Of a stretch of 64,000 nt of DNA, positions 1 through 64,000 are shown piece after piece. Below the pieces are notes generated by a model. The model worked only from the letters and a program-made list of their open reading frames with translations. It did no database searches and was not told the origin of the DNA. The stretch covers positions 111,929 through 175,928 of the forward strand of contig SCQK01000013.1 in assembly GCA_004321885.1 (NCBI GenBank), written 5' to 3'. The translations under genes and the position numbers were made by a program. How positions within the stretch are numbered: position 1 is the stretch's first letter; each line of letters starts with the position of its first letter. This DNA is from Patescibacteria group bacterium (GTDB taxonomy: Bacteria > Patescibacteriota > Patescibacteriia > Magasanikbacterales > GWA2-37-8).

Positions 1-133
1 GCGCAAATTAACTACATGGGCGAAGAGCCGAATTTTACCGCCGGCATGAAACATTTCAAGCATTTACTGTCCAGTTTTCAGTTGACTTCGGCCGCGCCGT
101 AGGATATAATGCAATAACTAAAAAATTTCAGAT

Positions 134-769
134 ATGCGAACTTCCCTTCCATTTACCCATCGCCAGCTCTCCCCTTCGCCGCCTTCGCGGCATGAGAAAG
201 GGGAGAGGGGGACGACTGCAATATTGCCAGCTATATTGCTCATCGCGTTTGGCATTGCGGCGAGATTTTTGCCCCATCCGGCGAACTTTACTCCCATCGG
301 CGCCATTGCTATTTTTGGCGGACTGTATCTGCCCAAAAAACTTTCTGTTTGGCTGCCTCTCTCGGCCATGCTTATCAGCGATATTTTTATCGGCTTTTAT
401 TCATTGCCGATTATGGCCAGCGTGTACGTCGGCTTTATGTTCGCCAATCTGCTATCCTTGACAGCGCGGGGCAAACTCGCATATACAAAAACCGCCTTTG
501 GGCGGTTTGGGACTATTGCCGGCGCCACGGCGCTAAGTTCAGCCATTTTTTACCTCTTGACAAACGCGGCGGTTTGGGCATTCGGCTCTATGTATCCGCA
601 CAATTTCACCGGCCTTTTGGAATCATACTACCTGGCTCTCCCCTTCTTCCGAAACAGCCTGGCGGGCGACGTTTTCTTCACTTTCGTTTTAGTAGGCGGG
701 ATGGAGTTGCTAAAACATACGTTAAGGGATTCCTCCGCTCTCCGCCGGCTGGCGAATCGATCGGAATGA
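134..769 (+). CDS. polytopic membrane protein (ECF-transporter S-component-like), start uncertain; a TTG near 224 is possible
   Basis: Five to six hydrophobic segments in the ORF translation. The N-terminal 30 aa are charged and low-complexity and probably not translated. This is the only plus-strand gene at the left edge. Confidence 0.45.
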   Translation: MRTSLPFTHRQLSPSPPSRHEKGERGTTAILPAILLIAFGIAARFLPHPANFTPIGAIAIFGGLYLPKKLSVWLPLSAMLISDIFIGFYSLPIMASVYVGFMFANLLSLTARGKLAYTKTAFGRFGTIAGATALSSAIFYLLTNAAVWAFGSMYPHNFTGLLESYYLALPFFRNSLAGDVFFTFVLVGGMELLKHTLRDSSALRRLANRSE

Positions 770-771
770 CA

Positions 772-2190
772 TTATCCATACGGTAACTCCTCTGGCTCTG
801 GCGGTTCTTCTTTTCTCTCTTCTTCCACAGCAGGCCCGACAGGCAAATCCAAATCAATGGGCAAGCCAAACGGCGGCTCCGAGCGCTTGGTGGCGGATTT
901 CTGCAACAACGGGGTCTTCACACTCGGCAACGGGAAGTGCCACAAAGTGGCCAGCTCTTCTATGTTCAAAATATAGGGCGTGCCGTACACTTTAATCTTG
1001 CGCTTCTTAAACGCGTTCACGAATTTGCGTTTTTTCCAAACCACTATAAGCTTCTTAAACGCGTAGTAGGCCTTGGTCACCACGTAGGGCGTGAGCTGGT
1101 TGCGGTTGACCATGCTAAATTGCTTTAGCGAGCCGACATAGCCGTCCAAGCACCGCGAGGGATTGAAAACTTCCTTGCGCGCCACATACAGGGCGCGTAT
1201 TTTTGTCTTAAAGCCGACCTTGGCGATTTTGTCTTCCACGGCCTGCACCGTATTTTTCAGGCCCGGCGGCAATTCGCTCACTTTGCCGGCCACGACCTCT
1301 TCCCTTTTGACTTCTTTTTCCTTTGGTTCAAAGTTCCAATTCCACACGTCCATGAGCATCTCAAACAGCTTGGCCGGCAAACCCAAAATGCCGCCCAGAA
1401 TGCCGGCCTTGGCCGGGGCTTTTTTTTGCGCGATGATTTCCTTTACCAGACTGATGCCGGCGGCCTGCCAGGTATCGGCCACTGGCTCAATCACGATTTG
1501 CGTGAAAAAATTCTCGCCCGCCCCGAGTCGCGTGAAATTTTCCAGCACCGCGGCCATAGGGTCGTTGAACATGGCGTCTTTGGTCACGCTGTGCTCAAAC
1601 TCGGGATAGGTGCGGATGGGGTAGGCATTGTGGCCGGCTAAAGTGAATTCCACGCCGAAGACGTCTTCCGCGTCATTGGGAAATTTTGTCGGAATGACGC
1701 CGACATAATCCTCTATTTCCGTGATTTCGGCCGTCGGGTATTGGGCGTAAATGGCCGCTTCCACCACGTCGCGAAATTCTTGCTCGGTATAAATTAAAAA
1801 TTGAATATAGCCGGCCATGGAAATAATCTCAAAGCTGAACCACTTTTGTTTTTTGCCCAGCCAAAATTTTTCGCCGACATTGGGCCCGACCAGCGCGCCC
1901 GACAGGTGCGAAAAAAGCTGTTCCACGGCCTTGGGGCTTTGAATCACCTCTTGCGGAATCTCAATGGCCAGCACGAGCCATTTCCATTTGCTTGTGTAAA
2001 GCCCCTGCCGATACCACAGCCACAGCTCCTGCCCCATGTAGAAAAAAATTAAGAGCAAAATAGCCCAGCCGATGATGCCAAACAGGGCCAAAATTATTTT
2101 TCCGCTGGACCACGTAAGCAATTGGTCCCAAAACGAAAAATTTAGATTGAATGAGACTCCGCCAAAAGGCGACTCCATGCCAGTGGGCAT
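772..2190 (-). CDS. hypothetical membrane-anchored protein (472 aa)
   Basis: Long ORF with an N-terminal TM helix (ILALFGIIGWAILLLIFFYM) and a basic K-rich C-terminal region. It lies immediately downstream of secF on the same strand. No family recognised. Confidence 0.5.
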   Translation of the reverse strand: MPTGMESPFGGVSFNLNFSFWDQLLTWSSGKIILALFGIIGWAILLLIFFYMGQELWLWYRQGLYTSKWKWLVLAIEIPQEVIQSPKAVEQLFSHLSGALVGPNVGEKFWLGKKQKWFSFEIISMAGYIQFLIYTEQEFRDVVEAAIYAQYPTAEITEIEDYVGVIPTKFPNDAEDVFGVEFTLAGHNAYPIRTYPEFEHSVTKDAMFNDPMAAVLENFTRLGAGENFFTQIVIEPVADTWQAAGISLVKEIIAQKKAPAKAGILGGILGLPAKLFEMLMDVWNWNFEPKEKEVKREEVVAGKVSELPPGLKNTVQAVEDKIAKVGFKTKIRALYVARKEVFNPSRCLDGYVGSLKQFSMVNRNQLTPYVVTKAYYAFKKLIVVWKKRKFVNAFKKRKIKVYGTPYILNIEELATLWHFPLPSVKTPLLQKSATKRSEPPFGLPIDLDLPVGPAVEEERKEEPPEPEELPYG

Positions 2191-2191
2191 A

Positions 2192-2353
2192 TCATTTATT
2201 TATAAACCGGTACACGCCGCCATAGATAATCAAAACCCCTAACACTGTCCACCACCAGCCAAACAAACCCGAAACATAGCCGGCGTAATAGGCAATAACG
2301 CAAATGATGGTGGCAATAGCCGCCACCATGTGACGCACGAGATTATCGGTCAT
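2192..2353 (-). CDS. small membrane protein (53 aa), absent from the ORF track
   Basis: ATG at 2351-2353(-) reads MTDNLVRHMVAAIATIICVIAYYAGYVSGLFGWWWTVLGVLIIYGGVYRFINK, then TGA at 2192-2194. Two predicted TM helices, packed between secF and the downstream ORF. Confidence 0.4.
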   Translation of the reverse strand: MTDNLVRHMVAAIATIICVIAYYAGYVSGLFGWWWTVLGVLIIYGGVYRFINK

Positions 2354-2378
2354 AGATAATAATTACCACGTTAGTATA

Positions 2379-3293
2379 TCACACAACCGCCCGCCTTTGC
2401 CATTTTTCCGCCAGCACCAGCAGAGGGGCGGCGATAAAAATGGAAGAATACGCCCCGCTGGCAAAACCAATAAGCAGGGCCAGGGCGAAGTAATGGATAG
2501 AAGCGCCGCCAAAGAGATAAAGGGCGATAAGGGCGAACAAAGTGGTAACGGTCGTGTTGATAGAGCGCATTAAAGTCTGGTTCAGACCGTTGTTAACCAC
2601 CTCGGCAAAGTCTTCGTTGCGCCGGCGCAATAAATTTTCCCTGATGCGGTCGTAGACCACGATGGTGTCGTGCACGGAAAAACCCAGCACGGTTAAGAGA
2701 GCCACCACGAAAGCAATATCCACCTCCACGCCCCAGCCATGCCCCAAAACCGAAAAAATACCCATCACCAAAAAGACGTCATGCACCACCGCGATTATGG
2801 CCAACAGGCCGTATTTCCAGCTGGCCACGGGCCGCGACACCTTGCGAAAGGCATAGGCGATATACAATATAATGCCCAGGTTGACGAAGATAATGGCCCA
2901 CACCGCCCGCGTGCGCAATTGCTTGCTTACGGCCGAGCCGATTGTTTCAAAACTAATTTCCTTCACCGTGTTTTCTTTGGTCTGAAAATTTTGCGTCAAG
3001 CGCTTTAGCGCCTCCTGATGTTTTTCTTCGCTCAAAAATTCGGTGCGGATAATAATGCTGTCTTCGCCGACGTTTTGAACTTGAACATTTTTCAAATCCA
3101 CTTCGGCAAAAACTTTTTGCACATCAGCGGCCGGCGGCCGGTTGCGGCTAAACGATATTTCCAACAGAGAACCGCCGGTAAAGTCAATGCCCGGCTTTAG
3201 CCCCCACATAAATATCAAAACAAAGGCGGCCACAGTTACCAGTCCGCTGAAACTAAGCAGTACCTTGGAATACTTTATGAATGGTATGGTCAT
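2379..3293 (-). CDS. secF: protein translocase subunit SecF
   Basis: 304 aa with a six-TM SecF topology and conserved SecD/F motifs (LKPGIDFTGGS, GFSVHDTIVVYDRIREN). Directly downstream of secD. Confidence 0.9.
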   Translation of the reverse strand: MTIPFIKYSKVLLSFSGLVTVAAFVLIFMWGLKPGIDFTGGSLLEISFSRNRPPAADVQKVFAEVDLKNVQVQNVGEDSIIIRTEFLSEEKHQEALKRLTQNFQTKENTVKEISFETIGSAVSKQLRTRAVWAIIFVNLGIILYIAYAFRKVSRPVASWKYGLLAIIAVVHDVFLVMGIFSVLGHGWGVEVDIAFVVALLTVLGFSVHDTIVVYDRIRENLLRRRNEDFAEVVNNGLNQTLMRSINTTVTTLFALIALYLFGGASIHYFALALLIGFASGAYSSIFIAAPLLVLAEKWQRRAVV

Positions 3294-3302
3294 AGTGAAA
3301 AA

Positions 3303-5405
3303 TTATGTATGGGATTGCTTCCCGCCAGAGGCGGGCAGGCGCTCTTCGCTCGCAATGACATTTTTTTTATGCCCCAAAAACATCCAATTGCCATACTCAT
3401 TGAACCAGCGGAAAACAATGCGGATATTGATGCGGGTAACGGTAATGGCCGTAAACATGGAGACCAACGTGCCGATGGCCAACGTGACGGCAAAGCCCTG
3501 CACAAACCCGGTGCCAAACCATATAAGGAATCCGCAACTGATAAGGGTGGTGATATTGCTGTCGCGAATGGACGGCCAGGCGCGCGCGAACGACTCCTCG
3601 GCCGCCGACAGCAAACTGCGGCCATTGCGTAATTCTTCTTTCATGCGCTCAAACACCAGCACATTGGCGTCTACGGCCATACCGATAGACAAAATAAAGC
3701 CGGCAATGCCCGACAAGGTTAAAGTTACTCCGATAATCTTAAAGATGGCCAAACTTAAAAGGGCGTAGACGAGCAGAGAAACATTGGCCAACAAGCCGGG
3801 AAAGCGATAATAGCCAATCATGAAAAGCAAAACTAAAATCAAACCAACAATGCCGGCGAAAAAACTTTTACGCAGATACTCGGAACCCAAAGTGGCGTCC
3901 ACTTTCTGCTGGCTGATGAGGTCTACGGCCACGGGCAAAGCGCCGGCGTTGAGGCGCTGGGACAAAAGCCGCGCTTCGCCGAGCGTGAAACTGCCCGAGA
4001 TGACGGCCGAGCCGCTGGTGATGGCTTCGTTCACGCGCGGAATGCTAATGGGCTCACCGTCCAAAAATATGGCCACGTTCTTGCCCACATTGCGCGTGGT
4101 GATATCGCCGAACAATTTTGTGCCTTCTTCGTTGAATTGCAGATTGACCTGCACTTGTCCGGACTGATTATCCTGGGTTACCTCGGCGCGCTTGAGCTGC
4201 TTGCCCGACAAGCCCGAGCTTTTCCATTCCTCGGCCGGCGGCACGACATCGGAAGCCTGTTTAGTCTTCACGTACACGCGGGCCACCTCATATTCCCTGG
4301 ACGGCTTTTCATCTTTTTTGTAAATAATGTGAAAACCGAATTTTGTTTCCACCGCATTGGACACAGCGCCCTTGGGCATCGCGCCCGCCGCCTCTTCAAA
4401 CTCCGGCACCATTTGGCCCTTCTTAAACCAGCCCAGCTCTTCGCCGCGCACTTCCAATTTTTTATCCGGAGAATATTGCTGTACCAACTGGGCAAAATTG
4501 GCGGGCGACGCCTGGGCTTTTATTTCACCGGCTCTTTGGCGGGCCTGGTCTTTGTTCAATTTGCTTTCACACCCTTCGGCGCCGGCATAACAAACCAACA
4601 AGTGCGACGCGTTTATCATTTTTTCGCCGTCGCGGCCGGAGAGCCGTTTTACCACGTTCAAGCCGTCAAAACTTTTCACCAGGGTTTTGCCCGCCTGGCC
4701 GTCTTTGGCTTTCTCGGCCCAAGCAAAAATTTCCGGATAAATTTCTTTGGTAATAAATCCCAGATTGCCGCCCTTGTCTTTGCTGGCCTGGTCTTCGGAA
4801 TATTGGGCCGCGATTTTGCCGAAATCGGCCCCGGGTTTTAGGGCCGCGGTTAGAGCTGTTTTGGCTTTTTTATCGGCCGCGCTGTTAAAAACGTCCAGGT
4901 CTTTTTTTTCTTGGGGTGTCAAATCGCGGGCCGGGTCGTGATTTTCTTCCTTAAATTCCAGTATCGGAGTTTCGCCAATCATTTTGATGGCCTGATTGAC
5001 ATCGGTAACGCCGGGCAATTCCACAATCACGCGATAATCGCCGCCGACCTTGGTGGTTTGCACCAATGGCTCGGCCACGCCCAGGCCCCCGCGCACGCGC
5101 CGCTCTATCACGTCGCGCACGCCTTCCACGGCGTCGCCGCGGTCGCCTTCGGGAATGGTTTCTGTTTTGGCCTGATAAACCAAATGCGCGCCGCCCTGCA
5201 AATCCAGGCCCAGATTAAAGCCCTTATCCGGCAAGCGGGGCAAACCGATGTTGGCCGCGTTGTTGAGCCAGTCTATGCCGCGGTTGGCGAACGCCGGCAA
5301 AACAATAAGCAGGGTGGCAATGGCCAAAGCGACCACGCCGGCCGCGTGCCATTTTAATTTTTTCGCCGACGAAACCTTGTTGGAAATTTTTACTGCCATA
5401 AACAC
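3303..5405 (-). CDS. secD: protein translocase subunit SecD carrying two parvulin-type PPIase domains in the periplasmic P1 head
   Basis: 700 aa. N-terminal TM plus the P1 head (GLDLQGGAHLVYQA) and a C-terminal six-TM SecD core. Two rotamase-like segments lie in between: a weaker one (FGKIAAQYSEDQASKDKGGNLGFITKEIYPEIF) and a clear one (ASHLLVCYAG...ELGWFKKGQMVPEFEEAA...KFGFHIIYK). Confidence 0.85.
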   Translation of the reverse strand: MFMAVKISNKVSSAKKLKWHAAGVVALAIATLLIVLPAFANRGIDWLNNAANIGLPRLPDKGFNLGLDLQGGAHLVYQAKTETIPEGDRGDAVEGVRDVIERRVRGGLGVAEPLVQTTKVGGDYRVIVELPGVTDVNQAIKMIGETPILEFKEENHDPARDLTPQEKKDLDVFNSAADKKAKTALTAALKPGADFGKIAAQYSEDQASKDKGGNLGFITKEIYPEIFAWAEKAKDGQAGKTLVKSFDGLNVVKRLSGRDGEKMINASHLLVCYAGAEGCESKLNKDQARQRAGEIKAQASPANFAQLVQQYSPDKKLEVRGEELGWFKKGQMVPEFEEAAGAMPKGAVSNAVETKFGFHIIYKKDEKPSREYEVARVYVKTKQASDVVPPAEEWKSSGLSGKQLKRAEVTQDNQSGQVQVNLQFNEEGTKLFGDITTRNVGKNVAIFLDGEPISIPRVNEAITSGSAVISGSFTLGEARLLSQRLNAGALPVAVDLISQQKVDATLGSEYLRKSFFAGIVGLILVLLFMIGYYRFPGLLANVSLLVYALLSLAIFKIIGVTLTLSGIAGFILSIGMAVDANVLVFERMKEELRNGRSLLSAAEESFARAWPSIRDSNITTLISCGFLIWFGTGFVQGFAVTLAIGTLVSMFTAITVTRINIRIVFRWFNEYGNWMFLGHKKNVIASEERLPASGGKQSHT

Positions 5406-5415
5406 AATTATTATG

Positions 5416-5440
5416 TCATTCCGGGCTTGACCCGGAATCT
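5416..5440. repeat. GTCATTCC...GGAATGAC-family palindromic hairpin between tRNA-Val and the secD start
   Basis: gtcattccgggcttgacccggaatc. The same arm motif recurs at about a dozen other sites in the window. Confidence 0.7.
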
Positions 5441-5449
5441 ATTTCCGTG

Positions 5450-5522
5450 TGGACGGTGCAGGACTCGGACCTGCGGCCCTTGCGATGTAAACGCAATGCT
5501 CTACCAACTGAGCTAACCGTCC
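5450..5522 (-). tRNA. tRNA-Val (anticodon TAC)
   Basis: Reverse complement folds as a canonical cloverleaf: GGACGGT-TA-GCTC-AGTTGGTA-GAGC-A-TTGCG-TTTACAT-CGCAA-GGGCC-GCAGG-TCCGAGT-CCTGC-ACCGTCC-A. No encoded CCA. TTGCCA-N17-TAAAAT promoter at about 5530-5575(-). Confidence 0.9.
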
Positions 5523-5609
5523 GTCCGCATCTCGGCTATGATTTTACCCCTTTTTGCCTTTTTTGGCAAGAACCATTGTCATTCCTGCGCAAGTAGGAAT
5601 CCACAATCA

Positions 5610-5912
5610 TTACGATTCGTCCAAAATTATCTTTTCTTTGAATCCTCCCCTGTCTTCGGCCTTGGTGGCGCGTATTTTTTCCAGCTCAACGGCGTCATAA
5701 CCCTTGAAATCGCGCATGGAATTGAGAACTTCGTAAAGGTCGCCCAAATCATGTGGCGATTCCGAGGAAAAAAACTCTCCCAGCTCCTCCAGCAGTTTTT
5801 CCTTCAACTTTTTCCAGTATTCCTCACTGCCGGCGATATGGTACACCGCCTGTCCGCCTTTGGCTTTGATGATTTCGGGAATCTTGTCCCGCACGAGTTT
5901 ATTGTATTTCAT
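5610..5912 (-). CDS. MazG-like nucleotide pyrophosphohydrolase (small all-alpha NTP-PPase)
   Basis: 100 aa, MKYNKLVRDKIPEIIKAKG...EELGEF...DLGDLYEVL. This matches the MazG/HisE-type NTP-PPase signature, including the EExxE-like acidic motif. Confidence 0.65.
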   Translation of the reverse strand: MKYNKLVRDKIPEIIKAKGGQAVYHIAGSEEYWKKLKEKLLEELGEFFSSESPHDLGDLYEVLNSMRDFKGYDAVELEKIRATKAEDRGGFKEKIILDES

Positions 5913-5924
5913 ATAATCTAATCG

Positions 5925-6010
5925 CTGTCATTGCGAGCGAGCCACAAGCGAGCGCGGCAATCCCTTCCGTGTTTGGGATTGCTTCGCCCCTTCGGGGCTC
6001 GCAATGACAT
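5925..6010. repeat. composite nested palindrome (GTCATTGCGAGCGAGCC ... GGCTCGCAATGAC with an inner GCAATCCC/GGGATTGC hairpin)
   Basis: Direct reading. The outer 17-bp arms at 5927-5943 and 5996-6009 are inverted repeats. A near-identical element occurs at 47827-47920. Confidence 0.8.
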
Positions 6011-6039
6011 TTAAGTTTCAAAATAATTTTTACCTGTTT

Positions 6040-6267
6040 TTATCGCTTCCAACATGAAACGAACTTCAAATTTCCTATTTCAACGCCCAGTTCCTCCGTC
6101 GCTTCTCGTTTCACCGTTTCCATGGGGCTTTCTCCAAACTCCACGTGTCCGCCGATGGAACCATAACAACCGTCCGCGTGCGCGCCCTTGCGTTTGGCGA
6201 GCAAGGTCTTGCCATCTTTTATTATCACCGCCCCGGCGCCCACTTTGATTATTTTATCTTCCGACAT
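6040..6267 (-). pseudogene. NUDIX hydrolase remnant, ends about 12 aa after the Nudix box
   Basis: MSEDKIIKVGAGAVIIKDGKTLLAKRKG...GGHVEFGESPMETVKREATEELGVE is a clear Nudix box (GX5EX7REUXEEXGU). The protein then stops after KFVSCWKR, directly abutting the 5925-6010 palindrome. The upstream 80 codons of the ORF-track ORF lie in GC-rich non-coding-looking DNA. Confidence 0.5.
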
Positions 6268-6329
6268 AATTGAAACTTCGAACTTCTGATTATTTGACTT
6301 AAAAATATGATTATGGTAGGGTGTTTTTG

Positions 6330-6596
6330 CCGTCAGAGAGTGCTCGAAGGCCCTACTCCGGAAGACGTCCCGGAGCCAGGAGGAGAAGCCGTCCCACCAT
6401 TCCATGCCGCCGGCCACAGTCCGGCCGCGAGGTGCGCGCGCTCCGCTTCCAAAGGGGCATCTCGAAAACTGTGCCGGGGTGGTTTGGCGTCTTTGCGCCA
6501 GATTGCACCCCACATGGACAGCGTCCTCCTACGGGGAGGACTATGGTTGCTTAGCGCCATCAACCCTCTCTGACGGCGCTTTTTTTTTATTTGTAT
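6330..6596 (+). ncRNA. GC-rich (~64%) structured element closed by an 11-bp terminal helix and followed by a U-run; class unknown
   Basis: gccgtcagagag at 6330-6341 pairs with ctctctgacggc at 6568-6579. There are internal hairpins such as gtcctcc-tacg-gggaggac, and a T9 run at 6588-6596. ORFs are open on both strands in all frames, as expected for non-coding GC-rich DNA. Confidence 0.3.
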
Positions 6597-6805
6597 TTCT
6601 TCAACAACTCATCTAATTTTTTCATGATTGGCGCGCGCCAGTCGTCAATCATTTGCGTCCTGATAAATTTTACCATTTTTTTGTCTTCCGCCGTCATCTT
6701 TTTACTCTCAAGTTCGTAAATTTTTCCCAAAATAAAATAATCTCTATCTTCCTTCAAAACATAACGTTTTTTGTCAATCGGACGAATTTTTGGTAATTTG
6801 TTCAT
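6587..6805 (-). CDS. hypothetical small protein (72 aa; start at MNKLPKIRP)
   Basis: AT-rich ORF. The N-terminal extension in the ORF track runs through the 6825-6912 palindromic element, so the internal Met is the likely start. Confidence 0.4.
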   Translation of the reverse strand: MNKLPKIRPIDKKRYVLKEDRDYFILGKIYELESKKMTAEDKKMVKFIRTQMIDDWRAPIMKKLDELLKKYK

Positions 6806-6824
6806 ACTACACAATTCGTTGTGG

Positions 6825-6912
6825 CAACAATCGTCATCCTGAACTTGTTTCAGGATCCCCACTGTCCAATTCGCCGACTCGCTCGATCGGAGATGCCGAA
6901 ACAAGTTCGGCA
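6825..6912. repeat. pair of palindromic hairpins (CCTGAAC-TTG-TTTCAGG and GCCGAA-CAAGT-TCGGC, ending CATGAC)
   Basis: Direct reading. A related hairpin ending ...TTCAGCATGACAT occurs at 7237-7275. Confidence 0.7.
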
Positions 6913-6937
6913 TGACAGTGACGCGGCTGGAAACTTA

Positions 6938-7231
6938 TCACTCCCATTCGTCGCTCAAGTCTTTCAAAGTGGGATTAAGTCCTTTTACTAAATTTATTTT
7001 CCACTGACGATGCCAATTTTTGATTTGTTTCTCTCTGTTAATTGCGTCACGTGGATCCAAAAAAACTTCGTAATAAACTAACTTTTTCAGATTATACTGT
7101 TTTGTAAATCCCTCATTGATTCCATTTTTATGTTCTTCAAGCCGACGTTCTAGATTGTTCGTTATACCTACATATAAAACCGTGTTGATGATGTTTGTTA
7201 AAATATACACATAAAATGTTTTCCCCTCCAT
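6938..7231 (-). CDS. GIY-YIG nuclease family protein (small stand-alone)
   Basis: 97 aa. MEGKTFYVYIL...VLYVGITNNLERRLEEHK gives GIY..YVG motifs plus the conserved R and E. AT-rich (~38% GC). Confidence 0.85.
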   Translation of the reverse strand: MEGKTFYVYILTNIINTVLYVGITNNLERRLEEHKNGINEGFTKQYNLKKLVYYEVFLDPRDAINREKQIKNWHRQWKINLVKGLNPTLKDLSDEWE

Positions 7232-7273
7232 ACGATTTGCGATTGGAGATGCTGAAATAAATTCAGCATGACA

Positions 7274-10117
7274 TTACTGGCCGTGACAGCGCTTGTATTT
7301 CTTCCCGCTGCCGCAAGGGCAAGGGTCGTTGCGGCCCACCACTTTGCCGGCCTCGTCGCGCACTTTTTTCCCGGCCGGCGCGGCGCCGTTGTCGCTGGTC
7401 TTGCTGGCCCCGCTAAACATCAGATTCCCCGCCTGCATCACCGACGGCGCTATCTGTATTCCCAAATTTACTTTATAAACCAAATACACCACTTCTTTTT
7501 GAATGTAATTAAGCAGTTCGTTGAACATCCGGTAGGTTTCTTTTTTGTATTCCACCAGCGGGTCGTGCTGGGCATAGCCGCGCAGGCCAATGCCGGTGCG
7601 CAAATAATCCACGGCCACCAAATGTTCCACCCACAGATTGTCTATGGCGCGCAGCAATACTTGTTTTTCTATCTCGGCCATCATCTCGGGCGGGGCTTGT
7701 TTGACCAGCAGTTCCTCGTATTTATACTTGGCCGTTTCTATCAAAAATTCTATGAGTTGCGTCCTAATCGTAACATCATCAACCCGCCCGCCCACCGGCG
7801 GGGCGCCAAATTCTCCGATTTTTTTCTTTTCATCGTCAGACAGCGGGAAAATGGTCGTCATTGTTTCGGCAATTTCTTTCACATTCCAGTCACTGCGGTC
7901 TTCGGCGTTGGTATGGAACGAAACCACCTCTTCAATTTCCTGTTCTATCATTTCCAAAATCATGACGCGCAAATTTTTTACCCCCTCTTTCGTCTCCCCC
8001 TTATCAAGGGGGAGAGAAGCGGTGGACGTCTCCGCCATATCACGAGAGAGAGAAGCGGTTGATTCAAAAGCGCGCAATACCTCGCGCCGTTTGCCGTAAA
8101 TCACCTCGCGGTGCTTGTTGAGCACGTCATCGTACTCCAGCAAATGTTTGCGCGTGTCAAAATGCAAACCCTCCACTTTGCGCTGGGCGCTTTCTATAAT
8201 GCGCGTAATCATCCCCTGCTCTATGGGCATGTCATCTGGCACTTTAAGGGCGTTCATTACCCCGCGTATTCTGTCGCCGGCAAAAATACGCATCAGGTCG
8301 TCTTCGGTGGAAAGGAAAAATTGCGACTGCCCCGGGTCGCCCTGGCGCCCGCTGCGGCCGCGCAACTGGTTGTCTATACGCCGGCTCTCGTGGCGCTCGG
8401 TGCCCAGCACAAACAAACCGCCGGCCGCGCGCACGCGCCCGGCTTCTTCGGGTACAGGCGGATTACCGCCCAAAATTATATCCACTCCCCTGCCGGCCAT
8501 GTTGGTGGCCAGGGTCACGCGCCCGGGCTGGCCGGCCTGCGCGATTATCTCGCCCTCGCGCTCATGATTCTTGGCGTTTAGAATTTCATGCGCTATTCCC
8601 TCTCTTTGCAAATGCAAACTCAAGGCCTCGTTTTTCTCCACTGATACCGTGCCTATCAAAACCGGCTGGCCCTTGGCCTGTAATTCTTTTACCATCTGGG
8701 CGATGGCCTTGTGCTTGGCCTCTTCGGTTTTATAAATCCTGTCCGGAAAATTCGTGCGCTGGCTGGGTTTGTTCGGCGGAATTACCACCACTTCCAGTTT
8801 GTAAATTTTGCCGAACTCTTCGGCCTCGGTGACGGCCGTGCCGGTCATGCCCGACAGCTTTTCGTACAAACGGAAATAATTTTGAAAAGTAACCGTGGCC
8901 ATGGTCTGACTTTCATGTTGAATGACCACGTTTTCTTTGGCTTCTATGGCCTGATGCAAGCCCTCGCTATAGCGGCGGCCCGGCATTTTGCGGCCGGTAA
9001 ATTCGTCCACTATGAGCACCTCGCTGTTTTCCACGATATAGTCGCGGTCGCGCAAGAAAAGCGTCTGCGCCCGCAAAGCCTGCTCCACGTGGTGCACGGT
9101 ACGCACCCCGCCCTCGGCGTAAATATTGTCCACGCCCAGCCATTTTTCCATTTTAGCGATGCCGGCTTCGGAAAGCGTGGCCGAGCGCATTTTTTCGTCT
9201 ATGTTAAAGTCCTCGTTTTCTTTCAAGCGGCGCACCAGCTCGGCGAATTTGTAATACATGTCGGCCGCTTTTTCGGCCGGCGCGGAAATAATCAAGGGGG
9301 TGCGGGCTTCGTCTATTAAAATGGAGTCAACCTCGTCCACGATGGCGTAAAAAAACGGCCGCTGTACCATCTCGCTCAAATTTTGCACCATGTTGTCGCG
9401 CAAATAATCAAAGCCATATTCGTTGTTGGTGCCATAAGTGACGTCGCAGCCGTAGGCCTCTTGGCGCGAGCAGGGTTCCAAAAATTCCGTTTCCACTTTG
9501 TACATTCCTTTGGCGTCGCGTTCTTTGTCTGCTTCACTGCCCTCCTGTAACCCCACCCCCTGCCACCACACCAAAGATTTTGGTGTGGTGGCCTGCCCAT
9601 CCCCTAATAGGGGAGGGGTTTTTGCGTAGCGAAAAGAAACACCAAGCTGTTGAATCACGCCCACGCTCAATCCCAAAGCATCATATATCTGCCCCATCCA
9701 CACAGCGTCGCGTTTGGCCAAATAATCATTCACAGTCACCACGTGCACTCCCCTGCCGGCCAAGCCGTTTAGATACACAGGCAAGGTAGCCACCAGGGTT
9801 TTGCCCTCGCCAGTGCCCATCTCAGCGATAGCGCCGCTATGCAAAGCCATGCCGCCCTTTAGCTGGACGTCAAAATGGCGCATACCAGTCAAACGTTTTG
9901 ATGTTTCGCGCACCACGGCAAACGCCTCGGGCAAAATATCGTCCAGGGTGGCGCCGTCGGCCAAACGCTTTTTGAACTCATCGGTTTTGCCCCGCAACTG
10001 TTCCAAACTCAAAGACGCCATCCCGCTTTCCAGGGCATTGATTCTTTCCACGAGCGGCTTGTATCCGGCAATCACTTTCGCATTCGGGTCGCCAAAAATT
10101 CTGCTAAAAAAAGACAT
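7274..10117 (-). CDS. secA: preprotein translocase ATPase SecA (start at MSFFSRIFGD; the ORF track extends to 10228)
   Basis: N-terminus MSFFSRIFGDPNAKVIAGYKP. Walker A GEGKT, the DEAD-like motor, YGTNNEYGFDYLRDNM, and the C-terminal zinc finger CPCGSGKKYKRCHG. Two in-frame repeat-element insertions sit at 9563-9620 and 7978-8045. Confidence 0.95.
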   Translation of the reverse strand: MSFFSRIFGDPNAKVIAGYKPLVERINALESGMASLSLEQLRGKTDEFKKRLADGATLDDILPEAFAVVRETSKRLTGMRHFDVQLKGGMALHSGAIAEMGTGEGKTLVATLPVYLNGLAGRGVHVVTVNDYLAKRDAVWMGQIYDALGLSVGVIQQLGVSFRYAKTPPLLGDGQATTPKSLVWWQGVGLQEGSEADKERDAKGMYKVETEFLEPCSRQEAYGCDVTYGTNNEYGFDYLRDNMVQNLSEMVQRPFFYAIVDEVDSILIDEARTPLIISAPAEKAADMYYKFAELVRRLKENEDFNIDEKMRSATLSEAGIAKMEKWLGVDNIYAEGGVRTVHHVEQALRAQTLFLRDRDYIVENSEVLIVDEFTGRKMPGRRYSEGLHQAIEAKENVVIQHESQTMATVTFQNYFRLYEKLSGMTGTAVTEAEEFGKIYKLEVVVIPPNKPSQRTNFPDRIYKTEEAKHKAIAQMVKELQAKGQPVLIGTVSVEKNEALSLHLQREGIAHEILNAKNHEREGEIIAQAGQPGRVTLATNMAGRGVDIILGGNPPVPEEAGRVRAAGGLFVLGTERHESRRIDNQLRGRSGRQGDPGQSQFFLSTEDDLMRIFAGDRIRGVMNALKVPDDMPIEQGMITRIIESAQRKVEGLHFDTRKHLLEYDDVLNKHREVIYGKRREVLRAFESTASLSRDMAETSTASLPLDKGETKEGVKNLRVMILEMIEQEIEEVVSFHTNAEDRSDWNVKEIAETMTTIFPLSDDEKKKIGEFGAPPVGGRVDDVTIRTQLIEFLIETAKYKYEELLVKQAPPEMMAEIEKQVLLRAIDNLWVEHLVAVDYLRTGIGLRGYAQHDPLVEYKKETYRMFNELLNYIQKEVVYLVYKVNLGIQIAPSVMQAGNLMFSGASKTSDNGAAPAGKKVRDEAGKVVGRNDPCPCGSGKKYKRCHGQ
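9563..9620. repeat. CCACCACACCAAA...TTTGGTGTGGTGG hairpin plus CCCCTAATAGGGGAGGGG hairpin inserted in frame in secA (near-identical copy at 30724-30777)
   Basis: Encodes ...TPPLLGDGQATTPKSLVWWQGVGLQEG... in a SecA loop that is about 10 aa long in E. coli. Confidence 0.85.
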
Positions 10118-10248
10118 AGAACCACTAATCTTTTTCGCTAATCTCACTAATCGCGAACGCCGTAATTCTATCATATTTACGCGGAAAAGCAAGGGGTCGC
10201 GCGGTACACTGGCTCGCGCGATGAACAAATTTATGCTATAATATCCCC

Positions 10249-11970
10249 ATGGCCGAAAACATCTTTTTGCAAATAAGCCTGCTGTTGGCCCTCACGGTGG
10301 GCGCGGCTTTCATTCTGCGCCTCCTGCGCCAGCCCCTGATTATCGCTTACCTGGCCGTGGGCGTGCTGGCCGGCCCCATGTTTTTCAATCTGCTCAAAGG
10401 CGGGGCAAATGTTTACGACGCGTTCGCCAAAATCGGCGTGGTGCTTTTGCTGTTTGTCGTGGGCCTCAATCTCAATCTCGGCTATCTCAAAAAAATCGGC
10501 AAAGTGGCCATCATCACCGGCCTGGCCCAGGTTACGCTCACCGCTCTCATCGGCATGGCCATCTTGCAGGCGCTCAAATTTTCCCTGCTCTCTTCCATCT
10601 ATCTGGCCGTCGCCATCACCTTTTCTTCCACCATCATCATCACCAAGCTGCTCAATGAAAAAAAACACACTGAAAGCATGTACGGCCGCTATGTCATCGG
10701 CCTGATGCTGATGCAGGATTTTGTCGCCATTATTATAATGATGATTCTGGGCATCACCCGCCAGCAGGCCGAATTTTCCGCCGGCGCGCCCCTGGCCCTG
10801 AAAATTATTTTTCTGGCTGGCTTTATTCTGGCTCTAACAAAATACATTGCCCCCGCCATCTTAAAACGCGTGGCCGACTCCGGGGAATTTTTGTTTGTCT
10901 TTACCCTGGCCTGGTGCCTGGGCATCGCCAGCATCACCTATTGGCTGGGCTTTCCGGTGGAAGTCGGGGCCATCATCGCCGGCCTCACCCTGGGCTCAAC
11001 GCCCTATCAGCCAGAAATTTCCAGCCGCGTCAAACCATTGCGCGATTTTTTCATTGTTTTGTTTTTCATCATTCTGGGCGGCAGTTTGGAGCTAAACAAT
11101 TTGCGCGCTTCCCTCGCGCCCGGCCTCATTCTTTCGCTTTATATCCTCATTGGCAACCCGCTCATTCTTTACATCCTTTATCGCCTGCACAAATTCAACC
11201 GTCGCAACAGCTTTTTATCGGCCCTTACCGCGGCCCAGGTGAGCGAGTTCGGCTTTATATTGCTTTACACCGGCGCCGGCATCGGCCACCTGGGGAAAAA
11301 CGAGATTCCTGTTTTTACTCTGGTTGCCTTAATCACAATCTTCATTTCTTCCTACCTTATTACTTACAATGAAAGAATTTATCATTTTTTGAAGCCGTTT
11401 TTTGCCCTGTTCGGCAAAGACAACCGAACGCAAAAAGAAGACGATGCCGCCTCTTATGATGTCTGGGTCTTCGGCTATCATCGCATCGGCTGGAAGGTTT
11501 GCGAAGCATTGATTGAAAAAAAGATTAAATTCGCGGTGGTGGATTACAATCCGGAAATTATTTCCAAATTAAAAAAACGCGGGGTGCCCAGTTATTTCGG
11601 CGATGCCTCGGATATAGAATTTTTAGACGCCTTGCCTCTGGGCGAGGCTAAACTTATTATTTCCACTTTGCCCACGGTAGAAGACCAGCGCGCCCTGATA
11701 GCGCATGTAAAGCACAACGGCAAAATTAGACGCGGGCGGGCGCGCCAGGCCCCGTTTTTCATCGCCAGCTTGTACGACGACGCCTACCTACAGGAGCTGT
11801 ATGAAATGGGCGCGGATTATGTGATGATGCCGCATCTGCTGGGCGGCCAGCGCATTTACGATGTTTTGAAACGCGGGCATTGGGCCAAAGAAGGCTTGAA
11901 AAAATTAAGGCAGTACCAAAAAGACGAGCATAATTCGCGCTTTGAGGCGCTGGGCGCCCGCCATTGTTAA
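10249..11970 (+). CDS. CPA2-family cation:proton antiporter (KefB-like) with a C-terminal RCK/TrkA-N domain
   Basis: 573 aa with about 12 TM helices, followed by a Rossmann-type TrkA-N segment (VWVFGYHRIGWKVCEALIEKKIKFAVVD). Confidence 0.8.
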   Translation: MAENIFLQISLLLALTVGAAFILRLLRQPLIIAYLAVGVLAGPMFFNLLKGGANVYDAFAKIGVVLLLFVVGLNLNLGYLKKIGKVAIITGLAQVTLTALIGMAILQALKFSLLSSIYLAVAITFSSTIIITKLLNEKKHTESMYGRYVIGLMLMQDFVAIIIMMILGITRQQAEFSAGAPLALKIIFLAGFILALTKYIAPAILKRVADSGEFLFVFTLAWCLGIASITYWLGFPVEVGAIIAGLTLGSTPYQPEISSRVKPLRDFFIVLFFIILGGSLELNNLRASLAPGLILSLYILIGNPLILYILYRLHKFNRRNSFLSALTAAQVSEFGFILLYTGAGIGHLGKNEIPVFTLVALITIFISSYLITYNERIYHFLKPFFALFGKDNRTQKEDDAASYDVWVFGYHRIGWKVCEALIEKKIKFAVVDYNPEIISKLKKRGVPSYFGDASDIEFLDALPLGEAKLIISTLPTVEDQRALIAHVKHNGKIRRGRARQAPFFIASLYDDAYLQELYEMGADYVMMPHLLGGQRIYDVLKRGHWAKEGLKKLRQYQKDEHNSRFEALGARHC

Positions 11971-12030
11971 GTTTTGAATATTAAAAACTCGCACACGAAA
12001 ACATAGAAAAAGATATCCACAGCCCCGCGC

Positions 12031-12059
12031 TTGACACTAAGCGGGGTGTAAAGTATCAT
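12031..12059 (+). promoter_or_regulatory. consensus sigma70-type promoter (TTGACA-N17-TATCAT) driving the GC-rich island gene
   Basis: TTGACA at 12031-12036, a 17-nt spacer, then TATCAT at 12054-12059. It is followed by a ~110-nt leader with several hairpins (ccgtc-ggtt-gacgg, agggct...agccct, ctcgc-atga-gcgag) and GGAGAG 5 nt before the ATG. Confidence 0.5.
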
Positions 12060-12173
12060 ATACCGGCTTCGGAAAGTGGTAACGGGCCCATCCGTCGGTT
12101 GACGGAGAATTAGGGCTACGTGCCAATCCTCTAAAGCCCTCGCATGAGCGAGGCAACGAACAAGGAGAGACGG

Positions 12174-12557
12174 ATGGAAACCAAGACGCAGAAGGGGAAC
12201 CTCGCCGTGCCCGTCATCGCCCCCGACACGGACCAGCTCCAAAAGGCAATCTTCACGCACGAGCCCACCCCGATCGTCTACAAGAACGAGAAGGGCGAGC
12301 TGGTGCGCTGCTGGGCGGCCTTCAACGCCGTCCACGCCGAGACCGCCGACAAGAGCGTGTTCGTGCTGCGGGGCAAGATCGTGGCCGGCGACGCGAACTT
12401 CCTGCGCGCGCACGAGAACGCGGTGCGCCGGAACTACGAGGCGTCCCTCATCTACAAGCTCGGGCAGGACTACGCCCAGCTGGAGATGTGGGACAAGTCC
12501 GGCAAGGACGAGATCCCGCCGGGCACGTTCTCGAGCGACGACCACCGCGCGCGATAG
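12174..12557 (+). CDS. hypothetical protein (127 aa) in a very GC-rich foreign-looking island
   Basis: Start METKTQKGN, preceded by AAGGAGAG. Third-position GC is very high (GAG/CTC/GCC/CGC codons), unlike the rest of the window. A ~180-nt 3' UTR ends in the terminator gacc-cagcaacagca-ggtc-T6. The antisense 265-aa ORF 11967..12764 is a composition artefact. Confidence 0.55.
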   Translation: METKTQKGNLAVPVIAPDTDQLQKAIFTHEPTPIVYKNEKGELVRCWAAFNAVHAETADKSVFVLRGKIVAGDANFLRAHENAVRRNYEASLIYKLGQDYAQLEMWDKSGKDEIPPGTFSSDDHRAR

Positions 12558-12747
12558 CGCCACCGACAGAACCACGGCGCTAACCGCAACCGCACATTCC
12601 CACCAGTCGTCCCCTCCCCAATTCGGGACGCATCTCACAGTAGACTGTGAACCCCATCGCGACACGCGTCGCGGTAGCGCGGTTCCCTCTGCGAGACACA
12701 ACACAAGAGGCCCGACCCAGCAACAGCAGGTCGGTCTTTTTCGTTTA

Positions 12748-12776
12748 CAAAAAACCCCGCTCATTGCGGGGTCTAT
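12748..12776 (-). terminator. intrinsic terminator for the 12808..13449 gene
   Basis: On the minus strand: CCCCGCAATGAGCGGGG followed by TTTTTT. Confidence 0.6.
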
Positions 12777-12807
12777 AGCTTTATAACTTGATAACTTTCT
12801 ACTTCAA

Positions 12808-13449
12808 TCACGGTTCCACCAAAATCTGCGCCGCGCCGCCGCCATCGCACGTGATGAAGAACTTGCCCACATACTTGGCCGTGGCAATGGCGAAACCGTA
12901 TTTGGGCACATAGTACGACTGCTTGCCGAAAGCAACGGTGTGCGCCTTGGCATCGCGGTTGTCCAGCATAAACTGCTTGCCTTTTTTCATGGTCAAAGAC
13001 CCGGGCGTGCCTTTGCATTTATAAAACTGATAATAATACCCGGATTTGCGATAGATACTTAAAGCCTTAGTGTAACTTAATGTGGCCGAAGGGCTGACGC
13101 CTGTTTTAGCGCCAGTACCCGTAACACCACCTGTGCCTGGCACCGTGGATGCGGCGGTAGTGGCGGTAGTGGCGGTTTTATCCGTGGACGGCTGTTCCCC
13201 TGCCTCGGTAGTGGTCGCGGTCTGCTCTTCGCCCGGCGCCGGACTGACGGCCGGTTTCTTGCCCCATTTATTCCAGGCCAGCAAAGCCACCACAATCGCC
13301 ACAATCACGATAATTGTGGGCAGATTGCCTTTTTTGTCCGCCGGCGGCGCTTCGGGCGCCGACTGCCCGCCTGTTGGCGGGTTTCCCGCTCCGCCAACTG
13401 GCGGATTGGTATTTTGGTTGTCCATAAAGTCAAAAATTACATTACTCAC
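12808..13449 (-). CDS. membrane-anchored secreted protein with a T/A/P-rich linker (GTG start)
   Basis: GGAGGGAAAGT then GTG. N-terminal TM (LPTIIVIVAIVVALLAW), a low-complexity linker, and a ~100-aa C-terminal globular domain. TTGACT-N17-TATATT promoter at about 13455-13490(-). Confidence 0.6.
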   Translation of the reverse strand: MSNVIFDFMDNQNTNPPVGGAGNPPTGGQSAPEAPPADKKGNLPTIIVIVAIVVALLAWNKWGKKPAVSPAPGEEQTATTTEAGEQPSTDKTATTATTAASTVPGTGGVTGTGAKTGVSPSATLSYTKALSIYRKSGYYYQFYKCKGTPGSLTMKKGKQFMLDNRDAKAHTVAFGKQSYYVPKYGFAIATAKYVGKFFITCDGGGAAQILVEP

Positions 13450-13561
13450 ACTTTCCCTCCGCTATCATCAATATACCCCAACCCGCTCAAAAAGTCAACG
13501 ATTGCGGGATCCCCGCCGCGTTTACAAAAAATCCCCGACTTAGCCGGGAATTTTTTACTTG

Positions 13562-13632
13562 CAGGGGCTGAGGGAATCGGACCCCCAACTTCTCTTTTGG
13601 AGAGAGGTGTTATACCACTTAACTAAGCCCCC
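13562..13632 (-). tRNA. tRNA-Trp (anticodon CCA)
   Basis: Reverse complement: GGGGGCT-TA-GTTA-AGTGGTA-TAAC-A-CCTCT-CTCCAAA-AGAGA-AGTT-GGGGG-TCCGATT-CCCTC-AGCCCCT-G. It is followed on the minus strand by the hairpin CCCGGCTAAGTCGGGG plus T6 (13520-13550). Confidence 0.8.
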
Positions 13633-13649
13633 GAGAGGGGCGGCTCTTA

Positions 13650-13805
13650 TTATTTCGTCTCTTTGTGCATGGTATGTTTTTTGCAATGCCGGCAGAATTT
13701 TTTCATCTCCAAGCGGTTTTTGAGAGTTTTTTTGTTGCGGGTGCTGAAATAATTCGCGCGCTTGCATTGCGAGCATTCCAACTTGGCCAAATTATCTTGA
13801 GACAT
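13650..13805 (-). CDS. rpmG: 50S ribosomal protein L33, absent from the ORF track
   Basis: [51 protein letters not shown]. This has the typical L33 length, the CxxC...CxxC zinc ribbon and the KNxxxRLExKKyC motif. Confidence 0.9.
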
Positions 13806-13830
13806 AATAAAATATTAGGCTTGGTGGAGT

Positions 13831-13860
13831 GTAGCACACTTCACGCGAATTGTCAAAATT
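13831..13860 (-). promoter_or_regulatory. sigma70-type promoter for rpmG (TTGACA-N17-TACACT)
   Basis: Minus-strand reading TTGACAATTCGCGTGAAGTGTGCTACACT, about 25 nt upstream of the rpmG ATG. Confidence 0.55.
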
Positions 13861-13911
13861 ATTTCCCTCTTGACAACTCATACACAGGAGGTATGATAAA
13901 AGTAGACGAAC

Positions 13912-14127
13912 CTTTTATTTCATACTGTATGGGGACGCGAAAGTGCGGGCGCGCCTAGGCTAACCGAGGCGCCTCTTTACAAGGAACCGCTGGCTGAAAA
14001 ACAACCGGTTCGGGGCAAGAGTCCCGAAACAAGCGCTTGGCGCACGGATTGTTTTTCAACCCCAGGTCGGCTGGGTCTGCCCGCAGTGTAGAGTTAAAAA
14101 CAGTCCCGACTTAGTCGGGACTGTTTT
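13912..14127 (+). ncRNA. candidate ~215-nt structured small RNA, divergent from rpmG; class unknown
   Basis: Plus-strand promoter TTGACA (13878-13883), N16, TATGAT. The transcript begins GGGGACGCGAAAGUGCGGGCGCGCC, contains multiple GC hairpins, and ends at the bidirectional terminator cagtcccgac-ttag-tcgggactg plus a U-run (14101-14127). No ORF. Confidence 0.3.
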
Positions 14128-14133
14128 GGCGCG

Positions 14134-14395
14134 AGCCGATGAGCGGATTTGAACCGCTGACCACCTCCTTCGCTTATACTTTATATTGCTATAAAGACTA
14201 GACTGTATCTTTGGCTTATCCTTTACCGGACTTAGCCACCCTTGTCAGTCGTTCGCCCGCGATTAGCGGGACGGTCTTGTCCCAATTTATTTAGGGATAT
14301 TAACCGTTATTCGGGATTCACCACGATGTTTCCATCGTGATGGGCGAGGCTTGCGGCTCACCATGGAGGTGCTCTACCAACTGAGCTACATCGGC
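14134..14395 (-). tRNA. tRNA-Thr (anticodon GGU, tentative) interrupted by a 189-nt group I intron in the anticodon loop
   Basis: Exon 1 at 14360-14395: GCCGATG-TA-GCTC-AGTTGGTA-GAGC-A-CCTCC-ATGGT. Exon 2 at 14134-14170: AA-GGAGG-TGGTC-AGCGG-TTCAAAT-CCGCT-CATCGGC-T. Acceptor and anticodon stems pair perfectly across the insertion. The spliced anticodon loop is AUGGUAA. Confidence 0.75.
14171..14359 (-). mobile_element. group I intron (ORF-less) in tRNA-Thr
   Basis: The 5' exon ends in U and the intron ends in G. Contains CACGATG-GAAA-CATCGTG (GNRA hairpin), CCCGC-TAATC-GCGGG, a P7-like GACTG/CAGTC pair, and AAAGATACAGTCT resembling the conserved group I S element. Confidence 0.6.
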
Positions 14396-14400
14396 ATTTT

Positions 14401-15060
14401 CTAATTTTTTTTATTTTCCAAAATCCTCATTAATTCATCTCTCATTTTTTTATTATGGTAATAAACTGTTAAAACTCCATGTCTACTTTTTTCGCGATAA
14501 GTACCTTTTCTAACAGACATTGTTATCGTGCTTTTGTAAAATTGATTTTTATTTACCTTTATTTGCCCCTTCCAAAACCTTAGCGCTTCAGTCACTGAAA
14601 TGTCATTGAATAACTGAAGGCTAAACTTAAGGTCTTTTCTTCTAATGGAAAAAAATTTAACTAAAAAGTCAATAAATTTCTTGACCAATCTTGGGTCAGT
14701 ATTTCCCAACCTAACTGTGCATTTATCCGCTTTTGTTCCCTCCCCCCAGTATAACCCAAGTCCAAAACCATATAAAATTCCCTCTTTTAATGTATGTGGA
14801 TACTTTATGACAAATGGATCACCGTTTGGGTTATTTTTTTTGTAAATAGCTTCACTGATAGATCTACACGTAATCGAATATTTTTCCATCCAATAACGTA
14901 TTTTATTTACTGAACATTCGAAAATATTGGCAATTTCTTGTGCCGACTTTCCCTGATTTTGATATAATTTTTGCAAAACACCTTTGCTTATCATATCACA
15001 AATTATATCATAGCCGACTGAATAGTACAAGTAACCCCAAGTAGATAATATGGTTGTCAA
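14401..15060 (-). CDS. LAGLIDADG-type homing-endonuclease-like protein with an N-terminal HTH, free-standing between two intron-bearing tRNA genes
   Basis: 219 aa, TTG start 4 nt after AAGG. HTH segment GKSAQEIANIFECSVNKIRYWMEKYSI. Single LAGLIDADG-like motif LYGFGLGLYWGEGTK followed by the typical ...GNTDPRLVKKFIDFLVKFF helix. AT-rich (~33% GC). Spacers to the flanking tRNAs are 5 and 9 nt. Confidence 0.55.
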   Translation of the reverse strand: MTTILSTWGYLYYSVGYDIICDMISKGVLQKLYQNQGKSAQEIANIFECSVNKIRYWMEKYSITCRSISEAIYKKNNPNGDPFVIKYPHTLKEGILYGFGLGLYWGEGTKADKCTVRLGNTDPRLVKKFIDFLVKFFSIRRKDLKFSLQLFNDISVTEALRFWKGQIKVNKNQFYKSTITMSVRKGTYREKSRHGVLTVYYHNKKMRDELMRILENKKN

Positions 15061-15069
15061 TGAACCTTG

Positions 15070-15363
15070 TGGGTGGAGTAGGATTCGAACCTACGAAGGC
15101 AGAGCCAGCAGATTTCATTTATCCAAAAGTTTCCTTCTAGCATGGACTATATCTTTATCCTATCCGCCAATCTGGCCGATAGGATACTCTGGTATCTAGT
15201 CTCTACGGCGCCCCCGACTTTGCCGGGGTTCCCACGGTATTAGCATGCCCGCCAGTTGGCGGATTTAGCTTTCACCGTTATCCCAGAGAGTTCATCCTAA
15301 AGTTACCTTTAGGAGCTGCGTTTCAACACAGTCTGCTCCAGTTGACCACTTTGGTATCCACCC
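15070..15363 (-). tRNA. tRNA-Tyr (anticodon GUA, class II) interrupted by a 212-nt group I intron
   Basis: Exon 1 at 15328-15363: GGGTGGA-TA-CCA-AAGTGGTCAAC-TGG-A-GCAGA-CTGT. Exon 2 at 15070-15115: AAA-TCTGC-TGGCTCTGCCTTC (long variable arm)-GTAGG-TTCGAAT-CCTAC-TCCACCC-A. Spliced loop CUGUAAA. Confidence 0.8.
15116..15327 (-). mobile_element. group I intron (ORF-less) in tRNA-Tyr
   Basis: Carries AAAGATATAGTCC (group I S element), GAGACTAGATACC (R/P7-like) and AAATCCGCCAACTGGCGGG (Q/P4-like). The 5' exon ends in U and the intron ends in G. Confidence 0.75.
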
Positions 15364-15382
15364 ATCTTCTTAAATTTTCTTG

Positions 15383-15454
15383 AGCCGCCTCAGGGATTCG
15401 GACCCTGGACCTACGGTTTACAAAACCGTTGCTCTACCGCTGAGCTAAGGCGGC
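15383..15454 (-). tRNA. tRNA-Thr (anticodon UGU)
   Basis: GCCGCCT-TA-GCTC-AGCGGTA-GAGC-A-ACGGT-TTTGTAA-ACCGT-AGGTC-CAGGG-TCCGAAT-CCCTG-AGGCGGC-T. TATAAT sits 4 nt upstream. Confidence 0.9.
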
Positions 15455-15515
15455 AATTATACCGCTGCCTGCCCGCCTTTGGCGGGAGCTAAGGCGGTGT
15501 CTGCGCGCGTTTGAC

Positions 15516-16454
15516 TCAAGCGGCTACTGCCCTAGTCACCTCTGGCGACCGCACTTCCATTTTTTTTATTCTTTCCCTAAAACCATCCAATTTGTTGTTG
15601 TCGGGATTGACCATCCGCAAACCATTCATTCCCTTCTCAGCCAGCTCTTTGTCGCCGCATATTATAGCAATTTCCGTCATTAAGTCAAGGTACTTGGGGT
15701 TTTGCGGTTCCAATTCCGCGGCCGCCACTATGGCCTCGCGCGCGGTTTTGGGCTGATTCACTCGCAAGAGCAGTTCGGCGATGTGGTAATAGCGCGGGGA
15801 AAAAGAATCATTAAGCAAAACCGCCTGCTGATAATACCCAATCGCTTCTTCCAAATCACCCTGGCTCTCGGCGATTTCGGCCAGCTTCACCAAAACGCTG
15901 TCATCATCAGGCTCCAGTTGAAGCAAAAAGCGATATGTCTGCCGCGCCTCCTCCAAAGAATTCTTAGCCGCGTAAGTGTCGCCCAATCCTCGGTAAGCGG
16001 AGGCGGCTTTGGGGTCAACTTTAACCGCGGAAATAAACAAATTTTCCGCTTTTTCAAAATCTCCTAATTTTAAGTACTGCTCAGCCTCCTGCACCAGATG
16101 GCTCAATTTGATTTCGCGCTCCTGCGGGTCTTGGTCTGCGCGCTGTTCTCTCGCCTTTACGCTTTGCTCGTGCCGCAACAGTGTTTCCACCTTGGCGAAA
16201 TACGAACGAAAGCGCGTCTGCGCGTCGCCCCAGACGCGCCCCAGGGGCCGCAGGGTCTTTTTTACGTTCTCGCGCAAACGATTGCCGCGCTCTTCCACTC
16301 GCTTTATAATTATTTCTTTTTTCTTTTGCAAAATTTTTTCTTCTGATAAATTATTCACGTCCAAATTGGCCACTCGCGGAAATTTACGCCCCAAAATTAC
16401 CGCTATAACGGCCGCGCAAACTACAATAATGACAAGCGGTATTATATAGAGCAT
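15516..16454 (-). CDS. membrane-anchored TPR-repeat protein (start at MLYIIPLVIIVV)
   Basis: N-terminal TM plus at least four TPR-like repeats (AENLFISAVKVDPKAASAYRGLGDTY, ARQTYRFLLQLEPDDDSVLVKLAEIA, etc). The upstream 46 codons of the ORF-track ORF run through a hairpin repeat. Confidence 0.65.
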   Translation of the reverse strand: MLYIIPLVIIVVCAAVIAVILGRKFPRVANLDVNNLSEEKILQKKKEIIIKRVEERGNRLRENVKKTLRPLGRVWGDAQTRFRSYFAKVETLLRHEQSVKAREQRADQDPQEREIKLSHLVQEAEQYLKLGDFEKAENLFISAVKVDPKAASAYRGLGDTYAAKNSLEEARQTYRFLLQLEPDDDSVLVKLAEIAESQGDLEEAIGYYQQAVLLNDSFSPRYYHIAELLLRVNQPKTAREAIVAAAELEPQNPKYLDLMTEIAIICGDKELAEKGMNGLRMVNPDNNKLDGFRERIKKMEVRSPEVTRAVAA

Positions 16455-16465
16455 AACAAAGTACT

Positions 16466-17266
16466 TTACTTTTCCCTCCCTTTTATAAGGGGAGGGGCAG
16501 GGAGGGGTAGAACAGCATTCTTCGCGATGTCCAGCCATGTTTCCAGCTTGGCCGAAGCGCCCCCCACCAGCACGCCGGAAACGTTCTCGCATTTCAGGTA
16601 GCCGGCGATGTTTTCCGGCCGCACGCTGCCGCCGTACAAAATTATTACAGCAGCCGCAGGCAAAAGTTCAACGGCCAATTTATCTATAAAATTGTGCGCC
16701 ACGGCGCAGGCCTCCGTATCATCGCAAGCGTTGCCGGTGCCAATGGCCCATACCGGTTCGTAGGCGATAAAAAGCGGCCTTTCGTCTTCTTTCGGCCAGG
16801 CCAAATTTTGCAAAGCGGCCCGAAGTTGGATTTCCAAAACTTCCTCTGTCTTACCCTCTTCTCTTTCCTTGGCTGTCTCGCCCACACACAGCACGGGCGT
16901 GAGTCCGGCTGCCAAAATCGCTTCCAATTTTTGCCTCACTTCATGATTGCTTTCGCCAAATTGATGCCGGCGCTCGGAGTGGCCGACCAGCGCGTATTCG
17001 CAACCGGCCGCCTGAAACATCTGGGCCGAAACTTCGCCGGTGTAGCCGCCCTTGTCCACCCAATAAACGTTTTGCGCGCCCACGCCGATGCCGGCGTCGC
17101 GCAGTACCTGGCCAGCGCTGTATAAAGAAAGCGCGCTTGGAAAAACAGTCATTTTCACGTTCGTCGGAAATTTTTCCGCCTCGCCGGCCAAAGCGTTGGC
17201 CAAAATATTGCTCTCGTCAAAATCCAAATACATTTTCCAGTTGGCGAAAAGATAAATTTGTTTCAT
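16466..17266 (-). CDS. tpiA: triose-phosphate isomerase with a repeat-encoded C-terminal tail
   Basis: FANWKMY, GHSERR, AYEPVWAIGTG and YGGSV motifs. The ATG overlaps the TGA of the upstream M16 gene (ATGA). The last 14 aa (LPLPAPPLIKGREK) are encoded by the CCCTCCC..GGGGAGGGG hairpin element at 16470-16510. Confidence 0.92.
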   Translation of the reverse strand: MKQIYLFANWKMYLDFDESNILANALAGEAEKFPTNVKMTVFPSALSLYSAGQVLRDAGIGVGAQNVYWVDKGGYTGEVSAQMFQAAGCEYALVGHSERRHQFGESNHEVRQKLEAILAAGLTPVLCVGETAKEREEGKTEEVLEIQLRAALQNLAWPKEDERPLFIAYEPVWAIGTGNACDDTEACAVAHNFIDKLAVELLPAAAVIILYGGSVRPENIAGYLKCENVSGVLVGGASAKLETWLDIAKNAVLPLPAPPLIKGREK

Positions 17267-18651
17267 ACGAGTAATTTCAAAATTTCTTCTTTTGATTTCG
17301 GCCCGATTACCGCCAACCGCATTCGCTTCCAATCAAAAAATCTTCGTGCCGCGCCACGCACCTGCCCGGCCGTAACGCGCTCTATTTTTTCCAACTGCTG
17401 TTCCGGCGTCTCTATTTTATCAGCGAACCAGTGCTGGCGCGCGAACCACTCGGCCACGGCGCTGGAATTTTCCATGGATAGCGCCATGCGGCCCGAAATG
17501 TTTGTTTTGGCGTCGTCTAATTCTTTTTTGCTGATGCCTTTATCCGCAATTTTTTTCAGTTCGCTTTTAATTACCGAAAGCGCTTCGCCCAGCCGGTTGG
17601 AATCCAAACCAGCGTTAATGGTGATAACGCCGGTTTCGTTGTGGCTGACCCCGCCGGCGTGAATCATATAGGCCAATCCCCTTTTCTCGCGCACCTCCAC
17701 GAACAAACGTGAACTCATGCCGGAGCCGAGCACGGTAAGCAATACCGCGTTCGCGTACCTGATAGGATCGTTGTAGGCGAAACCCGCGAACCCCATCACA
17801 ACGTGCGACTGATCTATTTTTCTCTGTTCAACGCTAACCCGTTTTTCCAACGGCAATTCGCCCGCCGGCCAGCTGAATTTTATAAAATTTTCTTTGTTGA
17901 AATACCCCTCCTTCCCGCTCCCCTTTATAAGGGGAGGGAAACTATCGGCAGTTCCTCCCCCTTGATAAGGGGGAGGCTCGCCACCACACCAAATGCTTTG
18001 GTGTGGTGGCGAGGAGGGGGTATTCGCGAAATACTTCGCGGCCAACTTTTTTATTTTTTCCCGCGGCGCGTTGCCCGACACCGCCAGCGCCATATTCGCG
18101 GGCGTGTAAGCATTTTTGTAATACGCGAACAGCTCGTCCCGCGTAATATTTTTTACTGTCTCGGCCGTGCCGGCCACATCCCGCCCCAGTGGATTGCCGC
18201 CAAACACCGTGCGGTCAAAAACCAGCTCCACGGCCATGCTCGGATTATCTTCATACATCTTTATTTCTTCGGCAATCACTCCCCGCTCTTTGGTGATTTC
18301 TTTTTCGTCAAAAGTGGAATCAAAGAGCATGTCCGCCAAAATATCAAAAGCCAATTCCACCCGCCGGCCGTCTATTTTAATATAATAGCCGGTATAATCC
18401 TTGTAGGTAAAGGCGTTATAATCCGCGCCCACCGCGTCCAACTCGCGCGAAATATGCTGGGCCGTGGGACGTTTTTTTGTTCCTTTGAACATCAGATGCT
18501 CCACAAAGTGCGAAGCCCCGGAAATTTTCGCTGTCTCATAGCGCGAACCCACCGGCAATAAAACCATCACCGTGACGGCTTTGGTGCCGCCCGTCGGCGC
18601 CGTGATTAGCGACAAGCCATTTTTTAATTTTGATAGCCGATGCATAATCAC
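17263..18651 (-). CDS. M16-family zinc peptidase (insulinase-like) with an in-frame repeat-element insertion
   Basis: HFVEHLMFKGT gives the HxxEH zinc motif. 462 aa. Residues ...PPHQSIWCGGEPPPYQGGGTADSFPPLIKGSGKEG are encoded by a three-hairpin composite at 17920-18010. Confidence 0.85.
   Translation of the reverse strand: MIMHRLSKLKNGLSLITAPTGGTKAVTVMVLLPVGSRYETAKISGASHFVEHLMFKGTKKRPTAQHISRELDAVGADYNAFTYKDYTGYYIKIDGRRVELAFDILADMLFDSTFDEKEITKERGVIAEEIKMYEDNPSMAVELVFDRTVFGGNPLGRDVAGTAETVKNITRDELFAYYKNAYTPANMALAVSGNAPREKIKKLAAKYFANTPSSPPHQSIWCGGEPPPYQGGGTADSFPPLIKGSGKEGYFNKENFIKFSWPAGELPLEKRVSVEQRKIDQSHVVMGFAGFAYNDPIRYANAVLLTVLGSGMSSRLFVEVREKRGLAYMIHAGGVSHNETGVITINAGLDSNRLGEALSVIKSELKKIADKGISKKELDDAKTNISGRMALSMENSSAVAEWFARQHWFADKIETPEQQLEKIERVTAGQVRGAARRFFDWKRMRLAVIGPKSKEEILKLLV
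17920..18010. repeat. composite hairpin train (CTCCCCTTTATAAGGGGAGGG + CCTCCCCCTTGATAAGGGGGAGG + CGCCACCACACCAAATGCTTTGGTGTGGTGGCG) inside the M16 ORF
   Basis: Direct reading. All three are perfect or near-perfect palindromes, and the reading frame is maintained through them. Confidence 0.85.
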
Positions 18652-18881
18652 TCAACACCCAACAGCTTGCGTAAATTTTTATTGGCAAACTCAAGTTTTC
18701 TGATTTGCCAATCTTCCAGATTGTTTCCGCCGGCAACTTCAATTGACTTAGTTTCGGCGTTCCAGTCAGCGTCTATGCCGTCATCCTTCAAGCTCCTTAA
18801 AACCACCGCTATATTGCCTTTATATACGGTTTCTTCTTTCTCTAACATCCCAAACCTCTGCCTTGGCACGTCGTTGGTCAT
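18648..18881 (-). CDS. hypothetical small protein (77 aa)
   Basis: ORF tightly overlapping both glyS (upstream) and the M16 gene (downstream) in 4-nt overlaps. Confidence 0.45.
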   Translation of the reverse strand: MTNDVPRQRFGMLEKEETVYKGNIAVVLRSLKDDGIDADWNAETKSIEVAGGNNLEDWQIRKLEFANKNLRKLLGVE

Positions 18882-20203
18882 ACAAATTTTTCTTTTAAGT
18901 AATTACTTAAATCTTTTATTGCCACCCTGTTTTGCTTCATGGTATCACGGTCGCGCACGGTGATTTTTTTGTCTTCCAGCGAATCAAAGTCCACTGTCAC
19001 GCAATACGGGGTGCCGATTTCATCCTGCCGGCGATAGCGCTTGCCGATGCTTTGGGTGTCGTCGTAATCTACCGCGAAATCAGCGCGCAAAGCCGCGGCC
19101 ACCTCTTTAGCTACCTTAGCCAGATTTTCTTTTTTAGACAAGGGCAAAACAGCGACCTGTACCGGCGCCAAATGTTTGGGAAATTTCATCACCACGCGCG
19201 TTTCGGTTTCGCCTTTTTCCGCCGTGGGGGCCTGTTCTTCGTGATACGCTTCCAACAAACACACCAGCAACGTGCGGTCTATGCCAAAGGTTGGCTCTAT
19301 CACGTGCGGCAAAAACTTTTCGCCGGTTTCCGGGTCAGTATAATGCAAATCCTGCCCGCTCACAGCCTCGTGGCGCGACAAATCAAAATCCGTGCGATAG
19401 GCAATGCCGTGCAACTCTTGCGTTCCAAACGGGTATTTGTATTCAATATCCACCGTGCGCTTGCTGTAGTGGGCGCGCTCGTTGTCCGGTATTTCGCGCC
19501 AGACCAGATTATCCGTGTTTACTTGCATGGCATCTTTCCACCAGCGCTTGATTTCACTAAGCCACATTTCAAAAACTTTTTCCCATTCATCGGGCTTGAT
19601 AAAATATTCCAGCTCGCCGATTTCAAATTCGCGCGTGCGGAAAATAAAATTGCCGGGCGTAATTTCATTGCGGAAACATTTGCCGATTTGGGCGATACCG
19701 AAAGGCAAACGGCGGCGAGTAGTGTTGACGATGTTTTTGAAATTGACGAACATGCCGCCGGCGGTCTCCGGGCGCAAATAAGCCGTGGTGGCGGTGTCTT
19801 CGGTGGTGCCCAAAAACGTCTTGAACATCAAATTAAAACTTTTTGGCGCGGTCAGCGCGCCGCCGCAGTCCGAACATTTTTTCCTTTTGGGGAGCTGGTC
19901 GCTGCGAAAACGATGATGGCACTTTTTACACTCCACCAGCTCATCGGAAAAATTTTGCAAATGCCCCGAGGCCTCCCAGGCCTTGGGGTTCATGATGATG
20001 GCGCTATCCAGCGGCACCATATCCTCGCGCTCTTGCACGAAAAATTTCCACCACAGTGATTTGATATTTTGTTTTAGCAAATGCCCGAGCGGGCCATAAT
20101 CCCAGCTGTTAGCCAGTCCGCCGTAAATCTCACTGCCCGGGAACACAAACCCGCGCCGTTTGCACAGCGACACGATTTTATCCATCAGGTCATTTTCTGG
20201 CAT
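18878..20203 (-). CDS. glyQS: glycine--tRNA ligase (dimeric class II GlyRS)
   Basis: 441 aa. N-terminus MPENDLMDKIVSLCKRRGFVFPGSEIYGGLANSWDYGPLG is diagnostic of the alpha2-type GlyRS. Class II motifs and the anticodon-binding domain follow. Confidence 0.9.
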   Translation of the reverse strand: MPENDLMDKIVSLCKRRGFVFPGSEIYGGLANSWDYGPLGHLLKQNIKSLWWKFFVQEREDMVPLDSAIIMNPKAWEASGHLQNFSDELVECKKCHHRFRSDQLPKRKKCSDCGGALTAPKSFNLMFKTFLGTTEDTATTAYLRPETAGGMFVNFKNIVNTTRRRLPFGIAQIGKCFRNEITPGNFIFRTREFEIGELEYFIKPDEWEKVFEMWLSEIKRWWKDAMQVNTDNLVWREIPDNERAHYSKRTVDIEYKYPFGTQELHGIAYRTDFDLSRHEAVSGQDLHYTDPETGEKFLPHVIEPTFGIDRTLLVCLLEAYHEEQAPTAEKGETETRVVMKFPKHLAPVQVAVLPLSKKENLAKVAKEVAAALRADFAVDYDDTQSIGKRYRRQDEIGTPYCVTVDFDSLEDKKITVRDRDTMKQNRVAIKDLSNYLKEKFV

Positions 20204-20246
20204 AAAATTTCAAATATTAATTCCATCAAACCCTTGACAAATGACG

Positions 20247-20370
20247 ATTATGTGTTACACTATAATCAAATGTTAGCTGAACACTGACCGTATGGCAGGT
20301 GTCCCGGGGCGACTTGGGAATAGGCTATTCCCCCTTAAATGGGGGTTTTATTTTTTTATAATTCTAACAC
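20247..20370 (+). ncRNA. candidate ~90-nt small RNA (promoter plus transcript plus intrinsic terminator), antisense to the glyS upstream region
   Basis: TTGACA at 20247-20252, N16, TACACT. The ~90-nt stretch contains hairpins (gggaatag-gc-tattccc) and ends in ccccc-ttaaat-ggggg followed by ttttattttttt. Confidence 0.25.
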
Positions 20371-20382
20371 AAAAATCATTTT

Positions 20383-21306
20383 TTATAATACAATCTTATC
20401 TATTTGCTTGCTTAAATTTTTTCCACTAGACATAAACTTTAACGTTGCGAGCAAATCTGTTTGTGTTTGTGACAACTTTTCACCTAAAATTTTATCTTGT
20501 TTGAATTTACCCGTATTTTCGCCATTTTTTTTCCGTTCTTTAAATGTTTTTGAGACGAAATGTTTGCCTAATTCCTCCAATAACGTCGCTCTTTCATTCT
20601 CACAATTTTTTATCCTTTCTTCGGCCATTGAATTATAATCCTCCGAAATTTCTATTCCTAAATAATCGCAACCCAATAATTTAGCCGCAACTAAAGTTGA
20701 ACCGCTTCCCGAATATGGATCCAAGACAACCCCTCTTTTTCCGTCTAAAACCGAAAAAATTGCTCTTGCCGGCAGAATCATCGGAAATGGCGCGGGATGA
20801 TTCACACATCGTTCCGGTGGAAATCGCCAAATAGACGTTAGTAAAGCATGTCTTGAGGCCAACTCCTCACCAATTTTATTACCTGCGGGCTTATGCAACC
20901 AGTAAATACGTTCATCTACCTGCCAGAATCGCCATCCTCTGATATTGGCTGCTATCATTCTATCCCAAATTATTTCCTGGCGCATGGTCCAATCCGATTT
21001 AGATAGCCAACTAATTGGATGTATCATCTCACCTTTTTCCCATCTCACTTTATGATTATAAAAAAAAGATCCGCCCGGTTTCGTTATACGAAAAATTTCG
21101 TTTAAAATTTCAACCTGTTCGTTTTGATACTCTTCTTCATTCTTGGCGTCACTAATCGCATTATACAAAACATTTTTTACAAGCCAACCCTTATTTTTTT
21201 CCTTTTTATTATAAGGGGGTGAAGTAACGCAAACATCTATGATATTTGAATCAATCGTCTTTAAAATATCTAATGTATTACCTTGTAAAATCTGATTGAC
21301 TCTCAT
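20383..21306 (-). CDS. site-specific DNA methyltransferase (beta-class N6A/N4C, DPPY) with a ~70-aa C-terminal extension
   Basis: DVCVTSPPY (motif IV) precedes the AdoMet motif DPYSGSGSTLVAAKLLG, in beta-class order. AT-rich (~33% GC). The start overlaps the upstream ORF's stop (ATGA). Confidence 0.8.
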   Translation of the reverse strand: MRVNQILQGNTLDILKTIDSNIIDVCVTSPPYNKKEKNKGWLVKNVLYNAISDAKNEEEYQNEQVEILNEIFRITKPGGSFFYNHKVRWEKGEMIHPISWLSKSDWTMRQEIIWDRMIAANIRGWRFWQVDERIYWLHKPAGNKIGEELASRHALLTSIWRFPPERCVNHPAPFPMILPARAIFSVLDGKRGVVLDPYSGSGSTLVAAKLLGCDYLGIEISEDYNSMAEERIKNCENERATLLEELGKHFVSKTFKERKKNGENTGKFKQDKILGEKLSQTQTDLLATLKFMSSGKNLSKQIDKIVL

Positions 21307-21980
21307 TTTGCCTTTTCGGTTAAAAAATTATAAAATTTTCCGTTAAAATTGGAACGATTATCTTTTAGAGCCTTTACGTTAATATAAACGATTTTTAATT
21401 TTTTGCAATTTTGATAATCCCGAAAACCAAAGGAAGCACTTCGTAAAAAAGTCCCCTTCTCTCGACTCTTATTTTTGAATCTTTTCTTTAATTTAAGCTT
21501 CAAACAGCTTGTAAATCCCTCGTTACAAAAAGGAAATTCCAAAATATAAATTAATTGCCCGTCAATAAAACCGCTAACCAAAATGTTTAGATTTGCCGCT
21601 AAATCTTTTTTAAGCCGCTCCGGTGTATAATCAGTGAAATTGCCACCTCCGTCAAGTTTTCTCGGCGTCTTACGATTATTATTATCGCCGGTACAAATAT
21701 TTCTCGGTTTTGCTTCACAAGCAATAAATTCACCGCCGATACTCACACTTTGTTTAAAACCATTGTAACCTATTTTTTTGTTGCTGTGCGTATAGCCAGC
21801 CAAAGTTATCGTAATGAATTCTCTAATAGTAGAAGAATTTTTATCATTTATATAAATGGTAAGCAAATCATTAAATAACGATATTAAATCATCTTTAGAT
21901 TTATCCAACAAAAGAGCATTCAACTCCTTATGCGGTTTGGTGGCGTATGTAATTAAAATATCAGATAACGCGTTATTCAT
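21303..21980 (-). CDS. putative Type II restriction endonuclease, partner of the methyltransferase
   Basis: 225 aa, no recognisable family. Same AT-rich composition as the methyltransferase and translationally coupled to it. The pair is inserted between the housekeeping genes glyS and frr. Confidence 0.45.
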   Translation of the reverse strand: MNNALSDILITYATKPHKELNALLLDKSKDDLISLFNDLLTIYINDKNSSTIREFITITLAGYTHSNKKIGYNGFKQSVSIGGEFIACEAKPRNICTGDNNNRKTPRKLDGGGNFTDYTPERLKKDLAANLNILVSGFIDGQLIYILEFPFCNEGFTSCLKLKLKKRFKNKSREKGTFLRSASFGFRDYQNCKKLKIVYINVKALKDNRSNFNGKFYNFLTEKAK

Positions 21981-21991
21981 AAGCAGAAAAT

Positions 21992-22540
21992 TTACACCGT
22001 ATTTATCTCCCCCTCTTTTTTCTCCCCCACTTCCTCAATTTTCTCGTTAAATTCTTTCACCATCTTGTCCAGCTCCTCCTGCAAGCGAAATTTTTCGTCT
22101 TCGCCGATTTCCTTGTCCGCCTCGGCCTGTTTCACCATCTCTTTGATTTCCTCGCGTGTCTTGCGCACGGAAATGCGCGCCTGCTCTAATTTTTGGTGTA
22201 AAACTTTTATCAACTCGGCGCGGCGCTCGGTGGTGAGCTCGGGTAAAAATATGCGCACCGAATTGCCGTTGTTGACCGGATTTAACCCCAGCCCGCTGTC
22301 GCGCACCGCTTTTTCAATCGCGGCCAGCACGCTCTTATCCCACGGTTCTATGTTCACCGTCTTCTGGTCGGGCACAGTAATGGACGCCATTGCTTTTACC
22401 GGCTGTTTCACGCCATAAGCCTCTACCTGAATATCTTCCACGATAGCCGTGGAGGCGCGGCCCGTGCGCAAGCCAGACACGTCTTTTTTCAGGAACTCCA
22501 CTATCTGGTCAAAGTCCGATTTGAAGTCATTGATGTTCAT
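21992..22540 (-). CDS. frr: ribosome recycling factor
   Basis: 182 aa. VEDIQVEAYG...IEPWDKS...NPVNNGNSVRIFLPELTTERR is the RRF signature. Confidence 0.92.
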   Translation of the reverse strand: MNINDFKSDFDQIVEFLKKDVSGLRTGRASTAIVEDIQVEAYGVKQPVKAMASITVPDQKTVNIEPWDKSVLAAIEKAVRDSGLGLNPVNNGNSVRIFLPELTTERRAELIKVLHQKLEQARISVRKTREEIKEMVKQAEADKEIGEDEKFRLQEELDKMVKEFNEKIEEVGEKKEGEINTV

Positions 22541-22569
22541 AAATGAAATGTAACATTAATTTTACGAAT

Positions 22570-22645
22570 GCGGCCGAATATGTTCGTAGCGCCTTGTGCT
22601 GTCAAAGCGGCACGGCCGAGGCCTCGCGGCCGAGGAAAGCGAGAA
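22570..22645. repeat. long palindrome (CGGCCGAATATGTTCG ... CGAGAACATATCCGGCCG) downstream of frr
   Basis: The 15-16 bp inverted-repeat arms are separated by ~40 bp containing CGGCCGAGGCCTCGCGGCCGAGG. Confidence 0.6.
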
Positions 22646-22668
22646 CATATCCGGCCGCATGAGTTATA

Positions 22669-23751
22669 TTATTTGTCAGCGGTGGTAAACCCTAAAAACA
22701 ACGTATTGCCGGATTTCTTGTGCGCCAGCATATCCACCGGAATGGTATTGGTCGGCAACTTGCGCGTCACCCAATTCTTGCCCCCGTCCACGGACTTGTA
22801 AAACGTGGAACGCGCGTTCGCTCCACCCTCGCCCAATATCGTGCCGGTGTAATAGAGCTCGGACTGATTCTGCGGATTGACGGCGAACGCGTAAATGTTC
22901 ACGCTTCCCGGCGGGGTAAGCAGTTTCAAATCAACCCATGTTTCGCCCGAGTCGTCGGAGCGCAAAATGCCGTATTTGGAAATCCAAAACAAGCTGTTGG
23001 CCTGGGCCGGATTCAAAATCAGTTTATAAAAATCCTTGCTGCCGCTGAAATTTTCCAGCGGCTTGCTCATGTCCTGCCAGCTGTTGCCATTGTCATCGGA
23101 CCGAAACAGCCCGCTCCCCAGCGTGGCCGCGTACAAACGCCCGGGTTTGGCCGGGTCGGCCAAAAGATACCGCGTGTCAACTCCAAACCGGTGCACGATT
23201 CTCCAGCTCGCCCCGCTGTCGCGGCTGCGCAAGACGTCCCCGCCCAATTCCGCGCCGTAAATCGTTTTTGAATCCCCGGCGTCCACGGCCACCGCGGCCA
23301 AGCGCTGGTCCGGCCTTTCTTCGGTAAACACCATTTTCCAGGTGCGCGCGCAGTCGTCTGTTTTATAAATATGCCCTCCGTCGCTGGCGTAGATATTGCA
23401 CTTGTCTCTCGGGTCCACGGCCAGCGCGTAAATAAATTTGCCCTGCATGTCCTTGGCCAGTTGCCAGGTCTGCCCGTTGTTGTAGGAATAAAAAAGCCCC
23501 TGCCCGCGCGAGCCCAAGTACAAAGCGTTTGGGTCGCTCGGGTCTGTAAAAAATTTGTACGCCTTCACCAGGCCGATGCTTTTTATCCCCTGGTCCGTAA
23601 GCAGGGTAAAAGCCGGCTGCCACGACTCGCCCTTATCGCCCGAACGAAATACGCCCATGGCCCCGCTGCCCTTTTTGCTAAAACTCACGCACCCCTGGCC
23701 GGCGAGCAATAAAAAAGCCGCCAGGCCGATTAAAATTTTCTTTTTTAACAT
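22669..23751 (-). CDS. secreted BNR/Asp-box repeat beta-propeller protein
   Basis: Signal peptide ending LLLAGQGC. Multiple S-x-D-x-G-x-T-W boxes (SDDSGETW, SRDSGASW, SDDNGNSW, TDDCARTW, SYNNGQTW, SVDGGKNW). Confidence 0.75.
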   Translation of the reverse strand: MLKKKILIGLAAFLLLAGQGCVSFSKKGSGAMGVFRSGDKGESWQPAFTLLTDQGIKSIGLVKAYKFFTDPSDPNALYLGSRGQGLFYSYNNGQTWQLAKDMQGKFIYALAVDPRDKCNIYASDGGHIYKTDDCARTWKMVFTEERPDQRLAAVAVDAGDSKTIYGAELGGDVLRSRDSGASWRIVHRFGVDTRYLLADPAKPGRLYAATLGSGLFRSDDNGNSWQDMSKPLENFSGSKDFYKLILNPAQANSLFWISKYGILRSDDSGETWVDLKLLTPPGSVNIYAFAVNPQNQSELYYTGTILGEGGANARSTFYKSVDGGKNWVTRKLPTNTIPVDMLAHKKSGNTLFLGFTTADK

Positions 23752-23812
23752 ACTATTTACCCTTACCTCCCTCCCCCTTAAAAAAGGAGAGGACAGGAGG
23801 GGGTATTCAATT

Positions 23813-24709
23813 TTACCAATTTAACAAAAGTTGCTCCACGGCCAAGCGCTGATTTACGTTTTGCCGCAAGAGCGCTCTGGTCTGGCCGATGCTGTCTATA
23901 ATTGCGGCCGCCTGACAAGCCGCCGGGCCCGGTCTTTTCCCCAACATCACCTCGCGCCACAATGTCTGCCATATTTCCAAAACCTCATTCATCCGGTCTT
24001 TGTTAAGTCCCTTCTCGTCTTTCTCCAATAAATTTTCCATTTTTTTCATGCGCTCGTAAACCGGCCGGCCGATGATTTCCTCCCAGCGCTTTACCTCGCC
24101 GAGCCATCCATTCAGGCGCTCTTCGTTCTCGGCCAAGTCAATCGCCAGCCCTGGTTTGCCCAACGCCAGCTTGGCCGCCATGGCCGCGCGCTCGCCATAG
24201 CCCGCTTCCGCCAAACCAGCGCGTATTTCTTCTGCGGGCGCTGGCGCGAAGTAAAAAACCTGACAGCGCGAGCGGATGGTCGGCAACAAGCCCGTGTCAT
24301 CCGCGGTCAAAAGAAAAAAAACGCTTCTTCCGGCCGATTCTTCCAAAACTCTAAGCAGGGCATTGCCCGATTCTTTGTTTAGCTTCTCGGCTTCGTCTAT
24401 GATGCCTACTTTGTACCCACCCATCCAGGCACGCCGGTTGGCAAACTCTTTGAACTGCCGCGCCTGGGCCACGGAAATATCCTGATTTAGTTTGCCGGTT
24501 TTTTCGTTTACCTGCCGCTCTACATAATAATAATCCGTGTGCGAAGATAGTTTTGCCGCCTCCACCGCCAGCAATTTAGCCGCGACATAATTCGCCATTG
24601 TCCTCTTGCCCGTCTGGTCGCGCCCCACAAAGCAATACGCGTGCGCCAAATTGCCGTTTTTTATACAGTTTTCAAAAAAAGACAACGCTTTTTGGTGGCC
24701 GATTAACAT
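23813..24709 (-). CDS. holB: DNA polymerase III delta-prime subunit
   Basis: AHAYCFVGRDQTGKRT is a P-loop-like motif, IIDEAEKLN a DExx box, and TIRSRCQ an SRC-like motif. Confidence 0.8.
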   Translation of the reverse strand: MLIGHQKALSFFENCIKNGNLAHAYCFVGRDQTGKRTMANYVAAKLLAVEAAKLSSHTDYYYVERQVNEKTGKLNQDISVAQARQFKEFANRRAWMGGYKVGIIDEAEKLNKESGNALLRVLEESAGRSVFFLLTADDTGLLPTIRSRCQVFYFAPAPAEEIRAGLAEAGYGERAAMAAKLALGKPGLAIDLAENEERLNGWLGEVKRWEEIIGRPVYERMKKMENLLEKDEKGLNKDRMNEVLEIWQTLWREVMLGKRPGPAACQAAAIIDSIGQTRALLRQNVNQRLAVEQLLLNW

Positions 24710-24804
24710 ATAAACATTTTACCAAAAAAACACAGAACTGGCAATGACAGCGACATTGCTACCCCTCCCAACCCTCCCCTTATCAAAGGGAGGGATTATA
24801 GGGA

Positions 24805-25842
24805 TTATTTGGTTGCCAAAATACTGCGCTTATAATTATCCAAATTGTCCAGCGCGATGCCCGTACCTTTTGATACGCACAAAAGCGGCTCTTCGGCCAC
24901 ATAGGTGGACACGCCAGTGGCCTGGGCAATCAGCTCGTCCAGATTGCGCAACATGGCCGAGCCGCCGGATAAAATAATGCCCTTGTCTATCACATCAGCC
25001 GCCAGCTCGGGCGGAGTCTTGTGCAAAACCTCTTTCACGGCTTCTATTAAGTGCTCTAAATCCGTGCGCAGGGCCTCGGTGGTGTCGTCCGAGGTTGCAG
25101 TCAGGGTGCGCGGCAAGCCGCTAATCATATCCAACCCTTTTATCTCCATGGAAATTGGCTTGTCCATAAACATGGCCGAACCCACTTTTATTTTCATTTC
25201 TTCGGCCATGCGTTCGCCAATAGCCAGATTGTATTTGTGGCGCACGTAATCCACGATGGCTTTGTCAAATTTATTGCCGCCAATGCGCGCCGAGCCCCAC
25301 GATACAATGCCGCCCAAGGAAATGACCGCGATTTCGGCGGTGCCGCCGCCAATGTCTATAATCATGTGCCCCGAAGCCGCGCCAATGGGAATGTCGGCGC
25401 CGATGGCCGCCACTATCGGTTCCTTTATTATATATGCGGCGCGCGCTCCGGCCGCGATGGTGGCGTCTATCACCGCGCGCCTCTCGGTGGAAGTGATGCC
25501 GGCCGGCACCGACACCATCACCTCGGGCCGAAACAAATGCACCCCGCCCAGCGCCTTGTTGATAAAGTATCTTAACATCGCCTCGGTGGTGTGGTAGTTG
25601 GCGATTACGCCGTCTTTGAGCGGACGCTCGGCGATAATACTGTCCGGCGCGCGGCCAATCATGTCTTTGGCTTCCAGCCCGACAGCCAAAACTTTGCCAT
25701 CGGCTTTGGAAATGGCCACCACGCTGGGCTCGTTCACCACAATGCCTTTTTTGGGAACATAAACAAGCACGTTGGTGGTGCCGAGGTCAATGCCGATTTT
25801 TTTGATGAACATATTTTGAAAATTCCAATTACCAATATCCAA
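24805..25842 (-). CDS. mreB: rod shape-determining actin homologue MreB (likely start at MFIKKIGIDLGT, 25809)
   Basis: IGIDLGTTN, DIGGGTAEIAV and the overall actin-fold motifs. Confidence 0.92.
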   Translation of the reverse strand: MDIGNWNFQNMFIKKIGIDLGTTNVLVYVPKKGIVVNEPSVVAISKADGKVLAVGLEAKDMIGRAPDSIIAERPLKDGVIANYHTTEAMLRYFINKALGGVHLFRPEVMVSVPAGITSTERRAVIDATIAAGARAAYIIKEPIVAAIGADIPIGAASGHMIIDIGGGTAEIAVISLGGIVSWGSARIGGNKFDKAIVDYVRHKYNLAIGERMAEEMKIKVGSAMFMDKPISMEIKGLDMISGLPRTLTATSDDTTEALRTDLEHLIEAVKEVLHKTPPELAADVIDKGIILSGGSAMLRNLDELIAQATGVSTYVAEEPLLCVSKGTGIALDNLDNYKRSILATK

Positions 25843-25928
25843 TGACCAATTATTTCGCTTCGCTCAATGAATACAAATGTCAAATTTTGACATTTGGATT
25901 TTGAAATTGATTTGACATTGGAAATTTG

Positions 25929-27386
25929 TCATTTGAACTTTACAACTATCTCCCTGTCCTCTCGCAGATCAGTGACTAAATCATAACGCGTGTCTCCGTG
26001 CTTGGCGCTCGGTTCTCCGGGCGCCGCGAATACCACACTTTTACCAAAATCCAGGCCCAGAGTCAATCCAGGCGCCACGGTGCCAATTTGTTTTTGTACC
26101 AGCAAATCATAAGCGCCGGTTTTAATCTGGCCGGCTATTTCCGGTGCGACCGCGTACCTAAATTCCAATCCGCCGGTCCCACCCGGCTCCACGGAAATAA
26201 ACGCGCCAAACCACTGACGCCCGTTTTCCAGGCCCTGGTCCGCGGACGCGGTTTTCTTTTTACCCTCGGGCATGGCGCCGGAAACCGCGATAATTTTACT
26301 GCCCGCCGGCACATATATACGCGCGTAATCGCGATAGCGCGTGGTGCGCCAGTCAAATTTGCCGTTGTGCTTGAATTTCATTTTGGCCGTGGCGATAAAA
26401 CTGCCTTTGCCGTCGGGCGCCAGGGAATACGACAGCTCACGCGTGATGCTGGCGTCGGTTTTCAGCGCGGCTAAATTGGCGTCGGCCCACAGCAAATAAT
26501 CGCCGCTGGTCTGGCGCATCTGGCCGGAAATTTTTTTCAGCGCCAAAACCGGCTGGACCGCGGGCGACGGCGAAAAAACAACGATTTGCTTTTCACGCAA
26601 CAATTTTTCCACCAAAGTTAGATACTTGGGCCAACGCAAGAGCACGCGCGTTTTCAAATCGTCTATGAACGCGCGCGTCAATTCGCCGAGCAGGCGCTTG
26701 CGCTCGTCAAAACTGATTCCCTTTTTGGCATAGCCATACTCCACTTCATATTCCAGCTTTTCGGTAAAATTTTCCGCGGTAAATTCCAGGCCGCCGGCTT
26801 TCACCGGCCCGCTTAAGCGCAAAATTTCTTCAATCACGGTGGGTGTAATTCCGATGACCGCGTCTATGACATCGGCCGCTTCTCCCCTTTCCAATTTATA
26901 CAATTCCAGGGCCTTGGCCGAAGACAAGGCGAAATCCGGCGACCAATTGCTGTCGCGAAACTCCCAGCGCTTGATGCCCAAATATTTTGAGAGGGGCTCG
27001 GGCGGCTCGGCCGCGAAATCATTGGGCGAAGAGTTATCCAAAATCTCGGTGCCTTCCACTTTCAAAACCTGGGGCACGGCTTTATCCATCCGCACCACCG
27101 CGTAAGTGCCGATAAAACCCCCGCCCGGACGCAATTCCGTGTTGTTCAAAAACAACAGCAGATAAGTGCGCGGCCCGGTGTAGCCCAAAATTTCCTGCAT
27201 CGGATTGCCCGCAGGCAAATTGAGTTTCTGGCTGATTTTTTCTCCGGCCTTTTCCACCAGCGCGTCTTTCAGGCCGAAATACTTAAACCAAACCCATAAG
27301 GCGAGCACACTTGAAGCCAATAACACAAAAAAGATAACAATCACTAATTTAAATTTTGACATAATAGCGATAGCCTTAAATCCCAA
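25929..27386 (-). CDS. membrane-anchored DUF4012-like protein
   Basis: N-terminal TM, then LLLFLNNTELRPGGGFIGTYAV typical of DUF4012. 485 aa. Confidence 0.5.
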   Translation of the reverse strand: MGFKAIAIMSKFKLVIVIFFVLLASSVLALWVWFKYFGLKDALVEKAGEKISQKLNLPAGNPMQEILGYTGPRTYLLLFLNNTELRPGGGFIGTYAVVRMDKAVPQVLKVEGTEILDNSSPNDFAAEPPEPLSKYLGIKRWEFRDSNWSPDFALSSAKALELYKLERGEAADVIDAVIGITPTVIEEILRLSGPVKAGGLEFTAENFTEKLEYEVEYGYAKKGISFDERKRLLGELTRAFIDDLKTRVLLRWPKYLTLVEKLLREKQIVVFSPSPAVQPVLALKKISGQMRQTSGDYLLWADANLAALKTDASITRELSYSLAPDGKGSFIATAKMKFKHNGKFDWRTTRYRDYARIYVPAGSKIIAVSGAMPEGKKKTASADQGLENGRQWFGAFISVEPGGTGGLEFRYAVAPEIAGQIKTGAYDLLVQKQIGTVAPGLTLGLDFGKSVVFAAPGEPSAKHGDTRYDLVTDLREDREIVVKFK

Positions 27387-27489
27387 TTACCAATTAATGA
27401 CCAAACCCCCCAATGACCAATTCGCGAATTGGACATTTGAACATTGGAACTTGATTGGGCATTGGACATTGGGATTTGAAATTTTTTAT

Positions 27490-28974
27490 TCACGTCCTCT
27501 GTTTGGCCGACACATTAAACCCCAAATACTTTCCAAACATCAGATGCGTGACCGCGTCTATACATGGAAAAGCCGAGAAAAAAATGAGCGACACGGGCAG
27601 CAGCAGCCATTGCAAAATCATGTACAGGTATTTGTGCGGCGAGTGCGCCTGGGGACGGCGCGGCAAAATCAGCAGGCTCATCAGCATAGAAACCAACAGC
27701 CCCAGCATGGCAATGCTCATCAGAATTTCCAAAATGTTCGGGGTATTGAAAAACAGCGCGCTTTGACGGACATCGTTTCCGGCCACCCACAGCGGCAGGC
27801 GCCCGACCACAGTGATTAAAATCGCCACCACGGCCCAGCTCCATTTGCCTTCCCACTCGTGGAAAAGCGCCACGAATTTTTTTGTCCAGGGCACCATTTT
27901 GTTTTTGCGCAAATTCCACAGCAAATACGGAATATGCTCGGCGCCCCAGGCCCAGCGCCTCTGCTGAAAATACAAATTTTTCAAACTCTGCCACCAATTT
28001 TCCGCGCGCGCCGTATCCATGGATACCGGAATATACAACGGGGTCACTTCGTAATCGCCGTTGTATTTCAGCCAGCATTGAAAAAATATGCGCGAATCCT
28101 CGCTGACAATGTCTTTGGCGTGGCCCCCGCAGTCCATCACCGCCTTAAAACTCATGCTGTGGGAAGAAAAAGTAACCAGGTTGTCCAAACGCGCCAGGGA
28201 AAACAGCATCCAAAAACTGGTGCCAAAGGCCATGATGCGCAAGACCGAGGGCGACTCCCACAAATTGTTATTGTACAAAGTGATGGGTTGGAAAGAACTG
28301 CGCTCGGGACGCGGATGCAACGAGTACATATAAGTAAGATGGCTGAAAAACTGCGGGTGCACCACTGTGTCCACGTCCAACACTGAAATAATTATGTCTT
28401 CATAACGCCAGCCTTTGGCATCGGCGTATTTTTTGAACTGCCATTCGGCGTAGTTGACATTGGAACCCTTGCCCGGAATTTCATCGGGCAAATCCTGGGG
28501 GTGCGTGTAGAGCAAAATGTCGGCAAACTTGCCGGCGTAATTTTTTTTGATTTCATTTTGAATTTCCTGCCAGTGCGTTAGCTGGCGCGCCTCGCCCGAG
28601 ACCACCAGATAAAGTTTTTCCGGCGGATAGGTGGACTCAGCAATGCCTTTGAGGGTGCAATTCACGACACCCCAACTTTCATTATACAATGGCAAAAAAA
28701 TTACATTCTTCTTTTCTTCCCAATTTGGGAATTCCTTTTTGAGTCGTGCCAGCCAGTCCACTTTGATGGCGCGGCGAAACCGGCGCCAGGAAAGAAACAG
28801 ATAAAAAGAAAAATACGCCACCCGAATCACCCAATAGATGTCAAAGATTATTATAAAGTATATCATCCAAAGCGGTTTTACGAAAGAGACGACAATGCCG
28901 GCGATAAGCGTCGCCCAAATACTGGCCCCGGGCAAAATTTCGTAGATGCGATAGCGAGTAAAATCCGAGAGCAT
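27490..28974 (-). CDS. processive family-2 glycosyltransferase (cellulose/chitin-synthase-like, polytopic)
   Basis: LPLYNES, VLDVDT (DxD), SEDSRI, and QQRRWAWG matching the QxxRW motif. TM helices at both ends. Confidence 0.8.
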   Translation of the reverse strand: MLSDFTRYRIYEILPGASIWATLIAGIVVSFVKPLWMIYFIIIFDIYWVIRVAYFSFYLFLSWRRFRRAIKVDWLARLKKEFPNWEEKKNVIFLPLYNESWGVVNCTLKGIAESTYPPEKLYLVVSGEARQLTHWQEIQNEIKKNYAGKFADILLYTHPQDLPDEIPGKGSNVNYAEWQFKKYADAKGWRYEDIIISVLDVDTVVHPQFFSHLTYMYSLHPRPERSSFQPITLYNNNLWESPSVLRIMAFGTSFWMLFSLARLDNLVTFSSHSMSFKAVMDCGGHAKDIVSEDSRIFFQCWLKYNGDYEVTPLYIPVSMDTARAENWWQSLKNLYFQQRRWAWGAEHIPYLLWNLRKNKMVPWTKKFVALFHEWEGKWSWAVVAILITVVGRLPLWVAGNDVRQSALFFNTPNILEILMSIAMLGLLVSMLMSLLILPRRPQAHSPHKYLYMILQWLLLPVSLIFFSAFPCIDAVTHLMFGKYLGFNVSAKQRT

Positions 28975-29127
28975 ACTACTTGTTTAATTTCCTCACAACC
29001 CCTCTTTCCGCCCCGTCATTCGACGGGGCTTCGCGCGGTCAATGTATTTTCCTTACTATTCCGCGCTCCGCGTCCACCCCGCACCAAAACTCTCTTCGCT
29101 CATTTGGTGCGGGGCATGCTTCCACCA

Positions 29128-30186
29128 TTACTGTTCTATTCTCTTCACTATACCCTTGTTCGCATCAACTTCAACGAGGTCGCCGTCTTTAAAAACTTTG
29201 GTGGCTATTTCGGTTCCAATGATGCATGGCTTTTTCAGTTCACGCGCCACAATGGCGGCATGTGAAAGCAGACCACCCGCGTCGGTTACAAACGCCGCCG
29301 ACATCTTCATTAAAGATAAATACTCTGGCCGCGTCATCCCCGCCACCAAAACATCACCCGGCTTAAAATCAGTATCCGCTTTAGGATCAAAAACCACGCG
29401 TACGCGGCCGCGCGCCATCCCTTTGTATGCGACCATACCTTTTATTTCAGAACCTGGCAGTCCAGCCACTATCCCCTCCATTATTTTCTTAAATTCCTCA
29501 CCTTTATACAGATTAAATTTACCGTCGGCATCGTATAAAATCGCGCAACCACGATACCTCTCGGTCAACTCTTCCGCATCCGGTAAATTACCATTCAAAA
29601 AATATTCACGGATTTCTTCTTTAAGAAGCACAGAAATTTCTTGAGTGGAAAATCTTTTCCCGATTAAAAAATCCAAAATTTTCTGGAATATCCGCTCTGT
29701 TTCATTATAAATTGGTTCGCAATGAAGCCGCGCGCGTCTGAACGTATCTAAATATTTTTCCATTAATTCTTGCGGCAAAAAATTAATTACTTGTTTTATA
29801 GAAAAATTCGCGCTCGTCATTGCCAATAGTAAATCCTGAAATTTAAAAAAATCCGCCGGCGAAAAAGTATTTCTTGAGTCTAATTCTCGGATAAACTCAT
29901 AAATTTTATCCGCGCCCATTGTCAGCTGGCTGGCCCATTGACCAGGCTTTACGGAATCCTTTATTATTATTGAAACCAAAAGCTGGCAGTAAGCGCTCAA
30001 TTCACTACGAACCAGATAATTTGAACTGGTTCCAGATTCAAAAACGATCAGATTGTGCGCCAAGCCTTGGCCAGCCAATTCTTTGATACTTCTCGCATAA
30101 AAATCGCCGTACAGACTGACAAAAGGCAGGCCCCACTGACCCGACCAATTTTTTGTCCAAATTTCATTGGTAAAAATTTTATTCAT
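29128..30186 (-). CDS. PEP-utilising-enzyme mobile (phosphohistidine swivel) domain protein
   Basis: C-terminal VLVAGMTRPEYLSLMKMSAAFVTDAGGLLSHAAIVARELKKPCIIG is the PEP-utilizers signature. The N-terminal ~270 aa are unassigned. Start taken at MNKIFTNEIW. Confidence 0.65.
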   Translation of the reverse strand: MNKIFTNEIWTKNWSGQWGLPFVSLYGDFYARSIKELAGQGLAHNLIVFESGTSSNYLVRSELSAYCQLLVSIIIKDSVKPGQWASQLTMGADKIYEFIRELDSRNTFSPADFFKFQDLLLAMTSANFSIKQVINFLPQELMEKYLDTFRRARLHCEPIYNETERIFQKILDFLIGKRFSTQEISVLLKEEIREYFLNGNLPDAEELTERYRGCAILYDADGKFNLYKGEEFKKIMEGIVAGLPGSEIKGMVAYKGMARGRVRVVFDPKADTDFKPGDVLVAGMTRPEYLSLMKMSAAFVTDAGGLLSHAAIVARELKKPCIIGTEIATKVFKDGDLVEVDANKGIVKRIEQ

Positions 30187-30224
30187 AATAATTACCCCTC
30201 CCTCACCCTCCTCCTGAAACAAGT

Positions 30225-30704
30225 TCAGGACAGGCTCTTAAAAAGGGGCGGGCTGGATGGGGTCACCCGCGCTTCGCCGCTGTATTGGGGGGCGATGTAG
30301 CGGCCGGGTTTAGCTCTTTTGAAACGCGCCAGCGCCTGGGCCGGAGTCCAGCCGGGTTCCAGAGAGATTACCGGGATTTTCAGGGCGTAGGCCATGGTGT
30401 TGCCGAACGTAGCGGCCAGACGACTGGCGGTAAAACTCTCGGCGCCGCTCACCACCCCGATGCCTTTAATTTTTTTCAGCGGCAATTTTTGTTTTTTCAG
30501 GAATTTGTCAAATGCTTCCACGATGGATGTCCTATTACCACTAGATTCCCCCGTACTTAGTCGGGGGAATGACAATCGGGCTCCACAGGCCTTCGGCACT
30601 ATGGAGCCAGCGATAATTCCACAGGCCTTCGGCACTATGGAGCCAGCGATAATTCCGGAAACGCAAATAGCCCCTTCTTGGTTATTATCTACAATAAGAA
30701 ACAT
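30225..30704 (-). CDS. tsaB: TsaB (YeaZ)-like t6A-biosynthesis partner protein carrying an in-frame tandem-repeat insertion
   Basis: MFLIVDNNQEGAICVS...GIGVVSGAESFTASRLAATFGNTMAYALKIPV aligns with the TsaB N-terminal domain (compare GPGSFTGVRIGIGIAQGLA). A 2 x 36-bp tandem repeat (GIIAGSIVPKAC twice) and a hairpin replace the first beta-hairpin. Confidence 0.6.
   Translation of the reverse strand: MFLIVDNNQEGAICVSGIIAGSIVPKACGIIAGSIVPKACGARLSFPRLSTGESSGNRTSIVEAFDKFLKKQKLPLKKIKGIGVVSGAESFTASRLAATFGNTMAYALKIPVISLEPGWTPAQALARFKRAKPGRYIAPQYSGEARVTPSSPPLFKSLS
30583..30654. repeat. perfect 36-bp x 2 tandem repeat inside the tsaB-like ORF
   Basis: cacaggccttcggcactatggagccagcgataattc at 30583-30618 repeats exactly at 30619-30654. 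Each copy is itself hairpin-forming (ggctccacag / ctatggagcc). A related sequence is at 45485-45540. Confidence 0.9.
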
Positions 30705-30785
30705 AAAAAAAACCCACCCCCTGCCACCACACCAAAATCTTTGGTGTGGTGGCCTGCCCCTCCCCTAATAGGGGAGGGTAGCTCG

Positions 30786-31394
30786 CTATGTTAGCTCATC
30801 AATCACTGTCGTATGCTTGCCCTCAAACACGCTATACAAAAACTTATCACCTATTTCTCGCCTTTCACTAAACTCTTTCTCGCTTAACGTAGTGTACCTA
30901 ATAGGCTTTCCCAGATATTTTTCATATGCCGCGATGGTCTTGGCCACCACCAGCGGCTTCAAATTGCCCACTAAAAGCACATCAGTCACATTTTCCGAAC
31001 CGGTAAAAAGTCCGGTCAGCATAAAAAGCTTCAAACGGCCGGCTTTTGTTTTTAAGTCCTCAATCAATTTTTGCTCTTTAATCAGATTCTCTTTGGCCAA
31101 AAGCGACTTTAATTCAAAAAACAGGGTGCAGTCGGTTTGCAGACGGTAGTATTTGGAGCGCGTGGTGCCGGCGTTGTCCGGGTCCTTGGCTATTTTTTCC
31201 AAGGATGAAACCGGCGCGAGCAAACCGATGTCTTCCAAATTGGCCAGCTCGCGGCGCACCGCGTTCATCTGCCCCTCTATTTCGCGCACTATTTCGCGCA
31301 CGTAAAACGACCTCTGCGGGTGCTTAAAAAGCAGGCTCAAAATCTTGATTCTGGTCTTTGAACCAAAAAGTTGTTCAAGCATATAATGTACCAA
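30786..31394 (-). CDS. winged-helix (ArsR-like) transcriptional regulator with a C-terminal extension
   Basis: The N-terminal MLEQLFGSKTRIKILSLLFKHPQRSFYVREIVREIEGQMNAVRRELANLEDIGLL is an ArsR/wHTH signature. Confidence 0.55.
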   Translation of the reverse strand: MVHYMLEQLFGSKTRIKILSLLFKHPQRSFYVREIVREIEGQMNAVRRELANLEDIGLLAPVSSLEKIAKDPDNAGTTRSKYYRLQTDCTLFFELKSLLAKENLIKEQKLIEDLKTKAGRLKLFMLTGLFTGSENVTDVLLVGNLKPLVVAKTIAAYEKYLGKPIRYTTLSEKEFSERREIGDKFLYSVFEGKHTTVIDELT

Positions 31395-31506
31395 TCTCCC
31401 CCTCTCCTTTTAGAAGGGGAGGGACAGGGAGGGGTAAATTATCAATTGCGCTATTCTTTAATACATAGTATAATAATTACACTTCAAAAAGTAAAGATGC
31501 GCCAAT

Positions 31507-33738
31507 ATGCGGCCGGTTTTGCAATTACACGAATTTTTTGTGGAAGGCAACGACCCTTTCGCCTCGCACGTCCTGCTAAACATCACCGAACCATCCACTC
31601 CCGAAGAAATGGACAAGGGGTATTTTTTCGCGGTCTGCGAGATTAGCGGCGGAGACAACAAATACATCAGCCGTGCCCAGGAAATGGTGGATGAAATTGA
31701 AAACAGCTATTACGAAACCGGAGACGAAGCCGACAGAAACTCGCTGGAAATAATCCTGGACAAAATCAACCAGCAGTTCATGGCTATCGCCAAAAAGGAT
31801 TCTCCGCTCAACTGCGCGCTGGGAGCCATCCGGCAGGGCGATGTTATCTTCAGCTTTTGCGGCCAGCCGCAAATGCTTTTGTTTTACAAGCACCGCGACC
31901 AGTACGACAAAATGGACCTTATCGCCGAAAATACCGGCGATGAAAACCCGGAAGACAGGCAACTGTTTTCGCAAATCGTGCAGGGCAAAATCAGCGCCAA
32001 TGATTTTTTCTATGTCAGCACCTCGCGCGTGGCCGATTACTTCAGCCACGACCGCCTGCAAAAAATTATTTCCTCGCGTCCACCGCGCCAAAGCGCCGAA
32101 CATCTGCAGAAAGTGCTATCTGAACTGAAAAATAATTTGTCTTTCGGCGGCATTATCATTCATCGCGAGTCCGAGGGCGACGAGGGCGTAATGCCGAAAA
32201 TCAGCCTGCCCAAAAAAGGCTCGGTAAAATCTTTGGCCAACTTGTTTCATACCGAGCAAAACACGGCGCGCATTTTGTCCCCGTCCATATTCCCGCGCCT
32301 GCCGGATAAAGCGCCGCCCGGCGAAGAGCGGGCCTTGCCCGCGCGCCCGGCCCCTGCCCGCCTGGCCCATTTGCGCCAGCACGCGTCCAGAACCGCGCCA
32401 GCCAAACGAATTGATTACAGCGCCGCCTTGCGCGCGCTTGCCCGCGGAGCCGCGGCCTTTCTCCGGTTTCTCACAAACGCTCTAATCTGGCTGGCCAAGT
32501 TTTTCATCGCTGTTTTTGCCGGCATCGGCAAGGGTCTTGGCTTAATATTCATCGTCGCGATAAATTATCAGAACAGGCGCGGACTGGTGCTAGGGCACTA
32601 CGGCCGCCAGTGGCGGGCGTACAAAGATTTCATCAAGCGCATGCCGCTTCTCACTAAAATTTTAATCGCAACCGGATTTTTGGCGGCCATTGGACTGGTC
32701 GCCGGGGTCAGTTATTTAAAAATGAAACAAAAACAAGATAACGAGGAACGCGCCGCCAAAAGCGCGATAGAAACAATCAGGGGCCAGCTCACTTCGGCCG
32801 AAAGCGCGCTCATTTACAACAACTCGGCCGCCGCGCTCGGGCAATTAACCGAAGCCGAAGCGCTTTTGCAAAAATTAAACTGCGAGAAAAAACCCGGCGA
32901 ATGCGGCGAATTAAAATCCCAGTTGGACGCCCTTTTTGCCAAAACCAGAAAAGAAACCCGCGCCCGGGCCGAGATGCTGGCTGATTGGAGCGCGCTGTCC
33001 CCGGGCCTGGCATTAAAGCTCGTGGCGATGAATAAAGAAATTTTCGGCTACGGCCCCACTACCAGTCTTTTGTATTACAACTTCGTCAGCAAAGAAAGCG
33101 CGCTTGTCCCCGGTTCGCTGGCCGTGAACGGATTCGCGCGAGCCGCGGCGCCAAAAGAAAACGATTTTATCGCGCTGTTAAATGATGACTTAAAAAACTT
33201 GTCCGTATTCAAACCCAAAGACCGCGCCTGGCAAAGCATTGACATAGAGCATCCTTCCGCCGGAGCGGCTACTCTCGCCATTTCCGTGTATAACCGCCGG
33301 ATGTACACGGTTTCGGACAAACAAATTTACCGCCACGACGGTATCCGCGCCGGCTATGGCCGGGGCAAAGAGTGGCTAAGCGAGCCGGCGGAACTATCTG
33401 ATACCATAGACCTGGTCATAGACGGAGATTTGTGGACTCTTTCCAAAACCGGCCGCTTGCAAAAATTTACCGGCGGCAAAAAGCAGGCCTTTGAAATTAC
33501 CGGGCTTAATCCGGCGCTTGATTCGGCCGATGATATTTGGACCTACACGGACCTGAACTACTTGTATATTTTAGACGGCGCGCGCGAGCGCATTGTGCTC
33601 CTAGGCAAAGACGGCCAACTGCAAAGGCAAATCACGGCGCTCGAGCTGAAAGGCGCCACGGGCATGGCGGTGGATGAAACAAATATGAGCGCGATTTTTG
33701 TCAGCCAAGGGAAGTTGTACCAAATTTCACTAAAATAA
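31507..33738 (+). CDS. large membrane-spanning protein with an N-terminal PPM/SpoIIE-like domain, hypothetical
   Basis: 743 aa and the only long plus-strand gene in the centre of the window. Cytoplasmic N-domain, TM block around residues 300-400, and a large C-terminal extracytoplasmic domain. Confidence 0.5.
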   Translation: MRPVLQLHEFFVEGNDPFASHVLLNITEPSTPEEMDKGYFFAVCEISGGDNKYISRAQEMVDEIENSYYETGDEADRNSLEIILDKINQQFMAIAKKDSPLNCALGAIRQGDVIFSFCGQPQMLLFYKHRDQYDKMDLIAENTGDENPEDRQLFSQIVQGKISANDFFYVSTSRVADYFSHDRLQKIISSRPPRQSAEHLQKVLSELKNNLSFGGIIIHRESEGDEGVMPKISLPKKGSVKSLANLFHTEQNTARILSPSIFPRLPDKAPPGEERALPARPAPARLAHLRQHASRTAPAKRIDYSAALRALARGAAAFLRFLTNALIWLAKFFIAVFAGIGKGLGLIFIVAINYQNRRGLVLGHYGRQWRAYKDFIKRMPLLTKILIATGFLAAIGLVAGVSYLKMKQKQDNEERAAKSAIETIRGQLTSAESALIYNNSAAALGQLTEAEALLQKLNCEKKPGECGELKSQLDALFAKTRKETRARAEMLADWSALSPGLALKLVAMNKEIFGYGPTTSLLYYNFVSKESALVPGSLAVNGFARAAAPKENDFIALLNDDLKNLSVFKPKDRAWQSIDIEHPSAGAATLAISVYNRRMYTVSDKQIYRHDGIRAGYGRGKEWLSEPAELSDTIDLVIDGDLWTLSKTGRLQKFTGGKKQAFEITGLNPALDSADDIWTYTDLNYLYILDGARERIVLLGKDGQLQRQITALELKGATGMAVDETNMSAIFVSQGKLYQISLK

Positions 33739-33743
33739 CTTCG

Positions 33744-34148
33744 TTATTTTAACGCCGCCTTCCCACCCGCTTCTTCTATTTTTTTCTTCATGGCTTCGGC
33801 TTCTTCTTTTTTCACGCCTTCTTTTATCACCTTGGGCGCGCCATCCACCAGCGCTTTGGCGTCGGCCAAACCCAGACCGGTGATTTCTTTTATCACCTTG
33901 ATAACATTGATTTTGCTCGCGCCGGCTTCGGTGAGTTCAACGTTGAACTCAGTTTTTTCCTCCGCGGCCGGGGCCGCGCCGGCAGCTGGAGCAGCCATCA
34001 TCATAGCCGGAGCCGCGGCGGATACGCCGAATTTGTCTTCCAGAATTTTGACCAGCTCGGCCAAATCCAGCACGGACATTTTTTCTACTTGTTCCACGAG
34101 GTCTTTGAATTTGGCCGGGACCTCTACGGCCTTTTTTTCTTCGGACAT
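33744..34148 (-). CDS. rplL: 50S ribosomal protein L7/L12
   Basis: Ala-rich hinge, then the C-terminal domain [51 protein letters not shown]. Confidence 0.95.
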
Positions 34149-34152
34149 ATGT

Positions 34153-34674
34153 TTAGGCTTGCGCCTTTGATATATTACTTAACACTGAAACGAAATTGCG
34201 CAACGTTCCGGCCAGCACATTGACGAAACCGGAAATCGGGGCCTGCAAAGAACCAACCATCTGACCGAGCAATTCAGTCTTGCCGGGCAAAAGAGCCAAG
34301 CTCTTTACCGTCGCCTCGTCTATAAACTTGCCTTCCAGCACGCCGCCGAAAAGTTTCACCACTTCGTGGGTCTTGGCAAAGTTGAAAACCAGCTTGGCCG
34401 GAGCCACTTCATCGGCGCCGAAAAAGCTGGCCACGCCGCCCGCGAAAACTTCCGGATTGATATTGTCAAGAGCCGCCTCTTGACAGGCGCGCTTGAGCAA
34501 TGTTTTCTTGGCGGCCAAAACTTTAATGCCTTCCTTGCGGCAGGTCTTGCGCAATTCCTCGGCTTCAGAAACCTTCAGCCCCTGGAAATTGGCAAAAACA
34601 GCCGACTTGGACTGTTTCAGCCCTTCGGTCAGCGAGCTAATCGTTGCTTGCTTTTGCTGTTTTGTCTTTGGCAT
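34153..34674 (-). CDS. rplJ: 50S ribosomal protein L10
   Basis: 173 aa L10 fold immediately upstream of rplL. The leader region at 34690-34740 carries the perfect palindrome cagaactgaattaataaattaattcagttc, a candidate L10 autoregulatory site. Confidence 0.9.
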
Positions 34675-34942
34675 ACTATGAATATAATCTCATTCGCTCA
34701 GAACTGAATTAATAAATTAATTCAGTTCGCTCGCTCATTTCGATTATAAACAAAAAATCTGTGTTTCCACAGACTAATCCCGCCAAAGGCGGGCAAGAGC
34801 GCAAATCGACCTATACTGTCATTCCGGCTTCCGAGCCGGAATCCAGTTCTTTTTTGCACCTCGGCAGGTAATTAAGCCCTTTCGGACACCTGCTGTCTAT
34901 GGTGACAATAATATACAGGAAGCATAAAAAAATGTCAAGAAT

Positions 34943-35626
34943 CTAATAGATTATTGTGCCTCTAATTTGTTCTTGACCGATGGCCCTCCCCAATTCCTCC
35001 AAATCAGTGCCTTTGACAAATAATACTTTCAATTTTAATTTCTGCGCTTCTTGGGCGGCCAGCGGGTCAAAAGGCAGATTAGCTCCGGGCGACCACTTGC
35101 TCCCCACTATTTTTCGCAGTTCAGCCCAGGTCATTTTTTCTATTGGCTTGGCCTGCTTGTCAATTTTCGGGTCGGCCGTATAAACATAGTCAACATTGGA
35201 AGCGTTGAGCACTTCTTTGGCGCCGTAGGTTTTGGCCAGCCAGACCGCGTCTCTGTCCGTGGAACACCCGGGCTTCCAGCCGCCGGCGACAATAATCGGC
35301 TTATTAGTTTTTATTTTCTTGGTCGGGTCAACGACAATTTCCGCGTGCGCAAATTTGCCAAAAAGCAAACGGATAAAATGCGCGTTCAGATGCGTGGCGT
35401 GAATGCCCAGCCAATCCAAATCCGCTTTGCTGGCGCCGTGTGCCTGGCCCAAAGCGCGCTGATACTGGCGGCATGTCGCCCCGCCGCCGATAACCAAAAT
35501 GAACCTCTCCCCTTTTTTGACGCGCTCAATAATTAAATTTTTGAAACGTTTCAAAAATTGTATGTCAAAACCCTCTTTGGGAATCACGATGGAACCGCCC
35601 AGAGAAATTATTTTAAGCAAGCTCAT
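34943..35626 (-). CDS. amino-acid-kinase family protein, archaeal-type UMP kinase-like
   Basis: MSLLKIISLGGSIV...FILVIGGGATCRQY matches the glycine-rich kinase motifs of the AAK family. Confidence 0.5.
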   Translation of the reverse strand: MSLLKIISLGGSIVIPKEGFDIQFLKRFKNLIIERVKKGERFILVIGGGATCRQYQRALGQAHGASKADLDWLGIHATHLNAHFIRLLFGKFAHAEIVVDPTKKIKTNKPIIVAGGWKPGCSTDRDAVWLAKTYGAKEVLNASNVDYVYTADPKIDKQAKPIEKMTWAELRKIVGSKWSPGANLPFDPLAAQEAQKLKLKVLFVKGTDLEELGRAIGQEQIRGTIIY

Positions 35627-35804
35627 AATACCCCCCTCCTCGCCTCCCCCCTAAGAGGGTGGAGAGAGTTAGATGGACCATTATGAGGAAGATTTTGACG
35701 GGAATGCTTTATTTGTTCCGGCCTGTTCGCTTTCCAGCGGCTCGGCGTGCGATAGGCTGTCTTGCCTTTTTGCGCCCGGTTGGATGAATAATTTTTCACA
35801 CCTA

Positions 35805-36026
35805 TTACAATTTATTTTTTAATTCTTTAATTTTATTTTCCATCGCGCCCAGATATTCTTTCATCCCCTTCACCAACTTTATCCCCTCTTCAAACTTTTT
35901 TATCCCCTCCTCTAAATCAATATCTTCTTTCTCAAACCAGCCAACTATTCCTTGCAGCTCCTGATACGATTTAGCGAAATTAAATTTTTTCTCTGGCATA
36001 TCATTAATTAGCGAAAAATACATCAA
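35805..36026 (-). CDS. xseB: exodeoxyribonuclease VII small subunit
   Basis: KSYQELQGIVGWFEKEDIDLEEGIKKFEEGIKLVKGMKEYLGAMENKIKEL is XseB-like. It lies immediately downstream of xseA. Confidence 0.75.
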   Translation of the reverse strand: MMYFSLINDMPEKKFNFAKSYQELQGIVGWFEKEDIDLEEGIKKFEEGIKLVKGMKEYLGAMENKIKELKNKL

Positions 36027-36032
36027 AAATCC

Positions 36033-37241
36033 TTAAACAAACAGCGCGGCCTGACCGGCTTTTTTAGCGCCCGTCCTTACTACCCTGCTCTCTATACTCC
36101 CCTTGCTTAATTCTATCATAATCTCGTCGCCCGCGTCCACCGTTGCCGCGTCGCGTAAAATTCGTCCGCTTTTGTCGCGCGCTATGCCATAGCCGCGACG
36201 CAGAACCCTTTTTGGGTCAACATTTTTAAACAGTCGCTCGGACGACAAAACAAATTCGTTTTTGCGCTGCCGGCTGTTTTCCAGCGCGGAAAATAAACCA
36301 AAAAATTTATCGGCCAGCGCCCGGCCGCGGGCCAGCGGAGCCTCAAAATCAGCGGTCAAAGCGGAAAACGCCGAATCGGTTTGCCAGCGCAGTTTAAGCG
36401 CCCGATGGGACAACGACTCGCTGAAATTATTCAGTTCAAAATCCAGCCGCGACCCGAACTCCCGCTTGTCCGGCACCAGTATTTCCACGGCGTTGGACGG
36501 CGTGGAGGCGCGGACATCGGCCGCGAAATCAGATAAAGACTCGTCGCGCTCATGTCCCACGCCGCAGATGACCGGAATTTTACTGCCATACACGGCGCGC
36601 GCCACTGCTTCGCTGTTGAAAGCGGCCAAGTCCTCCAGTGAGCCGCCGCCGCGAATCAGCGCCAGCGCTTCCGGCCTGTCGTCGTCGGCCAGCGCGTTAA
36701 ACTCCGCGAAAGCCGAAACAATATCTTCCACCGCCCCTTCGCCCTGCACCAAGGCATGTCGCAAAATTAACTCCGTTCCGCCCCAGCGGTTGTTCAAAAT
36801 CCGTTTGAAATCGCCGAAAGCGGCGCTGTCGCGCGAAGCAATCACGCCGATTTTTTGCGGCAAATACGGCAGGGGTCTCTTGCGGCTTTGAGCAAACAGC
36901 CCCTCGGCTTCTAATTTTTGTTTCAATAACAAATACGCGCGTTTAAGAGAACCCTCGCCCACCAGTTCCACGGCCTGCGCCACCAGGCTGAACTTGCCGG
37001 TCTTTTCATAAATATTCGGGTAGCCGGTAACGCGAATTTTCATGCCGTCTGTTAGCTGGACGCGCAATCGCCCCAGGGCCGCGAAACAATTTAACGTCGC
37101 CTTTTCGTCTTTCAAACTAAAAAAAACCCAGCGGCCCTGTGAAACCTGATATTGCGACACCTCGCCCTCCACGATGAACTCGCCGGCGACAAGGCCGTTG
37201 ATTTGCGCGATAAATTCGGAAACAGTGAGGGTTTTTATCAC
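36033..37241 (-). CDS. xseA: exodeoxyribonuclease VII large subunit
   Basis: N-terminal OB fold (LTVSEFIAQINGLV...GEVSQYQVSQGRWVFFSLKDEKATLNCF) plus the catalytic domain. Confidence 0.88.
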   Translation of the reverse strand: MIKTLTVSEFIAQINGLVAGEFIVEGEVSQYQVSQGRWVFFSLKDEKATLNCFAALGRLRVQLTDGMKIRVTGYPNIYEKTGKFSLVAQAVELVGEGSLKRAYLLLKQKLEAEGLFAQSRKRPLPYLPQKIGVIASRDSAAFGDFKRILNNRWGGTELILRHALVQGEGAVEDIVSAFAEFNALADDDRPEALALIRGGGSLEDLAAFNSEAVARAVYGSKIPVICGVGHERDESLSDFAADVRASTPSNAVEILVPDKREFGSRLDFELNNFSESLSHRALKLRWQTDSAFSALTADFEAPLARGRALADKFFGLFSALENSRQRKNEFVLSSERLFKNVDPKRVLRRGYGIARDKSGRILRDAATVDAGDEIMIELSKGSIESRVVRTGAKKAGQAALFV

Positions 37242-37849
37242 AAAATTATACTGCCGCCGACCAGCCAGCTGAAAATCGCGCCAATGATGGGCGAAATCAA
37301 TTCAAACAGAAAAAAAATAAAAATCAGCAGGATAAAAAATCCGTAGCGCTCCAAAAATATTTTTATACTTGAAGCCGAGTCCGGCAAAATAGCGTACAAA
37401 ATCTTGGAGCCGTCCAAGGGCGGAATGGGCACCAGATTAAACACCAAAAGCATGACATTGGCGTAAACAATGATGGCCAAAAAACCGACCAGCTCGCGGC
37501 CAACGGGAGCGAAGCGGATGACGGCCGCAAAAGCCGCGGCCAGCAAAAAATTGGCCATTGGCCCGGCCAAGGCCACCAGGGCCGGCCCCCATTTTTGGTT
37601 GCGCAAATTGTACGGATTATAGGGCACGGGCTTGGCATAGGCGAACAAAAATTGGCCCCGCGTCATTACGAAAAGCATTAAAGGTAAAAGAATGGTGCCC
37701 CACAGGTCAATGTGGGCCTTGGGGTTTAGGGTAAGCCGGCCGGCGTAGCGCGCCGTGGGATCGCCCATGGCATCGGCGGCCCAGCCATGCGCGTATTCGT
37801 GGATAATGGCCGAGGGAATAATGATGAGGAAATAAAAAATGAAATTCAT
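37238..37849 (-). CDS. M50-family site-2 protease (SpoIVFB-like)
   Basis: HEYAHG gives the HExxH motif. The second zinc-ligand motif FNLVPIPPLDGSKIL is present. Polytopic. Confidence 0.85.
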   Translation of the reverse strand: MNFIFYFLIIIPSAIIHEYAHGWAADAMGDPTARYAGRLTLNPKAHIDLWGTILLPLMLFVMTRGQFLFAYAKPVPYNPYNLRNQKWGPALVALAGPMANFLLAAAFAAVIRFAPVGRELVGFLAIIVYANVMLLVFNLVPIPPLDGSKILYAILPDSASSIKIFLERYGFFILLIFIFFLFELISPIIGAIFSWLVGGSIIL

Positions 37850-37853
37850 AGGG

Positions 37854-39080
37854 CTACGACGCGGGCGCGGGTTTGGGATTTTTGGTGGATGTTTCCGGTT
37901 TTATATTCTCGTTCACTTTTTTTATCAACGAGCGATAAAACGGTTCCCCAAGCACGTTTTCGTTTTCGCCGAGCATTTTCTTGAAAACAGCGGCCAAGGC
38001 CGGATTGTTTTGCACGCGCAACACCGAATTATGCGCCGGGTCGTCATCATTTTCCCATGATTCATTCCACCAGGCAAAACCGATAACCCGAGGCCACCGG
38101 CCGAAAAACAGTTCCGTGAGAGCGTCTTTGGCCCAATCTTCCTGCTTGACTGCCGGATGCCCGTTTGTAAATCCCAATTCCAAAATCACTACCGGTTTTG
38201 TCTTGCTTAATTTGGCCAAGCGCGGATAAACCGCGTCCATCATTTCACGCATGGTCTCGGCCTCGGCCATTGGCGTGCCTGCTCCGTAGATGCTCACTCC
38301 CAGCCAATCTATCCACTTGTCGCCGGGGTAATAATTTTCAAATTTATTCCAGGCTGTATTTGGAACATCGTCGCTGTTGATATGAAACGCCCATAAAATA
38401 TTGCTGGCGCCCTCCTCGCGCGACAAACGGATAATTCTTCGGTACGCGTCCTTAAATCTTTCCGGGCCGTCAAATTGTTTTTTATCGCCATAACCAAGCT
38501 TGGCCCCGCCGCCGTTCCATTTCCCGTTCCAGGCAAACCATTCGCCGTTTACTTCGGTGCCGAATTCCGCCAGCAGGGGTGTGCCGAATGTTTTGGCGCC
38601 GCGCGCCCAGGCGCGCAGGTCTTTGTCAAAATCTCCCCTGATGATTCGCGCCAAAGTATATTTCGGCTCTTTCACGTTTTGTTCTTCGCTGGAGCGCAAC
38701 ATCAGGCGAATAAACGGAACACTGCCATTGTCGCGAATCCAGCTCGCGGTTTTGACCGGAAACGGCTTGCCCTTAAACCAGTTGTGCGTGAAATAAACCC
38801 AGACTGCTTTTTTGCCCACCGCCTCCTGATAACTCGCCAACTCTTCTTTTTTTATCTGGTCTTCTTCGGCAAATTCTCCGCCCGGAAAAACCCCGTGATA
38901 ATATTTGCCGGCCCCGGGCGTCGCCACCACCTGCCCTTTGGCCGTGATTCCGTTTAGGGTGGAATTTTGCTGTGAAACGGCTTTGGAGCCGAAATAAAAC
39001 CTAAACAAAGCCAAACCGCCTAAAAAAAGAACAACTAAACCCGCCACCGCGAAGGCCAAATATTTTTGCGCTTTGGGCAT
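37854..39080 (-). CDS. membrane-anchored clan GH-A glycoside hydrolase (GH26/GH113 beta-mannanase-like)
   Basis: Candidate acid/base Glu in FGTEVNGEW and nucleophile Glu in VVILELGFT. An aromatic-rich (beta/alpha)8 pattern (WAFHIN, FAWWNE). Confidence 0.5.
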   Translation of the reverse strand: MPKAQKYLAFAVAGLVVLFLGGLALFRFYFGSKAVSQQNSTLNGITAKGQVVATPGAGKYYHGVFPGGEFAEEDQIKKEELASYQEAVGKKAVWVYFTHNWFKGKPFPVKTASWIRDNGSVPFIRLMLRSSEEQNVKEPKYTLARIIRGDFDKDLRAWARGAKTFGTPLLAEFGTEVNGEWFAWNGKWNGGGAKLGYGDKKQFDGPERFKDAYRRIIRLSREEGASNILWAFHINSDDVPNTAWNKFENYYPGDKWIDWLGVSIYGAGTPMAEAETMREMMDAVYPRLAKLSKTKPVVILELGFTNGHPAVKQEDWAKDALTELFFGRWPRVIGFAWWNESWENDDDPAHNSVLRVQNNPALAAVFKKMLGENENVLGEPFYRSLIKKVNENIKPETSTKNPKPAPAS

Positions 39081-39206
39081 ATATTATGTTATAAAAATAT
39101 ATCGGTATTTTACACCAAAACGCGCAAATATGCCAGTCCGCAATCCAGTTGTTGACAATGCGCGGCGCGGTGTTATATGATAAAAACATACCATATAAGT
39201 ATAAAT

Positions 39207-39605
39207 ATGAGCAAGGCAACCCTAACGACAATCATCGCGATTTTGGCCGCCGCGCTCGCCGGCTATATTATCTGGGCCGCCACCCGGCCCCAGCTTCTGC
39301 CAGCCGGCGGACCGGAACAACCGTCGCCAACCGGCACGGCGACTGCCGCCAAGCCGCAGACATACGGGGTGGAAATAAAAAATTTCACTTTCGCGCCGGC
39401 GAATCTGCGGATAAAAAGCGGCGACACGGTAAAGTGGGAAAATTTTGATTCAGTGCGCCACTCGGTATCTTCCACTTTCTCGGACCTTAATTCCGAGCTT
39501 CTGTCCGTAGGCGAAACGTTTAAATACACCTTCAAAAACGCCGGCGCCTACGACTATGATTGCGGCCCGCACCCGAACATGAAGGGAAAAATCATCGTGG
39601 AATAG
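39207..39605 (+). CDS. membrane-anchored type-1 copper (plastocyanin/azurin-like) protein
   Basis: N-terminal TM, then a cupredoxin domain with ligands H...C-x-x-H-x-x-x-x-M (YDYDCGPHPNMKGKIIVE). Confidence 0.85.
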   Translation: MSKATLTTIIAILAAALAGYIIWAATRPQLLPAGGPEQPSPTGTATAAKPQTYGVEIKNFTFAPANLRIKSGDTVKWENFDSVRHSVSSTFSDLNSELLSVGETFKYTFKNAGAYDYDCGPHPNMKGKIIVE

Positions 39606-39619
39606 CGCGGCGAAAACAG

Positions 39620-40018
39620 CTACTCCGTGGTCTGGCCGTCAAATTCGGCCTCGTTGGCCGTGGCCTCTTCTTTTGTTTGCCGCACTATGCCGTCTTTGTG
39701 GTGGGCCGGGGAATAAATCGTATATAGTTTGAGGTCTTCTGTTTCGGAAGTGTTAATGACATTGTGCTGGGCGCCGGCCGGCACCACAATCACCGCGCCG
39801 TCGCCGATTTCATACTCGTTGCCGTCAATTATACATTTGCCTTGCCCTTGTTCAAAGCGAAAAAACTGGTCGTTGCCCGGGTGCACTTCCATGCCGATTT
39901 CTTCCTTTGGTTTTAAGCTCATCAGCACCAGCTGGCTGTGTTTGCCCGTATAAAGCACCTTGCGAAAATTGTTGTTTTCCAAGGCGTCTTTTTCCATATT
40001 GGTAAAAAATCCTCGCAT
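39620..40018 (-). CDS. cupin-domain protein
   Basis: GMEVHPGNDQFFRFEQGQG...VVPAGAQHNVIN carries the two cupin motifs. Confidence 0.75.
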   Translation of the reverse strand: MRGFFTNMEKDALENNNFRKVLYTGKHSQLVLMSLKPKEEIGMEVHPGNDQFFRFEQGQGKCIIDGNEYEIGDGAVIVVPAGAQHNVINTSETEDLKLYTIYSPAHHKDGIVRQTKEEATANEAEFDGQTTE

Positions 40019-40081
40019 ATTTTTTAACTGTCATCCCGGTCGCCGCAGACAACCGGAATCCAGTGTTAAGAATAATTTTTT

Positions 40082-41086
40082 TTATAAACCGGCCGGGGCG
40101 TTTTCTTTTCTGCTTTTCCACGCCAAGACAAATAATACAAGAGCCGCGATGAACAAAACAACACTGGCATTTTTTACGCCCCGGAATAATTCGTCCAGTC
40201 CGGTTTGCAGAAGGTTCATGATAAACGCGCGCGCCGCCTCGGGCGTGGGCGACAGATGAACCGCGTCGAGCAGGCGCGTTTTGATCTGGGCGGCATTGGC
40301 GAAAAACCATAACGAGCTCGCGGCCAAAGGCGCGGCCAGCCAGGCCAGGAGCGCCTTTTTGTTTTTCTTGTGGATGAGGGCGATGACGGCTAAAAGCGCG
40401 AGTGCGACAACCGCCGCAACGCCCGCGCCCTGTTTGGCGCGAGCCGCGTAAGCCCGCGCCAGGGCGAGCTCGGATTGTTTTGGCGCCAGCGCCTCTCCCA
40501 CATCCACTGTATCGGGAATCTGTTTCAAAAAAATCTTCAATTCAGCGTCAAAATCCCGCATGGCCTTTTCCTCGCTCATCGCGGGGTTCCGGCAGGTTAC
40601 CGCCGGGTTCTCTCCCCTCTGCGCCCGCAGTTGGAAATCTATAATTTCCATGGGCGAACAAACAGGTAAGGCATTGTAATTTTTTCTGACCAGAGCGGAT
40701 AAATTTTTCGCCGCGGCCGCTTTTTGGTCTTTGACGCTGACTGTGAAATCAATGGACGGCTCGGTACCGTTCAAGTAACCCACTACCTGGTCTATGGCTT
40801 TGTCTGAATTGGTCTCCAGCCACTGGGCTGAAAAAATATCCGCCAAAGCGCCGGCAATGTCTGCTTCGGACAAAGACACCGCCGCTTTATTTTCTTTAAT
40901 CAGCTGACTGTAAATAATCCCGGGCGCGAGGCGAAGCGCCTGATTGTAGGCGTCCGCTTTTTTGAGCGTTGTTTTGTAAAACTGCGGCGCCAGCAAATTT
41001 TTGGAAAGCGTGAGCGCTCCCACCGTCGCGATGATGAGCGGCGCCAGGAACAAAACGATGACGAACGAAACGATGTGTCTGGGCAT
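40082..41086 (-). CDS. hypothetical membrane protein
   Basis: 334 aa with an N-terminal TM and two C-terminal TM segments. No family recognised. Confidence 0.45.
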   Translation of the reverse strand: MPRHIVSFVIVLFLAPLIIATVGALTLSKNLLAPQFYKTTLKKADAYNQALRLAPGIIYSQLIKENKAAVSLSEADIAGALADIFSAQWLETNSDKAIDQVVGYLNGTEPSIDFTVSVKDQKAAAAKNLSALVRKNYNALPVCSPMEIIDFQLRAQRGENPAVTCRNPAMSEEKAMRDFDAELKIFLKQIPDTVDVGEALAPKQSELALARAYAARAKQGAGVAAVVALALLAVIALIHKKNKKALLAWLAAPLAASSLWFFANAAQIKTRLLDAVHLSPTPEAARAFIMNLLQTGLDELFRGVKNASVVLFIAALVLFVLAWKSRKENAPAGL

Positions 41087-41257
41087 ATAATTATAAACTA
41101 TCTAAATTAGTCCCATTTTTTCAAACCAATATCTCCACAGACCGGCTCCAAATTCAAATTTTTAGAAAAAAAATTACAAATCATATTTCAAAAACAGCAT
41201 TAACTGTACCAATCAAAAGTGTTCATGAGGTGCGTTAGATATTACACACACAGACTC

Positions 41258-41346
41258 TGGCGGAAGGAGAGGGATTCGAACCCTCGATGGCTTACGCCAA
41301 ACCGCCTTTCCAGAGCGGCGCCATAGACCAACTAGGCGATCCTTCC
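41258..41346 (-). tRNA. tRNA-Ser (anticodon GGA, class II, CCA encoded)
   Basis: GGAAGGA-TC-GCC-...-GGC-G-CCGCT-CTGGAAA-GGCGG-long variable arm TTTGGCGTAAGCCATC-GAGGG-TTCGAAT-CCCTC-TCCTTCC-G-CCA. Confidence 0.85.
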
Positions 41347-41355
41347 AACTCTTTT

Positions 41356-42171
41356 CTAAACCCCACCCTTTGTCTCCCCCCTTACAGAGGAGGGATGTGA
41401 TGTTTGCCCCAATTTACCCCAAAACAGCGCGAAAGTCAATCCGGCGATGAGCGCCAGCATGCCCCACTGGGCCGGGGTAAAATAAAAATAGCGCGCGTCG
41501 CTGACCGGCAAATCAGTGGCGCGTAAAAAATCAAAAAAGAACCGGACCGCCGCGTAAGACAAAACCGAATAAAGCGCGACCAATCCCCAGCGCTTTTTTA
41601 TGAGGCGAGTAAATAATAGATAAAAAACAGCAAATAACGTAAATCCTAAAATAGATTCCAGCAAGCCCAAATCAAAACGCGCGCCGTCTGGTAAATTCAC
41701 GGCCAGAAAAAAATTTGACAGCCTCCCGGGATGCAAATGCGTGAAAAAACAACCCAAACGCCCAACCCCCCACCCCAACCATAAACTTAAAGCGCCGATG
41801 TCCAAATACGGCTTGATTTCCCGACAAGTAAATTTTTTTATTTTTACAAACAAATACAGGGCAACGCCGGCGCCGAAAAATCCGCCCAGCGAAGACGCCC
41901 CGCCCTGCCAAAATTTCAAAATATCGCCCGGGTTCTGCGCGTAATACGCGCTGTCGTAAAAAATCACGTGAAAAACACGCGCCATAATCAACGCGCCAAT
42001 GAGCATCCAGACCCCCATATCCAAAATCACTTCGCCGGACAAAAAATATTTCTTCGCCAGCTTGTAGCCGAATAAAACCGCGGCCAAAATTCCCAGCGAG
42101 ACGAAAAGACCCCAAACATGAATAGTGAGAGGGCCTAAGGAAAAAGATTCAAAGTGAAAGTATGGAAGCAT
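41356..42171 (-). CDS. lgt: prolipoprotein diacylglyceryl transferase with a repeat-encoded C-terminal tail
   Basis: FSLGPLTIHVWGL...Y..G...GR and the Lgt TM pattern. The final ~15 aa overlap the hairpin element at 41360-41400. Confidence 0.85.
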   Translation of the reverse strand: MLPYFHFESFSLGPLTIHVWGLFVSLGILAAVLFGYKLAKKYFLSGEVILDMGVWMLIGALIMARVFHVIFYDSAYYAQNPGDILKFWQGGASSLGGFFGAGVALYLFVKIKKFTCREIKPYLDIGALSLWLGWGVGRLGCFFTHLHPGRLSNFFLAVNLPDGARFDLGLLESILGFTLFAVFYLLFTRLIKKRWGLVALYSVLSYAAVRFFFDFLRATDLPVSDARYFYFTPAQWGMLALIAGLTFALFWGKLGQTSHPSSVRGETKGGV

Positions 42172-42243
42172 AATACCCCCTCCTCTATCCTCCCCCTAAA
42201 AGGGGGAGGAAGTGTTAAAGCCCACCCCCCTTAGATGGAAATT

Positions 42244-43584
42244 TTACAGATATTTCAGCGCTTCGCCGGGTTTGTTTATCACGCGCACGTAATTCTCGTC
42301 CAAATGGCCGATGGTTTTGTGCTTGTCCGCCAACTGATGAATGAAGTCCAAAAGCGGCTGCCAAAAGTCCTGGTCGTAAAGCAAAGTCGGGAGCGGCGTG
42401 ATTTTTTTCGTCTCTTGCAAAGTAAGCAGTTCAAACAACTGATGCATGGTGCCGAGCCCGCCCGGGAAAAATACAAACGCCTTTGACGGCGAAGTGATTA
42501 TCAGCTTGCGCACGAAAGGAAAAAAGAATCCGAGCGATTTAGTGACGTAACTGTTTACCCGTTCGCCGCCCTCAAACCGCATATTCAGACCGATACTGGC
42601 GCCACGCGCTTCAAACGCCCCTTTGTTGGCCGCTTCCATGATGCCAGGGCCGCCGCCGGTGATAGTGGTGAACTTGTTCTTGGCCAAAATTTTGCCGAGC
42701 TCATAAGCCGCTTTGTAATACGGACTGTCGGCGGCGATGCTTTTGGTGCCAAGCACCGTCACATCATCTTTGATGCTGGTCAAAAATTCAAAACCGTCCA
42801 CCAGTTCGGCCATGATTCTGAACACGCTCCAGTCCAAGCCGCCCTGGCAATGAGGATTTGAAGAACCAACTTCGCAAACATTCGGCCTGTCCACGGCGCC
42901 GACTTTGATGCGCGCCAGCGCCTCTTCGGCCGTCTCAACCACATGCCACTTGTCAACGTATGACTCCGGAATGCAACCGGTTTCGCGCGCCGACTTCTGA
43001 CGCAAAAAATTTATCACCGGCTGCCAAAAATCCTTGCCCACCAGAATTATCGGAACGTTGACCATCTGCCCCAGCTCAATATTGTCCACCACTTCAAAAA
43101 ATTCGTCCAAGGTGCCAAAACCGCCCGGGAAAAATACGAAAGCGTTGGCCGGCGAAGTAAGCATCACCTTACGCGTGAAGAAGTAGTAAAAACCGATGGC
43201 CTTGTTGACGTAAGGATTGATGCGCTGTTCGGTCGGGAGCTGGATGTTCAAACCCACCGACTCGCCGCCGGCTTCGTGGGCGCCCTTGTTGGCCGCTTCC
43301 ATAATACCCGGCCCGCCGCCGGTAAGAGTGGTAAAACCGTTTTTCGCCAACAATCGTCCGAGCTCTAACGCGATTTTGTAATATTTATTGTTGGCCGGCA
43401 AACGCGCCGAACCCAAAATAGTAACCTCATTTTTGAGGGTGGATAAAAACTGATACCCTTCCACGAACTCGGTGATGATGCGAAAAATTCTCCAGCTGTC
43501 GCGGTAGTTGACCACTTCACCGGCGGTGACGAGCGGCCTGTCTTTCATGAGTGATTTTAAGGCAAGCGTAGCGTTTTTAGGCAT
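42244..43584 (-). CDS. tandem-duplicated LOG-family (TIGR00730, cytokinin riboside 5'-monophosphate phosphoribohydrolase-like) protein
   Basis: Two complete LOG domains. Each carries GGGPGIMEAANKGA and PGGFGTLDEFFEV / PGGLGTMHQLFEL (the PGGxGTxxE motif). Confidence 0.8.
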   Translation of the reverse strand: MPKNATLALKSLMKDRPLVTAGEVVNYRDSWRIFRIITEFVEGYQFLSTLKNEVTILGSARLPANNKYYKIALELGRLLAKNGFTTLTGGGPGIMEAANKGAHEAGGESVGLNIQLPTEQRINPYVNKAIGFYYFFTRKVMLTSPANAFVFFPGGFGTLDEFFEVVDNIELGQMVNVPIILVGKDFWQPVINFLRQKSARETGCIPESYVDKWHVVETAEEALARIKVGAVDRPNVCEVGSSNPHCQGGLDWSVFRIMAELVDGFEFLTSIKDDVTVLGTKSIAADSPYYKAAYELGKILAKNKFTTITGGGPGIMEAANKGAFEARGASIGLNMRFEGGERVNSYVTKSLGFFFPFVRKLIITSPSKAFVFFPGGLGTMHQLFELLTLQETKKITPLPTLLYDQDFWQPLLDFIHQLADKHKTIGHLDENYVRVINKPGEALKYL

Positions 43585-43641
43585 ATATTCTGGATTCCCG
43601 CTCCCCGCCTTCGCGGGGACAAGCTTCGTGGGAATGATAAT

Positions 43642-45078
43642 TTAGGTTAATTTGTTTCCTACTTGTAAAACAGCTTCTTCGCCCAGGCGCGGGCCGATAA
43701 TCTGCGCGCCGATGGGCAGGCCTTTTTTATTGTTCCCTACCGGCACCGACAGCGCGGGCATGCCAGCCACAGCCGCCGGGGCAACCATCACGTCGGCCAT
43801 GTACATGGCCAGCGGGTCATCGGCCTTTTCGCCGAGGCCGAAGGCCGGAAACGGCGAGGTGGGCGTGAGCAGGACGTCAACATCTTTGAAAACATTTTCA
43901 AAATCATTTTTTATCAGCGTGCGCACTTTTTGCGCTTTCTTGTAATAGGCGTCATAGTAGCCGGCCGACAGGGCGTAGGTGCCGATGAGTATGCGGCGCT
44001 TCACTTCTTCGGGAAAGCCCTGCGCGCGCGATTTGGCGTAAAGGTCATATAAATTTTTCGCGTCGGCGCGTACGCCATAACGCACGCCGTCCAGCCGCCC
44101 CAGATTGGAGCTATCCTCACTGGGCACGATAATATAGTAGACGGCGATGGCATACTTGGTAAAAGGCAAACTGACTTTTTTTATCTCGCACCCGGCCTCT
44201 TTTAATTTTTCCGCTTGCGCCAAAATAATTTCCCGCGTTTCTTTGTCCATTCCCTCCACATCCAAATATTCTTTAGGCAAACCCACTGTCAGGCCTTTGA
44301 CGCTTTTGCTTATCGCCTTCGTGTATTTGGGAACTTTGTCGGCCACGGTCGTGGCGTCCAGCTTATCTTGTCCGGCCATTATTTCCATCAGCAGAGCGAC
44401 GTCTTCTGCGGTCTTGGCCAGGGGGCCGACGGTATCAAGCGAGGAGGCCATTGGCATGATGCCAAAGCGTGAATTACGGCCATAACTGGGGCGCAGACCA
44501 ACGATACCGCAGAAAGCGGCTGGCTGGCGGATAGAGCCGCCTGTGTCTTCGGCAATGGCGTAAATACACATGTTATCGGCCACCGCCGCGGCCGAGCCCC
44601 CCGATGAACCGCCCGCCACTTTGCCGGTGTCGCGCGGATTGCGCACCGGGCCGTACATGCTATTTTCATTACTGGCGCCGTGGCCGAAAGTGTCGCAATT
44701 ATTTTTTCCCACAAGCACTCCGCCTTGCTGACGGATTTTTCTAATTACCGTGGCGTCAAACGGCGGAGTGTAGTTGTCCAAAATTTTTGCCGCGCCGGTG
44801 GAACGGATGCCGGCCGTGCAAATGGCGTCTTTGACCGCGAAAGGAACCCCCGTGAGGACATCACCTTTACCGGACGCCAGTATTTTATCCGCCGCCTTGG
44901 CCTCGGCCAAAGCCGAATCTTCGCAGACAGTAATAAAAGCGTTTATTTCTTTGTTGCGTTTTTTTATTCTATCCAAACAAACCCTGGTAATTTCCACGGA
45001 GGTAAATTCTTTTTTCTTCAGTCCCTCGGCCGCTTGTTTAATTGTCAGTTCGTTTAATTCCATACTACTCTTCGCCAT
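43642..45078 (-). CDS. gatA: Asp/Glu-tRNA amidotransferase subunit A
   Basis: Amidase signature GGSSGGSAAAVA and the Ser-cisSer-Lys triad context. 478 aa. Confidence 0.92.
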   Translation of the reverse strand: MAKSSMELNELTIKQAAEGLKKKEFTSVEITRVCLDRIKKRNKEINAFITVCEDSALAEAKAADKILASGKGDVLTGVPFAVKDAICTAGIRSTGAAKILDNYTPPFDATVIRKIRQQGGVLVGKNNCDTFGHGASNENSMYGPVRNPRDTGKVAGGSSGGSAAAVADNMCIYAIAEDTGGSIRQPAAFCGIVGLRPSYGRNSRFGIMPMASSLDTVGPLAKTAEDVALLMEIMAGQDKLDATTVADKVPKYTKAISKSVKGLTVGLPKEYLDVEGMDKETREIILAQAEKLKEAGCEIKKVSLPFTKYAIAVYYIIVPSEDSSNLGRLDGVRYGVRADAKNLYDLYAKSRAQGFPEEVKRRILIGTYALSAGYYDAYYKKAQKVRTLIKNDFENVFKDVDVLLTPTSPFPAFGLGEKADDPLAMYMADVMVAPAAVAGMPALSVPVGNNKKGLPIGAQIIGPRLGEEAVLQVGNKLT

Positions 45079-45373
45079 TAAAAACTCCGGGGACGACCAG
45101 CTCGTTGTCTGATACTTTCGGCATCTGGGTCAGTAATTCTTTTTTCGTGGCGCAATCACGCGGCGCGTCTTCGCGAGTCACGTCGGACAAACCGGTAACC
45201 TGTGAGGTCGGCTCAATATTTTCCGTATCCACTTCGTTCAAAATCTTCATGTAATCCAAAACCGCCGAAATCGTTTCGGCGTGGCGTTTTTCTTCCGCCG
45301 GAGTGAGTTCTATCCGCGCCAGTTTAGCGATATTTTTTACTTCTTCAATGGTGAGCATAGTGTTTTTTTGCAA
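45065..45373 (-). CDS. gatC: Asp/Glu-tRNA amidotransferase subunit C
   Basis: ~100 aa, MLTIEEVKNIAKLARIELTPAEEKRHAETISAVLDYMKILNEVDT. Overlaps the gatA start. Confidence 0.85.
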   Translation of the reverse strand: MQKNTMLTIEEVKNIAKLARIELTPAEEKRHAETISAVLDYMKILNEVDTENIEPTSQVTGLSDVTREDAPRDCATKKELLTQMPKVSDNELVVPGVFNGEE

Positions 45374-45544
45374 CAGTAATATTTCTACAATTTTTCAAAC
45401 ATTGTGGAAAATATTAAGCCGGACAGAGATTCCTCGGCTTCGCCTCGGAATAACAATCTACTGGATTCCGGCTCGTGGGCCGGAATGACAGCTGGGCTCC
45501 ACAGCCCCGACTGAGTCGGGGACTATGGAGCCAGCAATTGACAA

Positions 45545-46918
45545 TTACCAGCCAAACGTTTTTGCCACATCATCAAGCGTTTCTCGCCGGCGGATAATTT
45601 TTATTTCCCCGTTCTGCGCCAAAAGTTTGACCGGCGAAGAAAGCAGGCAATGGTGCGAAGCCAAGGCGTCTTGATACGCGCCGGTGTCAAAAATCGCCAG
45701 ATACAAGCTGTCGTCTTTTTCCAAATCATCCAAACGCGGCAAAGAAATGTAGCTCCCCTGCCCAGTGTATTTATCGTCGGCGTCGCAAGTCATGCCGGCC
45801 AGCCAGCTCTGGGTTTTATTTTTGCTGTTCAGATAATTCACCGGCACCACATGCCACTTTTGGTGCAAGGCCCAGGTGTCAAGCAAATCGTTCATGAAAC
45901 TGCCATCCACCACGTACCACTTGCGATTCTTGCCCTGCTGGATGTCTTTTTCGCACAATACTTTGTAAATCGTCACCTGGGCCGGCGACACCACATAGCG
46001 CCCCCACTCGCAAACGATATTGGGCGGCGCGATTTGATTTTTCTCACAAAACTCCTTCAAAAATTTTATCAGGTTTTCTATCAAGCTGTCTATACTGTAG
46101 CGGAATTTGCGGTCGTAGGGAATGGGCATGCCGCCGCCGATGTCAAGCGTGTCCAGCGAGGGATTTATCTGCTTTAATTTCAAATACACTTCCATGGCTT
46201 TGCGCACGGGCCGCAAAATATCCTTAAGCAATTCTATCTGCGAGCCGATATGGTAATGCAAGATTTTTAGGTTCTTAATTTTCCCCAAACGGCTGATTTC
46301 TTTTTCCGTCAATCCATACCTGTCCACCTTGTGATTCCAGTGCGAACTCACCTTCACGTCCACGGACAAGCGGATGCCCACATTGCCGCGATACGATTTC
46401 AGATACGCCAGCTCGTTCAAATCCTCTATTATCGGAATGATGTCCAAATTTTTCGTTTTCAGCTCGCCGATGAGGTCTAAATATTCTTTGGTCTTTGGCC
46501 CGTTGCAAATCACTTTAATTTTATTGTTCAAACTGCCGGTGCTCCACATTTTTTTCACCAGCTTCAGCTCGTTGGCCGAGCCGGTCTCCAGATTGGCGCC
46601 TTCGGTTACCAGTGGCAAAATAAATTCTTTGTTCTGGTTCACCTTCATCGGGTAGTGATAAAAAAACTTGGCCGGATAGCGGTAAATCTTGACGTAGGAA
46701 TTAAACAAATCAATCAGCTCATCCACGCGCTCTTCCAAAATGAACGGAAAAACTATCTCCAGAGGCGTGCCATATTTTTTCACGATGTTCATCAGGTCAT
46801 ACTGGTAATTGCCTTCTTTGGCCACCAGATGATTAGCGCTGTTAATATCAAAATACTGGGTGTTGAAATTCTTCACTCCCAGCTTCCAATATTTGCGCAG
46901 GTTTTGCAGTTTTGGCAT
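45545..46918 (-). CDS. speA: biosynthetic arginine decarboxylase (SpeA-like, PLP fold-type III); start at MPKLQN
   Basis: LRKYWKLGVKNFNTQYFDIN matches the SpeA N-terminal region, and TGAYQDALASHHCLL is a C-terminal SpeA motif. The ATG lies 2 nt after the CCA of tRNA-Glu, and the ORF-track N-terminal extension overlaps that tRNA. Confidence 0.75.
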   Translation of the reverse strand: MPKLQNLRKYWKLGVKNFNTQYFDINSANHLVAKEGNYQYDLMNIVKKYGTPLEIVFPFILEERVDELIDLFNSYVKIYRYPAKFFYHYPMKVNQNKEFILPLVTEGANLETGSANELKLVKKMWSTGSLNNKIKVICNGPKTKEYLDLIGELKTKNLDIIPIIEDLNELAYLKSYRGNVGIRLSVDVKVSSHWNHKVDRYGLTEKEISRLGKIKNLKILHYHIGSQIELLKDILRPVRKAMEVYLKLKQINPSLDTLDIGGGMPIPYDRKFRYSIDSLIENLIKFLKEFCEKNQIAPPNIVCEWGRYVVSPAQVTIYKVLCEKDIQQGKNRKWYVVDGSFMNDLLDTWALHQKWHVVPVNYLNSKNKTQSWLAGMTCDADDKYTGQGSYISLPRLDDLEKDDSLYLAIFDTGAYQDALASHHCLLSSPVKLLAQNGEIKIIRRRETLDDVAKTFGW

Positions 46919-46920
46919 AT

Positions 46921-46995
46921 TGGTAGCCCGTACGGGAATCGCACCCGTCTTTTCGCCGTGAGAGGGCGATGTCCTAGCTGATAGACGAACGGGCC
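46921..46995 (-). tRNA. tRNA-Glu (anticodon CUC, CCA encoded)
   Basis: GGCCCGT-TC-GTC-TATCAGCTAG-GAC-A-TCGCC-CTCTCAC-GGCGA-AAAG-ACGGG-TGCGATT-CCCGT-ACGGGCT-A-CCA. Confidence 0.8.
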
Positions 46996-47080
46996 ATCGT
47001 TCGCGCCCGTTCCGAAACGAACGCGCCATTTTTAGCGAAAATATTGTACCAACAAAAAACGTAAAAGTCAATTTGAATGG

Positions 47081-49249
47081 CTATTTTTTCATCAATTTCT
47101 CAATCACCTCCACGTCATTATTTTTCGCGAACGCTCCGTAAATCGCTTTCAATTCCTTTTGATTAAACCCGTAACCCAATTCAAGCGCTTGCTTGGCCGA
47201 GCCGTACGCTTTATCCAAATCATTCTTGTTTAGATAAATCAACGCCAGCATCCAGTGCGATTCGGCAATGCCCGGCGCCAAGTCAATGGCTTCCTGCGCC
47301 AGCTTGATCGCCTCGTCATTCTTGCCTTGCAACATCTTGGCGCGCGCCAAACCCCAGATAATTGTTTGCCGGCGCGGACTGTAGGGCAGAATTTTTTTAT
47401 ACTGCTCCACGGCCGCTTCCAAGTAACCGGGGTTTAGCCAAAAATCATAACCGTCTTGATAGGCCCTGGCCAAAATCGCGCCGGCGCGCGCGTCGGCCGG
47501 ATATTTTTCCAAATAAAATTTCATGGCGCCCTCTCCCACCGAATACATATCCGCGGCCAATTTTCGGTAATCGGAAAAAGCAAAATCCGGGTGCTGGGCC
47601 AGCCATACCAAGAAAAATTGTCCGAATTCAAAAGAGATGTCGTAGGCGTACGGATTTGGTTTTATTTTTATCGCCTCTTTGTGCAGTTTGATGGCCGAGC
47701 CGAAGTCGGTCATCGCTTTTCTGATGGCCAGGGCCGAAATATGGTCGGCCTTGGCCGGAATAATGGAAAAGCGGTTGATGAGAATGAAGGCGGCGAAAAA
47801 AATAAGCAAGATGGCGAGGAGGCGTGTCATTGCGAGAAGCCCCGACGTAACGTCGGGGCGACGCGGCAATCTCTCATTTGCCTGGGATTGCTTCGGCCTT
47901 TCACGCCTCGCAATGACATCCACCCCGGCCAAAAGATAGAAAAAAAATAAATACGATGACTCGTTTTCAAAAACAAACAAATTTTGAACCAGGTGCGCGG
48001 TAAAAAAAGCGCCCAGGCCAATGGCTAAAATCCAATCACGATTATCTGGATTCCGAGCCCGAAGGGCTCCATTCCCACTTGCGCGGGAATGACATATTTT
48101 TTTGAAAAGGCAATAATAAACGCACGAATATATCGCGAGATAGGCAAGCAAACCCAGGATGCCTGTCGTGGCCAACGTGTTAAACAGAATATTATGCGCG
48201 TTGTCGGTCCACTCCTGGGCTTTGTCGTATTTCAAAAACTCGGGCTGATAATGCCTGTTGGCCAAATCGTAAAAATTTTCCCAGCCCCAGCCCAGCCACT
48301 TTTTTTCTTGCCAGCCGATGACCGCTGTTTTCCAAAACAACAAACGGGTGCCGCCGTTGGAAAATTCCAGCGGCTGGGCAAAACGCCCGAGCACGGGCCA
48401 GTTTTTCGCCCCTTCTATTTTTACCAAGGCCAGTAATATGAGCGGCGCCGAGAGCAAAATAATTAGTGAGGAAAGCCAAATTTTGCGCGTTTTCTGCCGG
48501 TAAATTTTGGAAATCGCGAGCGCGAACGCGATAAAAATCAGGCCGGCCCACAGGCCGATGATGTCGCCGCGGGTTTGGGTGGCAAAGAGAGCGATGAGGC
48601 TGGCGAGAGCCGAAAAGAGCCAGAACCACCACACCAAATTCTTTGGTGTGGTGGCATGCCCGCCATCATCCTGGCGCTCTTGACACGCAAAAATTAACGC
48701 CGAAAAAAATAAAAAAAGACAGAACCCGGCGACGTAAATGGGATTGCCGAGCGTGGCAGACATTCTCGCGGAGCCGATATTAAACAAAAACCGCGGGGAA
48801 AAAATTTGATAGACGGCTATCAACGCCACTGGCAAACCAAGAGCCGTGAAAATTTTCCACAGCTTGTACCACTCGTCTTTATTCAAAACCGAGCGCCACA
48901 CCAAAAAAAGCGCGCCATAATGCAACATGGTAAAAACGCCCTGCATGCGCTCGGCCCGGCTCCAAAAACTGCGCCAAAAATCCACGCCGGCCCAGGCCGA
49001 CGCGAGCATGGCCGCGTAAAAAAGGAAAACACTGAAAGACAGCCAGCTAAAACGCGGCCGGTTTTCTCTAAAATGAAACATCAGCAAAATCAAATACAAA
49101 GCGAGAATTACAGCCGCGCCGACTTGCACCCACATTGCTTTGCCAAACACAAAAGGAAAGGTGGAATTGGGAAAAACGACCAGAGGAACAAGAAATAAAA
49201 TCGCGGTGAAAAAAATTATCGCGTTTTTAAGGGAAAAATATTTAAGCAT
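47081..49249 (-). CDS. O-antigen-ligase (Wzy_C/RfaL)-domain membrane protein with C-terminal TPR repeats; three in-frame repeat-element insertions
   Basis: About 12 TM helices, the O-antigen-ligase loop motif (WENFYDLANRHY...AHNILFNTLATTG), and C-terminal TPRs. Palindromic elements at 47827-47920, 48040-48092 and 48627-48665 are read through in frame. Confidence 0.7.
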   Translation of the reverse strand: MLKYFSLKNAIIFFTAILFLVPLVVFPNSTFPFVFGKAMWVQVGAAVILALYLILLMFHFRENRPRFSWLSFSVFLFYAAMLASAWAGVDFWRSFWSRAERMQGVFTMLHYGALFLVWRSVLNKDEWYKLWKIFTALGLPVALIAVYQIFSPRFLFNIGSARMSATLGNPIYVAGFCLFLFFSALIFACQERQDDGGHATTPKNLVWWFWLFSALASLIALFATQTRGDIIGLWAGLIFIAFALAISKIYRQKTRKIWLSSLIILLSAPLILLALVKIEGAKNWPVLGRFAQPLEFSNGGTRLLFWKTAVIGWQEKKWLGWGWENFYDLANRHYQPEFLKYDKAQEWTDNAHNILFNTLATTGILGLLAYLAIYSCVYYCLFKKICHSRASGNGALRARNPDNRDWILAIGLGAFFTAHLVQNLFVFENESSYLFFFYLLAGVDVIARRERPKQSQANERLPRRPDVTSGLLAMTRLLAILLIFFAAFILINRFSIIPAKADHISALAIRKAMTDFGSAIKLHKEAIKIKPNPYAYDISFEFGQFFLVWLAQHPDFAFSDYRKLAADMYSVGEGAMKFYLEKYPADARAGAILARAYQDGYDFWLNPGYLEAAVEQYKKILPYSPRRQTIIWGLARAKMLQGKNDEAIKLAQEAIDLAPGIAESHWMLALIYLNKNDLDKAYGSAKQALELGYGFNQKELKAIYGAFAKNNDVEVIEKLMKK
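47827..47920. repeat. composite nested palindrome, paralogue of the 5925-6010 element, inside the ligase ORF
   Basis: cattgcgagaagccccgacgtaacgtcggggcgacgcggcaatctc...gggattgcttcggcc...cgcctcgcaatgacat. Confidence 0.8.
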
Positions 49250-49375
49250 GAAGACATTTTACAATAAAAAATCTATAAAAACAACCCCCCACCATAAGGG
49301 TGGGGGGTTAAGCCCCGCAGGGCTTCTATCAAACTAACTTCCTGGATTCCGGATCAAGTCCGGAATGACAAGTTA

Positions 49376-52300
49376 TTAGTATTGGTAGGTCTTGCCGTAT
49401 AACGGTACACCGGTCACAGGCGTGGCATTGCCAACTCCGTCATTCCACCTAAAGTTGACCAATTGGAAGGTCACTTTTTCGGTGTTGTTGGCGGAATCAG
49501 AGAAGTCGGTGTCGGTTGTATCAACAACCATGTACACCTGCTTCGTGCCGCTCCACTCATTTTGAGCGGTCAGGGAAACGCTGACAGCAGTGGTGGCCGC
49601 GGTGTCCACACCGGTAATTGTGGCTGTACCCATCAGGTGGGCCGCGTCAAAAGTGCTGCCATTGTACACGTTCAATGTGACAGAGTGGTCGCCGGCCGAG
49701 CTGGCGATGAGGTTGCCAGAGAGGCTCACGGTCAAGGAGTTCAGGGTGGAGTTCTGGGCAGAGCTCGGTTCAGCCGTAGAGGTGAACGTGAACACGCCAA
49801 TCGCATCCTGGGCCTTGGTGGTGTGAGTAACTCCGCCGGCATCGCTTTCAGCCGCGGTTACCTTGGTCTTTCTCACTGTCTGGGCCGTTACATTGGTGTT
49901 GTCCAACAGCACATCATCGGTGGCGCCGTATTTCTTGGCATTGGATGCCTCGCCGAGAACAATGAAGCCGTTGGTCAATTCCTTGTCAGCGACAGTGCCG
50001 CCGGTGGACCACTGCACGGTGGTGGAGGTTTTCTTCAAACCAATCTTCACCGCGTCGCCGGAAGTGGCGCCGTTGGCAACAGTGTTGATGTACGAACCAA
50101 CGGTCAGGAGCGCGCTTTTGTCTTTCTCAATATACATATCCAAAGCGCCGTCGCTGAAGGTCAGGTCGCCATCGCTGTTGAAGTAGCCTTCTTTGGTGAC
50201 GGTGGTGCCGGCCTTGTTCTTGTAGGTCAAGGTGACTTTATCCACGTCAGCCTTGTTGTTGGTGGTCAGGACCGCGCCAACCAAAGTAAAGGCCTCTTGA
50301 GAGCTGGTGAGCTTGTAGGTGGTGAAGCTAACCGGAGCCGAGGAGCCCGTCACAGAAATGTCTGCTAAGGGCGTGGTGCCATCCACAGCCACAGTAACGC
50401 TGCCGCCAGTGGTAACGGTGAGAGAAATAAGCGAGGAAGCGTTGATGTTGGAAGTGGTGTTCTCGGTTACCGCTCGGCCGTCGGCCTGGGTTTCCACGTC
50501 CATGTCATCGTCCGGGTCAATGCCCACGGCCACATAGCGGGTGGCAGTCATGCTGTCTTTCAGGCCAAGCACAGCCACCAATTTCTTGGAGTCGCCGGCC
50601 GCGACAGAATAATTGAGCGATGAGTACTGGACGTAGTAATAGCCGCCCGAACCAATGGTGCCCGACAAATCGGACAAATTCTTGGTGACGAGCGGGGTGC
50701 TGGCGCCGTCTTCATACAAGGCTACCGTGTTCACTGTGGTGTTGGCCGCTGTGTCGCCGGCTTCGGAAGCGCTAATGGAACCAAAAGCCGTGGTAGAGGC
50801 GTACACGCGCAGTTTCAAGCTGGTAATCTTGATGGCATCGGACGTGCCGGCCGTGATGAGCATACCCAAAGCGTTCTGGGTAGAGCCCTTTACAACCGTG
50901 GCCGAAGCCGGAGGAGTGGCGCGGGAAACCGTGATTTGCGCTCCGCTGATGGTCATCTGGTTGCCGGTCAGGGTGTTGGGCACGATGGCTGTCGCGGCAA
51001 CATACTGCGAGTTGTCATCGTACTTCACGGTGCTGGCCACGCTGTGGTCAACCTTGCTGTAAACCTTCATGCTGGTGGGAGCATTGGTATCAATGTCCAC
51101 GACCACGGCAAAATGCCTGGTCTTGCCAGCGGCGATGCTGTAGGCATCGGTGAAGGTCTTGAAATACGAATTGCCGTCAGCCGTACCATTGGTGCCGATA
51201 GCGGCTTCCGGACCGACCACGGTGGCATTGCTGTTGTCCAGGTCCACGATCTTCACGTTCTTTACATAGTTGTAAAGAGTGGCGGAAGAAGTGGCGTTGC
51301 CGGCCGCGTCAATCACGTAAATATACAGCTTGGTGCTCTTGATGGTAACGGCGTTGGTGGCGCTAAAGGAATACTTCTGGATGACAACATTGGTAACATT
51401 CTTGCCGATGTTTCCAGACGCCGGGCCGTTGTTGGCCAAGGTCAAGTCGCCGCCAGTAACAGTGTAAGTCTGGTCGCCCGAAGCCCAGTTGTCGGTAAGC
51501 GTGACGCCATAACCAAATTGAGCGTCAAGAATGCCCACATCGCTAAGCTCATCGGTGTAGAACTTTACAGTGTCATCCACGCGGCCGCCGGTGTTGTCGG
51601 CGTAAACCGTGAAGGTCTTGGTATCGCCCTTGGTAATGACAAGCGGGGTGGCCAAAGTGAACACTACCTTATCGTTAGTCATGGCCGCGACCGTAGCCAC
51701 GTCCGTGCTGCCGATGGTGAGCTTCAAGTTGGTCAGATAGGTGTTGGTCAAAGAGCCGGCGTTGGTAAGCGTCAGGCTCTTTACCTTTACATCATAAGTG
51801 GCAGAGCCGGCATTGATGGTGCCGCGTCCCACTTCAACACCCGTGGCGCCCAAGCGGAAGGTGCCGGATGAGCCGGAATTGTCAACGGTAACGGCTGAAA
51901 CAGCCGCGCCGCCCACGCCCATTGTGTTGCCGGCCACGCCTGTTACGGCGCCGCCATTAACCTCTACGACTTCCAGTCCGTCTTGGTTGCCCGCGCTCGG
52001 AGAGGCGGTTTCCATGTCAACCACGGCGCTTAGTGTCTTGCTTTCGCCCGCGGCCAAAGCTAACTTCAAATTGCTAAAGATTACCTTGTTGGTATCAGAA
52101 GCAATGGTCTTGCCGGTGGTCAAACGGGTGGCGCCGTCATACAAATAGACAGCGAGCAGGTCATCATACGCGCCCACGCCGAATCGCTTTAACACGACAT
52201 CGGTCACAGTGGCCGCGGCCGAACCGGCCTTAACGTTAAACTTCAGGAACGTAACGCCGGTGGCCTTTTGCGGAACAGTGGCCGCGGCCGGAGTGTCTGC

Positions 52301-53140
52301 CGCCAAAGTGACGGAGAGGGTGCCGGTCGTCGGAGCCGGAGTGGAAATGTCTCCATCCTGCGTGCGGTTGGTGATGGTGGAAACCAGGGCCGTAATTTGG
52401 TCGCCGGTGGTTAAGCCATCGGTGTACGCGGCCGGAACAGAATGCACGAAAGTGGTTTTGAACCGATTGGCAGTCATGCCAGCGGCCGTCACTTCGCGCA
52501 ACTTGTTGCCGTCAACATACCAAGTCTTGCTGTCTTTGGAGATGAGCATGCCATCGTGAACCTTGCCGGCGATATCAGCGCCGCGATTCACGTAGCTCGG
52601 CCAAGAAGCGTCACCGACAGTCATCACTTTATAGCTCGCGCCATAAAGGGCTTTGGCATCGGTATCCGAAATCTTGGACAAGGTGTTGCTGGGCAGAACA
52701 ACATACAACTGGTCCGAAGACGGTCTTTTTACAACATAAGAACCGGCTCGGAAATTCACACTCAATGGTGCGACGGTTGGTAATAACAATGAATCAAAAC
52801 ACGCCATGGTTACGGAAATATAACCACCATACGTGTTGTTCACGTTCCAACTCTTGAACTCATCGCCAGTCGGGAAATACATTACTTTCTGGTCTTTATT
52901 GACAGCATAAATGGCTGGCTTGCCAGTAACTTTAATCATGTCGCCGGCCGCGAATGTCTGGGAGCAGGCCGCCGCGTTCGCGACGTCCGGCACCAGGGCG
53001 GCTACGCCCAGTGACCAAAGAATGGTAGTGACCACTACGCCGACAGTAAAGATTTTCTTTCCTAATTTATATACGTCGGACATAAATTTATTAATGATTG
53101 ATATTGTCTCGCCCGTTTTCGAACTACGGACGAGATACAA
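49376..53140 (-). CDS. giant (about 1250-aa) low-complexity T/S/A/G/V-rich cell-surface protein (adhesin or S-layer-like)
   Basis: N-terminal signal/TM (IFTVGVVVTTILWSLGVAALV; the start may be 53083). Very long beta-rich low-complexity body. The C-terminal ~330 aa are paralogous to the 56189..57475 protein, with shared ending ...YGKTYQY. Confidence 0.7.
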   Translation of the reverse strand: MYLVRSSKTGETISIINKFMSDVYKLGKKIFTVGVVVTTILWSLGVAALVPDVANAAACSQTFAAGDMIKVTGKPAIYAVNKDQKVMYFPTGDEFKSWNVNNTYGGYISVTMACFDSLLLPTVAPLSVNFRAGSYVVKRPSSDQLYVVLPSNTLSKISDTDAKALYGASYKVMTVGDASWPSYVNRGADIAGKVHDGMLISKDSKTWYVDGNKLREVTAAGMTANRFKTTFVHSVPAAYTDGLTTGDQITALVSTITNRTQDGDISTPAPTTGTLSVTLAADTPAAATVPQKATGVTFLKFNVKAGSAAATVTDVVLKRFGVGAYDDLLAVYLYDGATRLTTGKTIASDTNKVIFSNLKLALAAGESKTLSAVVDMETASPSAGNQDGLEVVEVNGGAVTGVAGNTMGVGGAAVSAVTVDNSGSSGTFRLGATGVEVGRGTINAGSATYDVKVKSLTLTNAGSLTNTYLTNLKLTIGSTDVATVAAMTNDKVVFTLATPLVITKGDTKTFTVYADNTGGRVDDTVKFYTDELSDVGILDAQFGYGVTLTDNWASGDQTYTVTGGDLTLANNGPASGNIGKNVTNVVIQKYSFSATNAVTIKSTKLYIYVIDAAGNATSSATLYNYVKNVKIVDLDNSNATVVGPEAAIGTNGTADGNSYFKTFTDAYSIAAGKTRHFAVVVDIDTNAPTSMKVYSKVDHSVASTVKYDDNSQYVAATAIVPNTLTGNQMTISGAQITVSRATPPASATVVKGSTQNALGMLITAGTSDAIKITSLKLRVYASTTAFGSISASEAGDTAANTTVNTVALYEDGASTPLVTKNLSDLSGTIGSGGYYYVQYSSLNYSVAAGDSKKLVAVLGLKDSMTATRYVAVGIDPDDDMDVETQADGRAVTENTTSNINASSLISLTVTTGGSVTVAVDGTTPLADISVTGSSAPVSFTTYKLTSSQEAFTLVGAVLTTNNKADVDKVTLTYKNKAGTTVTKEGYFNSDGDLTFSDGALDMYIEKDKSALLTVGSYINTVANGATSGDAVKIGLKKTSTTVQWSTGGTVADKELTNGFIVLGEASNAKKYGATDDVLLDNTNVTAQTVRKTKVTAAESDAGGVTHTTKAQDAIGVFTFTSTAEPSSAQNSTLNSLTVSLSGNLIASSAGDHSVTLNVYNGSTFDAAHLMGTATITGVDTAATTAVSVSLTAQNEWSGTKQVYMVVDTTDTDFSDSANNTEKVTFQLVNFRWNDGVGNATPVTGVPLYGKTYQY

Positions 53141-53247
53141 TGGCTAAGGCGAGTCCCTATGGACCCTCGACCTTTGCTCTAGCCGTGATTAATACTTTCT
53201 CCCTCCTGCGCTGATTCCGACGCTCGGAAGCAACGCAGGGCGGAAAA

Positions 53248-54534
53248 TCACCTTGTCGCGCTGGTTACTATTAAAATGACCGCGGGAACAGTGGTGGCGG
53301 TAGCCGCAGTAGAGGTGGCGGTAATCATGATAGTGGAGGTGGGCAAAACGCCGGGCATGTCCTCTTTGACAACAACCATGGTGGGCAATACATTTTGCAC
53401 TGTCTTTAGGGTGTTGTCAAGCAACCGTTCCGCTTCCTTGTTCACGGTGCTCGCCTCTTTCATCAAGGTAATTGCTTGAGCCAGATTATCGTTGGAAAGC
53501 ATGACCACGGCTTTTGAGGCCGTGTCGCTGGCCGCGGTGGAAATCTGCCGGGTGATTTGAACGGCGCTTTCGGCTTGTTTCGCGACAACGTCAACCTGTT
53601 CGGACAAGGCCTGAGTGGATGTGCTTATCGGCGTAGCGGCGCTCATCTCTTTCACTTCGGTTTTTACCAAATCAACCGCTTTTTTCATCTCATCAACATT
53701 TTGCTTTGAAGCCGCGGCTTCACTCACGGTGGCTTGGAGCTGTTTGACAATAGTTTGCTTAACTTCGGCCGTTGACACGCTGTTATCGCCCTGCAAATGC
53801 TTTTCCACCATCACGGCCACGGCTTTCACGGCCGCGTCTTTAGTCAAGCTCTTGGCCTCGCTGACTTGCGCGGTAAGCTCGCCGCCGGCGGTGGTGCTGG
53901 GGGCAGAGAGCAGGTTGGCTTTTACCTCGGAAAGCACGCCCTTAATTTGCTCGGCATCTTGGGTGATGTTTTTGGCGGTTGAGGCGGCGCTGTCTGAACT
54001 TTTGATTTCTTCTAACTTGGCGCTCATTACGCTGATTTCATCTTTCAAATCGCTCACGGCTCCTTTGGCTTTTTCCATTTTTTGCGGGTCGCTGGTGGAA
54101 ACTAATTTTTTTGTTTCATTGGCGCGGCGCTTGGCAAATTCGGCGTGCAATTTGGTGGACGCGGTTTTTGTGCCCACGGCATCCACCACCGCGGCCCGGG
54201 TTTTTTCCGTGGCGCGCTTGGCCGAGTACAACAAATCGCCGGGCAGGGATTCATAAGACGCCTGCACGGTCGCTATCCAGCCGCCGGCCAACATGGCTAC
54301 AATCAAAATTAGCGCCGTGGCCGGCTTAAGCACGCTGTAAACAAAAGACTTGGGCAAAAATATGGAGAGGCCAAGCCAAAAATTTTCCAAAACAAATTTA
54401 TTTTTCTTGTCCGCGGAAACGGTATTTTTAATTTGAGAAAGCAGAAGCTCGCGATTGCTTTTGAGCCAATGTTGGCTGGGGTTCACATCGCCATGCCGCA
54501 AGGCTTTGAGTTGTGCGATGATTTCACGTCGCAT
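53248..54534 (-). CDS. anti-sigma-factor-like protein (cytoplasmic N-domain, one TM, long coiled-coil extracytoplasmic domain; DUF5667-like)
   Basis: Immediately downstream of the ECF sigma gene with 2-nt spacing. TM at about residue 90 (ATALILIVAMLAGGWIATV), followed by a long A/S/T/K/E-rich coiled region. Confidence 0.6.
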   Translation of the reverse strand: MRREIIAQLKALRHGDVNPSQHWLKSNRELLLSQIKNTVSADKKNKFVLENFWLGLSIFLPKSFVYSVLKPATALILIVAMLAGGWIATVQASYESLPGDLLYSAKRATEKTRAAVVDAVGTKTASTKLHAEFAKRRANETKKLVSTSDPQKMEKAKGAVSDLKDEISVMSAKLEEIKSSDSAASTAKNITQDAEQIKGVLSEVKANLLSAPSTTAGGELTAQVSEAKSLTKDAAVKAVAVMVEKHLQGDNSVSTAEVKQTIVKQLQATVSEAAASKQNVDEMKKAVDLVKTEVKEMSAATPISTSTQALSEQVDVVAKQAESAVQITRQISTAASDTASKAVVMLSNDNLAQAITLMKEASTVNKEAERLLDNTLKTVQNVLPTMVVVKEDMPGVLPTSTIMITATSTAATATTVPAVILIVTSATR

Positions 54535-54536
54535 AA

Positions 54537-55076
54537 TTATTCTTCTAAAAGCTCTTTTAATTTTTTTATGCCCCTATGCAGAGTAACGCGCACCGCTATC
54601 TTGCCCTTGCCCAAGATTTCGGCGATTTCGGCGATTTCCAATCCATCCACATAGCGCAGGGTGACGGCCTCGCGGTATTCTTGTTTTAATTGTTTCAGCC
54701 CCCCCACTATTCTTTCGGCTTCCATTTTTACGCCCAGCTGTTTTGTCCACGCGCCCTGGTCGCCCAATTCCATCTCGCCGATGGCTATGGCCCCGACCTG
54801 GCGATTTTTGGCGCGATACAAATCAATAATCGCGTTTCTGGCCAGTTTGTAGAGCAAGCCGCTGAAACTCTCTATTTTTTTTTGCTCTTTGGTATAATGC
54901 CAGGCTTTGAGAAAAACCTCGGAAGTGATGTCTTCGGCTTCTTCGTGGCCCGCTACTTTAAAAAATATAAACCGATAGATTCTTTTGGCGTACAAATCAT
55001 AAAGCCTGGCGAAAGCTTCCGGGTCGCGCTTGGTTTGCAGTTTGTAGAGCAGTACCTTTTCGTTTAGCTTTGGCAT
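54537..55076 (-). CDS. ECF-subfamily RNA polymerase sigma-70 factor
   Basis: Region 2 (FARLYDLYAKRIYRFIFFKV...AEDITSEVFLKAW) and region 4 HTH (VTLRYVDGLEIAEIAEILGKGKIAVRVTLHRGIKKLK). Confidence 0.85.
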   Translation of the reverse strand: MPKLNEKVLLYKLQTKRDPEAFARLYDLYAKRIYRFIFFKVAGHEEAEDITSEVFLKAWHYTKEQKKIESFSGLLYKLARNAIIDLYRAKNRQVGAIAIGEMELGDQGAWTKQLGVKMEAERIVGGLKQLKQEYREAVTLRYVDGLEIAEIAEILGKGKIAVRVTLHRGIKKLKELLEE

Positions 55077-55517
55077 TATAGTAGACGTTAAAAAGTGGAA
55101 GTTGTTACACTATTGTCATTCCGGTGTCATTCCTGGCTTGACCAGGAATCCACGGTAAAAACAGCGTGAATAAAAATTTACACCCAAAAAACAGGGCTAA
55201 ACCACTACACCTAAAAATTAGGTGCGGTGGTAAACCATACTGGGGTATAGTATAGCAGAAATATTAAAGATGGACAAGATAACTGCATAATGGGTCTGTC
55301 GCCGAATACCATTTCTACTGCAATTTCAGAATTATGGCCAAAATCGCCTCAAAATTTCAAGGGCTGAGACAAGTCAAAATTTATTTTGACTTGCGAAGCT
55401 CGCAGAAATTTGTAAGCTCGCTTCAAATTTTTGGCTCTTGCTGGCTCCATAGCGCTGCGCAGGCGGCTATTGCCGCCGCGCGGCCTGCGGAGCCAACTTT
55501 GTTAATTTTTCCAAAAA

Positions 55518-55624
55518 TTTGTATATACTACTCTATACAAATCGTCAAAATGGCTTCTTTTAACTAACATTAGCATAGAAATGGCACTTTTACGAAAAAA
55601 TTTGTATATACTACTCTATACAAA
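55518..55624. promoter_or_regulatory. two identical 24-bp palindromic boxes (TTTGTATATACTACTCTATACAAA) spaced 83 bp apart, upstream of the HTH gene
   Basis: Copies at 55518-55541 and 55601-55624, each preceded by an A5 tract and each an inverted repeat TTTGTATA-N8-TATACAAA. They sit in a 600-bp AT-rich intergenic region between divergent genes. Confidence 0.55.
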
Positions 55625-55646
55625 CGGTAGGTACGCAAAAAAAGTA

Positions 55647-55675
55647 TTGACTTTTCCGCCTAACTGTGGTATAAT
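55647..55675 (+). promoter_or_regulatory. sigma70-type promoter with an extended -10 (TTGACT-N17-TGgTATAAT); produces an essentially leaderless mRNA
   Basis: TTGACT at 55647-55652 and TATAAT at 55670-55675. The ATG at 55684 leaves no room for a Shine-Dalgarno sequence. Confidence 0.5.
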
Positions 55676-55683
55676 ACTTAATT

Positions 55684-56022
55684 ATGCTGACAGTCGCCAA
55701 ACAACCCAAAGAAATAATCCGTGTCTCGGTTTCCGAAGCAGCCAAGCTGTTTGGCGTGAACGCACAAACCATCAGGCGCGCCATTGCCAGACAGGAAGTT
55801 ACCTATGCCATAGTCGGCGGCCGATACAAAATCAATTTTGAAAGCCTGATAAGATGGTCGCAAACGCGCACCACCACCCGCAATAAATTAGCCAACAGCG
55901 GCATAGGCCAATACGTGGAAAAATGGAAAATCAAAAATCCCCTCTTCTCCCCCAATCCAAAACTCGTGGAATATAAACCAAAGGAAAATCCCAAACGTTC
56001 AGTGGATTCCCCTCCCCTTTAG
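55684..56022 (+). CDS. excisionase/MerR-family HTH DNA-binding protein
   Basis: VSEAAKLFGVNAQTIRRAIARQEVTYAIVGGRYKI is a helix-turn-helix. The C-terminus ends inside a CCCTCCCC..GGGGAGGG hairpin element. Confidence 0.6.
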   Translation: MLTVAKQPKEIIRVSVSEAAKLFGVNAQTIRRAIARQEVTYAIVGGRYKINFESLIRWSQTRTTTRNKLANSGIGQYVEKWKIKNPLFSPNPKLVEYKPKENPKRSVDSPPL

Positions 56023-56188
56023 AAGGGGAGGGCGAGGGAGGGGTATAAACAAAAAACGCCAGCGATAACTGGTGTTTTTTGTATATGACCCGAAGGAGCG
56101 AATGCTCAACCTCGGGTCTGCGGCTGGCCATGGCCGCGCTGTCCGCGCGTCCGAGAACTCGGGAGGCGGAACTTGATTGGATGGCCGG

Positions 56189-57475
56189 CTAGTACAAGTA
56201 CGTCTTTCCGTACATGGCTGATACGCCGATGACTGGGAAAAGCTCGGCATCGGCGACGCCATCAAACCACTTGTATTTTATCAAGTGGAGGGTCAGTTTC
56301 TCTATGGAGTTGGCGCTGTCCACGAAATCCGAATCCGTGGAGTTGACCACAAAATAAACCTGCTTGTCACCGCTCCAGTAGTTCATCGCGTTGATTGGAA
56401 TCTCCGCGATGCTGCTGCCGTGGGTGTCAAGGCCAGTGACCACTCCGAACCCCATCAGAGTCGCGGCGTTGAAAGCGCTGCCACTATAGACAGAGAGTGC
56501 TGTCTGGTTGTCTCCCTGTCCGATGGCGATCAAGCTACCGGAAAGCTTCACGGTAACTGATTTGAGAGTGGAATTCTGGCCGGAATTCGGTTCAGCGGTT
56601 GACTTGAACGTGAACACGCCGACCGCATCCTGCGATTTCGTGGTGTGCGCGATACTCCCGAAGTCGCTCTCGGTCGGTAAGACTTTCGTCTTCCTCACTA
56701 CCTGAAAAGCGAGCTTGGTGTTGTCCACGCTGATGTTGTCCGCGGCTCCGTACAACTTCACGTTGGAGCTCTCGCCCAGCGCGACAAACCCGTTGGTGAG
56801 AGTACTACCCGCGGCCCACTGCGAGGCGACCTTCTTCAGGCCGAGCTTCACACCATCACCGGACACGGCGCCATTCGCGATGGTGTTGAGGTAGGCGTTG
56901 ACAGTCAGGAGCTCGCTTTTCCCTTTGCCGATGTACATATCCAGCGCGCCGTCGGGAAAAATGAAGTCGCCGTTGCTGTCAGGGTAGCCCTCGCGCCACA
57001 CCGTCGTGCTCGCCTTGTTCTTGTAAACAAGAGCCACCTTCGCGACATCATGTTTGTGGGTCGTATGAACCACCGCGCCCACCAGGGTGATTGCCTCGTT
57101 CCTGGCGGTAATGCGATAAGTGGCAAACCCTACTGGCCAGGTTCCACTCACGGCGACGTCGGCGAGCGGCGTGACGTTGTCAACCCCCACGCTGATCGGG
57201 CCGGGCGAAACTCCCTTGTCCGGCTCTGCTATGTGCCGTTCGTCGCGAGGAACAGCATCCGCCGTTGGCAAATCCGTTCTCAACGCGTCGGCCGATAGCA
57301 TATCCGACCGCGCTGGCCCGAGGTCGGGCGCGGGCATGGCGTCGGCGGTAGTGGTTACCGAACGGTGGTCGCAGGCGGAGACGAACAAGCAGAACATCGC
57401 AAACATGATGGCGCTACGCATTATCGTGTCCTTTCGTGAAAAGAGCATCGTTGTTTGGGGAAAATCCCCCTCCAA
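56189..57475 (-). CDS. surface lipoprotein paralogous to the C-terminal third of the giant 49376..53140 protein
   Basis: Likely start at MRSAIMFAMFCLFVSAC (lipobox-like VSAC, about 57421). About 50% identity to the giant protein over ~330 aa. Shared C-terminal motif YGKTYLY. Relatively GC-rich. Confidence 0.65.
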   Translation of the reverse strand: MEGDFPQTTMLFSRKDTIMRSAIMFAMFCLFVSACDHRSVTTTADAMPAPDLGPARSDMLSADALRTDLPTADAVPRDERHIAEPDKGVSPGPISVGVDNVTPLADVAVSGTWPVGFATYRITARNEAITLVGAVVHTTHKHDVAKVALVYKNKASTTVWREGYPDSNGDFIFPDGALDMYIGKGKSELLTVNAYLNTIANGAVSGDGVKLGLKKVASQWAAGSTLTNGFVALGESSNVKLYGAADNISVDNTKLAFQVVRKTKVLPTESDFGSIAHTTKSQDAVGVFTFKSTAEPNSGQNSTLKSVTVKLSGSLIAIGQGDNQTALSVYSGSAFNAATLMGFGVVTGLDTHGSSIAEIPINAMNYWSGDKQVYFVVNSTDSDFVDSANSIEKLTLHLIKYKWFDGVADAELFPVIGVSAMYGKTYLY

Positions 57476-57614
57476 ATCCCCTCTTTGATTCTAACCCAAA
57501 ACGTCTTTATGTAACACAAAAAAACCCTCTTGTCAAGGGTCTTTTCGCTAATTTTCGCTTACATTGTACTAAACCCCTCCCTTTATCCCTCCCCTTATAG
57601 GGGAGGGCTTTTCC

Positions 57615-59666
57615 TTACCTCACCATCACTCCGGTCGCGTCGCCTTCCATCATCGGCATGGGATAATATATCGGGTCGCGGGTGCCGTAGATTACTTCCG
57701 AGAGCTGGCTCAAATCTGACAATTTATGCGCGGTCATTTCATAGTCGGAGAGCGCGTACAAATTATCGCCGATGTAAAGCGAGCGCTTGATGGCCGCCGA
57801 GCCGTAATAATTCACGTATTCTTTTTGCGGCGCTGGCGCGATATGGGTAACCGGGCCCTTAAACTGGAAACCGTTTTCCAAATCCACCTTGTACACGAAC
57901 AGCCCCTGAAAATTCACCGTGCCATAGGCCCACGGGTTGTTCGCCATATCGGCCTTTTGCTCGGGCGAAAGCTGGGCCAGGGTCACAGGAAAGGCGAGCA
58001 AATTTTTGTCTTTTGAAAACAGAAACGCGTGATGGTCTGTCAGCGCGGCCGAATCCGTGCCCCTGTCCCCTATCTCGGTCTTAAACATTTCTTTCGGGTT
58101 ATTAGGATCAGTCACGTCAAACAATCCCAGCTTCAGGCCTTGATACCAAGCAAATCCAGGCGAGTCGGTGTTGGAAACCGCGTTTTTGCCAATGCCGATG
58201 AGATGCGTGTCATCATACGGATGCAGATAAGTGGAATAGCCCGGAATTTTCAGCTCGCCCAATAATTTCGGATTGCGCGCGTCGGCCAGGTCAAACACAA
58301 ACAGCGGGTCGGTTTCCTGAAAAGTCACCACATAAGCGCGCTTGCCCATAAACCGCGCCGAGTAAATTTTTTCGCCCTCACCAAAACTGGCGTACGAGCC
58401 GACGCGGTTCAAATCCTTGTCCAGCACATACAGGCTGTTTTTCTTGCCATACACGCCCTCTTCGCCCCAGTACCCGTTTAGAGTGGTAACCAAACGCAAA
58501 TTGCCCTCAAACTCATCCATGGAAAATTGATTGAGAATCGTGCCGGGCACGTTTTGCGAAGCCGCCAGCTCCACGGATTTTTTATCCAGTTTAAATTTCT
58601 GTATTTCGGTCTGCTCTTTTTTTGGGGCAAACCAGTTGTAGTCAGAATTCACGCCGGCCACGTATAAATTTTGCGCGCTGGCGTAAACCTTGTCCCCGGC
58701 TCCCAAAATAATTTTCTCGCCCGGGTCGGACATCGGGCGCTTCATATCCAAAGACACGATTTGCAAATAGTCGGCGCGGCGGATGGGATAAATATACTCC
58801 ACGCTGGCGCAAGACGCCATTTGCTTAAAAGCAACCGCGCTCGGCTCGTCGGCTTTGGCGCCGCGCCTGTCGCGTTCAACCGGCATCAAATCCACGGCGC
58901 GCCGGCTGATGGCCGCTGACAAGCCCGCTTTAACTCCTGACGCGGCCGCGTCCGAGGCGGCCATCGGCAAAATGTGATACTGCGGCTGGCTGTTGATTAC
59001 CAAATACGCGTAGCCGTTTGTCATTCGCGAAGTGAGCAAATTTCCGCTGTACTCCAAATTGCGCTTGAGCGCCGGTTTTTCCTTGTTGGAAATATCCCAA
59101 ATTTGCGCTGACACGTAATTGTTGTAATAAGGATAGGGATAAATCTGGGGCCTGGCCATCATTTTAGCCGCGTCTTTCATTATGGAATAACCATGGGCGC
59201 TACCCAAGACCAGCAGATAATCGCCTTCAATGTAAATTTCCGCGGCGCTGTTTAGGCCCTCCAATTTGGTTTTGGAAAGGAGCTTGGCGGAATCCGCGGG
59301 CACAGCCGAAGAAATAATCAGATTGCCCTGGGACAAATTGTAAATATATTTGCCGTCGGTTTTCACGATGTCGCCCTCGTCCACGCCCTCCACTTGCACG
59401 TTTGTTTTAGAAAAATTAGAGTCCGAGGCCGGAGCAGATGCCATCGGCGCCATTTCCATGCCCAAAGCGCGCATGCCGATGCCATAGCCCATATTGCCCA
59501 ATGGCAGTTTGGAAATCTTCGCGCGCAAATCAGCGCAGGAAACAAACCGACGCACGGCGCGGGCGCGCAGTTTAGCGGATTTTTTCGGCGCGGCCAAAGC
59601 CGGCGCTATTACCAGCGCTATGGCGAAAACCGCGAAAAGCGCCCCGTATAAAATTTTCTTGGTCAT
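57615..59666 (-). CDS. secreted beta-propeller-domain protein (Beta_propel/PF09826-like)
   Basis: Signal peptide plus a 680-aa body with repeated blade-like segments, and a YQGLKLGLFDVTDPNNPK motif typical of this family. Confidence 0.5.
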   Translation of the reverse strand: MTKKILYGALFAVFAIALVIAPALAAPKKSAKLRARAVRRFVSCADLRAKISKLPLGNMGYGIGMRALGMEMAPMASAPASDSNFSKTNVQVEGVDEGDIVKTDGKYIYNLSQGNLIISSAVPADSAKLLSKTKLEGLNSAAEIYIEGDYLLVLGSAHGYSIMKDAAKMMARPQIYPYPYYNNYVSAQIWDISNKEKPALKRNLEYSGNLLTSRMTNGYAYLVINSQPQYHILPMAASDAAASGVKAGLSAAISRRAVDLMPVERDRRGAKADEPSAVAFKQMASCASVEYIYPIRRADYLQIVSLDMKRPMSDPGEKIILGAGDKVYASAQNLYVAGVNSDYNWFAPKKEQTEIQKFKLDKKSVELAASQNVPGTILNQFSMDEFEGNLRLVTTLNGYWGEEGVYGKKNSLYVLDKDLNRVGSYASFGEGEKIYSARFMGKRAYVVTFQETDPLFVFDLADARNPKLLGELKIPGYSTYLHPYDDTHLIGIGKNAVSNTDSPGFAWYQGLKLGLFDVTDPNNPKEMFKTEIGDRGTDSAALTDHHAFLFSKDKNLLAFPVTLAQLSPEQKADMANNPWAYGTVNFQGLFVYKVDLENGFQFKGPVTHIAPAPQKEYVNYYGSAAIKRSLYIGDNLYALSDYEMTAHKLSDLSQLSEVIYGTRDPIYYPMPMMEGDATGVMVR

Positions 59667-59782
59667 ACTTAAAAATTACTTTTTAACCCCCTCCTCTGTC
59701 CTCCCCCTTACAGGGGGAGGTATATAGATAGTTATACGAAGCAAACTTAGCTTTTGTAACAGCTTCGGTACAGACCCAGACC

Positions 59783-60964
59783 CTAATTCGCCAGTTTCAT
59801 GATGCTCAAAATGGCGGCCAGGGCAAAGGCCGCGAAAACAGGCACTGCCAGAAGCCAAAAATGATGAAGATTATAGCGGCTGGCCGGCAAATCGCCCGCG
59901 GAACGCGCGCGCCAGCACACCAGCACGGTAAGCATGGCGGTAATGCCGATAAAAACCCCGCCCACCACGTCCAGCACCGCCACAAAACTGCGCAGGCCCA
60001 GCATAAACAAAAACAGCGGGAAAAATATCACGAGCAGTTCGGACAAGTGCCGGTTCAATTTGAAATCCCAAATAAACAGTTGTTTCAAGGCCACGCCCTG
60101 GCCGAAAAAAGCCGTGCCCATGGCCAAAATCGCGAACAGGTTGCCGACAAACAGCGCCCCGCGCCCCATTTGCCCCAGCCCCACTGTGGCCACCTCGGTC
60201 GCGCCGGCGCCCATGACCCCAGCCACTGCCAAAGCAAACAACGCGTAAACAGCCACCGGTATCAGGCTGCCGATGACGATGGCCTTTCTAAAATGACGCT
60301 CACTGCCCGGCAAAAGCGCGTGCGCCTCCACCACGGCCGGCCCGGCGTGCAAAGCAAATAAAATCACGCCATAAGGCAAAAACAAATTCGCGATATTGAT
60401 ATACTGCCAATTGGCTACCTGAAATTTTGGCAAAAGAAAAAAAGACAAGCCGGCAATCAGACAAATGACAATGAAACTCAAAACTTTTTCCGCTTTTTTG
60501 GCGGCGCGTAAACCGCGCCAGACAATATAACTGCCGATGCCCCAAAACAGCACGCCCCACCAGACCGGATTGCCGCCGAAAAGAGCCGAGAGCGCCTCGC
60601 CTTCGCCGATAATATAGGCGAGTAAAACCCCGAACGCGGAAAAAATCATCATAAACGAGGTGAGCAGTTTGGCGCCCGGACCCAGATATTTGCCGGCAAA
60701 CCCGGGCAGGTGCATGGGCTCGCGCGTGCGCACCGCGATTTCGCCGAGCATCAAATTCAAGCACATCATCACCGCGCCCAAAATTAAAATATACGCCAGC
60801 CCGATTTTTAATCCGACTTGCGCCACGACATACGGAATGCCCAAAATGCCGGCGCCGATAGTCATGCCGGTGAGCATAAACACGGCCTCGGACACGGAAG
60901 CGACGGGCTTGTAAACGCCCTGATGCAGGATAACTGCCCTGTTATTTTTTAAACCTAAAATCAT
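59783..60964 (-). CDS. amino-acid permease (HAAAP/Trp-Tyr permease-like family)
   Basis: 11 TM helices. N-terminal GMTIGAGILGIPYV is a signature of aromatic amino-acid/HAAAP permeases. Confidence 0.6.
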   Translation of the reverse strand: MILGLKNNRAVILHQGVYKPVASVSEAVFMLTGMTIGAGILGIPYVVAQVGLKIGLAYILILGAVMMCLNLMLGEIAVRTREPMHLPGFAGKYLGPGAKLLTSFMMIFSAFGVLLAYIIGEGEALSALFGGNPVWWGVLFWGIGSYIVWRGLRAAKKAEKVLSFIVICLIAGLSFFLLPKFQVANWQYINIANLFLPYGVILFALHAGPAVVEAHALLPGSERHFRKAIVIGSLIPVAVYALFALAVAGVMGAGATEVATVGLGQMGRGALFVGNLFAILAMGTAFFGQGVALKQLFIWDFKLNRHLSELLVIFFPLFLFMLGLRSFVAVLDVVGGVFIGITAMLTVLVCWRARSAGDLPASRYNLHHFWLLAVPVFAAFALAAILSIMKLAN

Positions 60965-61019
60965 ATCGTTTATCGCCTATCGCTTGATCATCTACCTTGA
61001 AAAAGCGATAGGCGATACT

Positions 61020-62009
61020 CTATTCTTTCCGTACAGTCAATATGTAGTCAACTATCTCGCGGTGTCCTTTCGACGCCAGCCAATACCACCATTCCCCTCC
61101 CCATAAATACGCGCGGGGCATGCCGGTGCGCTCGGCATAACGCAAATTTTTTTCCAGCTGTTTCAGGCTCATGGAGCGCGCCTGGATTTGGAGAGGGGTA
61201 TCGTACACGGATTTGTCCGGCATCCAGGGCTCGCCCTGCAACTCCACGATATACGACTGTTCAAGCGCGCGGCCGTTCAGCCACAGTTTCGCCTTATAGA
61301 CAAAAGGCGAGAGCCAAAAATATTTGAAATAGCCGATAAGCGGATTCCAAACCACGCGATACATGGTGGTGCCGAACAAATCGCCGGCCCTGGCCGTCTT
61401 TGTCCAAAAGCTCAACTCGCCGCTGTCGGTAACCATTATTGGATGGCTGTTGTCGGCGCGCCGCACCGTGTTGATTTCATCTTGCAAATCCACTTTGGAA
61501 ATGGGCCGGCACAACCCAAAGGCCAAAAACGGCTCGTTTTCCACCTGCCATACTTCCAAAGCCGGGTGATTTTTGTACCGGTTGACCGCCACGGACATAT
61601 AATTCAAAAGCTGACGCTTGTAATTTTCGTACGGCCGGTCCTTGGCCCACTCGGGCAAATGGCACTCGGGCCAGCGCGGAGTTTTGCGGCCCAGGGCGAC
61701 CAAAACCTTGGCGCCGCGCAGCGCGGCTTCGTCCATCTGCCAATCCAGCTCGCTGAAATCATACTCGCCTTCTATTTTTTCTATCCGGTCCCATTGCGCG
61801 GTCAGACGGATGTATTTGAACCTCCATTCGTCCAACATGGTTTTCAAAATTAGTTTGGGTTCAAAGCCCAAATAAGAGGCGTACTCGGGATTAAAGCTGA
61901 CTCCGTAAATCATATCTTTGCTTTTACTAAAAAAAGAATAAATGTAAGCGCCTAAAGTTAGTGCCGCGATAATAATAATGGAAATTAAAATTTTTTTCAT
62001 GTGTGTCAT
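61020..62009 (-). CDS. membrane-anchored clan GH-A glycoside hydrolase (GH5-like)
   Basis: WQVENEP carries the NEP acid/base motif and IVELQGEPW a candidate nucleophile. N-terminal TM anchor. Confidence 0.5.
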   Translation of the reverse strand: MTHMKKILISIIIIAALTLGAYIYSFFSKSKDMIYGVSFNPEYASYLGFEPKLILKTMLDEWRFKYIRLTAQWDRIEKIEGEYDFSELDWQMDEAALRGAKVLVALGRKTPRWPECHLPEWAKDRPYENYKRQLLNYMSVAVNRYKNHPALEVWQVENEPFLAFGLCRPISKVDLQDEINTVRRADNSHPIMVTDSGELSFWTKTARAGDLFGTTMYRVVWNPLIGYFKYFWLSPFVYKAKLWLNGRALEQSYIVELQGEPWMPDKSVYDTPLQIQARSMSLKQLEKNLRYAERTGMPRAYLWGGEWWYWLASKGHREIVDYILTVRKE

Positions 62010-62054
62010 TCCAGCCCGCCTTTAGTCCCAGCGAAAGCTGGGATGGAATCTAAT

Positions 62055-62978
62055 TCAAATAATAATGGCCAACCCGGCCGCTATCAATATCACAGCCAGC
62101 GCCTCCATTATTGCCTCTTTTTTACCGTATTCCTCTTTAAACCAGCGCGGCGCGAATTTGGAAAGCAAGGCTACGGCTATAATCAACAGGGCGAACTGCA
62201 AGCCGGCCAGGGCGTTTACCAACGTCACGCTGCCGATGGCGATGGCGTATTGAATTAAAAGCCCGCCAATCACCCCCAATGTTTTATTCGTGAAAATCAA
62301 AACAACGCGGTGGTTTCTCTCCCCCTTTATAAGGGGGAGATTATGAGGGGGTAAATCAAATTTTTTCTTGAACAAATCCGCGCGCACCGACGGCAAAAAC
62401 AGTAGCGGCAAAGCAAATAACCCCAAGGCCCCGCGCGTCCACACCAGACCGCTGTAAAACCCATAACCCTCGTACAGGTATTTTGCGGCCACGTGCGAAA
62501 CCGCGAACAGCAGGCCGGCCAAAACCCCCCAAGCCATGCCGCCGTGCCAGCCATCATGGTTATTGCTTTTTTCAATGGAAATGACAAGCGAGCCGGCGAT
62601 GAGTATAATAATCGCGCCCAGATTGCGCGTGGACAGGGCCTCCGAAAGAAAAGTTTGGCTTAAAATCAAAACAAAAAAAGCCGTGGCCGCGCCAACCAGC
62701 GGCCCGCTGTGGCTGACCTCGCTATCTTTGAAGCCGATATACATGGCCCACAAGCCAAAAGCAAAAGCCAAACCGGAAACTACCGCGACCAGCCAGTCGC
62801 CAAATCCCCGCAACAAATGAACGCCAAAAGGCGACAAAAGCAAAATAGGCAAAACAAACACACAGGAATAAAAAACAAAAACCGCCGGGCGGGGCACTGA
62901 TTTGTTGAGAATGAATTTATCCAAAATAGTGGTCGCGGCCAAAAGCGCGTAAGCGATGGCGGCGATAGTGATGGACAT
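62055..62978 (-). CDS. EamA/DMT-superfamily transporter with an in-frame hairpin-element insertion
   Basis: 10 TM helices as two 5-TM repeats. The loop sequence KFDLPPHNLPLIKGERNH is encoded by the element at 62318-62352 (tctccccctttataagggggaga). Confidence 0.65.
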   Translation of the reverse strand: MSITIAAIAYALLAATTILDKFILNKSVPRPAVFVFYSCVFVLPILLLSPFGVHLLRGFGDWLVAVVSGLAFAFGLWAMYIGFKDSEVSHSGPLVGAATAFFVLILSQTFLSEALSTRNLGAIIILIAGSLVISIEKSNNHDGWHGGMAWGVLAGLLFAVSHVAAKYLYEGYGFYSGLVWTRGALGLFALPLLFLPSVRADLFKKKFDLPPHNLPLIKGERNHRVVLIFTNKTLGVIGGLLIQYAIAIGSVTLVNALAGLQFALLIIAVALLSKFAPRWFKEEYGKKEAIMEALAVILIAAGLAIII

Positions 62979-63170
62979 ATTCCAATTTCGTCTCCCCCTT
63001 TATAAGGGGGAGATTAAGAGGGGGTAAACATAGTATAACATTTTTTTCGGACAAAAAAAAGACGCCCGGACGACTTTGCGCGCGAACACGCTTTGTCGTC
63101 CGGGGTCAGGGGCTGTCTTTGGGCCGTAGCGCTAATTTTAGGTCAGCGCATCATTGGCCACCGGGGTGGG

Positions 63171-63473
63171 CTATGGCTCCACTATCTTGAGCTCGCCGCG
63201 GAACCCGACCATCACCTCGCGAAAGAACTTCGCGAACTCCAGCTTGGCGGCGCGCCTCTCTTTCTTCTCCCCTTGCGCTACTTGAGCGCGAAGGTAGAGA
63301 TCTGCCAGACGCACCCGCTCCGGGTCAATCTCGCTCTGCGGAAAGAAGAGGTTGTGCTCTTGAGCTCGTTGCGCGAGCTCATTCTCCGCTGTGCCGAGCG
63401 CCCGCACGTAATCATCCGCCCATTCCGACATCACCCGCAGGCGATCCTGCAGTTGCCGCCCTCTTTTGTCCAT
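63171..63473 (-). CDS. hypothetical small charged protein in a GC-rich patch (start at MDKRGRQ)
   Basis: The minus-strand reading is helical and charged, whereas the overlapping plus ORF is low-complexity. It is followed by the terminator aatcaccctg...cagggtgatt at 63663-63700. Confidence 0.35.
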   Translation of the reverse strand: MDKRGRQLQDRLRVMSEWADDYVRALGTAENELAQRAQEHNLFFPQSEIDPERVRLADLYLRAQVAQGEKKERRAAKLEFAKFFREVMVGFRGELKIVEP

Positions 63474-64000
63474 CCTTTTTTCTCCGTGTCGCGGACAGAG
63501 GTTTCCACCGTTCCCAATCCCGTTAAACTGTTCACTCGGCGGGAAACAAATCCTTGTTTCCCAGCGGCTGAACACTTTTTTGTTAAAGAGCCACATCCAC
63601 CAAAGGCGGAAAGTTAGCCAGATGGGCTCCCCGCCCTGGCGGGTCACCTCATCGCTAACTTAAATCACCCTGTCGCTTTTGCTGCAGGGTGATTATTTTT
63701 GTGTGCTATTGTTTTTCTTTATCTACGCTTGTATCGCGTCACACAATCACCCTGCGGCATAAAATAAAAGTCCCAAACCTTTACAAAGGTCTTGGACATA
63801 ATCGGGTTAATTGTGTGCGGATTTAACGACATATTCATATTGCCATTTAATGTATCACACCGCTTTTTTTTGTCAATAGAGTGTACAGTTAACACCATAG
63901 GGTAACATATGGTAGTATCAAGGGTTACACCTGTTCACTGTGTGAACAGTAATAATCGCTTAACCATATGGCCTATCCAATGGCAGCTGGTCGTCGGGAA

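What the first reader, a model, noticed from the sequence alone, without database searches (positions are those of the whole stretch)
3303..5405. SecD with two parvulin-type peptidyl-prolyl isomerase domains embedded in its periplasmic head
The 700-aa SecD has the normal N-terminal TM, P1 head start and C-terminal six-TM core. About 200 extra residues in the P1 region contain one clear rotamase signature (ASHLLV...GEELGWFKKGQMVPEFEEAA...KFGFHIIYK) and a weaker upstream one (FGKIAAQYSEDQASKDKGGNLGFITKEIYPEIF). Fusing a PrsA/PpiD-like foldase directly into the translocon-associated SecD would physically couple export to prolyl isomerisation. In other bacteria this coupling is achieved by separate PpiD/PrsA proteins.
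Basis: partly seen in the sequence, partly recalled or inferred. Interest (0 to 1): 0.6.

Follow-up and report, generated by a model that had tools for sequence, protein, structure and literature searches.

The report
SecD with built-in tandem parvulin foldase
In a large group of ultra-small (Patescibacteria/CPR) bacteria, the protein-export helper SecD carries two prolyl-isomerase-type domains (one apparently active, one degenerate) spliced in next to its mobile substrate-binding head, so the export motor and a folding helper are one protein where other bacteria use two.

Summary
Window 3303-5405 (minus strand) encodes a 700-aa SecD, and secF follows 9 nt downstream. About 200 extra residues sit between the last P1-base strand (res 149-154) and the first P1-head strand (res 394-400). 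They form two parvulin (PpiC-type) domains, and each passes Pfam's cutoff on its own. Copy 2 (res 262-366) is complete. Its His/acid/Thr/His network and hydrophobic pocket are invariant or nearly so in 200 homologues. Copy 1 (res 160-256) is degenerate: it lacks both histidines and its own first strand. AlphaFold2 secondary structure and covariation indicate that the strand after copy 2 (res ~370-380) completes copy 1's sheet, so copy 2 is nested in copy 1. The fusion is not an assembly artefact. At least 384 GTDB species-representative genomes carry it, and all 80 loci examined show the same domain order. Named records are Magasanik-, Falkow-, Uhr- and Buchananbacteria and "Parcubacteria group". 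Databases call these proteins plain "SecD", and I found no paper describing the fusion. The most likely function is a translocon-integrated foldase/holdase. It is a covalent counterpart of the reported SurA-SecDF P1-head contact, of PpiD/PrsA, and of the Mycoplasma PrsA-like "dome" on SecDF. Catalytic activity is untested. This is a new variant of a known kind, of moderate interest.

The parts
3303..5405 (-). secD ORF (700 aa from GTG 5405; likely true start ATG 5399, 698 aa), including stop codon
5274..5357 (-). TM1 (res ~17-44), the N-terminal membrane anchor that puts everything up to res ~505 on the extracytoplasmic side
   Evidence: Kyte-Doolittle window; AF2 helix 14-35; topology by homology to solved SecDF
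4941..5228 (-). P1 base, N-terminal part (res 60-155): Sec_GG motif and SecD_1st domain, ending in the conserved 'PILEFKEEN' strand (149-154)
4638..4928 (-). Parvulin copy 1 (res 160-256): degenerate. It has helices 1-4 and strands 2-4 but no first strand of its own. Asn250 sits at the second-His position. The YSED and GGxLG motifs are retained.
4308..4622 (-). Parvulin copy 2 (res 262-366): complete PpiC-type domain with H268, D314 (E/D in the family), T354, H359, L324/M332/F336 and the C272/C279 pair
4227..4307 (-). Return strand and linker (res 367-393): 'EYEVARVYVK' pairs antiparallel with copy 1's last strand and completes copy 1's sheet. The conserved D386-x2-PP-x3-W394 segment then leads into the head.
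   Evidence: AF2 long strands 248-271 and 357-380; covariation pairs 250-376, 255-375, 258-371, 255-373, 257-370
3930..4226 (-). P1 head subdomain (res 394-492), the mobile preprotein-binding head of SecD
   Evidence: Pfam SecDF_P1_head 99 bits; alignment to 3AQP/3AQO
3408..3926 (-). Return strand to the base plus the C-terminal TM bundle (res 494-666), with invariant D579 in 'MAVDANV' (aligned to 'AAVDGNV' of T. thermophilus SecDF)
2379..3293 (-). secF (304 aa), 9 nt downstream of secD on the same strand; the partner subunit
   Evidence: Pfam SecD_SecF_C 201.6 bits; a separate TM-core ORF sits beside secD in 70 of 80 related loci

Best explanation
This is a genuine, conserved SecD variant in which a rigid two-lobed parvulin module is spliced into the first of the two connectors between the P1 base and the mobile P1 head. 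SHOWN: domain identities, the insertion site, a nested topology (copy 2 sits inside copy 1, joined by a continuous two-stranded ribbon), and an insert whose two ends pair with each other (152-154 with 394-396). Also shown: conservation of copy 2's active-site residues and loss of copy 1's, a co-varying cysteine pair, an intact SecD/SecF proton-path motif set, and presence of the fusion in hundreds of Patescibacteria species. INFERRED: SecD-SecF sits beside SecYEG, and the proton-driven head captures the emerging unfolded chain, as in canonical SecDF. The parvulin arm next to the head then receives that chain. Copy 2 catalyses prolyl cis/trans isomerisation. Copy 1 acts as a non-catalytic scaffold or peptide-binding platform, like SurA P1 or the PpiD parvulin. 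The P1 head would take the role that the NC/SurA_N chaperone domain plays in PrsA, SurA and PpiD. The result would be a membrane-anchored foldase/holdase at the translocon exit that needs no separate lipoprotein or anchor.
Against: No enzymatic or genetic data exist for any member. From my own knowledge, not checked here: PPIase activity is dispensable for the in vivo function of SurA and B. subtilis PrsA, and the PpiD parvulin is inactive, so conserved active-site residues might serve binding rather than catalysis. In this particular genome the copy-2 loop is atypical (YSPDKKLEVRGEELG versus consensus YSTEPGAxxRGGDLG). It includes G322E at a glycine found in 119/120 and 80/80 relatives, so this protein's activity could be reduced. 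The full-length model has pTM 0.38, so the position of the arm relative to the head, SecF and SecY is unknown. Coordinates could not be inspected.
Confidence: 0.6

Rival explanations
1. Holdase or extended substrate-binding surface only. The parvulin tandem enlarges the polypeptide-binding area of the P1 head, as SurA's parvulin domains or PpiD's inactive parvulin do. It prevents backsliding or aggregation, and prolyl isomerisation is irrelevant.
For: Copy 1 has already lost its catalytic residues yet stays conserved and well folded, so non-catalytic use of the fold is selected in this very protein. Copy 1's best solved-structure match is the peptide-binding SurA P1 domain. The window's own copy-2 loop is divergent, including G322E. 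From my own knowledge: chaperone function of SurA, PrsA and PpiD does not require PPIase activity.
Against: Copy 2's His-acid-Thr-His network and hydrophobic pocket are kept in essentially all 200 sequences, at 32-70% overall insert identity, while the same positions drifted freely in copy 1. This asymmetry is what selection on catalysis would produce.
Confidence: 0.25
2. Structural or regulatory module. The rigid ribbon-linked arm at the base-head hinge mainly tunes or gates the proton-driven swing of the P1 head. Alternatively, it docks another envelope component (cell wall, S-layer, pilus or host-contact machinery) in these episymbiotic, probably single-membrane cells.
For: The insertion is exactly in one of the two hinge connectors. 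The two copies are joined by a continuous two-stranded ribbon that would make the arm stiff. NCBIfam coordinates suggest that P1 size differs between lineages, for example query 395-399 corresponds to profile positions ~316-379 in some SecD/SecDF models.
Against: A purely mechanical role does not explain retention of a complete parvulin active site. No partner is conserved in the +-6 kb neighbourhood beyond secF.
Confidence: 0.1
3. Artefact: a chimeric or misassembled ORF, a gene-calling fusion of secD with a neighbouring prsA-like gene, or an ordinary P1 subdomain that only resembles a rotamase by chance.
For: None found. The sequence comes from a metagenome-assembled genome.
Confidence: 0.01

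Closest known systems
Canonical SecD/SecDF (T. thermophilus SecDF, PDB 3AQP/5XAP/5YHF; E. coli SecD in the holotranslocon, 5MG3)
   Same: TM1, P1 base, P1 head and C-terminal TM bundle. Also the GG motif, the conserved Asp in 'AVDxNV', and a partner SecF encoded next door. Best sequence and fold matches in the PDB.
   Different: About 200 extra residues forming two parvulin domains between the last base strand and the head. Thermus has 32 residues there. No solved SecD/SecDF found in these searches contains a PPIase domain.
SurA (E. coli, PDB 1M5Y) and its reported contact with SecDF
   Same: A tandem of two parvulin domains aligns collinearly with query 171-367 (E 2.8e-12). As I recall for SurA P1 (inactive) and P2 (active), the first copy here looks inactive and the second active. 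AlphaFold models place SurA P1 and P2 on the SecDF P1 head (PMC9987972), which are the two elements joined covalently here.
   Different: No SurA_N/C chaperone core (no such Pfam hit at E<=1). NF008038 SurA scores 66.6 bits against a cutoff of 394. The tandem is membrane-tethered within SecD rather than soluble. The copies are nested through a shared ribbon rather than joined by flexible linkers. These organisms are thought to lack an outer membrane or BAM to deliver to (my own knowledge).
PrsA foldase lipoproteins of Firmicutes (PDB 4WO7, 6VJ6, 6XD8) and the PrsA-like Mdp/Mpn444 'dome' on the M. pneumoniae Sec translocon
   Same: A membrane-anchored parvulin PPIase acts on proteins emerging from Sec in single-membrane bacteria. 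Copy 2's best single-domain sequence match is PrsA (49 bits). Mpn444 cross-links to SecD/SecDF.
   Different: PrsA and the Mdps are separate lipoproteins in which the parvulin is inserted in an NC chaperone domain. Here there is no lipobox or NC domain, the host domain is SecD P1, and the link is covalent. The best NCBIfam PrsA model (NF002827) scores 76.6 bits against a cutoff of 343.
PpiD-YfgM at SecYEG (E. coli; PDB 8ZHT, 2KGJ)
   Different: PpiD is a separate single-TM protein with SurA_N-like chaperone domains and one inactive parvulin. NF008054 scores 59.4 bits against a cutoff of 493.

Membership tests
SecD (TIGR01129 / Pfam SecD_1st + SecDF_P1_head + SecD_SecF_C) | Scores above the curated family cutoffs | tested here: met
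   TIGR01129 scores 374.1 bits against a cutoff of 244.4. SecD_1st 53 bits, P1_head 99.2, SecD_SecF_C 44.6 and Sec_GG 27.7, all above their Pfam cutoffs.
SecD (TIGR01129 / Pfam SecD_1st + SecDF_P1_head + SecD_SecF_C) | TM1, large extracytoplasmic P1 and C-terminal TM bundle, with the conserved proton-path Asp | tested here: met
   Hydrophobic segments at 17-44 and 510-657. Aligns to 3AQP over P1 and the TMs. D579 in 'MAVDANV' is invariant in 45/45 sequences. That the Thermus Asp in 'AAVDGNV' is essential is recalled from the literature, not tested here.
SecD (TIGR01129 / Pfam SecD_1st + SecDF_P1_head + SecD_SecF_C) | Partner SecF encoded adjacently or fused | tested here: met
   secF at 2379-3293, 9 nt downstream. 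A separate TM-core ORF is present in 70/80 related loci and fused SecDF in 4/80.
SecD (TIGR01129 / Pfam SecD_1st + SecDF_P1_head + SecD_SecF_C) | PMF-dependent stimulation of translocation | not testable with these tools
   Needs a biochemical or genetic assay.
Parvulin / PpiC-type PPIase (PF00639, PF13616): copy 2 (res 262-366) | HMM score above the gathering cutoff | tested here: met
   Rotamase_3 76.2 bits, Rotamase 73.6 and Rotamase_2 34.5, against cutoffs of 22.5, 21.7 and 27.
Parvulin / PpiC-type PPIase (PF00639, PF13616): copy 2 (res 262-366) | Parvulin fold (four-stranded sheet with four helices) | tested here: met
Parvulin / PpiC-type PPIase (PF00639, PF13616): copy 2 (res 262-366) | Conserved H-bond network (Cys/Asp - His - His - Thr/Ser; Pin1 C113-H59-H157-T152) and hydrophobic proline pocket (Pin1 L122, M130, F134) | tested here: met
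   H268, E/D314, T/S354, H359, L324, M332 and F336 are conserved in 77-80 of 80 and about 117-120 of 120 sequences. The mapping to Pin1 numbering is by my own alignment from memory of the Pin1 sequence. Caveat: this window's protein has G322E in the GGDLG turn.
Parvulin / PpiC-type PPIase (PF00639, PF13616): copy 2 (res 262-366) | Measurable prolyl cis/trans isomerase activity | not testable with these tools
   Needs an enzyme assay.
Parvulin / PpiC-type PPIase: copy 1 (res 160-256 plus strand ~370-380) | HMM score above the gathering cutoff | tested here: met
   Rotamase_3 44.6 bits and Rotamase 40.8 bits, but only profile positions 35-111 of 116 are matched.
Parvulin / PpiC-type PPIase: copy 1 (res 160-256 plus strand ~370-380) | Complete contiguous parvulin fold | tested here: inconclusive
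Parvulin / PpiC-type PPIase: copy 1 (res 160-256 plus strand ~370-380) | Catalytic His pair | tested here: not met
   The second-His position is Asn250 (family N101/S19; across 80 species N30, E15, S5, D5, V5, T4, H4 and others). The position opposite it on the return strand is I/V.
PrsA foldase (NCBIfam NF002827 / NF002846) | Family score above cutoff; lipoprotein with the parvulin inserted in an NC chaperone domain | tested here: not met
   76.6 and 75.3 bits against cutoffs of 343 and 361, with matches confined to the parvulin region. No SurA_N-type Pfam hit at E<=1.
SurA (NF008038) | Family score above cutoff; N-terminal chaperone core plus P1-P2 plus C-terminal strand | tested here: not met
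   66.6 bits against a cutoff of 394. Only the P1-P2 tandem aligns (query 171-367). No SurA_N domain.
PpiD (NF008054) | Family score above cutoff | tested here: not met
   59.4 bits against a cutoff of 493.

The most novel reading that the evidence does not exclude
The fusion makes SecDF an energy-coupled extracytoplasmic folding machine. The stiff, ribbon-linked parvulin arm is spliced into the base-head hinge, so the proton-driven F-form/I-form swing of the P1 head would mechanically cycle the PPIase/holdase between substrate capture at the SecY exit and release. That would be PMF-powered chaperoning in a compartment without ATP. If so, it would also serve as natural 'Rosetta-stone' evidence that parvulin chaperones (SurA, PrsA, PpiD) work directly on the SecDF P1 head in bacteria generally.
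Probability: 0.15. Interest if true: 0.8.

Novelty: new variant of a known kind. Interest (0 to 1): 0.55.

Why it matters
How proteins leaving SecYEG are handed to folding helpers on the ATP-free side of the membrane is still debated. The evidence so far is non-covalent and partly modelled: PpiD-YfgM at SecYEG, SurA on the SecDF P1 head, and PrsA-like domes on Mycoplasma SecDF. A conserved natural fusion of a SurA-like parvulin tandem right beside the SecD P1 head, in hundreds of species, is independent genomic (Rosetta-stone-type) support that these two modules work together. It also offers a single-chain, stoichiometrically fixed system for structural and biochemical study of translocation-coupled folding. 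For Patescibacteria, which have minimal genomes and depend heavily on surface and secreted proteins, it suggests how envelope proteostasis is economised. For annotation, hundreds of proteins labelled 'SecD' carry an unannotated foldase module.

Tried and rejected
(1) A compensated frameshift as the cause of the odd copy-2 loop in this genome: the other two frames are closed or nonsense, so rejected. (2) A second parvulin gene or a second SecD/SecF in the 64-kb window: none. No extra parvulin ORFs within +-6 kb of secD in 80 related loci. This does not answer whether these genomes have free PrsA-like genes elsewhere, because whole genomes could not be scanned. (3) The small 'P1-head + parvulin' proteins (P0213, P0216) as independent evidence for a head-parvulin partnership: only 4 clusters exist, and their next-best relatives are the Patescibacteria SecD fusions themselves. 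They are probably a spin-off, so I do not count them as independent. (4) Origin of the tandem by capture of a SurA-like P1-P2 pair versus internal duplication: copy 1 scores slightly better against SurA P1 and copy 2 against SurA P2, but the differences are 3-4 bits, so this is unresolved. (5) The nearest free-standing relatives of the insert are 2-3x tandem-parvulin proteins and ~650-700-aa Bacteroidota 'SurA' proteins, and none is specifically CPR by name. Names for P0303, P0305 and P0306 were not available. (6) AFDB fold search for UniProt organisms: the library was unavailable. (7) Five literature searches found no description of a SecD-parvulin fusion. Subscription-only papers are not covered. 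(8) Foldseek on the full-length model only recovers SecDF, RND pumps and SurA at low TM-scores because the model is multi-domain and flexible, so it says nothing about the arm's position.
Full report
OBSERVATION. The ORF at window 3303-5405 (minus strand) is real: 700 aa from a GTG start. The identical NCBI protein (P0001, 'protein translocase subunit SecD [Patescibacteria group bacterium]') is 698 aa, which matches the ATG at 5399. All residue numbers below use the 700-aa ORF. A 304-aa SecF (2379-3293) follows 9 nt downstream on the same strand, and SecA lies about 2 kb upstream (7274-10228). Pfam finds SecD_1st (94-155), Rotamase_3 (253-364; E 2e-32; two stretches), SecDF_P1_head (397-492) and SecD_SecF_C (494-656). 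NCBIfam TIGR01129 (secD) scores 374 bits against a cutoff of 244. Scanned separately, the upstream segment still passes Pfam's cutoff (Rotamase_3 44.6 bits, E 2.4e-11) but matches only profile positions 35-111. The downstream segment scores 76 bits over almost the full profile.

WHERE THE INSERT SITS. Against T. thermophilus SecDF (3AQP), query 62-152 aligns with Tt 32-116 and query 387-658 with Tt 149-419. The protein therefore has 234 residues where Thermus has 32. In the AlphaFold2 model the P1 base ends with strand 149-154 ('LEFKEE'), and the head begins with strand 394-400. In the insert-only model, residues 152-154 and 394-396 form short strands at the two ends of the insert. The module is thus a self-contained excursion spliced into the first of the two base-to-head connectors, which is the hinge region. 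It is not inside the head fold. TM1 (about 17-44) precedes it and the TM bundle (about 510-657) follows. By homology with solved SecDF, the insert is therefore extracytoplasmic.

THE TWO COPIES ARE NOT EQUIVALENT. I examined 120 close homologues (61-70% identity) and 80 species representatives (35-57% identity in the insert). Copy 2 keeps H268 and H359 in every sequence. It keeps the acidic residue E/D314 in 120/120 and 79/80, T/S354 in 80/80, F336 in 80/80, M332 in 77/80 and L324 in 80/80. These correspond to the Cys/Asp-His-His-Thr network and the proline pocket of Pin1/Par14-type parvulins; that mapping is my own and relies on established knowledge of those enzymes. Copy 1 has Asn250 at the second-His position (N, E, S, D, V and others across species; His in only 4/80). 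It has no first-strand His, and in some lineages it shows indels and motif loss. An invariant cysteine pair (C272/C279) in copy 2 is either fully present (69 sequences) or fully absent (11), never single. It is one of the strongest covarying pairs. This fits a disulfide on the oxidising side of the membrane.

NESTED TOPOLOGY. Copy 1 lacks its own first strand. DSSP on both models shows two unusually long strands, 248-271 and 357-380. I ran an MI-APC covariation analysis on 213 fusion sequences (Neff about 170). Pairs 250-376, 255-375, 258-371, 255-373 and 257-370 rank among the top 13 of 30,876 pairs. All lie on one antiparallel register that continues into copy 2's canonical first-strand/last-strand pairing (263-367, 265-364). 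Five of the top 25 pairs fall in the predicted band (hypergeometric p about 7e-8; related sequences are not independent, so this figure is indicative only). The simplest reading is that the strand after copy 2 ('EYEVARVYVK', about 370-380) is copy 1's missing first strand. Copy 2 would then be nested within copy 1, with the two lobes joined by a continuous two-stranded ribbon that would make a stiff arm. This is inferred, because I could not inspect coordinates.

NOT AN ARTEFACT, AND WIDESPREAD. All 120 best database hits carry the Rotamase Pfams together with the SecD Pfams. Those with names are Candidatus Magasanikbacteria or Patescibacteria, and every one is labelled simply 'SecD'. An exhaustive HMMER search with the insert alone found 23 of the top 150 50%-identity representatives to be SecDs with the same N-d1-d2-head-TM order, down to about 32% insert identity. 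The remainder are free-standing 2-3x tandem-parvulin proteins and Bacteroidota SurA-like proteins. All 80 loci kept cover both SecD junctions and have the same order: 73 complete, 4 single-chain SecDF and 3 cut by contig ends. In 70 of them a separate TM-core ORF, taken as SecF, lies alongside. Record names include Magasanik-, Falkow-, Uhr-, Buchanan- and one Nomurabacteria, plus 'Parcubacteria/Patescibacteria group'. NCBI treats these as separate candidate phyla within the Parcubacteria group. The identical insertion site and the shared peculiarities (copy 1 without its first strand, the return strand, the conserved D386/PP/W394 linker) argue for a single old fusion event. SecD itself looks functional: D579 in 'MAVDANV' is invariant, and the window's SecF has the 'HDTIVVYDRIREN' and 'LMRSINTT' motifs that align with the Thermus SecF half.

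MECHANISM (best explanation, confidence about 0.6 for the functional part). Shown: the architecture, the location, the asymmetric conservation and the breadth. Inferred: the rest, as follows. SecD-SecF works as in other bacteria, with the proton-driven P1 head capturing the chain emerging from SecYEG. The parvulin arm attached at the head's hinge receives that chain. Copy 2 isomerises prolyl bonds, and copy 1 serves as scaffold or binding platform. The P1 head plays the part that the NC/SurA_N domain plays in PrsA, SurA and PpiD. The literature makes this plausible. SurA binds the holotranslocon, and all AlphaFold models put its P1 and P2 parvulin domains on the SecDF P1 head (PMC9987972). PrsA-like PPIase lipoproteins form a dome over the Sec translocon/SecDF in M. 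pneumoniae (10.1101/2025.04.25.650208 and 10.1101/2024.09.05.611430). PpiD-YfgM sits at SecYEG (PMC9643414). The main rival (about 0.25) is a holdase-only role, since PPIase activity is dispensable in several of these chaperones (my own knowledge). Against that rival, catalytic residues are strictly retained in copy 2 while they decayed in copy 1. A structural or regulatory role at the hinge (about 0.1) cannot be excluded. An artefact is excluded.

CAVEAT SPECIFIC TO THIS WINDOW. The copy-2 loop reads YSPDKKLEVRGEELG where the family consensus is YSTEPGAxxRGGDLG. Gly322, present in 119/120 and 80/80 relatives, is Glu here. This is not a frameshift, and AF2 confidence dips in that loop. This particular protein may therefore be a less active or atypical member.

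NOVELTY. The sequences and their Pfam hits are in public databases, but they are annotated as plain SecD. Five full-text searches found no description of a SecD-parvulin fusion. Subscription-only literature was not searchable. I rate it a new variant of a known kind: SecD carrying an integrated foldase module. It is not categorically new, because translocon-associated parvulin chaperones are well known as separate proteins. Interest is moderate (0.55). A Sec specialist would find it a useful natural 'Rosetta stone' and a convenient single-chain system, but not a shock.

LIMITS. There is no activity data. The position of the arm relative to the head, SecF and SecY is unknown. Whole genomes could not be scanned for free PrsA-like genes, so 'replaces PrsA/PpiD' is untested. 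The taxonomic boundary of the fusion within Patescibacteria is not defined. The AFDB library was unavailable.

Noticed in passing
L081:3947-4807 (also L082, L083, L084); proteins P0216, P0213, P0295, P0296: A tiny family (4 clusters, about 280 aa) of free-standing proteins has a SecDF_P1_head domain followed by one parvulin and no SecD membrane core. In three of the four contigs (L081-L083) it lies immediately downstream of a Trypsin_2 (HtrA-like) protease gene; in L081, L082 and L084 it lies upstream of a DUF3800 gene. The nearest relatives are the Patescibacteria SecD fusions (59-60% identity over about 37% of the query), so it is probably a spin-off of the fusion with the domain order reversed.
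   Followed up: partly
window 4437-4472 (-), residues 312-323: This genome's copy-2 loop (YSPDKKLEVRGEELG) departs from the family consensus (YSTEPGAxxRGGDLG). It includes G322E at a glycine conserved in 199 of 200 relatives. It is not a frameshift, and AF2 confidence drops here.
   Followed up: partly
window 4569-4592 (-), residues C272 and C279: The cysteine pair between copy 2's first strand and first helix is invariant in the close family. Across 80 species it is either both present (69) or both absent (11). It ranks fifth in covariation. It is probably a disulfide.
   Followed up: yes
window 5399-5405 (-): The longest ORF starts at GTG 5405, but the NCBI protein and the family consensus ('MAxK...') fit the ATG at 5399, giving 698 aa.
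   Followed up: yes
window 20383-21980 (-): A low-GC island (0.36 against about 0.50 elsewhere) holds an N6_N4 DNA methylase (307 aa) and an adjacent 225-aa ORF without a Pfam hit. It is possibly an acquired restriction-modification pair.
   Followed up: partly
window 6938-7231 (-): A 97-aa stand-alone GIY-YIG domain protein lies between secD and secA. Two small ORFs without Pfam hits lie nearby at 5610-5912 and 6587-6913.
   Followed up: no
window 772-2190 (-) and 134-769 (+): Just downstream of secF is a 472-aa ORF with an N-terminal hydrophobic segment and no Pfam family. Next to it is a DUF6580 membrane protein.
   Followed up: no
L001, L004, L005, L009, L013 and many other loci; L018: Many TPA_asm MAG records that encode this Patescibacteria-type SecD fusion are titled 'uncultured Gammaproteobacteria bacterium', and one is titled 'Candidatus Binatia'. 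L001 is the best match to the window (57% in the insert). These labels look like placeholders or mis-assignments. I did not verify this further.
   Followed up: no
P0071 (996 aa), P0086 (990 aa); 4 of 80 loci: In a minority of lineages the parvulin-bearing SecD is additionally fused to SecF as a single-chain SecDF.
   Followed up: partly

Follow-up and report, generated by a model that had tools for sequence, protein, structure and literature searches.

Genomic setting of the SecA–SecD interval

The window, that is, the whole 64-kb stretch of DNA that was analysed, belongs to a contig of 175,928 nt in a MAG of the Patescibacteria (CPR) that is close to Candidatus Magasanikbacteria. All genes identified between positions 2379 and 10228 lie on the minus strand; they encode SecF (2379-3293), SecD (3303-5405), a tRNA-Val found by ARAGORN (5449-5522), a MazG-like ORF of 100 aa (5610-5912), a NUDIX fragment (6040-6267), a 72-aa ORF annotated by NCBI as hypothetical protein EPN28_03535 (6587-6805), a GIY-YIG nuclease (6938-7231), and SecA (7274-10228; TAN33098.1). 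The NUDIX fragment is C-terminally truncated and covers Pfam positions 4-70 of 134. The GC-rich element considered here is situated between this fragment and the 72-aa ORF, the two neighbours that an earlier note on this DNA had named and that we confirm.

When compared to related loci, the order SecA then SecD was kept in 93 of the 160, among the matches listed, and the gap between the two genes in these 93 relatives ranged from 63 nt to 5.7 kb and was filled with unrelated inserts. Since both the length and the content of the gap vary among relatives, the region was correctly described as an accessory hotspot. The relatives' gaps repeatedly carry house-cleaning NTP pyrophosphatase genes of the MazG-like and NUDIX types. 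GC-rich islands were also found in the relatives' gaps; these were located on the strand opposite to SecA, were mutually unrelated, did not resemble the element, and contained neither a tRNA nor an Rfam match. Those inspected in three loci (L071, L038, and L052) were small ORFs accompanied by promoters, terminators, and ribosome-binding sites of the AAGGAG type. Regarding the 72-aa ORF, two homologues (61% identity) were the only ones found, and the gap after each is too small to accommodate the element, so the element and the ORF do not form a module. One of these homologues, situated elsewhere, adjoins two GIY-YIG genes and a Ham1-like NTPase gene.

Short repeat elements bounded by inverted repeats are located between several genes of the 2379-10228 region. 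Elements of the type GTCATTGCGAGC / GCTCGCAATGAC were found at 5926-6009 and 47812-47931, along with a solo arm at 3348-3359 at the end of the SecD ORF; the first of them comes shortly after the point at which the NUDIX gene is cut off, a truncation that it may mark. Paired hairpin repeats of the form GTCATCCTGAACTTGTTTCAGGATCC... / ...GGAGATGCCGAAACAAGTTCGGCATGAC at 6833-6916 and 7236-7266 flank the GIY-YIG gene and lengthen the upstream 72-aa ORF to a spurious one of 108 aa. A 31-nt palindrome, GCCACCACACCAAA-NNN-TTTGGTGTGGTGGC, occurs at 9562-9592, 17980-18010, 30723-30753, and 48625-48655 (three perfect copies and a fourth with one mismatch, versus a chance expectation of 0). The copy at 9562-9592 is placed within the SecA frame, in a segment encoding ..ATTPKSLVWWQG.., and the palindrome resembles in-frame palindromic elements such as the Rickettsia RPEs. 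Elsewhere in the window, a group I intron match (15123-15335) directly adjoins a tRNA gene (15383-15454), an arrangement that fits the intron-bearing tRNAs reported in CPR genomes (PMC8172020). An ORF-poor segment (13650-14400) adjoins another tRNA (13562-13632) and bears a perfect 15-nt palindrome (14097-14127) and a hairpin (13992-14061).

Predicted fold and flanking signals of the element

The element is delimited by a perfect 12-bp inverted repeat with 225 nt between its arms. On the plus strand, the 5′ arm at 6329-6340, GCCGUCAGAGAG (as DNA GCCGTCAGAGAG), and its perfect complement, the 3′ arm at 6566-6577, CUCUCUGACGGC (as DNA CTCTCTGACGGC), form the terminal helix P1, all 12 pairs of which have a pairing probability of approximately 1.0 in the ensemble of the 6329-6588 transcript. 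The perfect pairing noticed earlier is therefore present, with 12 bp and not 11, with arms starting at 6329 and 6566 and not at 6330 and 6568, and with 225 enclosed nucleotides in place of 230; the GC content given for them, 64%, was reproduced by counting. According to a prediction from the single sequence, in which the MFE and centroid structures coincide, the interior (6341-6565) would form a four-way junction composed of two domains (6344-6465 and 6469-6521) and two hairpins (6523-6541 and 6543-6560), with a further hairpin, CUCCGG/CCGGAG, at 6356-6375. The hairpin at 6523-6541, GUCCUCCU-ACG-GGGAGGAC, has 8 bp including a closing U.G pair; it is the one quoted in the earlier note, and its loop is ACG and not a UACG tetraloop.

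On the 3′ side, the dinucleotide GC (6578-6579) separates P1 from a run of nine T residues (6580-6588), a run that had been noticed earlier. It starts 2 nt past the helix, overlaps the stop codon (6587-6589) with which the convergent 72-aa ORF ends, and is one of just two T runs of this length in the window. Immediately before it, a terminator hairpin is predicted at 6553-6580, formed by AGCGCCAUCA (6553-6562) and UGACGGCGCU (6571-6580), with nine pairs, one A.C mismatch, an 8-nt loop, and an energy of -12.5 kcal/mol when folded alone. Together with the U9 tract it corresponds to the definition of an intrinsic terminator and is among the best hairpin-plus-T-run configurations in the window. 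A simple terminator scan did not call the hairpin at 6553-6580 because of the A.C mismatch. Since every neighbouring gene is on the minus strand, this predicted plus-strand terminator would have no other transcript to act on. Its 3′ arm shares bases with the 3′ arm of P1, and the model ensemble at equilibrium favours P1, with pair probabilities of approximately 1.0 versus approximately 0 for the terminator hairpin.

On the 5′ side, a sigma-70-like promoter site, TTGACT-17-TAGGGT, is located on the plus strand at 6294-6322 (TTGACT at 6294-6299 and TAGGGT at 6317-6322) and predicts a +1 position at about G6329, the first base of P1. The site scores 8/12, its -10 hexamer is weak (3/6), and a stricter consensus promoter scan did not call a site at 6294-6322. 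Using a criterion of a -35 hexamer with at most one mismatch, a spacer of 16-18 nt, and TANNNT, 42 comparable sites occur in the window, i.e., 0.33 per kb per strand, and the chance of finding one 4-9 nt upstream of the helix is approximately 0.002-0.005. Runs of at least seven T occur at approximately 0.7 per kb per strand. The joint chance of a promoter-like site and a U-tract at the two helix ends is about 0.003 x 0.003, a post-hoc figure that assumes independence. By this post-hoc estimate, what exceeds chance is the arrangement of promoter-like site, helix, and T-run.

The 12-bp long-range helix by itself is not significant. Perfect inverted repeats of at least 12 nt within 300 nt number 12 in the window versus 0.85 in local shuffles, most of them being short-range hairpins; when the arms are required to be more than 100 nt apart, two repeats were observed against approximately 0.6 expected per window, which is within chance expectation. 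The whole element has a folding z of -4.5 on the plus strand and -3.9 on the minus strand, and ranks 9th among 251 segments of the same size across the 64 kb (mean -1.0, sd 1.76), with a value similar to those of the segments bearing the L10 leader and the group I intron/tRNA. When the terminal helix is removed, the interior gives z = -2.05 on the plus strand and -0.93 on the minus strand. The interior folding energy is thus unremarkable for the 64-kb window, and the description of the interior as full of local hairpins was overstated, given that it folds only 2 sd better than shuffles. As for other segments, the copies of the 31-nt palindrome give the most extreme folding z-scores of the window, and the segment 14098-14352, which has no Rfam match, shows the lowest folding z (-7.5).

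Coding potential, homologue searches, and a candidate RNA gene

All six reading frames are free of stop codons over 176 nt (6353-6529), the longest such stretch in the window, followed by stretches of 148 and 135 nt; the earlier observation of six open frames on both strands therefore stands for these 176 nt. A codon-usage score trained on 36 long ORFs of the window gave -0.26 to -0.63 bits per codon for the six frames of the element, versus +0.38 +/- 0.16 bits per codon for the genes of the window read in frame. On the plus strand, no SD motif plus start codon opening an ORF of more than 8 aa was found. On the minus strand, two start codons are preceded by SD-like motifs, and one could read the element as an orphan small protein gene of 60-75 aa starting at ATG 6515, with AGGAGG 9 nt before it, or at ATG 6560, or alternatively as a plus-strand ORF. 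The small GC-rich ORFs with AAGGAG sites seen in the same gap in L071, L038, and L052 are in keeping with such a gene; however, they lie on the strand opposite to SecA, where the element has no start with an SD motif, and the AGGAGG of the minus strand sits within an 8-bp hairpin.

The 76-aa translation of the minus-strand ORF gave a phmmer match with E = 1.8e-15 to a 1448-aa protein (P0124), which would speak for a small protein. P0124 is composed of approximately eight near-identical 112-aa repeats, however, and the match consists of one 27-residue motif counted eight times. For one repeat copy the pairwise E is between 4e-5 and 6e-6, a value that thousands of the 1.8 billion proteins reach by chance, so the match is not significant singly and homology of the ORF to P0124 was rejected as repeat inflation; the case is a caution on reading phmmer matches made of several stretches. 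A chimeric query of the six translations against 5.8 billion proteins returned no match at E<=0.01, and the related loci (2.4 Mb), searched with all six frames by tblastn, likewise gave none. Because no frame matches a known protein, the element is not a recognisable gene fragment. With codon statistics that look noncoding in all six frames and an empty six-frame search, a small protein appears highly improbable, and the element is best read as non-coding, in agreement with the earlier note.

The search for homologues covered at least 80 SecA-anchored loci from GTDB genomes and at least 80 from metagenomes, each comprising +/-10 kb around SecA, for a total of 161 loci (2.4 Mb) including one added later (L161). 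Besides the source protein TAN33098.1, the nearest SecA in the protein database showed 76% identity, so the searched collections hold no close relative. Neither nhmmer nor blastn matched the element in the 160 SecA-anchored loci listed, and nhmmer found no match in L161. A covariance model built from the single element sequence and its predicted structure (R1) gave nothing in the 160 SecA-anchored loci listed with default filters, and nothing beyond hairpin noise (at most 13.7 bits) in the ten nearest or most relevant loci with filters off. The phage and plasmid collections (blastn) and three viral-contig patterns held no match to the element either.

Neither elsewhere in the window nor in the 161 loci does the perfect 12-bp helix P1 recur, a result that bears on a further reading, in which the element is a MITE-like mobile element with 12-bp terminal inverted repeats. 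The perfect repeats and the length of about 250 bp are what such an element would show, and the region has other short elements bounded by inverted repeats (the GTCATTGCGAGC / GCTCGCAATGAC pair described above) as well as the GIY-YIG nuclease gene. Nevertheless, the element is present as a single copy in the 64 kb and in none of the 161 loci, no clear target-site duplication flanks its repeats, and a GC content of 64% is atypical for such an element, which leaves this reading with very little credence. A DGR template was rejected as well, because the window holds no second copy.

Our preferred reading, held tentatively and with somewhat less than even confidence, is a lineage-specific, stand-alone non-coding RNA gene of approximately 252-260 nt on the plus strand. 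It is based on the non-coding statistics, on the promoter-like site and terminator bracketing the helix, on the lack of any other plus-strand transcript for this terminator, on the uniqueness of P1 among the sequences compared, and on the fold, which is favourable for the whole element and, for the interior, better on the plus strand than on the minus strand, and the general proposal of the earlier note, a non-coding RNA on the plus strand that ends at the T-run, fits the same features. Transcription would start at about G6329 from the sigma-70-like promoter, the GC-rich body would fold into a multi-branched structure, and the local hairpin at 6553-6580 with its U9 tract would terminate transcription. 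After release, the 5′ end would capture the 3′ arm, giving the more stable 12-bp P1 in which both ends are hidden. An end-paired layout of this kind is common in stable protein-binding or structural RNAs. In this model, promoter activity, accumulation and stability of the RNA, the order of terminator formation and P1 refolding, and any function are inferred. The RNA would be antisense to any transcript that runs on from the 72-aa ORF to the NUDIX fragment, so a cis-antisense effect is possible.

The principal alternative, which we consider unlikely without regarding it as far-fetched, is that the element is non-functional GC-rich DNA, the decayed or foreign remnant of an insert in the hotspot, in which the repeat and the hexamers are coincidental and the terminator is a leftover or stands alone. 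It would account for the near-chance number of long-range repeats, for the modest interior z on the plus strand, and for the want of a homologue in any search made. The setting is also in line with it, as the SecA-SecD gap of the 93 relatives listed varies so widely and carries unrelated GC-rich inserts, a truncated NUDIX gene and repeat elements adjoin the element, and such gaps gather non-functional DNA. Against this stand the joint placement of the promoter-like site and the U-tract, improbable by chance if the two are independent, and the fact that no frame matches a known protein.

Another alternative concerns the strand. If the minus strand were the functional one, the element would serve as a structured spacer, or as a 5′ leader, that separates the NUDIX gene from the 72-aa ORF and acts in processing, stability, or ligand sensing. 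All neighbouring genes are on that strand, the NUDIX ATG follows 61 nt after the end of the element, the whole-element z there is -3.9, and no minus-strand terminator follows the 72-aa ORF, which makes read-through across the element likely. This reading is nonetheless very unlikely: the interior z on the minus strand is just -0.93, what follows the element on that strand is just the truncated NUDIX gene, probably a dead one, neither strand matches a riboswitch or leader family, and the T-run and the promoter-like site are sensible only on the plus strand. Riboswitches, T-boxes, and other cis leaders were also rejected for the plus strand, where no gene lies downstream and no family matches.

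Returning to the plus-strand RNA gene, a bolder version would make the element the first representative of a new class of structured RNAs of about 250 nt in Magasanikbacteria-like CPR, stable, end-paired, and protein-binding or catalytic, with a terminator remodelled into the closing helix, and undetected because the lineage is a database singleton; we hold this to be quite unlikely. If the RNA is transcribed and stable, it would be among the very few candidate regulatory or structural RNAs of CPR beyond the universal ones. If the folding scheme is true, it would be a neat example of an RNA that folds during transcription and then rearranges, with one terminator arm common to the closing helix. 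At present there is one sequence, unconserved and located in a hotspot prone to junk, and its main value is that of a candidate for later checking.

Comparison with known RNA families

Rfam 15 was applied as a gathering scan of the whole window and, at E<=10 with permissive filters, to segments of 501 nt and 267 nt. In the window, seven features were found, namely five tRNAs, the group I intron, and the L10 leader, while the element gave only weak matches to terminator parts of unrelated sRNAs. In the scan of 267 nt, any family scoring at least approximately 11 bits would have been listed, and none was, including RNase P, 6S, tmRNA, and retron RNAs, with which the earlier note had suggested a comparison. 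There is consequently no support for reading the element as a retron, 6S, RNase P, tmRNA, SRP, or riboswitch RNA. For tmRNA, ARAGORN applied to 5300-7400 found the tRNA-Val at 5449-5522 as its sole prediction, and no Rfam match was obtained.

In retrons, the reverse transcriptase gene lies directly downstream on the same strand, and the a1/a2 repeats flank the msr-msd region. The inverted repeats of the element are a1/a2-like in that they enclose approximately 230 nt of structured sequence, a likeness that is generic and not diagnostic; unlike in retrons, a terminator follows directly. No plus-strand gene lies downstream (all genes of 6587-10228 are on the minus strand), and none of the eight otherwise unassigned ORFs of at least 140 aa in positions 1-16000 had an RVT Pfam match. 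The absence of a nearby reverse transcriptase gene, already noticed in the earlier note, thus holds for ORFs of at least 140 aa within 16 kb, and the retron is excluded because no reverse transcriptase is found downstream or within that distance; the resemblance to an msr-msd RNA is not supported, and no msr model in Rfam matched.

The second resemblance that had been suggested, to 6S RNA (SsrS; RF00013 and relatives), fared no better. The 6S RNA is a rod of approximately 160-200 nt with a large central bubble, which binds the sigma-70 holoenzyme and templates pRNA. The element is similar in being a stand-alone unit of a few hundred nucleotides whose ends pair in a long closing helix, whereas its length of approximately 255 nt and predicted four-way junction differ, it does not match the 6S model, and it is not conserved in the syntenic regions of relatives.

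Bacterial RNase P RNA is typically approximately 300-400 nt long, and the element, with a P1-like terminal helix and a GC-rich multi-helix body, is similar in general layout and shorter than is typical. The reading deserved attention because diverged forms are common in CPR genomes, the clade of the host, and often hard to detect there: in 10 of 35 circular CPR genomes, RNase P RNA came to light through sub-threshold RF00010 searches, and helices are frequently absent (PMC8172020). On this precedent, the element could be a highly diverged housekeeping RNA beyond the reach of the Rfam models, e.g., a reduced RNase P RNA or a 6S-like RNA. Its 5′ and 3′ ends are paired, its hairpin order loosely recalls P1-P3...P18, and no RNase P, 6S, SRP, or tmRNA gene was found in the 64-kb window. 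However, RF00010, RF00011, RF00013, and others gave nothing at E<=10 (approximately 11 bits) under permissive filters over the 267 nt. The universal P4 strands and the J-region motifs are lacking, a motif search of the window for GGAAAGUCC / ACAGAA..GGCUUA found none, and the P4 look-alikes GGAGGAGAAGCC and GGUUGCUUAG in the element were seen by inspection to form no P4-like helix, the candidate strands being unpaired. Neither is the predicted fold a rod with a central bubble, and, although relatives would be expected to show a housekeeping RNA, none was found in the 2.4 Mb of related loci, a comparison that covers +/-10 kb around SecA. A diverged housekeeping RNA is accordingly extremely improbable. 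An RNase P motif match in locus L011, from a hunt in all loci, was due to chance and is not RNase P.

When compared to generic stand-alone sRNA genes, the element shares the promoter-like site, the lack of an ORF, the hairpin followed by a U-tract, the intergenic position, and the restriction to a lineage. In contrast to typical base-pairing sRNAs, it is larger (approximately 255 nt), has 64% GC, and is multi-branched with paired termini. It is plausible that the element is a stand-alone bacterial sRNA gene outside any known family; a conserved new class is not demonstrated. Another parallel is provided by long GC-rich intergenic regions (GC-IGRs) in lower-GC surroundings, which are enriched for structured RNAs (PMC6429828, PMC11109978). 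In the GC-IGR survey, 427 of 4714 regions were unnamed and 607 of 4714 were low-ranking (PMC11109978, Table 1), for want of representatives, and the element would belong with these. Like these regions, the element is long and GC-rich within lower-GC surroundings and has too few representatives to model, whereas its promoter-helix-terminator geometry makes the single-sequence case a little stronger than GC content would by itself.

Follow-up and report, generated by a model that had tools for sequence, protein, structure and literature searches.

Short palindromic repeats lie in frame within SecA and other housekeeping proteins of a Magasanikbacteria genome

About one in seven genes of this uncultivated patescibacterium's genome is interrupted by short hairpin repeats that leave the reading frame unbroken, and the essential secA gene, which carries two of these interruptions, is among them. 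With a probability of about 0.8 we attribute this pattern to the colonisation of a Magasanikbacteria genome by several short, non-autonomous palindromic families, whose in-frame survivors in loops and C-terminal tails are translated and which have hit the same loops independently. This is behaviour of the type described for Rickettsia palindromic elements (RPEs), here in a new phylum and with repeat families that are partly new.

Results

Palindromic repeats in the window

The window, i.e. the whole analysed stretch of 64,000 nucleotides, contains 38 catalogued copies of palindromic repeats from at least five families. The copies are 29-92 nt in size and together take up 1503 nt (2.3%) of the window. 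Perfect hairpins whose stem has 9 bp or more and whose loop has 3-8 nt occur 26 times, whereas Markov shuffles yield 1.45 +/- 1.0, and the longest perfect palindromes among the elements reach 17 bp. A first-pass annotation had estimated about 35 copies in at least three families; its palindromes were all recovered with small boundary shifts, but the families number more than three, and nested copies occur. A majority of the copies lies between genes. Coding DNA, which makes up 87% of the window, holds 16 of the 38, corresponding to a strong depletion (P = 7e-11). The elements are found in either orientation and in different reading frames as well as in intergenic DNA, and thus it is the DNA and not the peptide that is repeated.

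The reading frames of the host genes stay open across every intragenic copy, each of which is read through in the frame of its host. As a class the elements are not enriched in open frames (136 observed, 136 expected), and their lengths are not always multiples of 3 nt, the 92-nt copy being an example, although this had been suggested as a possible rule. By Pfam the host genes encode SecA, TIM, Peptidase_M16 plus M16_C, LGT, Wzy_C plus TPR and EamA proteins, and a TsaB-like protein with a weak TsaD-family match. Among the ~50 open reading frames of the window none has a Pfam match to a transposase or RAYT (Y1), and no parent insertion sequence combining the same ends with a transposase was found in the window, in 90 other loci or in viral contigs.

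Table 1. Palindromic elements, host genes and neighbouring features in the window. Boundaries of the elements are approximate, as are the net gains in loops of variable length.
Feature	Position	Strand	Family or sequence	Remarks
secA CDS, host of two insertions	7274-10117	-		947 aa; open translation end to end
SecA site 1	9552-9618		A with B in spacer	B core 9563-9591 (perfect); encodes TPPLLGDGQATTPKSLVWWQGVG
SecA site 1, CCTG direct repeats	9559-9562 and 9592-9595
SecA site 2	7980-8016		A	flank ACCCCCTC, hairpin TCTCCCCC-TTATCAA-GGGGGAGA; encodes SLPLDKGETKEGV
GIY-YIG nuclease gene, single-domain, Ssn-like	6938-7231	-		97 aa; directly 3' of secA stop codon
SRM-like hairpin	7245-7273	-	TGTCATGCTGAATTTATTTCAGCATCTCC	5' of GIY-YIG gene, abutting secA stop codon
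SRM-like hairpin	6917-6889	-	TGTCATGCCGAACTTGTTTCGGCATCTCC	3' of GIY-YIG gene
SRM-like hairpin, inverted	6833-6860	+	GTCATCCTGAACTTGTTTCAGGATCCCC	3' of GIY-YIG gene
TPI tail	16473-16509		A	last 13 residues (LPLPAPPLIKGREK) directly before stop codon
M16 peptidase insert	17905-18025		A; A with nested B	A at 17905-17938; A with B at 17954-18025 (B core 17981-18009, perfect)
TsaB-like insert	30543-30660		C, D	C hairpin 30543-30573, then two tandem 36-nt D units
Intergenic A-plus-B composite	30713-30778		A, B	just 5' of tsaB start codon; near-identical to SecA site 1 copy; perfect B 30724-30752
Lgt C-terminal tail	41358-41392		degenerate A
O-antigen ligase, 92-nt element	47827-47918		paired GTCATTGCGAG...CTCGCAATGAC	variable-length loop
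O-antigen ligase, hairpin	48051-48093		C	+13 aa; 13-column gap in 16/16 orthologues
O-antigen ligase, solo B	48626-48654		B (perfect)	+11 aa (33 nt); orthologue gaps of 10 + 1 columns
EamA transporter	62318-62355		A	variable loop
Intergenic A copies	42175-42210, 24772-24795, 31406-31436, 56010-56045, 57573-57607, 59686-59720, 62991-63028		A
Intergenic C copies	5415-5439, 5578-5600, 5937-6008, 34818-34844, 45463-45489, 49344-49369, 55115-55152, 62005-62052		C

Two insertion hot spots in SecA

The SecA protein of the window is 100% identical to a public SecA annotation of a Patescibacteria MAG (P0001) and matches solved SecA structures with E = 8e-242; its closest relatives are named Magasanikbacteria or Patescibacteria. 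At site 1 the loop comprises 34 aa (median of 60 SecA sequences, 19.5 aa). The alignment with B. subtilis SecA breaks exactly at both sites, at site 1 over residues 155-216 of the window protein. The region is ~54 aa longer than in B. subtilis, but the element codes for only ~23 residues, its net gain over the clade median is ~14 aa, and the remainder is conserved across Magasanikbacteria, so that the ~40 added residues of the first-pass annotation were too many. The DNA of this site has a folding z-score of -4.5 and a predicted fold of -46.9 kcal/mol. The loop at site 2 has 30 aa (median 20 aa, n=60), and residues 682-713 face only 2 residues in B. subtilis SecA 1TF2. In the AlphaFold model, which is poor overall (pLDDT 59), the inserts are low-confidence coil.

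The length of both sites is hypervariable among orthologues, and in other Magasanikbacteria unrelated palindromes that fold strongly are found at these positions. Folding z-scores below -3 were obtained for 13 SecA-site DNAs, including the two of the window, and for 2 of 40 control segments. One relative (L018) has the same element of ~100 nt at both sites. The inserts of relatives that are bounded by GTCAT...ATGAC measure 96-192 nt; 7/8 are multiples of 3 nt and the codon phase at their start is equal in 8/8. What the 59 SecA orthologues have in common is only the tolerant sites, occupied by different families, and not the positions of the elements. The two SecA sites are insertion hot spots across the phylum.

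Elements in other host genes

Relatives without the segments were compared for SecA (59), the M16 peptidase (2), TPI (3), the TsaB-like protein (10) and the O-antigen ligase (16). In these alignments frame-preserving extra segments lie exactly at the elements in SecA (both sites), M16, TsaB and the O-antigen ligase; together with the open frames and the intergenic copies, these gaps support the earlier proposal of RPE-like, multi-copy elements residing in frame in housekeeping genes. The M16 insert of ~32 aa is missing in both compared orthologues (L008, L017), and the Pfam M16_C match spans 217 residues for a model of 180 positions. The TsaB-like protein has 159 aa, 36 more than the ~123 aa of its orthologues. 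That the C-terminus of TPI is encoded by an element was borne out by three orthologues that stop 12-13 residues sooner. For the Lgt tail the family A copy proposed before is present in degenerate form, with weak support from orthologues since a single, distant one was available.

In the O-antigen ligase the family C and solo family B copies are insertions as proposed, but the 92-nt element brings zero net length gain relative to 16 orthologues. Similarly, the EamA copy is in frame as claimed but lies in a loop of already variable length and gives little or no net gain; it is open in only 1/6 frames, namely the frame in use.

At the TsaB site a canonical NTS-like family C hairpin is all that the nearest relative (L090) has, and it matches the NTS consensus at 27/28 positions. 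The C hairpin is thus common to the window and a 75%-identical relative, which could mean tolerance or function. The composite upstream of tsaB is absent from this relative.

Families A and B

Family A consists of a C-rich flank followed by a CCCTCCCC/GGGGAGGG hairpin. The strict form CCCTCCCC..GGGGAGGG has 3 matches in the window with 0 expected, and the total rises to ~15 once relaxed copies are counted. Depending on the frame it is read as LPLIKGE, PPPYQGG or SLPLDKGE.

Family B is a 29-bp palindrome, CCACCACACC, composed of two perfect 13-bp inverted repeats and a 3-nt spacer, and nothing else. Its half-sites match 13 times in the window (1.9 expected), and CCACCACACCAAA-N3-TTTGGTGTGGTGG is perfect in four copies (Table 1). 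Where B is nested within family A, it occupies the A spacer. Exact 4-nt direct repeats border 8/13 copies (chance ~1/256 per copy), with the tetramers CCTG (twice), TTTA (three times), TATA, CAGG and CAAG, i.e. five kinds, all YNNR. Family A copies without B served as proxy for the empty site, and the CCTG that is doubled in A-plus-B composites matches their spacer. Judged from these borders, family B seems to duplicate 4 bp of its target on insertion. The 29-bp element plus a 4-nt repeat adds 33 bp, or 11 codons, and stop codons are absent from the core in all six frames; with such a frame-neutral footprint and stop-free core family B would never truncate a gene. The encoded peptide varies with the frame, e.g. 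PPHQSIWCGG in M16 and TTPKSLVWW in SecA.

Family C and a neighbouring GIY-YIG gene

Family C begins with GTCATTCC, continues with a variable but still-paired stem-loop and ends with GGAATC(C); longer inverted pairs occur, too. GTCATTCC is found 13 times in the window, with 1.6 occurrences expected. One family C copy lies within the L10 leader RNA. By its termini the GTCATTCC family is of the known NTS/dRS3 'Ssn-related motif' (SRM) hairpin type (PMC11893778), and the earlier statement that these motif families had not been described does not hold for it. The NTS is a 28-nt Neisseria hairpin with an NTS-ssnA-NTS architecture, in which a 5' GTC tag and a C after the palindrome are reported to be critical for cleavage and binding by SsnA (PMC11893778). 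Family C has the corresponding form, i.e. a 5' GTC(A/T)(C/T) tag and a C immediately after the palindrome. The published degenerate SRM pattern matches one copy in the window (30541-30574; 0.21 expected), and the others differ in stem length.

A motif search revealed a GIY-YIG gene adjoining secA (Pfam PF01541, E = 1.4e-19), and residues Y9, Y20 and E67 of its product are spaced like the mutated SsnA residues Y6, Y17 and E64. It is flanked by three hairpins of the TGTCATGCYGAA...TTCRGCATCTCC type, whose stem differs from that of the common GTCATTCC copies. Hairpins and gene together form a cognate-looking Ssn unit, as far as sequence can tell, and the GIY-YIG protein may act on the hairpins. 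Among the secA loci of 80 relatives just one (L049) has a GIY-YIG (ssn) homologue; it lies between inverted hairpins, and this locus is the richest in GTCATTCC copies among the relatives.

Discussion

Based on our findings we propose that hairpin copies insert throughout the genome and that insertions into genes would mostly be lost. The survivors would be those that keep the frame, contain no stop codon in the frame used and are placed in tolerant surface loops or at C-termini, where they are probably translated as Pro/Gly-rich peptides. The spacer of family A may be a favoured landing site for family B, and tolerant loops, two of them in SecA, would have been struck independently by different families in other Magasanikbacteria.

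Alternatively, the hairpins may be functional signals kept by the host, the intragenic copies being selected and not merely tolerated. Possible roles include mRNA stability or processing, translational pausing or attenuation, Shine-Dalgarno/anti-Shine-Dalgarno mimicry, and Ssn-controlled recombination barriers as in Neisseria, where NTS hairpins modulate the integration of transforming DNA together with SsnA (PMC11893778). With its GGAGG-like and CCTCC-like arms family A resembles Shine-Dalgarno and anti-Shine-Dalgarno sequences, so that a regulatory role is possible; the copy at 42175-42210 places AGGAGG 7 nt 5' of the lgt start codon. The copy in the L10 leader would fit such a role as well, and the C hairpin at the TsaB site of the relative keeps its termini, with an inner stem that is changed yet paired. 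However, copies are found in either orientation to transcription and in all reading frames, they are strongly depleted from coding DNA, no U-runs follow the intergenic copies on the transcribed strand, and the lack of positional conservation in SecA, with different families at the common tolerant sites, is not what host signals would suggest. We therefore regard selection as host signals as unlikely.

Another possibility is that the extra peptides never reach the mature proteins, the hairpins being excised from the mRNA or skipped by the ribosome. Intervening sequences are a known trait of RNA genes in CPR genomes, group I introns lie in two tRNA genes of the window, and the hairpins are very stable, e.g. 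that of SecA site 1. No frame constraint would be expected in this case, and the kept frames thus count against it: the ~9 internal insertions are all frame-keeping and stop-free, for which chance would be about (1/3)^9, and 7/8 inserts of relatives are multiples of 3 nt. As, in addition, the inserts match no Rfam intron family, excision or bypass is very improbable. Conservation of peptides, with the palindromic coding of lineage-specific protein motifs being incidental, could account for PPLIKG in TPI, M16 and EamA and for TTPK.LVWW in SecA and the O-antigen ligase. It is contradicted by the reading-frame data, as one DNA gives different peptides in several frames, and neither the intergenic majority of the copies nor perfect DNA palindromes of up to 17 bp are in line with it; we consider it hardly credible. 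Finally, repeats are classic sites of misassembly and the source is a MAG, so that chimeric joins or wrong binning come to mind. Yet the host genes are in frame and homologous on either side of every element, inserts of this kind recur in dozens of assemblies produced independently in different studies, and the elements are far shorter than sequencing reads, leaving an artefact with next to no likelihood. Colonisation by mobile palindromic families thus remains our preferred explanation.

Several known systems resemble the elements in part. RPEs (Ogata et al. 2000, 2002), as far as they are summarised in PMC10969869, are palindromes of multiple families, located between genes and in frame within housekeeping genes, and the additional peptides read from them are believed to sit where the fold tolerates them. 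The window shares with them dispersed, multi-copy palindromic families, in-frame copies in unrelated genes without truncation, and predicted extra peptides, the hosts being SecA (two sites), M16, TsaB, the O-antigen ligase (three sites), EamA and the TPI tail. RPEs differ in that they belong to Alphaproteobacteria and measure ~100-150 nt, whereas the elements of this patescibacterium have 29-92 nt with B nested in A; the sequence families apparently differ, too, RPEs having been compared by description. As Rickettsia is listed among the genomes rich in Ssn-related motifs (PMC11893778), RPEs and family C may be linked at a deeper level.

Family C resembles the Neisseria NTS/dRS3 hairpins in its outer GTCATTCC...GGAATC, its 5' GTC tag and the C after the palindrome. 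Moreover, a small single-domain GIY-YIG gene lies between hairpins, just as in the NTS-ssnA-NTS arrangement, and relatives have near-exact NTS copies. In contrast, the Neisseria hairpins are described around genes, acting on transforming DNA, and most copies of the window miss the published SRM pattern. The mobilisation of hairpins by Ssn-type nucleases is no more than a hypothesis in PMC11893778, which mentions neither Patescibacteria nor in-frame copies inside essential genes. In the searchable literature we found no description of in-frame hairpin insertion in Patescibacteria and no report of an in-frame, coding-region lifestyle of Ssn-type hairpins.

Bacterial MITEs (Coxiella QMITE1/2, PMC5896051; enterobacterial ERIC and others, PMC10969869) are likewise non-autonomous inverted-repeat elements. 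Family B shares perfect terminal inverted repeats and an apparent target-site duplication with them, and the element-supplied C-terminal tail of Coxiella enhC (PMC5896051) has its counterpart in the TPI tail. Unlike MITEs, B is only 29 bp long, with a 3-nt spacer as its entire internal sequence and no parent insertion sequence found, and insertions occur mid-protein in essential genes, whereas MITEs mainly affect hypothetical genes or gene ends. REP/BIME elements with RAYT (PMC3733652) are also short, GC-rich, multi-copy hairpins, sometimes in inverted pairs, and supposedly depend on an enzyme recognising single-stranded hairpins. REPs are extragenic by definition and have GTAG or CGTC tags (PMC3733652). 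The elements were not assigned to this class, given their GTCAT tag, the many intragenic copies, no RAYT in the window and a GIY-YIG protein as the neighbouring enzyme.

On a more speculative note, Ssn/GIY-YIG hairpins and their gene-less paired derivatives might constitute an insertion-sequence/MITE system that routinely adds stretches of 8-60 aa to essential proteins of Magasanikbacteria, and perhaps of CPR bacteria generally, with family B standing beside this system. The common GTCAT...ATGAC termini and the SRM-rich Rickettsia genomes raise the possibility that RPEs are Ssn-associated elements of the same kind. We hold this wider scheme to be doubtful rather than probable.

The genomes of CPR/Patescibacteria are tiny, and unexplained lineage-specific insertions are frequent in their proteins. 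The locus offers a concrete source of such insertions, namely selfish hairpins that are kept in frame in loops and tails of SecA, TPI, TsaB and M16, and the adjoining GIY-YIG gene connects the recently described ssDNA nucleases of the Ssn type with the family that is most widespread. The SecA hot spots, hit independently in many species, provide a natural map of insertion tolerance in the core translocase and a marker for tracing the activity of the elements through the phylum. At the same time, such inserts are a potential source of error in gene calling, in orthology and in the phylogenomic alignment of CPR marker proteins. If the wider scheme were true, family B, with its 29 bp and 33-bp footprint, would be the smallest target-duplicating transposable element seen so far, and the Ssn-type hairpin system would be a main source of lineage-specific insertions and hypervariable loops in reduced genomes.

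Palindromic repeat families

The motifs named in the first-pass annotation are real and lie well above chance when each is counted against its expectation. In the window, whose G+C content is 50.5%, the family B half-site CCACCACACCAAA has 13 matches (1.9 expected), the family C motif GTCATTCC occurs 13 times (1.6 expected) and the family A hairpin CCCTCCCC..GGGGAGGG has three strict matches (0 expected), a relaxed search giving ~15 family A copies. Moreover, 26 perfect hairpins (stem ≥9 bp, loop 3-8 nt) were found, as compared to 1.45 +/- 1.0 in shuffles. The catalogue, which covers 64 kb of one MAG and in which element ends are approximate, comprises 38 copies of families A to E with 1503 nt, i.e. 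2.3% of the window, and a search of Rfam returned no family covering the elements. Together with its complement, the 13-mer CCACCACACCAAA forms the perfect 29-31-nt palindromes of family B, of which the window has four copies. Three of these are nested in the spacer of a family A element (SecA site 1, M16 peptidase and upstream of tsaB), and the one in the O-antigen ligase gene is solo, without surrounding A.

Positions of palindromic elements and other features in the window
Feature	Position	Remark
Family A		C-rich flank (T)ACCCC(T/A)CC(C), spacer of 3-5 nt, hairpin (T)CC(C)TCCCC-loop-GGGGAGG(G)
Family A, upstream copies	42175-42210; 62991-63028	directly before the start codons of lgt and EamA
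Family B, perfect palindromes	9563-9591; 17981-18009; 30724-30752; 48626-48654	two 13-bp inverted repeats only, 3-nt spacer
Family C		GTCATTCC, variable but still-paired stem-loop, GGAATC(C)
Family C, longer inverted pairs	47827-47918; 5937-6008	GTCATTGCGAG...CTCGCAATGAC
Family C hairpin in L10 leader	34818-34844	inserted relative to the Rfam model
Family D, adjoining C copies	30576-30660; 45491-45535	GGCTCCACAG-hairpin-CTATGGAGCC
Family E (small)	34778-34795; 3320-3340	CCCGCC-N4-GGCGGG; within the L10 leader match; near the 3' end of the SecD homologue gene
GIY-YIG protein gene	6938-7231	97 aa, single domain; directly after the secA stop codon; Pfam E = 1.4e-19
Hairpins flanking GIY-YIG gene	7273-7245; 6917-6889; 6833-6860	same design; the last inverted
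Direct repeat GAGAGAAGCGGT	8012-8023; 8048-8059	12 nt, 36 nt apart; SecA site 2, beside the A copy
L10 leader	34743-34920 (-)	Rfam RF00557, 53.6 bits
NUDIX ORF	6040-6513	extends to position 70 of a Pfam model with 134 positions
SecD homologue	3303-5405 (-)	
tRNA-like genes	~15070-15365; ~14135-14395 (-)	
Rfam RF00028 matches	15123-15335; 14179-14526	61.7 bits; 26.9 bits (weak)
219-aa ORF	14401-15060	between the tRNA-like genes; no Pfam match
MazG-like small gene	~5617-5916 (-)	masked in the ORF list by a spurious + strand ORF
Direct repeat AAAAATTTGTATATACTACTCTATACAAA	55513-55541; 55596-55624	29 nt, exact; contains an inverted repeat
Sigma-70-family gene	54537-55076	
Near-identical 46-nt segment	49765-49810; 56587-56632	
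ORFs sharing the 46-nt segment	49376-53140; 56189-57475	no Pfam match
LOG/lysine-decarboxylase-like gene	42244-43584	two-domain; internal duplication 42458-42669 / 43121-43332
N6/N4 DNA methylase gene and overlapping 225-aa ORF	20383-21980 (-)	ORF without Pfam match

In-frame insertions in host genes

Pfam confirmed the identities of the host genes, and in every case the host frame is open through the element. A public protein of a Patescibacteria MAG matches the SecA of the window at 100% identity, the next-best relatives, mostly named Candidatus Magasanikbacteria, having 76-79% identity. For comparison, 80 secA loci were fetched from other Magasanikbacteria and 59 full genes were aligned. 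At SecA site 1, between GVIQQ and EGSxxDKE, the window has 34 aa as compared to a median of 19.5 aa, with the junctions ...RYAK-TPPLLGDG... and ...WWQGVG-LQEGSE... in translation, and at SecA site 2, after RREVLRAF, it has 30 aa as compared to a median of 20 aa. SecA site 2 also carries the direct repeat GAGAGAAGCGGT, which encodes STASL twice, and thus part of this insert grew via a local 36-nt duplication.

Synteny around secA yielded orthologues only for TPI and the M16 peptidase (three loci) and for Lgt (one locus). Relative to two orthologues, the M16 peptidase is ~32 residues longer, the surplus falling exactly at its two elements, and TPI extends 12-13 residues beyond three orthologues, its tail (...KNAV-LPLPAPPLIKGREK) being encoded by a family A copy; for the Lgt tail there is one distant comparator only. 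The TsaB-like protein has 159 aa versus ~123 aa in orthologues, and the nearest TsaB relative carries only a C hairpin at the insertion site. Compared with 16 orthologues, family B adds 11 aa and one family C copy 13 aa to the O-antigen ligase, the 92-nt paired element of which sits in a loop of already variable length, and the EamA copy is likewise located in a loop with pre-existing length variation.

Several accounts of this coding behaviour have to be weighed. That the elements are built free of stop codons is ruled out, as 136 of 198 frames are open versus 136 expected; the family B core is the sole element open in all six frames, and the EamA copy is open in just one of six, i.e. the frame that is used. 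The peptide as the repeated unit is at odds with family B, which is read as PPHQSIWCGG in the M16 peptidase and as TTPKSLVWW in SecA and the ligase: since different hosts use different frames of one DNA, the repeat unit is the DNA and not the peptide. Splicing-out or bypass of the inserts is disfavoured because the frame would then be unconstrained, whereas it is kept in all of ~9 independent internal insertions, for which we put the chance at ~(1/3)^9. We infer that the inserts are translated into peptides. Copies are strongly depleted in coding DNA (16/38 in a window that is 87% coding; P = 7e-11), which is evidence for a filter by selection, and the results support the view that the elements are selfish palindromic repeats tolerated in frame within coding regions. 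The original observation is confirmed, and its interpretation as in-frame palindromic elements in essential genes, resembling those of Rickettsia, is supported, subject to the corrections stated earlier in this report.

Probable mobility of family B

The flanks of family B were analyzed for the four window copies and for single copies in nine metagenome contigs. Exact 4-nt direct repeats are present on both sides in 8 of these 13 copies, namely CCTG (twice), TTTA (three times), TATA, CAGG and CAAG, all conforming to YNNR, and the duplicated CCTG of the A-plus-B composites is the counterpart of the spacer (TCTG, TCTA, TTTA) found in A copies that lack B. Family B therefore looks like a target-duplicating mini-MITE. 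As 29 + 4 gives 33 bp, each insertion adds 11 codons, just as in the ligase. Family B was found neither in 1.4 Mb of relatives' loci nor in viral contigs, no parent insertion sequence was detected in the window, the relatives' loci or the viral contigs, and a Pfam scan of the ~50 ORFs of the window revealed no transposase or RAYT.

SecA hot spots across the phylum

In other species, both SecA sites harbor unrelated, strongly folding elements. Thirteen site DNAs, including the two window sites, have a folding z-score < -3, versus 2 of 40 control segments from other parts of secA. Many of the relatives' inserts are bounded by GTCAT...ATGAC, reading V-I-P...G-N-D, with lengths of 102, 96, 96, 75, 192, 81 and 117 nt (each divisible by three) and one of 107 nt, and the codon phase of the start is identical in 8/8. 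One relative (locus L018) has one and the same ~100-nt palindromic element at both SecA sites, encoding KSLLEEGREMLVNA[N/D]TSPTPPSRG. Moreover, the HMMER alignment to the solved B. subtilis SecA breaks exactly at both sites, query residues 155-216 lying opposite 8 residues and 682-713 opposite 2. We take site 1 to be a loop within nucleotide-binding domain 1, and site 2 is presumably the junction of the long scaffold helix with the helical wing domain; an AlphaFold2 model based on a 29-sequence alignment (mean pLDDT 59) is too poor for surface placement of the inserts. The peptide (K/Q)R(W/R)VSMDAT(Q/R)HDF recurs at hot spots of two proteins from other Magasanikbacteria, P0005 (SecA site 2) and P0249 (TsaB), which suggests yet another element family.

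Family C and the GIY-YIG gene

A text search with the family C sequence led to the literature on Ssn nucleases. The Neisseria NTS, CGTCATTCCCGCGMAVGCGGGAATCYRG, contains dRS3 and belongs to a wider class of hairpins termed 'Ssn-related motifs' (SRM); such hairpins are recognized and cut in single-stranded DNA by SsnA, a small GIY-YIG nuclease the gene of which typically has NTS/SRM hairpins on its flanks (Chenal et al. 2025, PMC11893778). Cleavage and binding by SsnA reportedly depend critically on the GTC tag and on the C that follows the palindrome, and hairpin mobilization by Ssn proteins is a hypothesis only (PMC11893778). Family C has the same termini as the NTS, these two conserved features included, and the TsaB site of a relative (L090) agrees with the NTS at 27/28 positions. 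Since a single window copy fits the published degenerate SRM pattern, the link to the NTS rests on termini, architecture and relatives.

The window itself encodes a small GIY-YIG protein, in which Y9, Y20 and E67 have the same spacing as Y6, Y17 and E64 of SsnA, and the hairpins flanking its gene are of the form TGTCATGCYGAA...GCATCTCC. Among the 80 relatives' loci only L049 has a GIY-YIG homologue near secA (52% identity); inverted CGTCATCCCCGCGAAAGCGGGGATC is located on its flanks, and this locus has the highest GTCATTCC copy number among the relatives. Judged by its termini and gene neighborhood, family C is of the NTS/SRM hairpin type, although it mostly fails the degenerate pattern.

Elements beside regulatory sequences and gene ends

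Family A as a terminator was rejected by eye, as the transcribed strand shows no U-run after the hairpin. Its arms resemble a Shine-Dalgarno/anti-Shine-Dalgarno pair with a third, competing C-rich copy, and in the copy upstream of lgt the G-rich arm supplies AGGAGG 7 nt before the ATG; translational effects of the upstream copies are a possibility. The L10 leader holds both a C and an E hairpin, i.e. elements also land in structured regulatory RNA. A paired C element directly follows the NUDIX ORF, and this gene may be truncated there. Between the P1 N-terminal and head subdomains of the SecD homologue, a PPIC-type peptidyl-prolyl isomerase domain is embedded (Pfam Rotamase_3, 2.1e-32).

Other features of the window

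Group I introns seem to split both tRNA-like genes, and the 219-aa ORF may encode a homing endonuclease. The AAAAATTTGTATATACTACTCTATACAAA repeat, a possible operator or promoter element, lies in the long intergenic stretch before the sigma-70-family gene, and the methylase gene and its overlapping ORF may form a restriction-modification pair.

Comparison with known systems

Literature searches yielded no description of families A and B and nothing relevant on palindromic elements or MITEs in CPR/Patescibacteria. The elements behave in the same way as Rickettsia palindromic elements (PMC10969869) and Coxiella MITE-derived tails, but their size sets them apart from Rickettsia palindromic elements, as their sequence probably does too. 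Taken together, selfish palindromic repeats tolerated in frame within coding regions are an established kind of element, to which Patescibacteria members, new to the literature searched, are added here, and it is the link to an Ssn-type GIY-YIG nuclease and the 33-bp footprint of family B that are worth following up.
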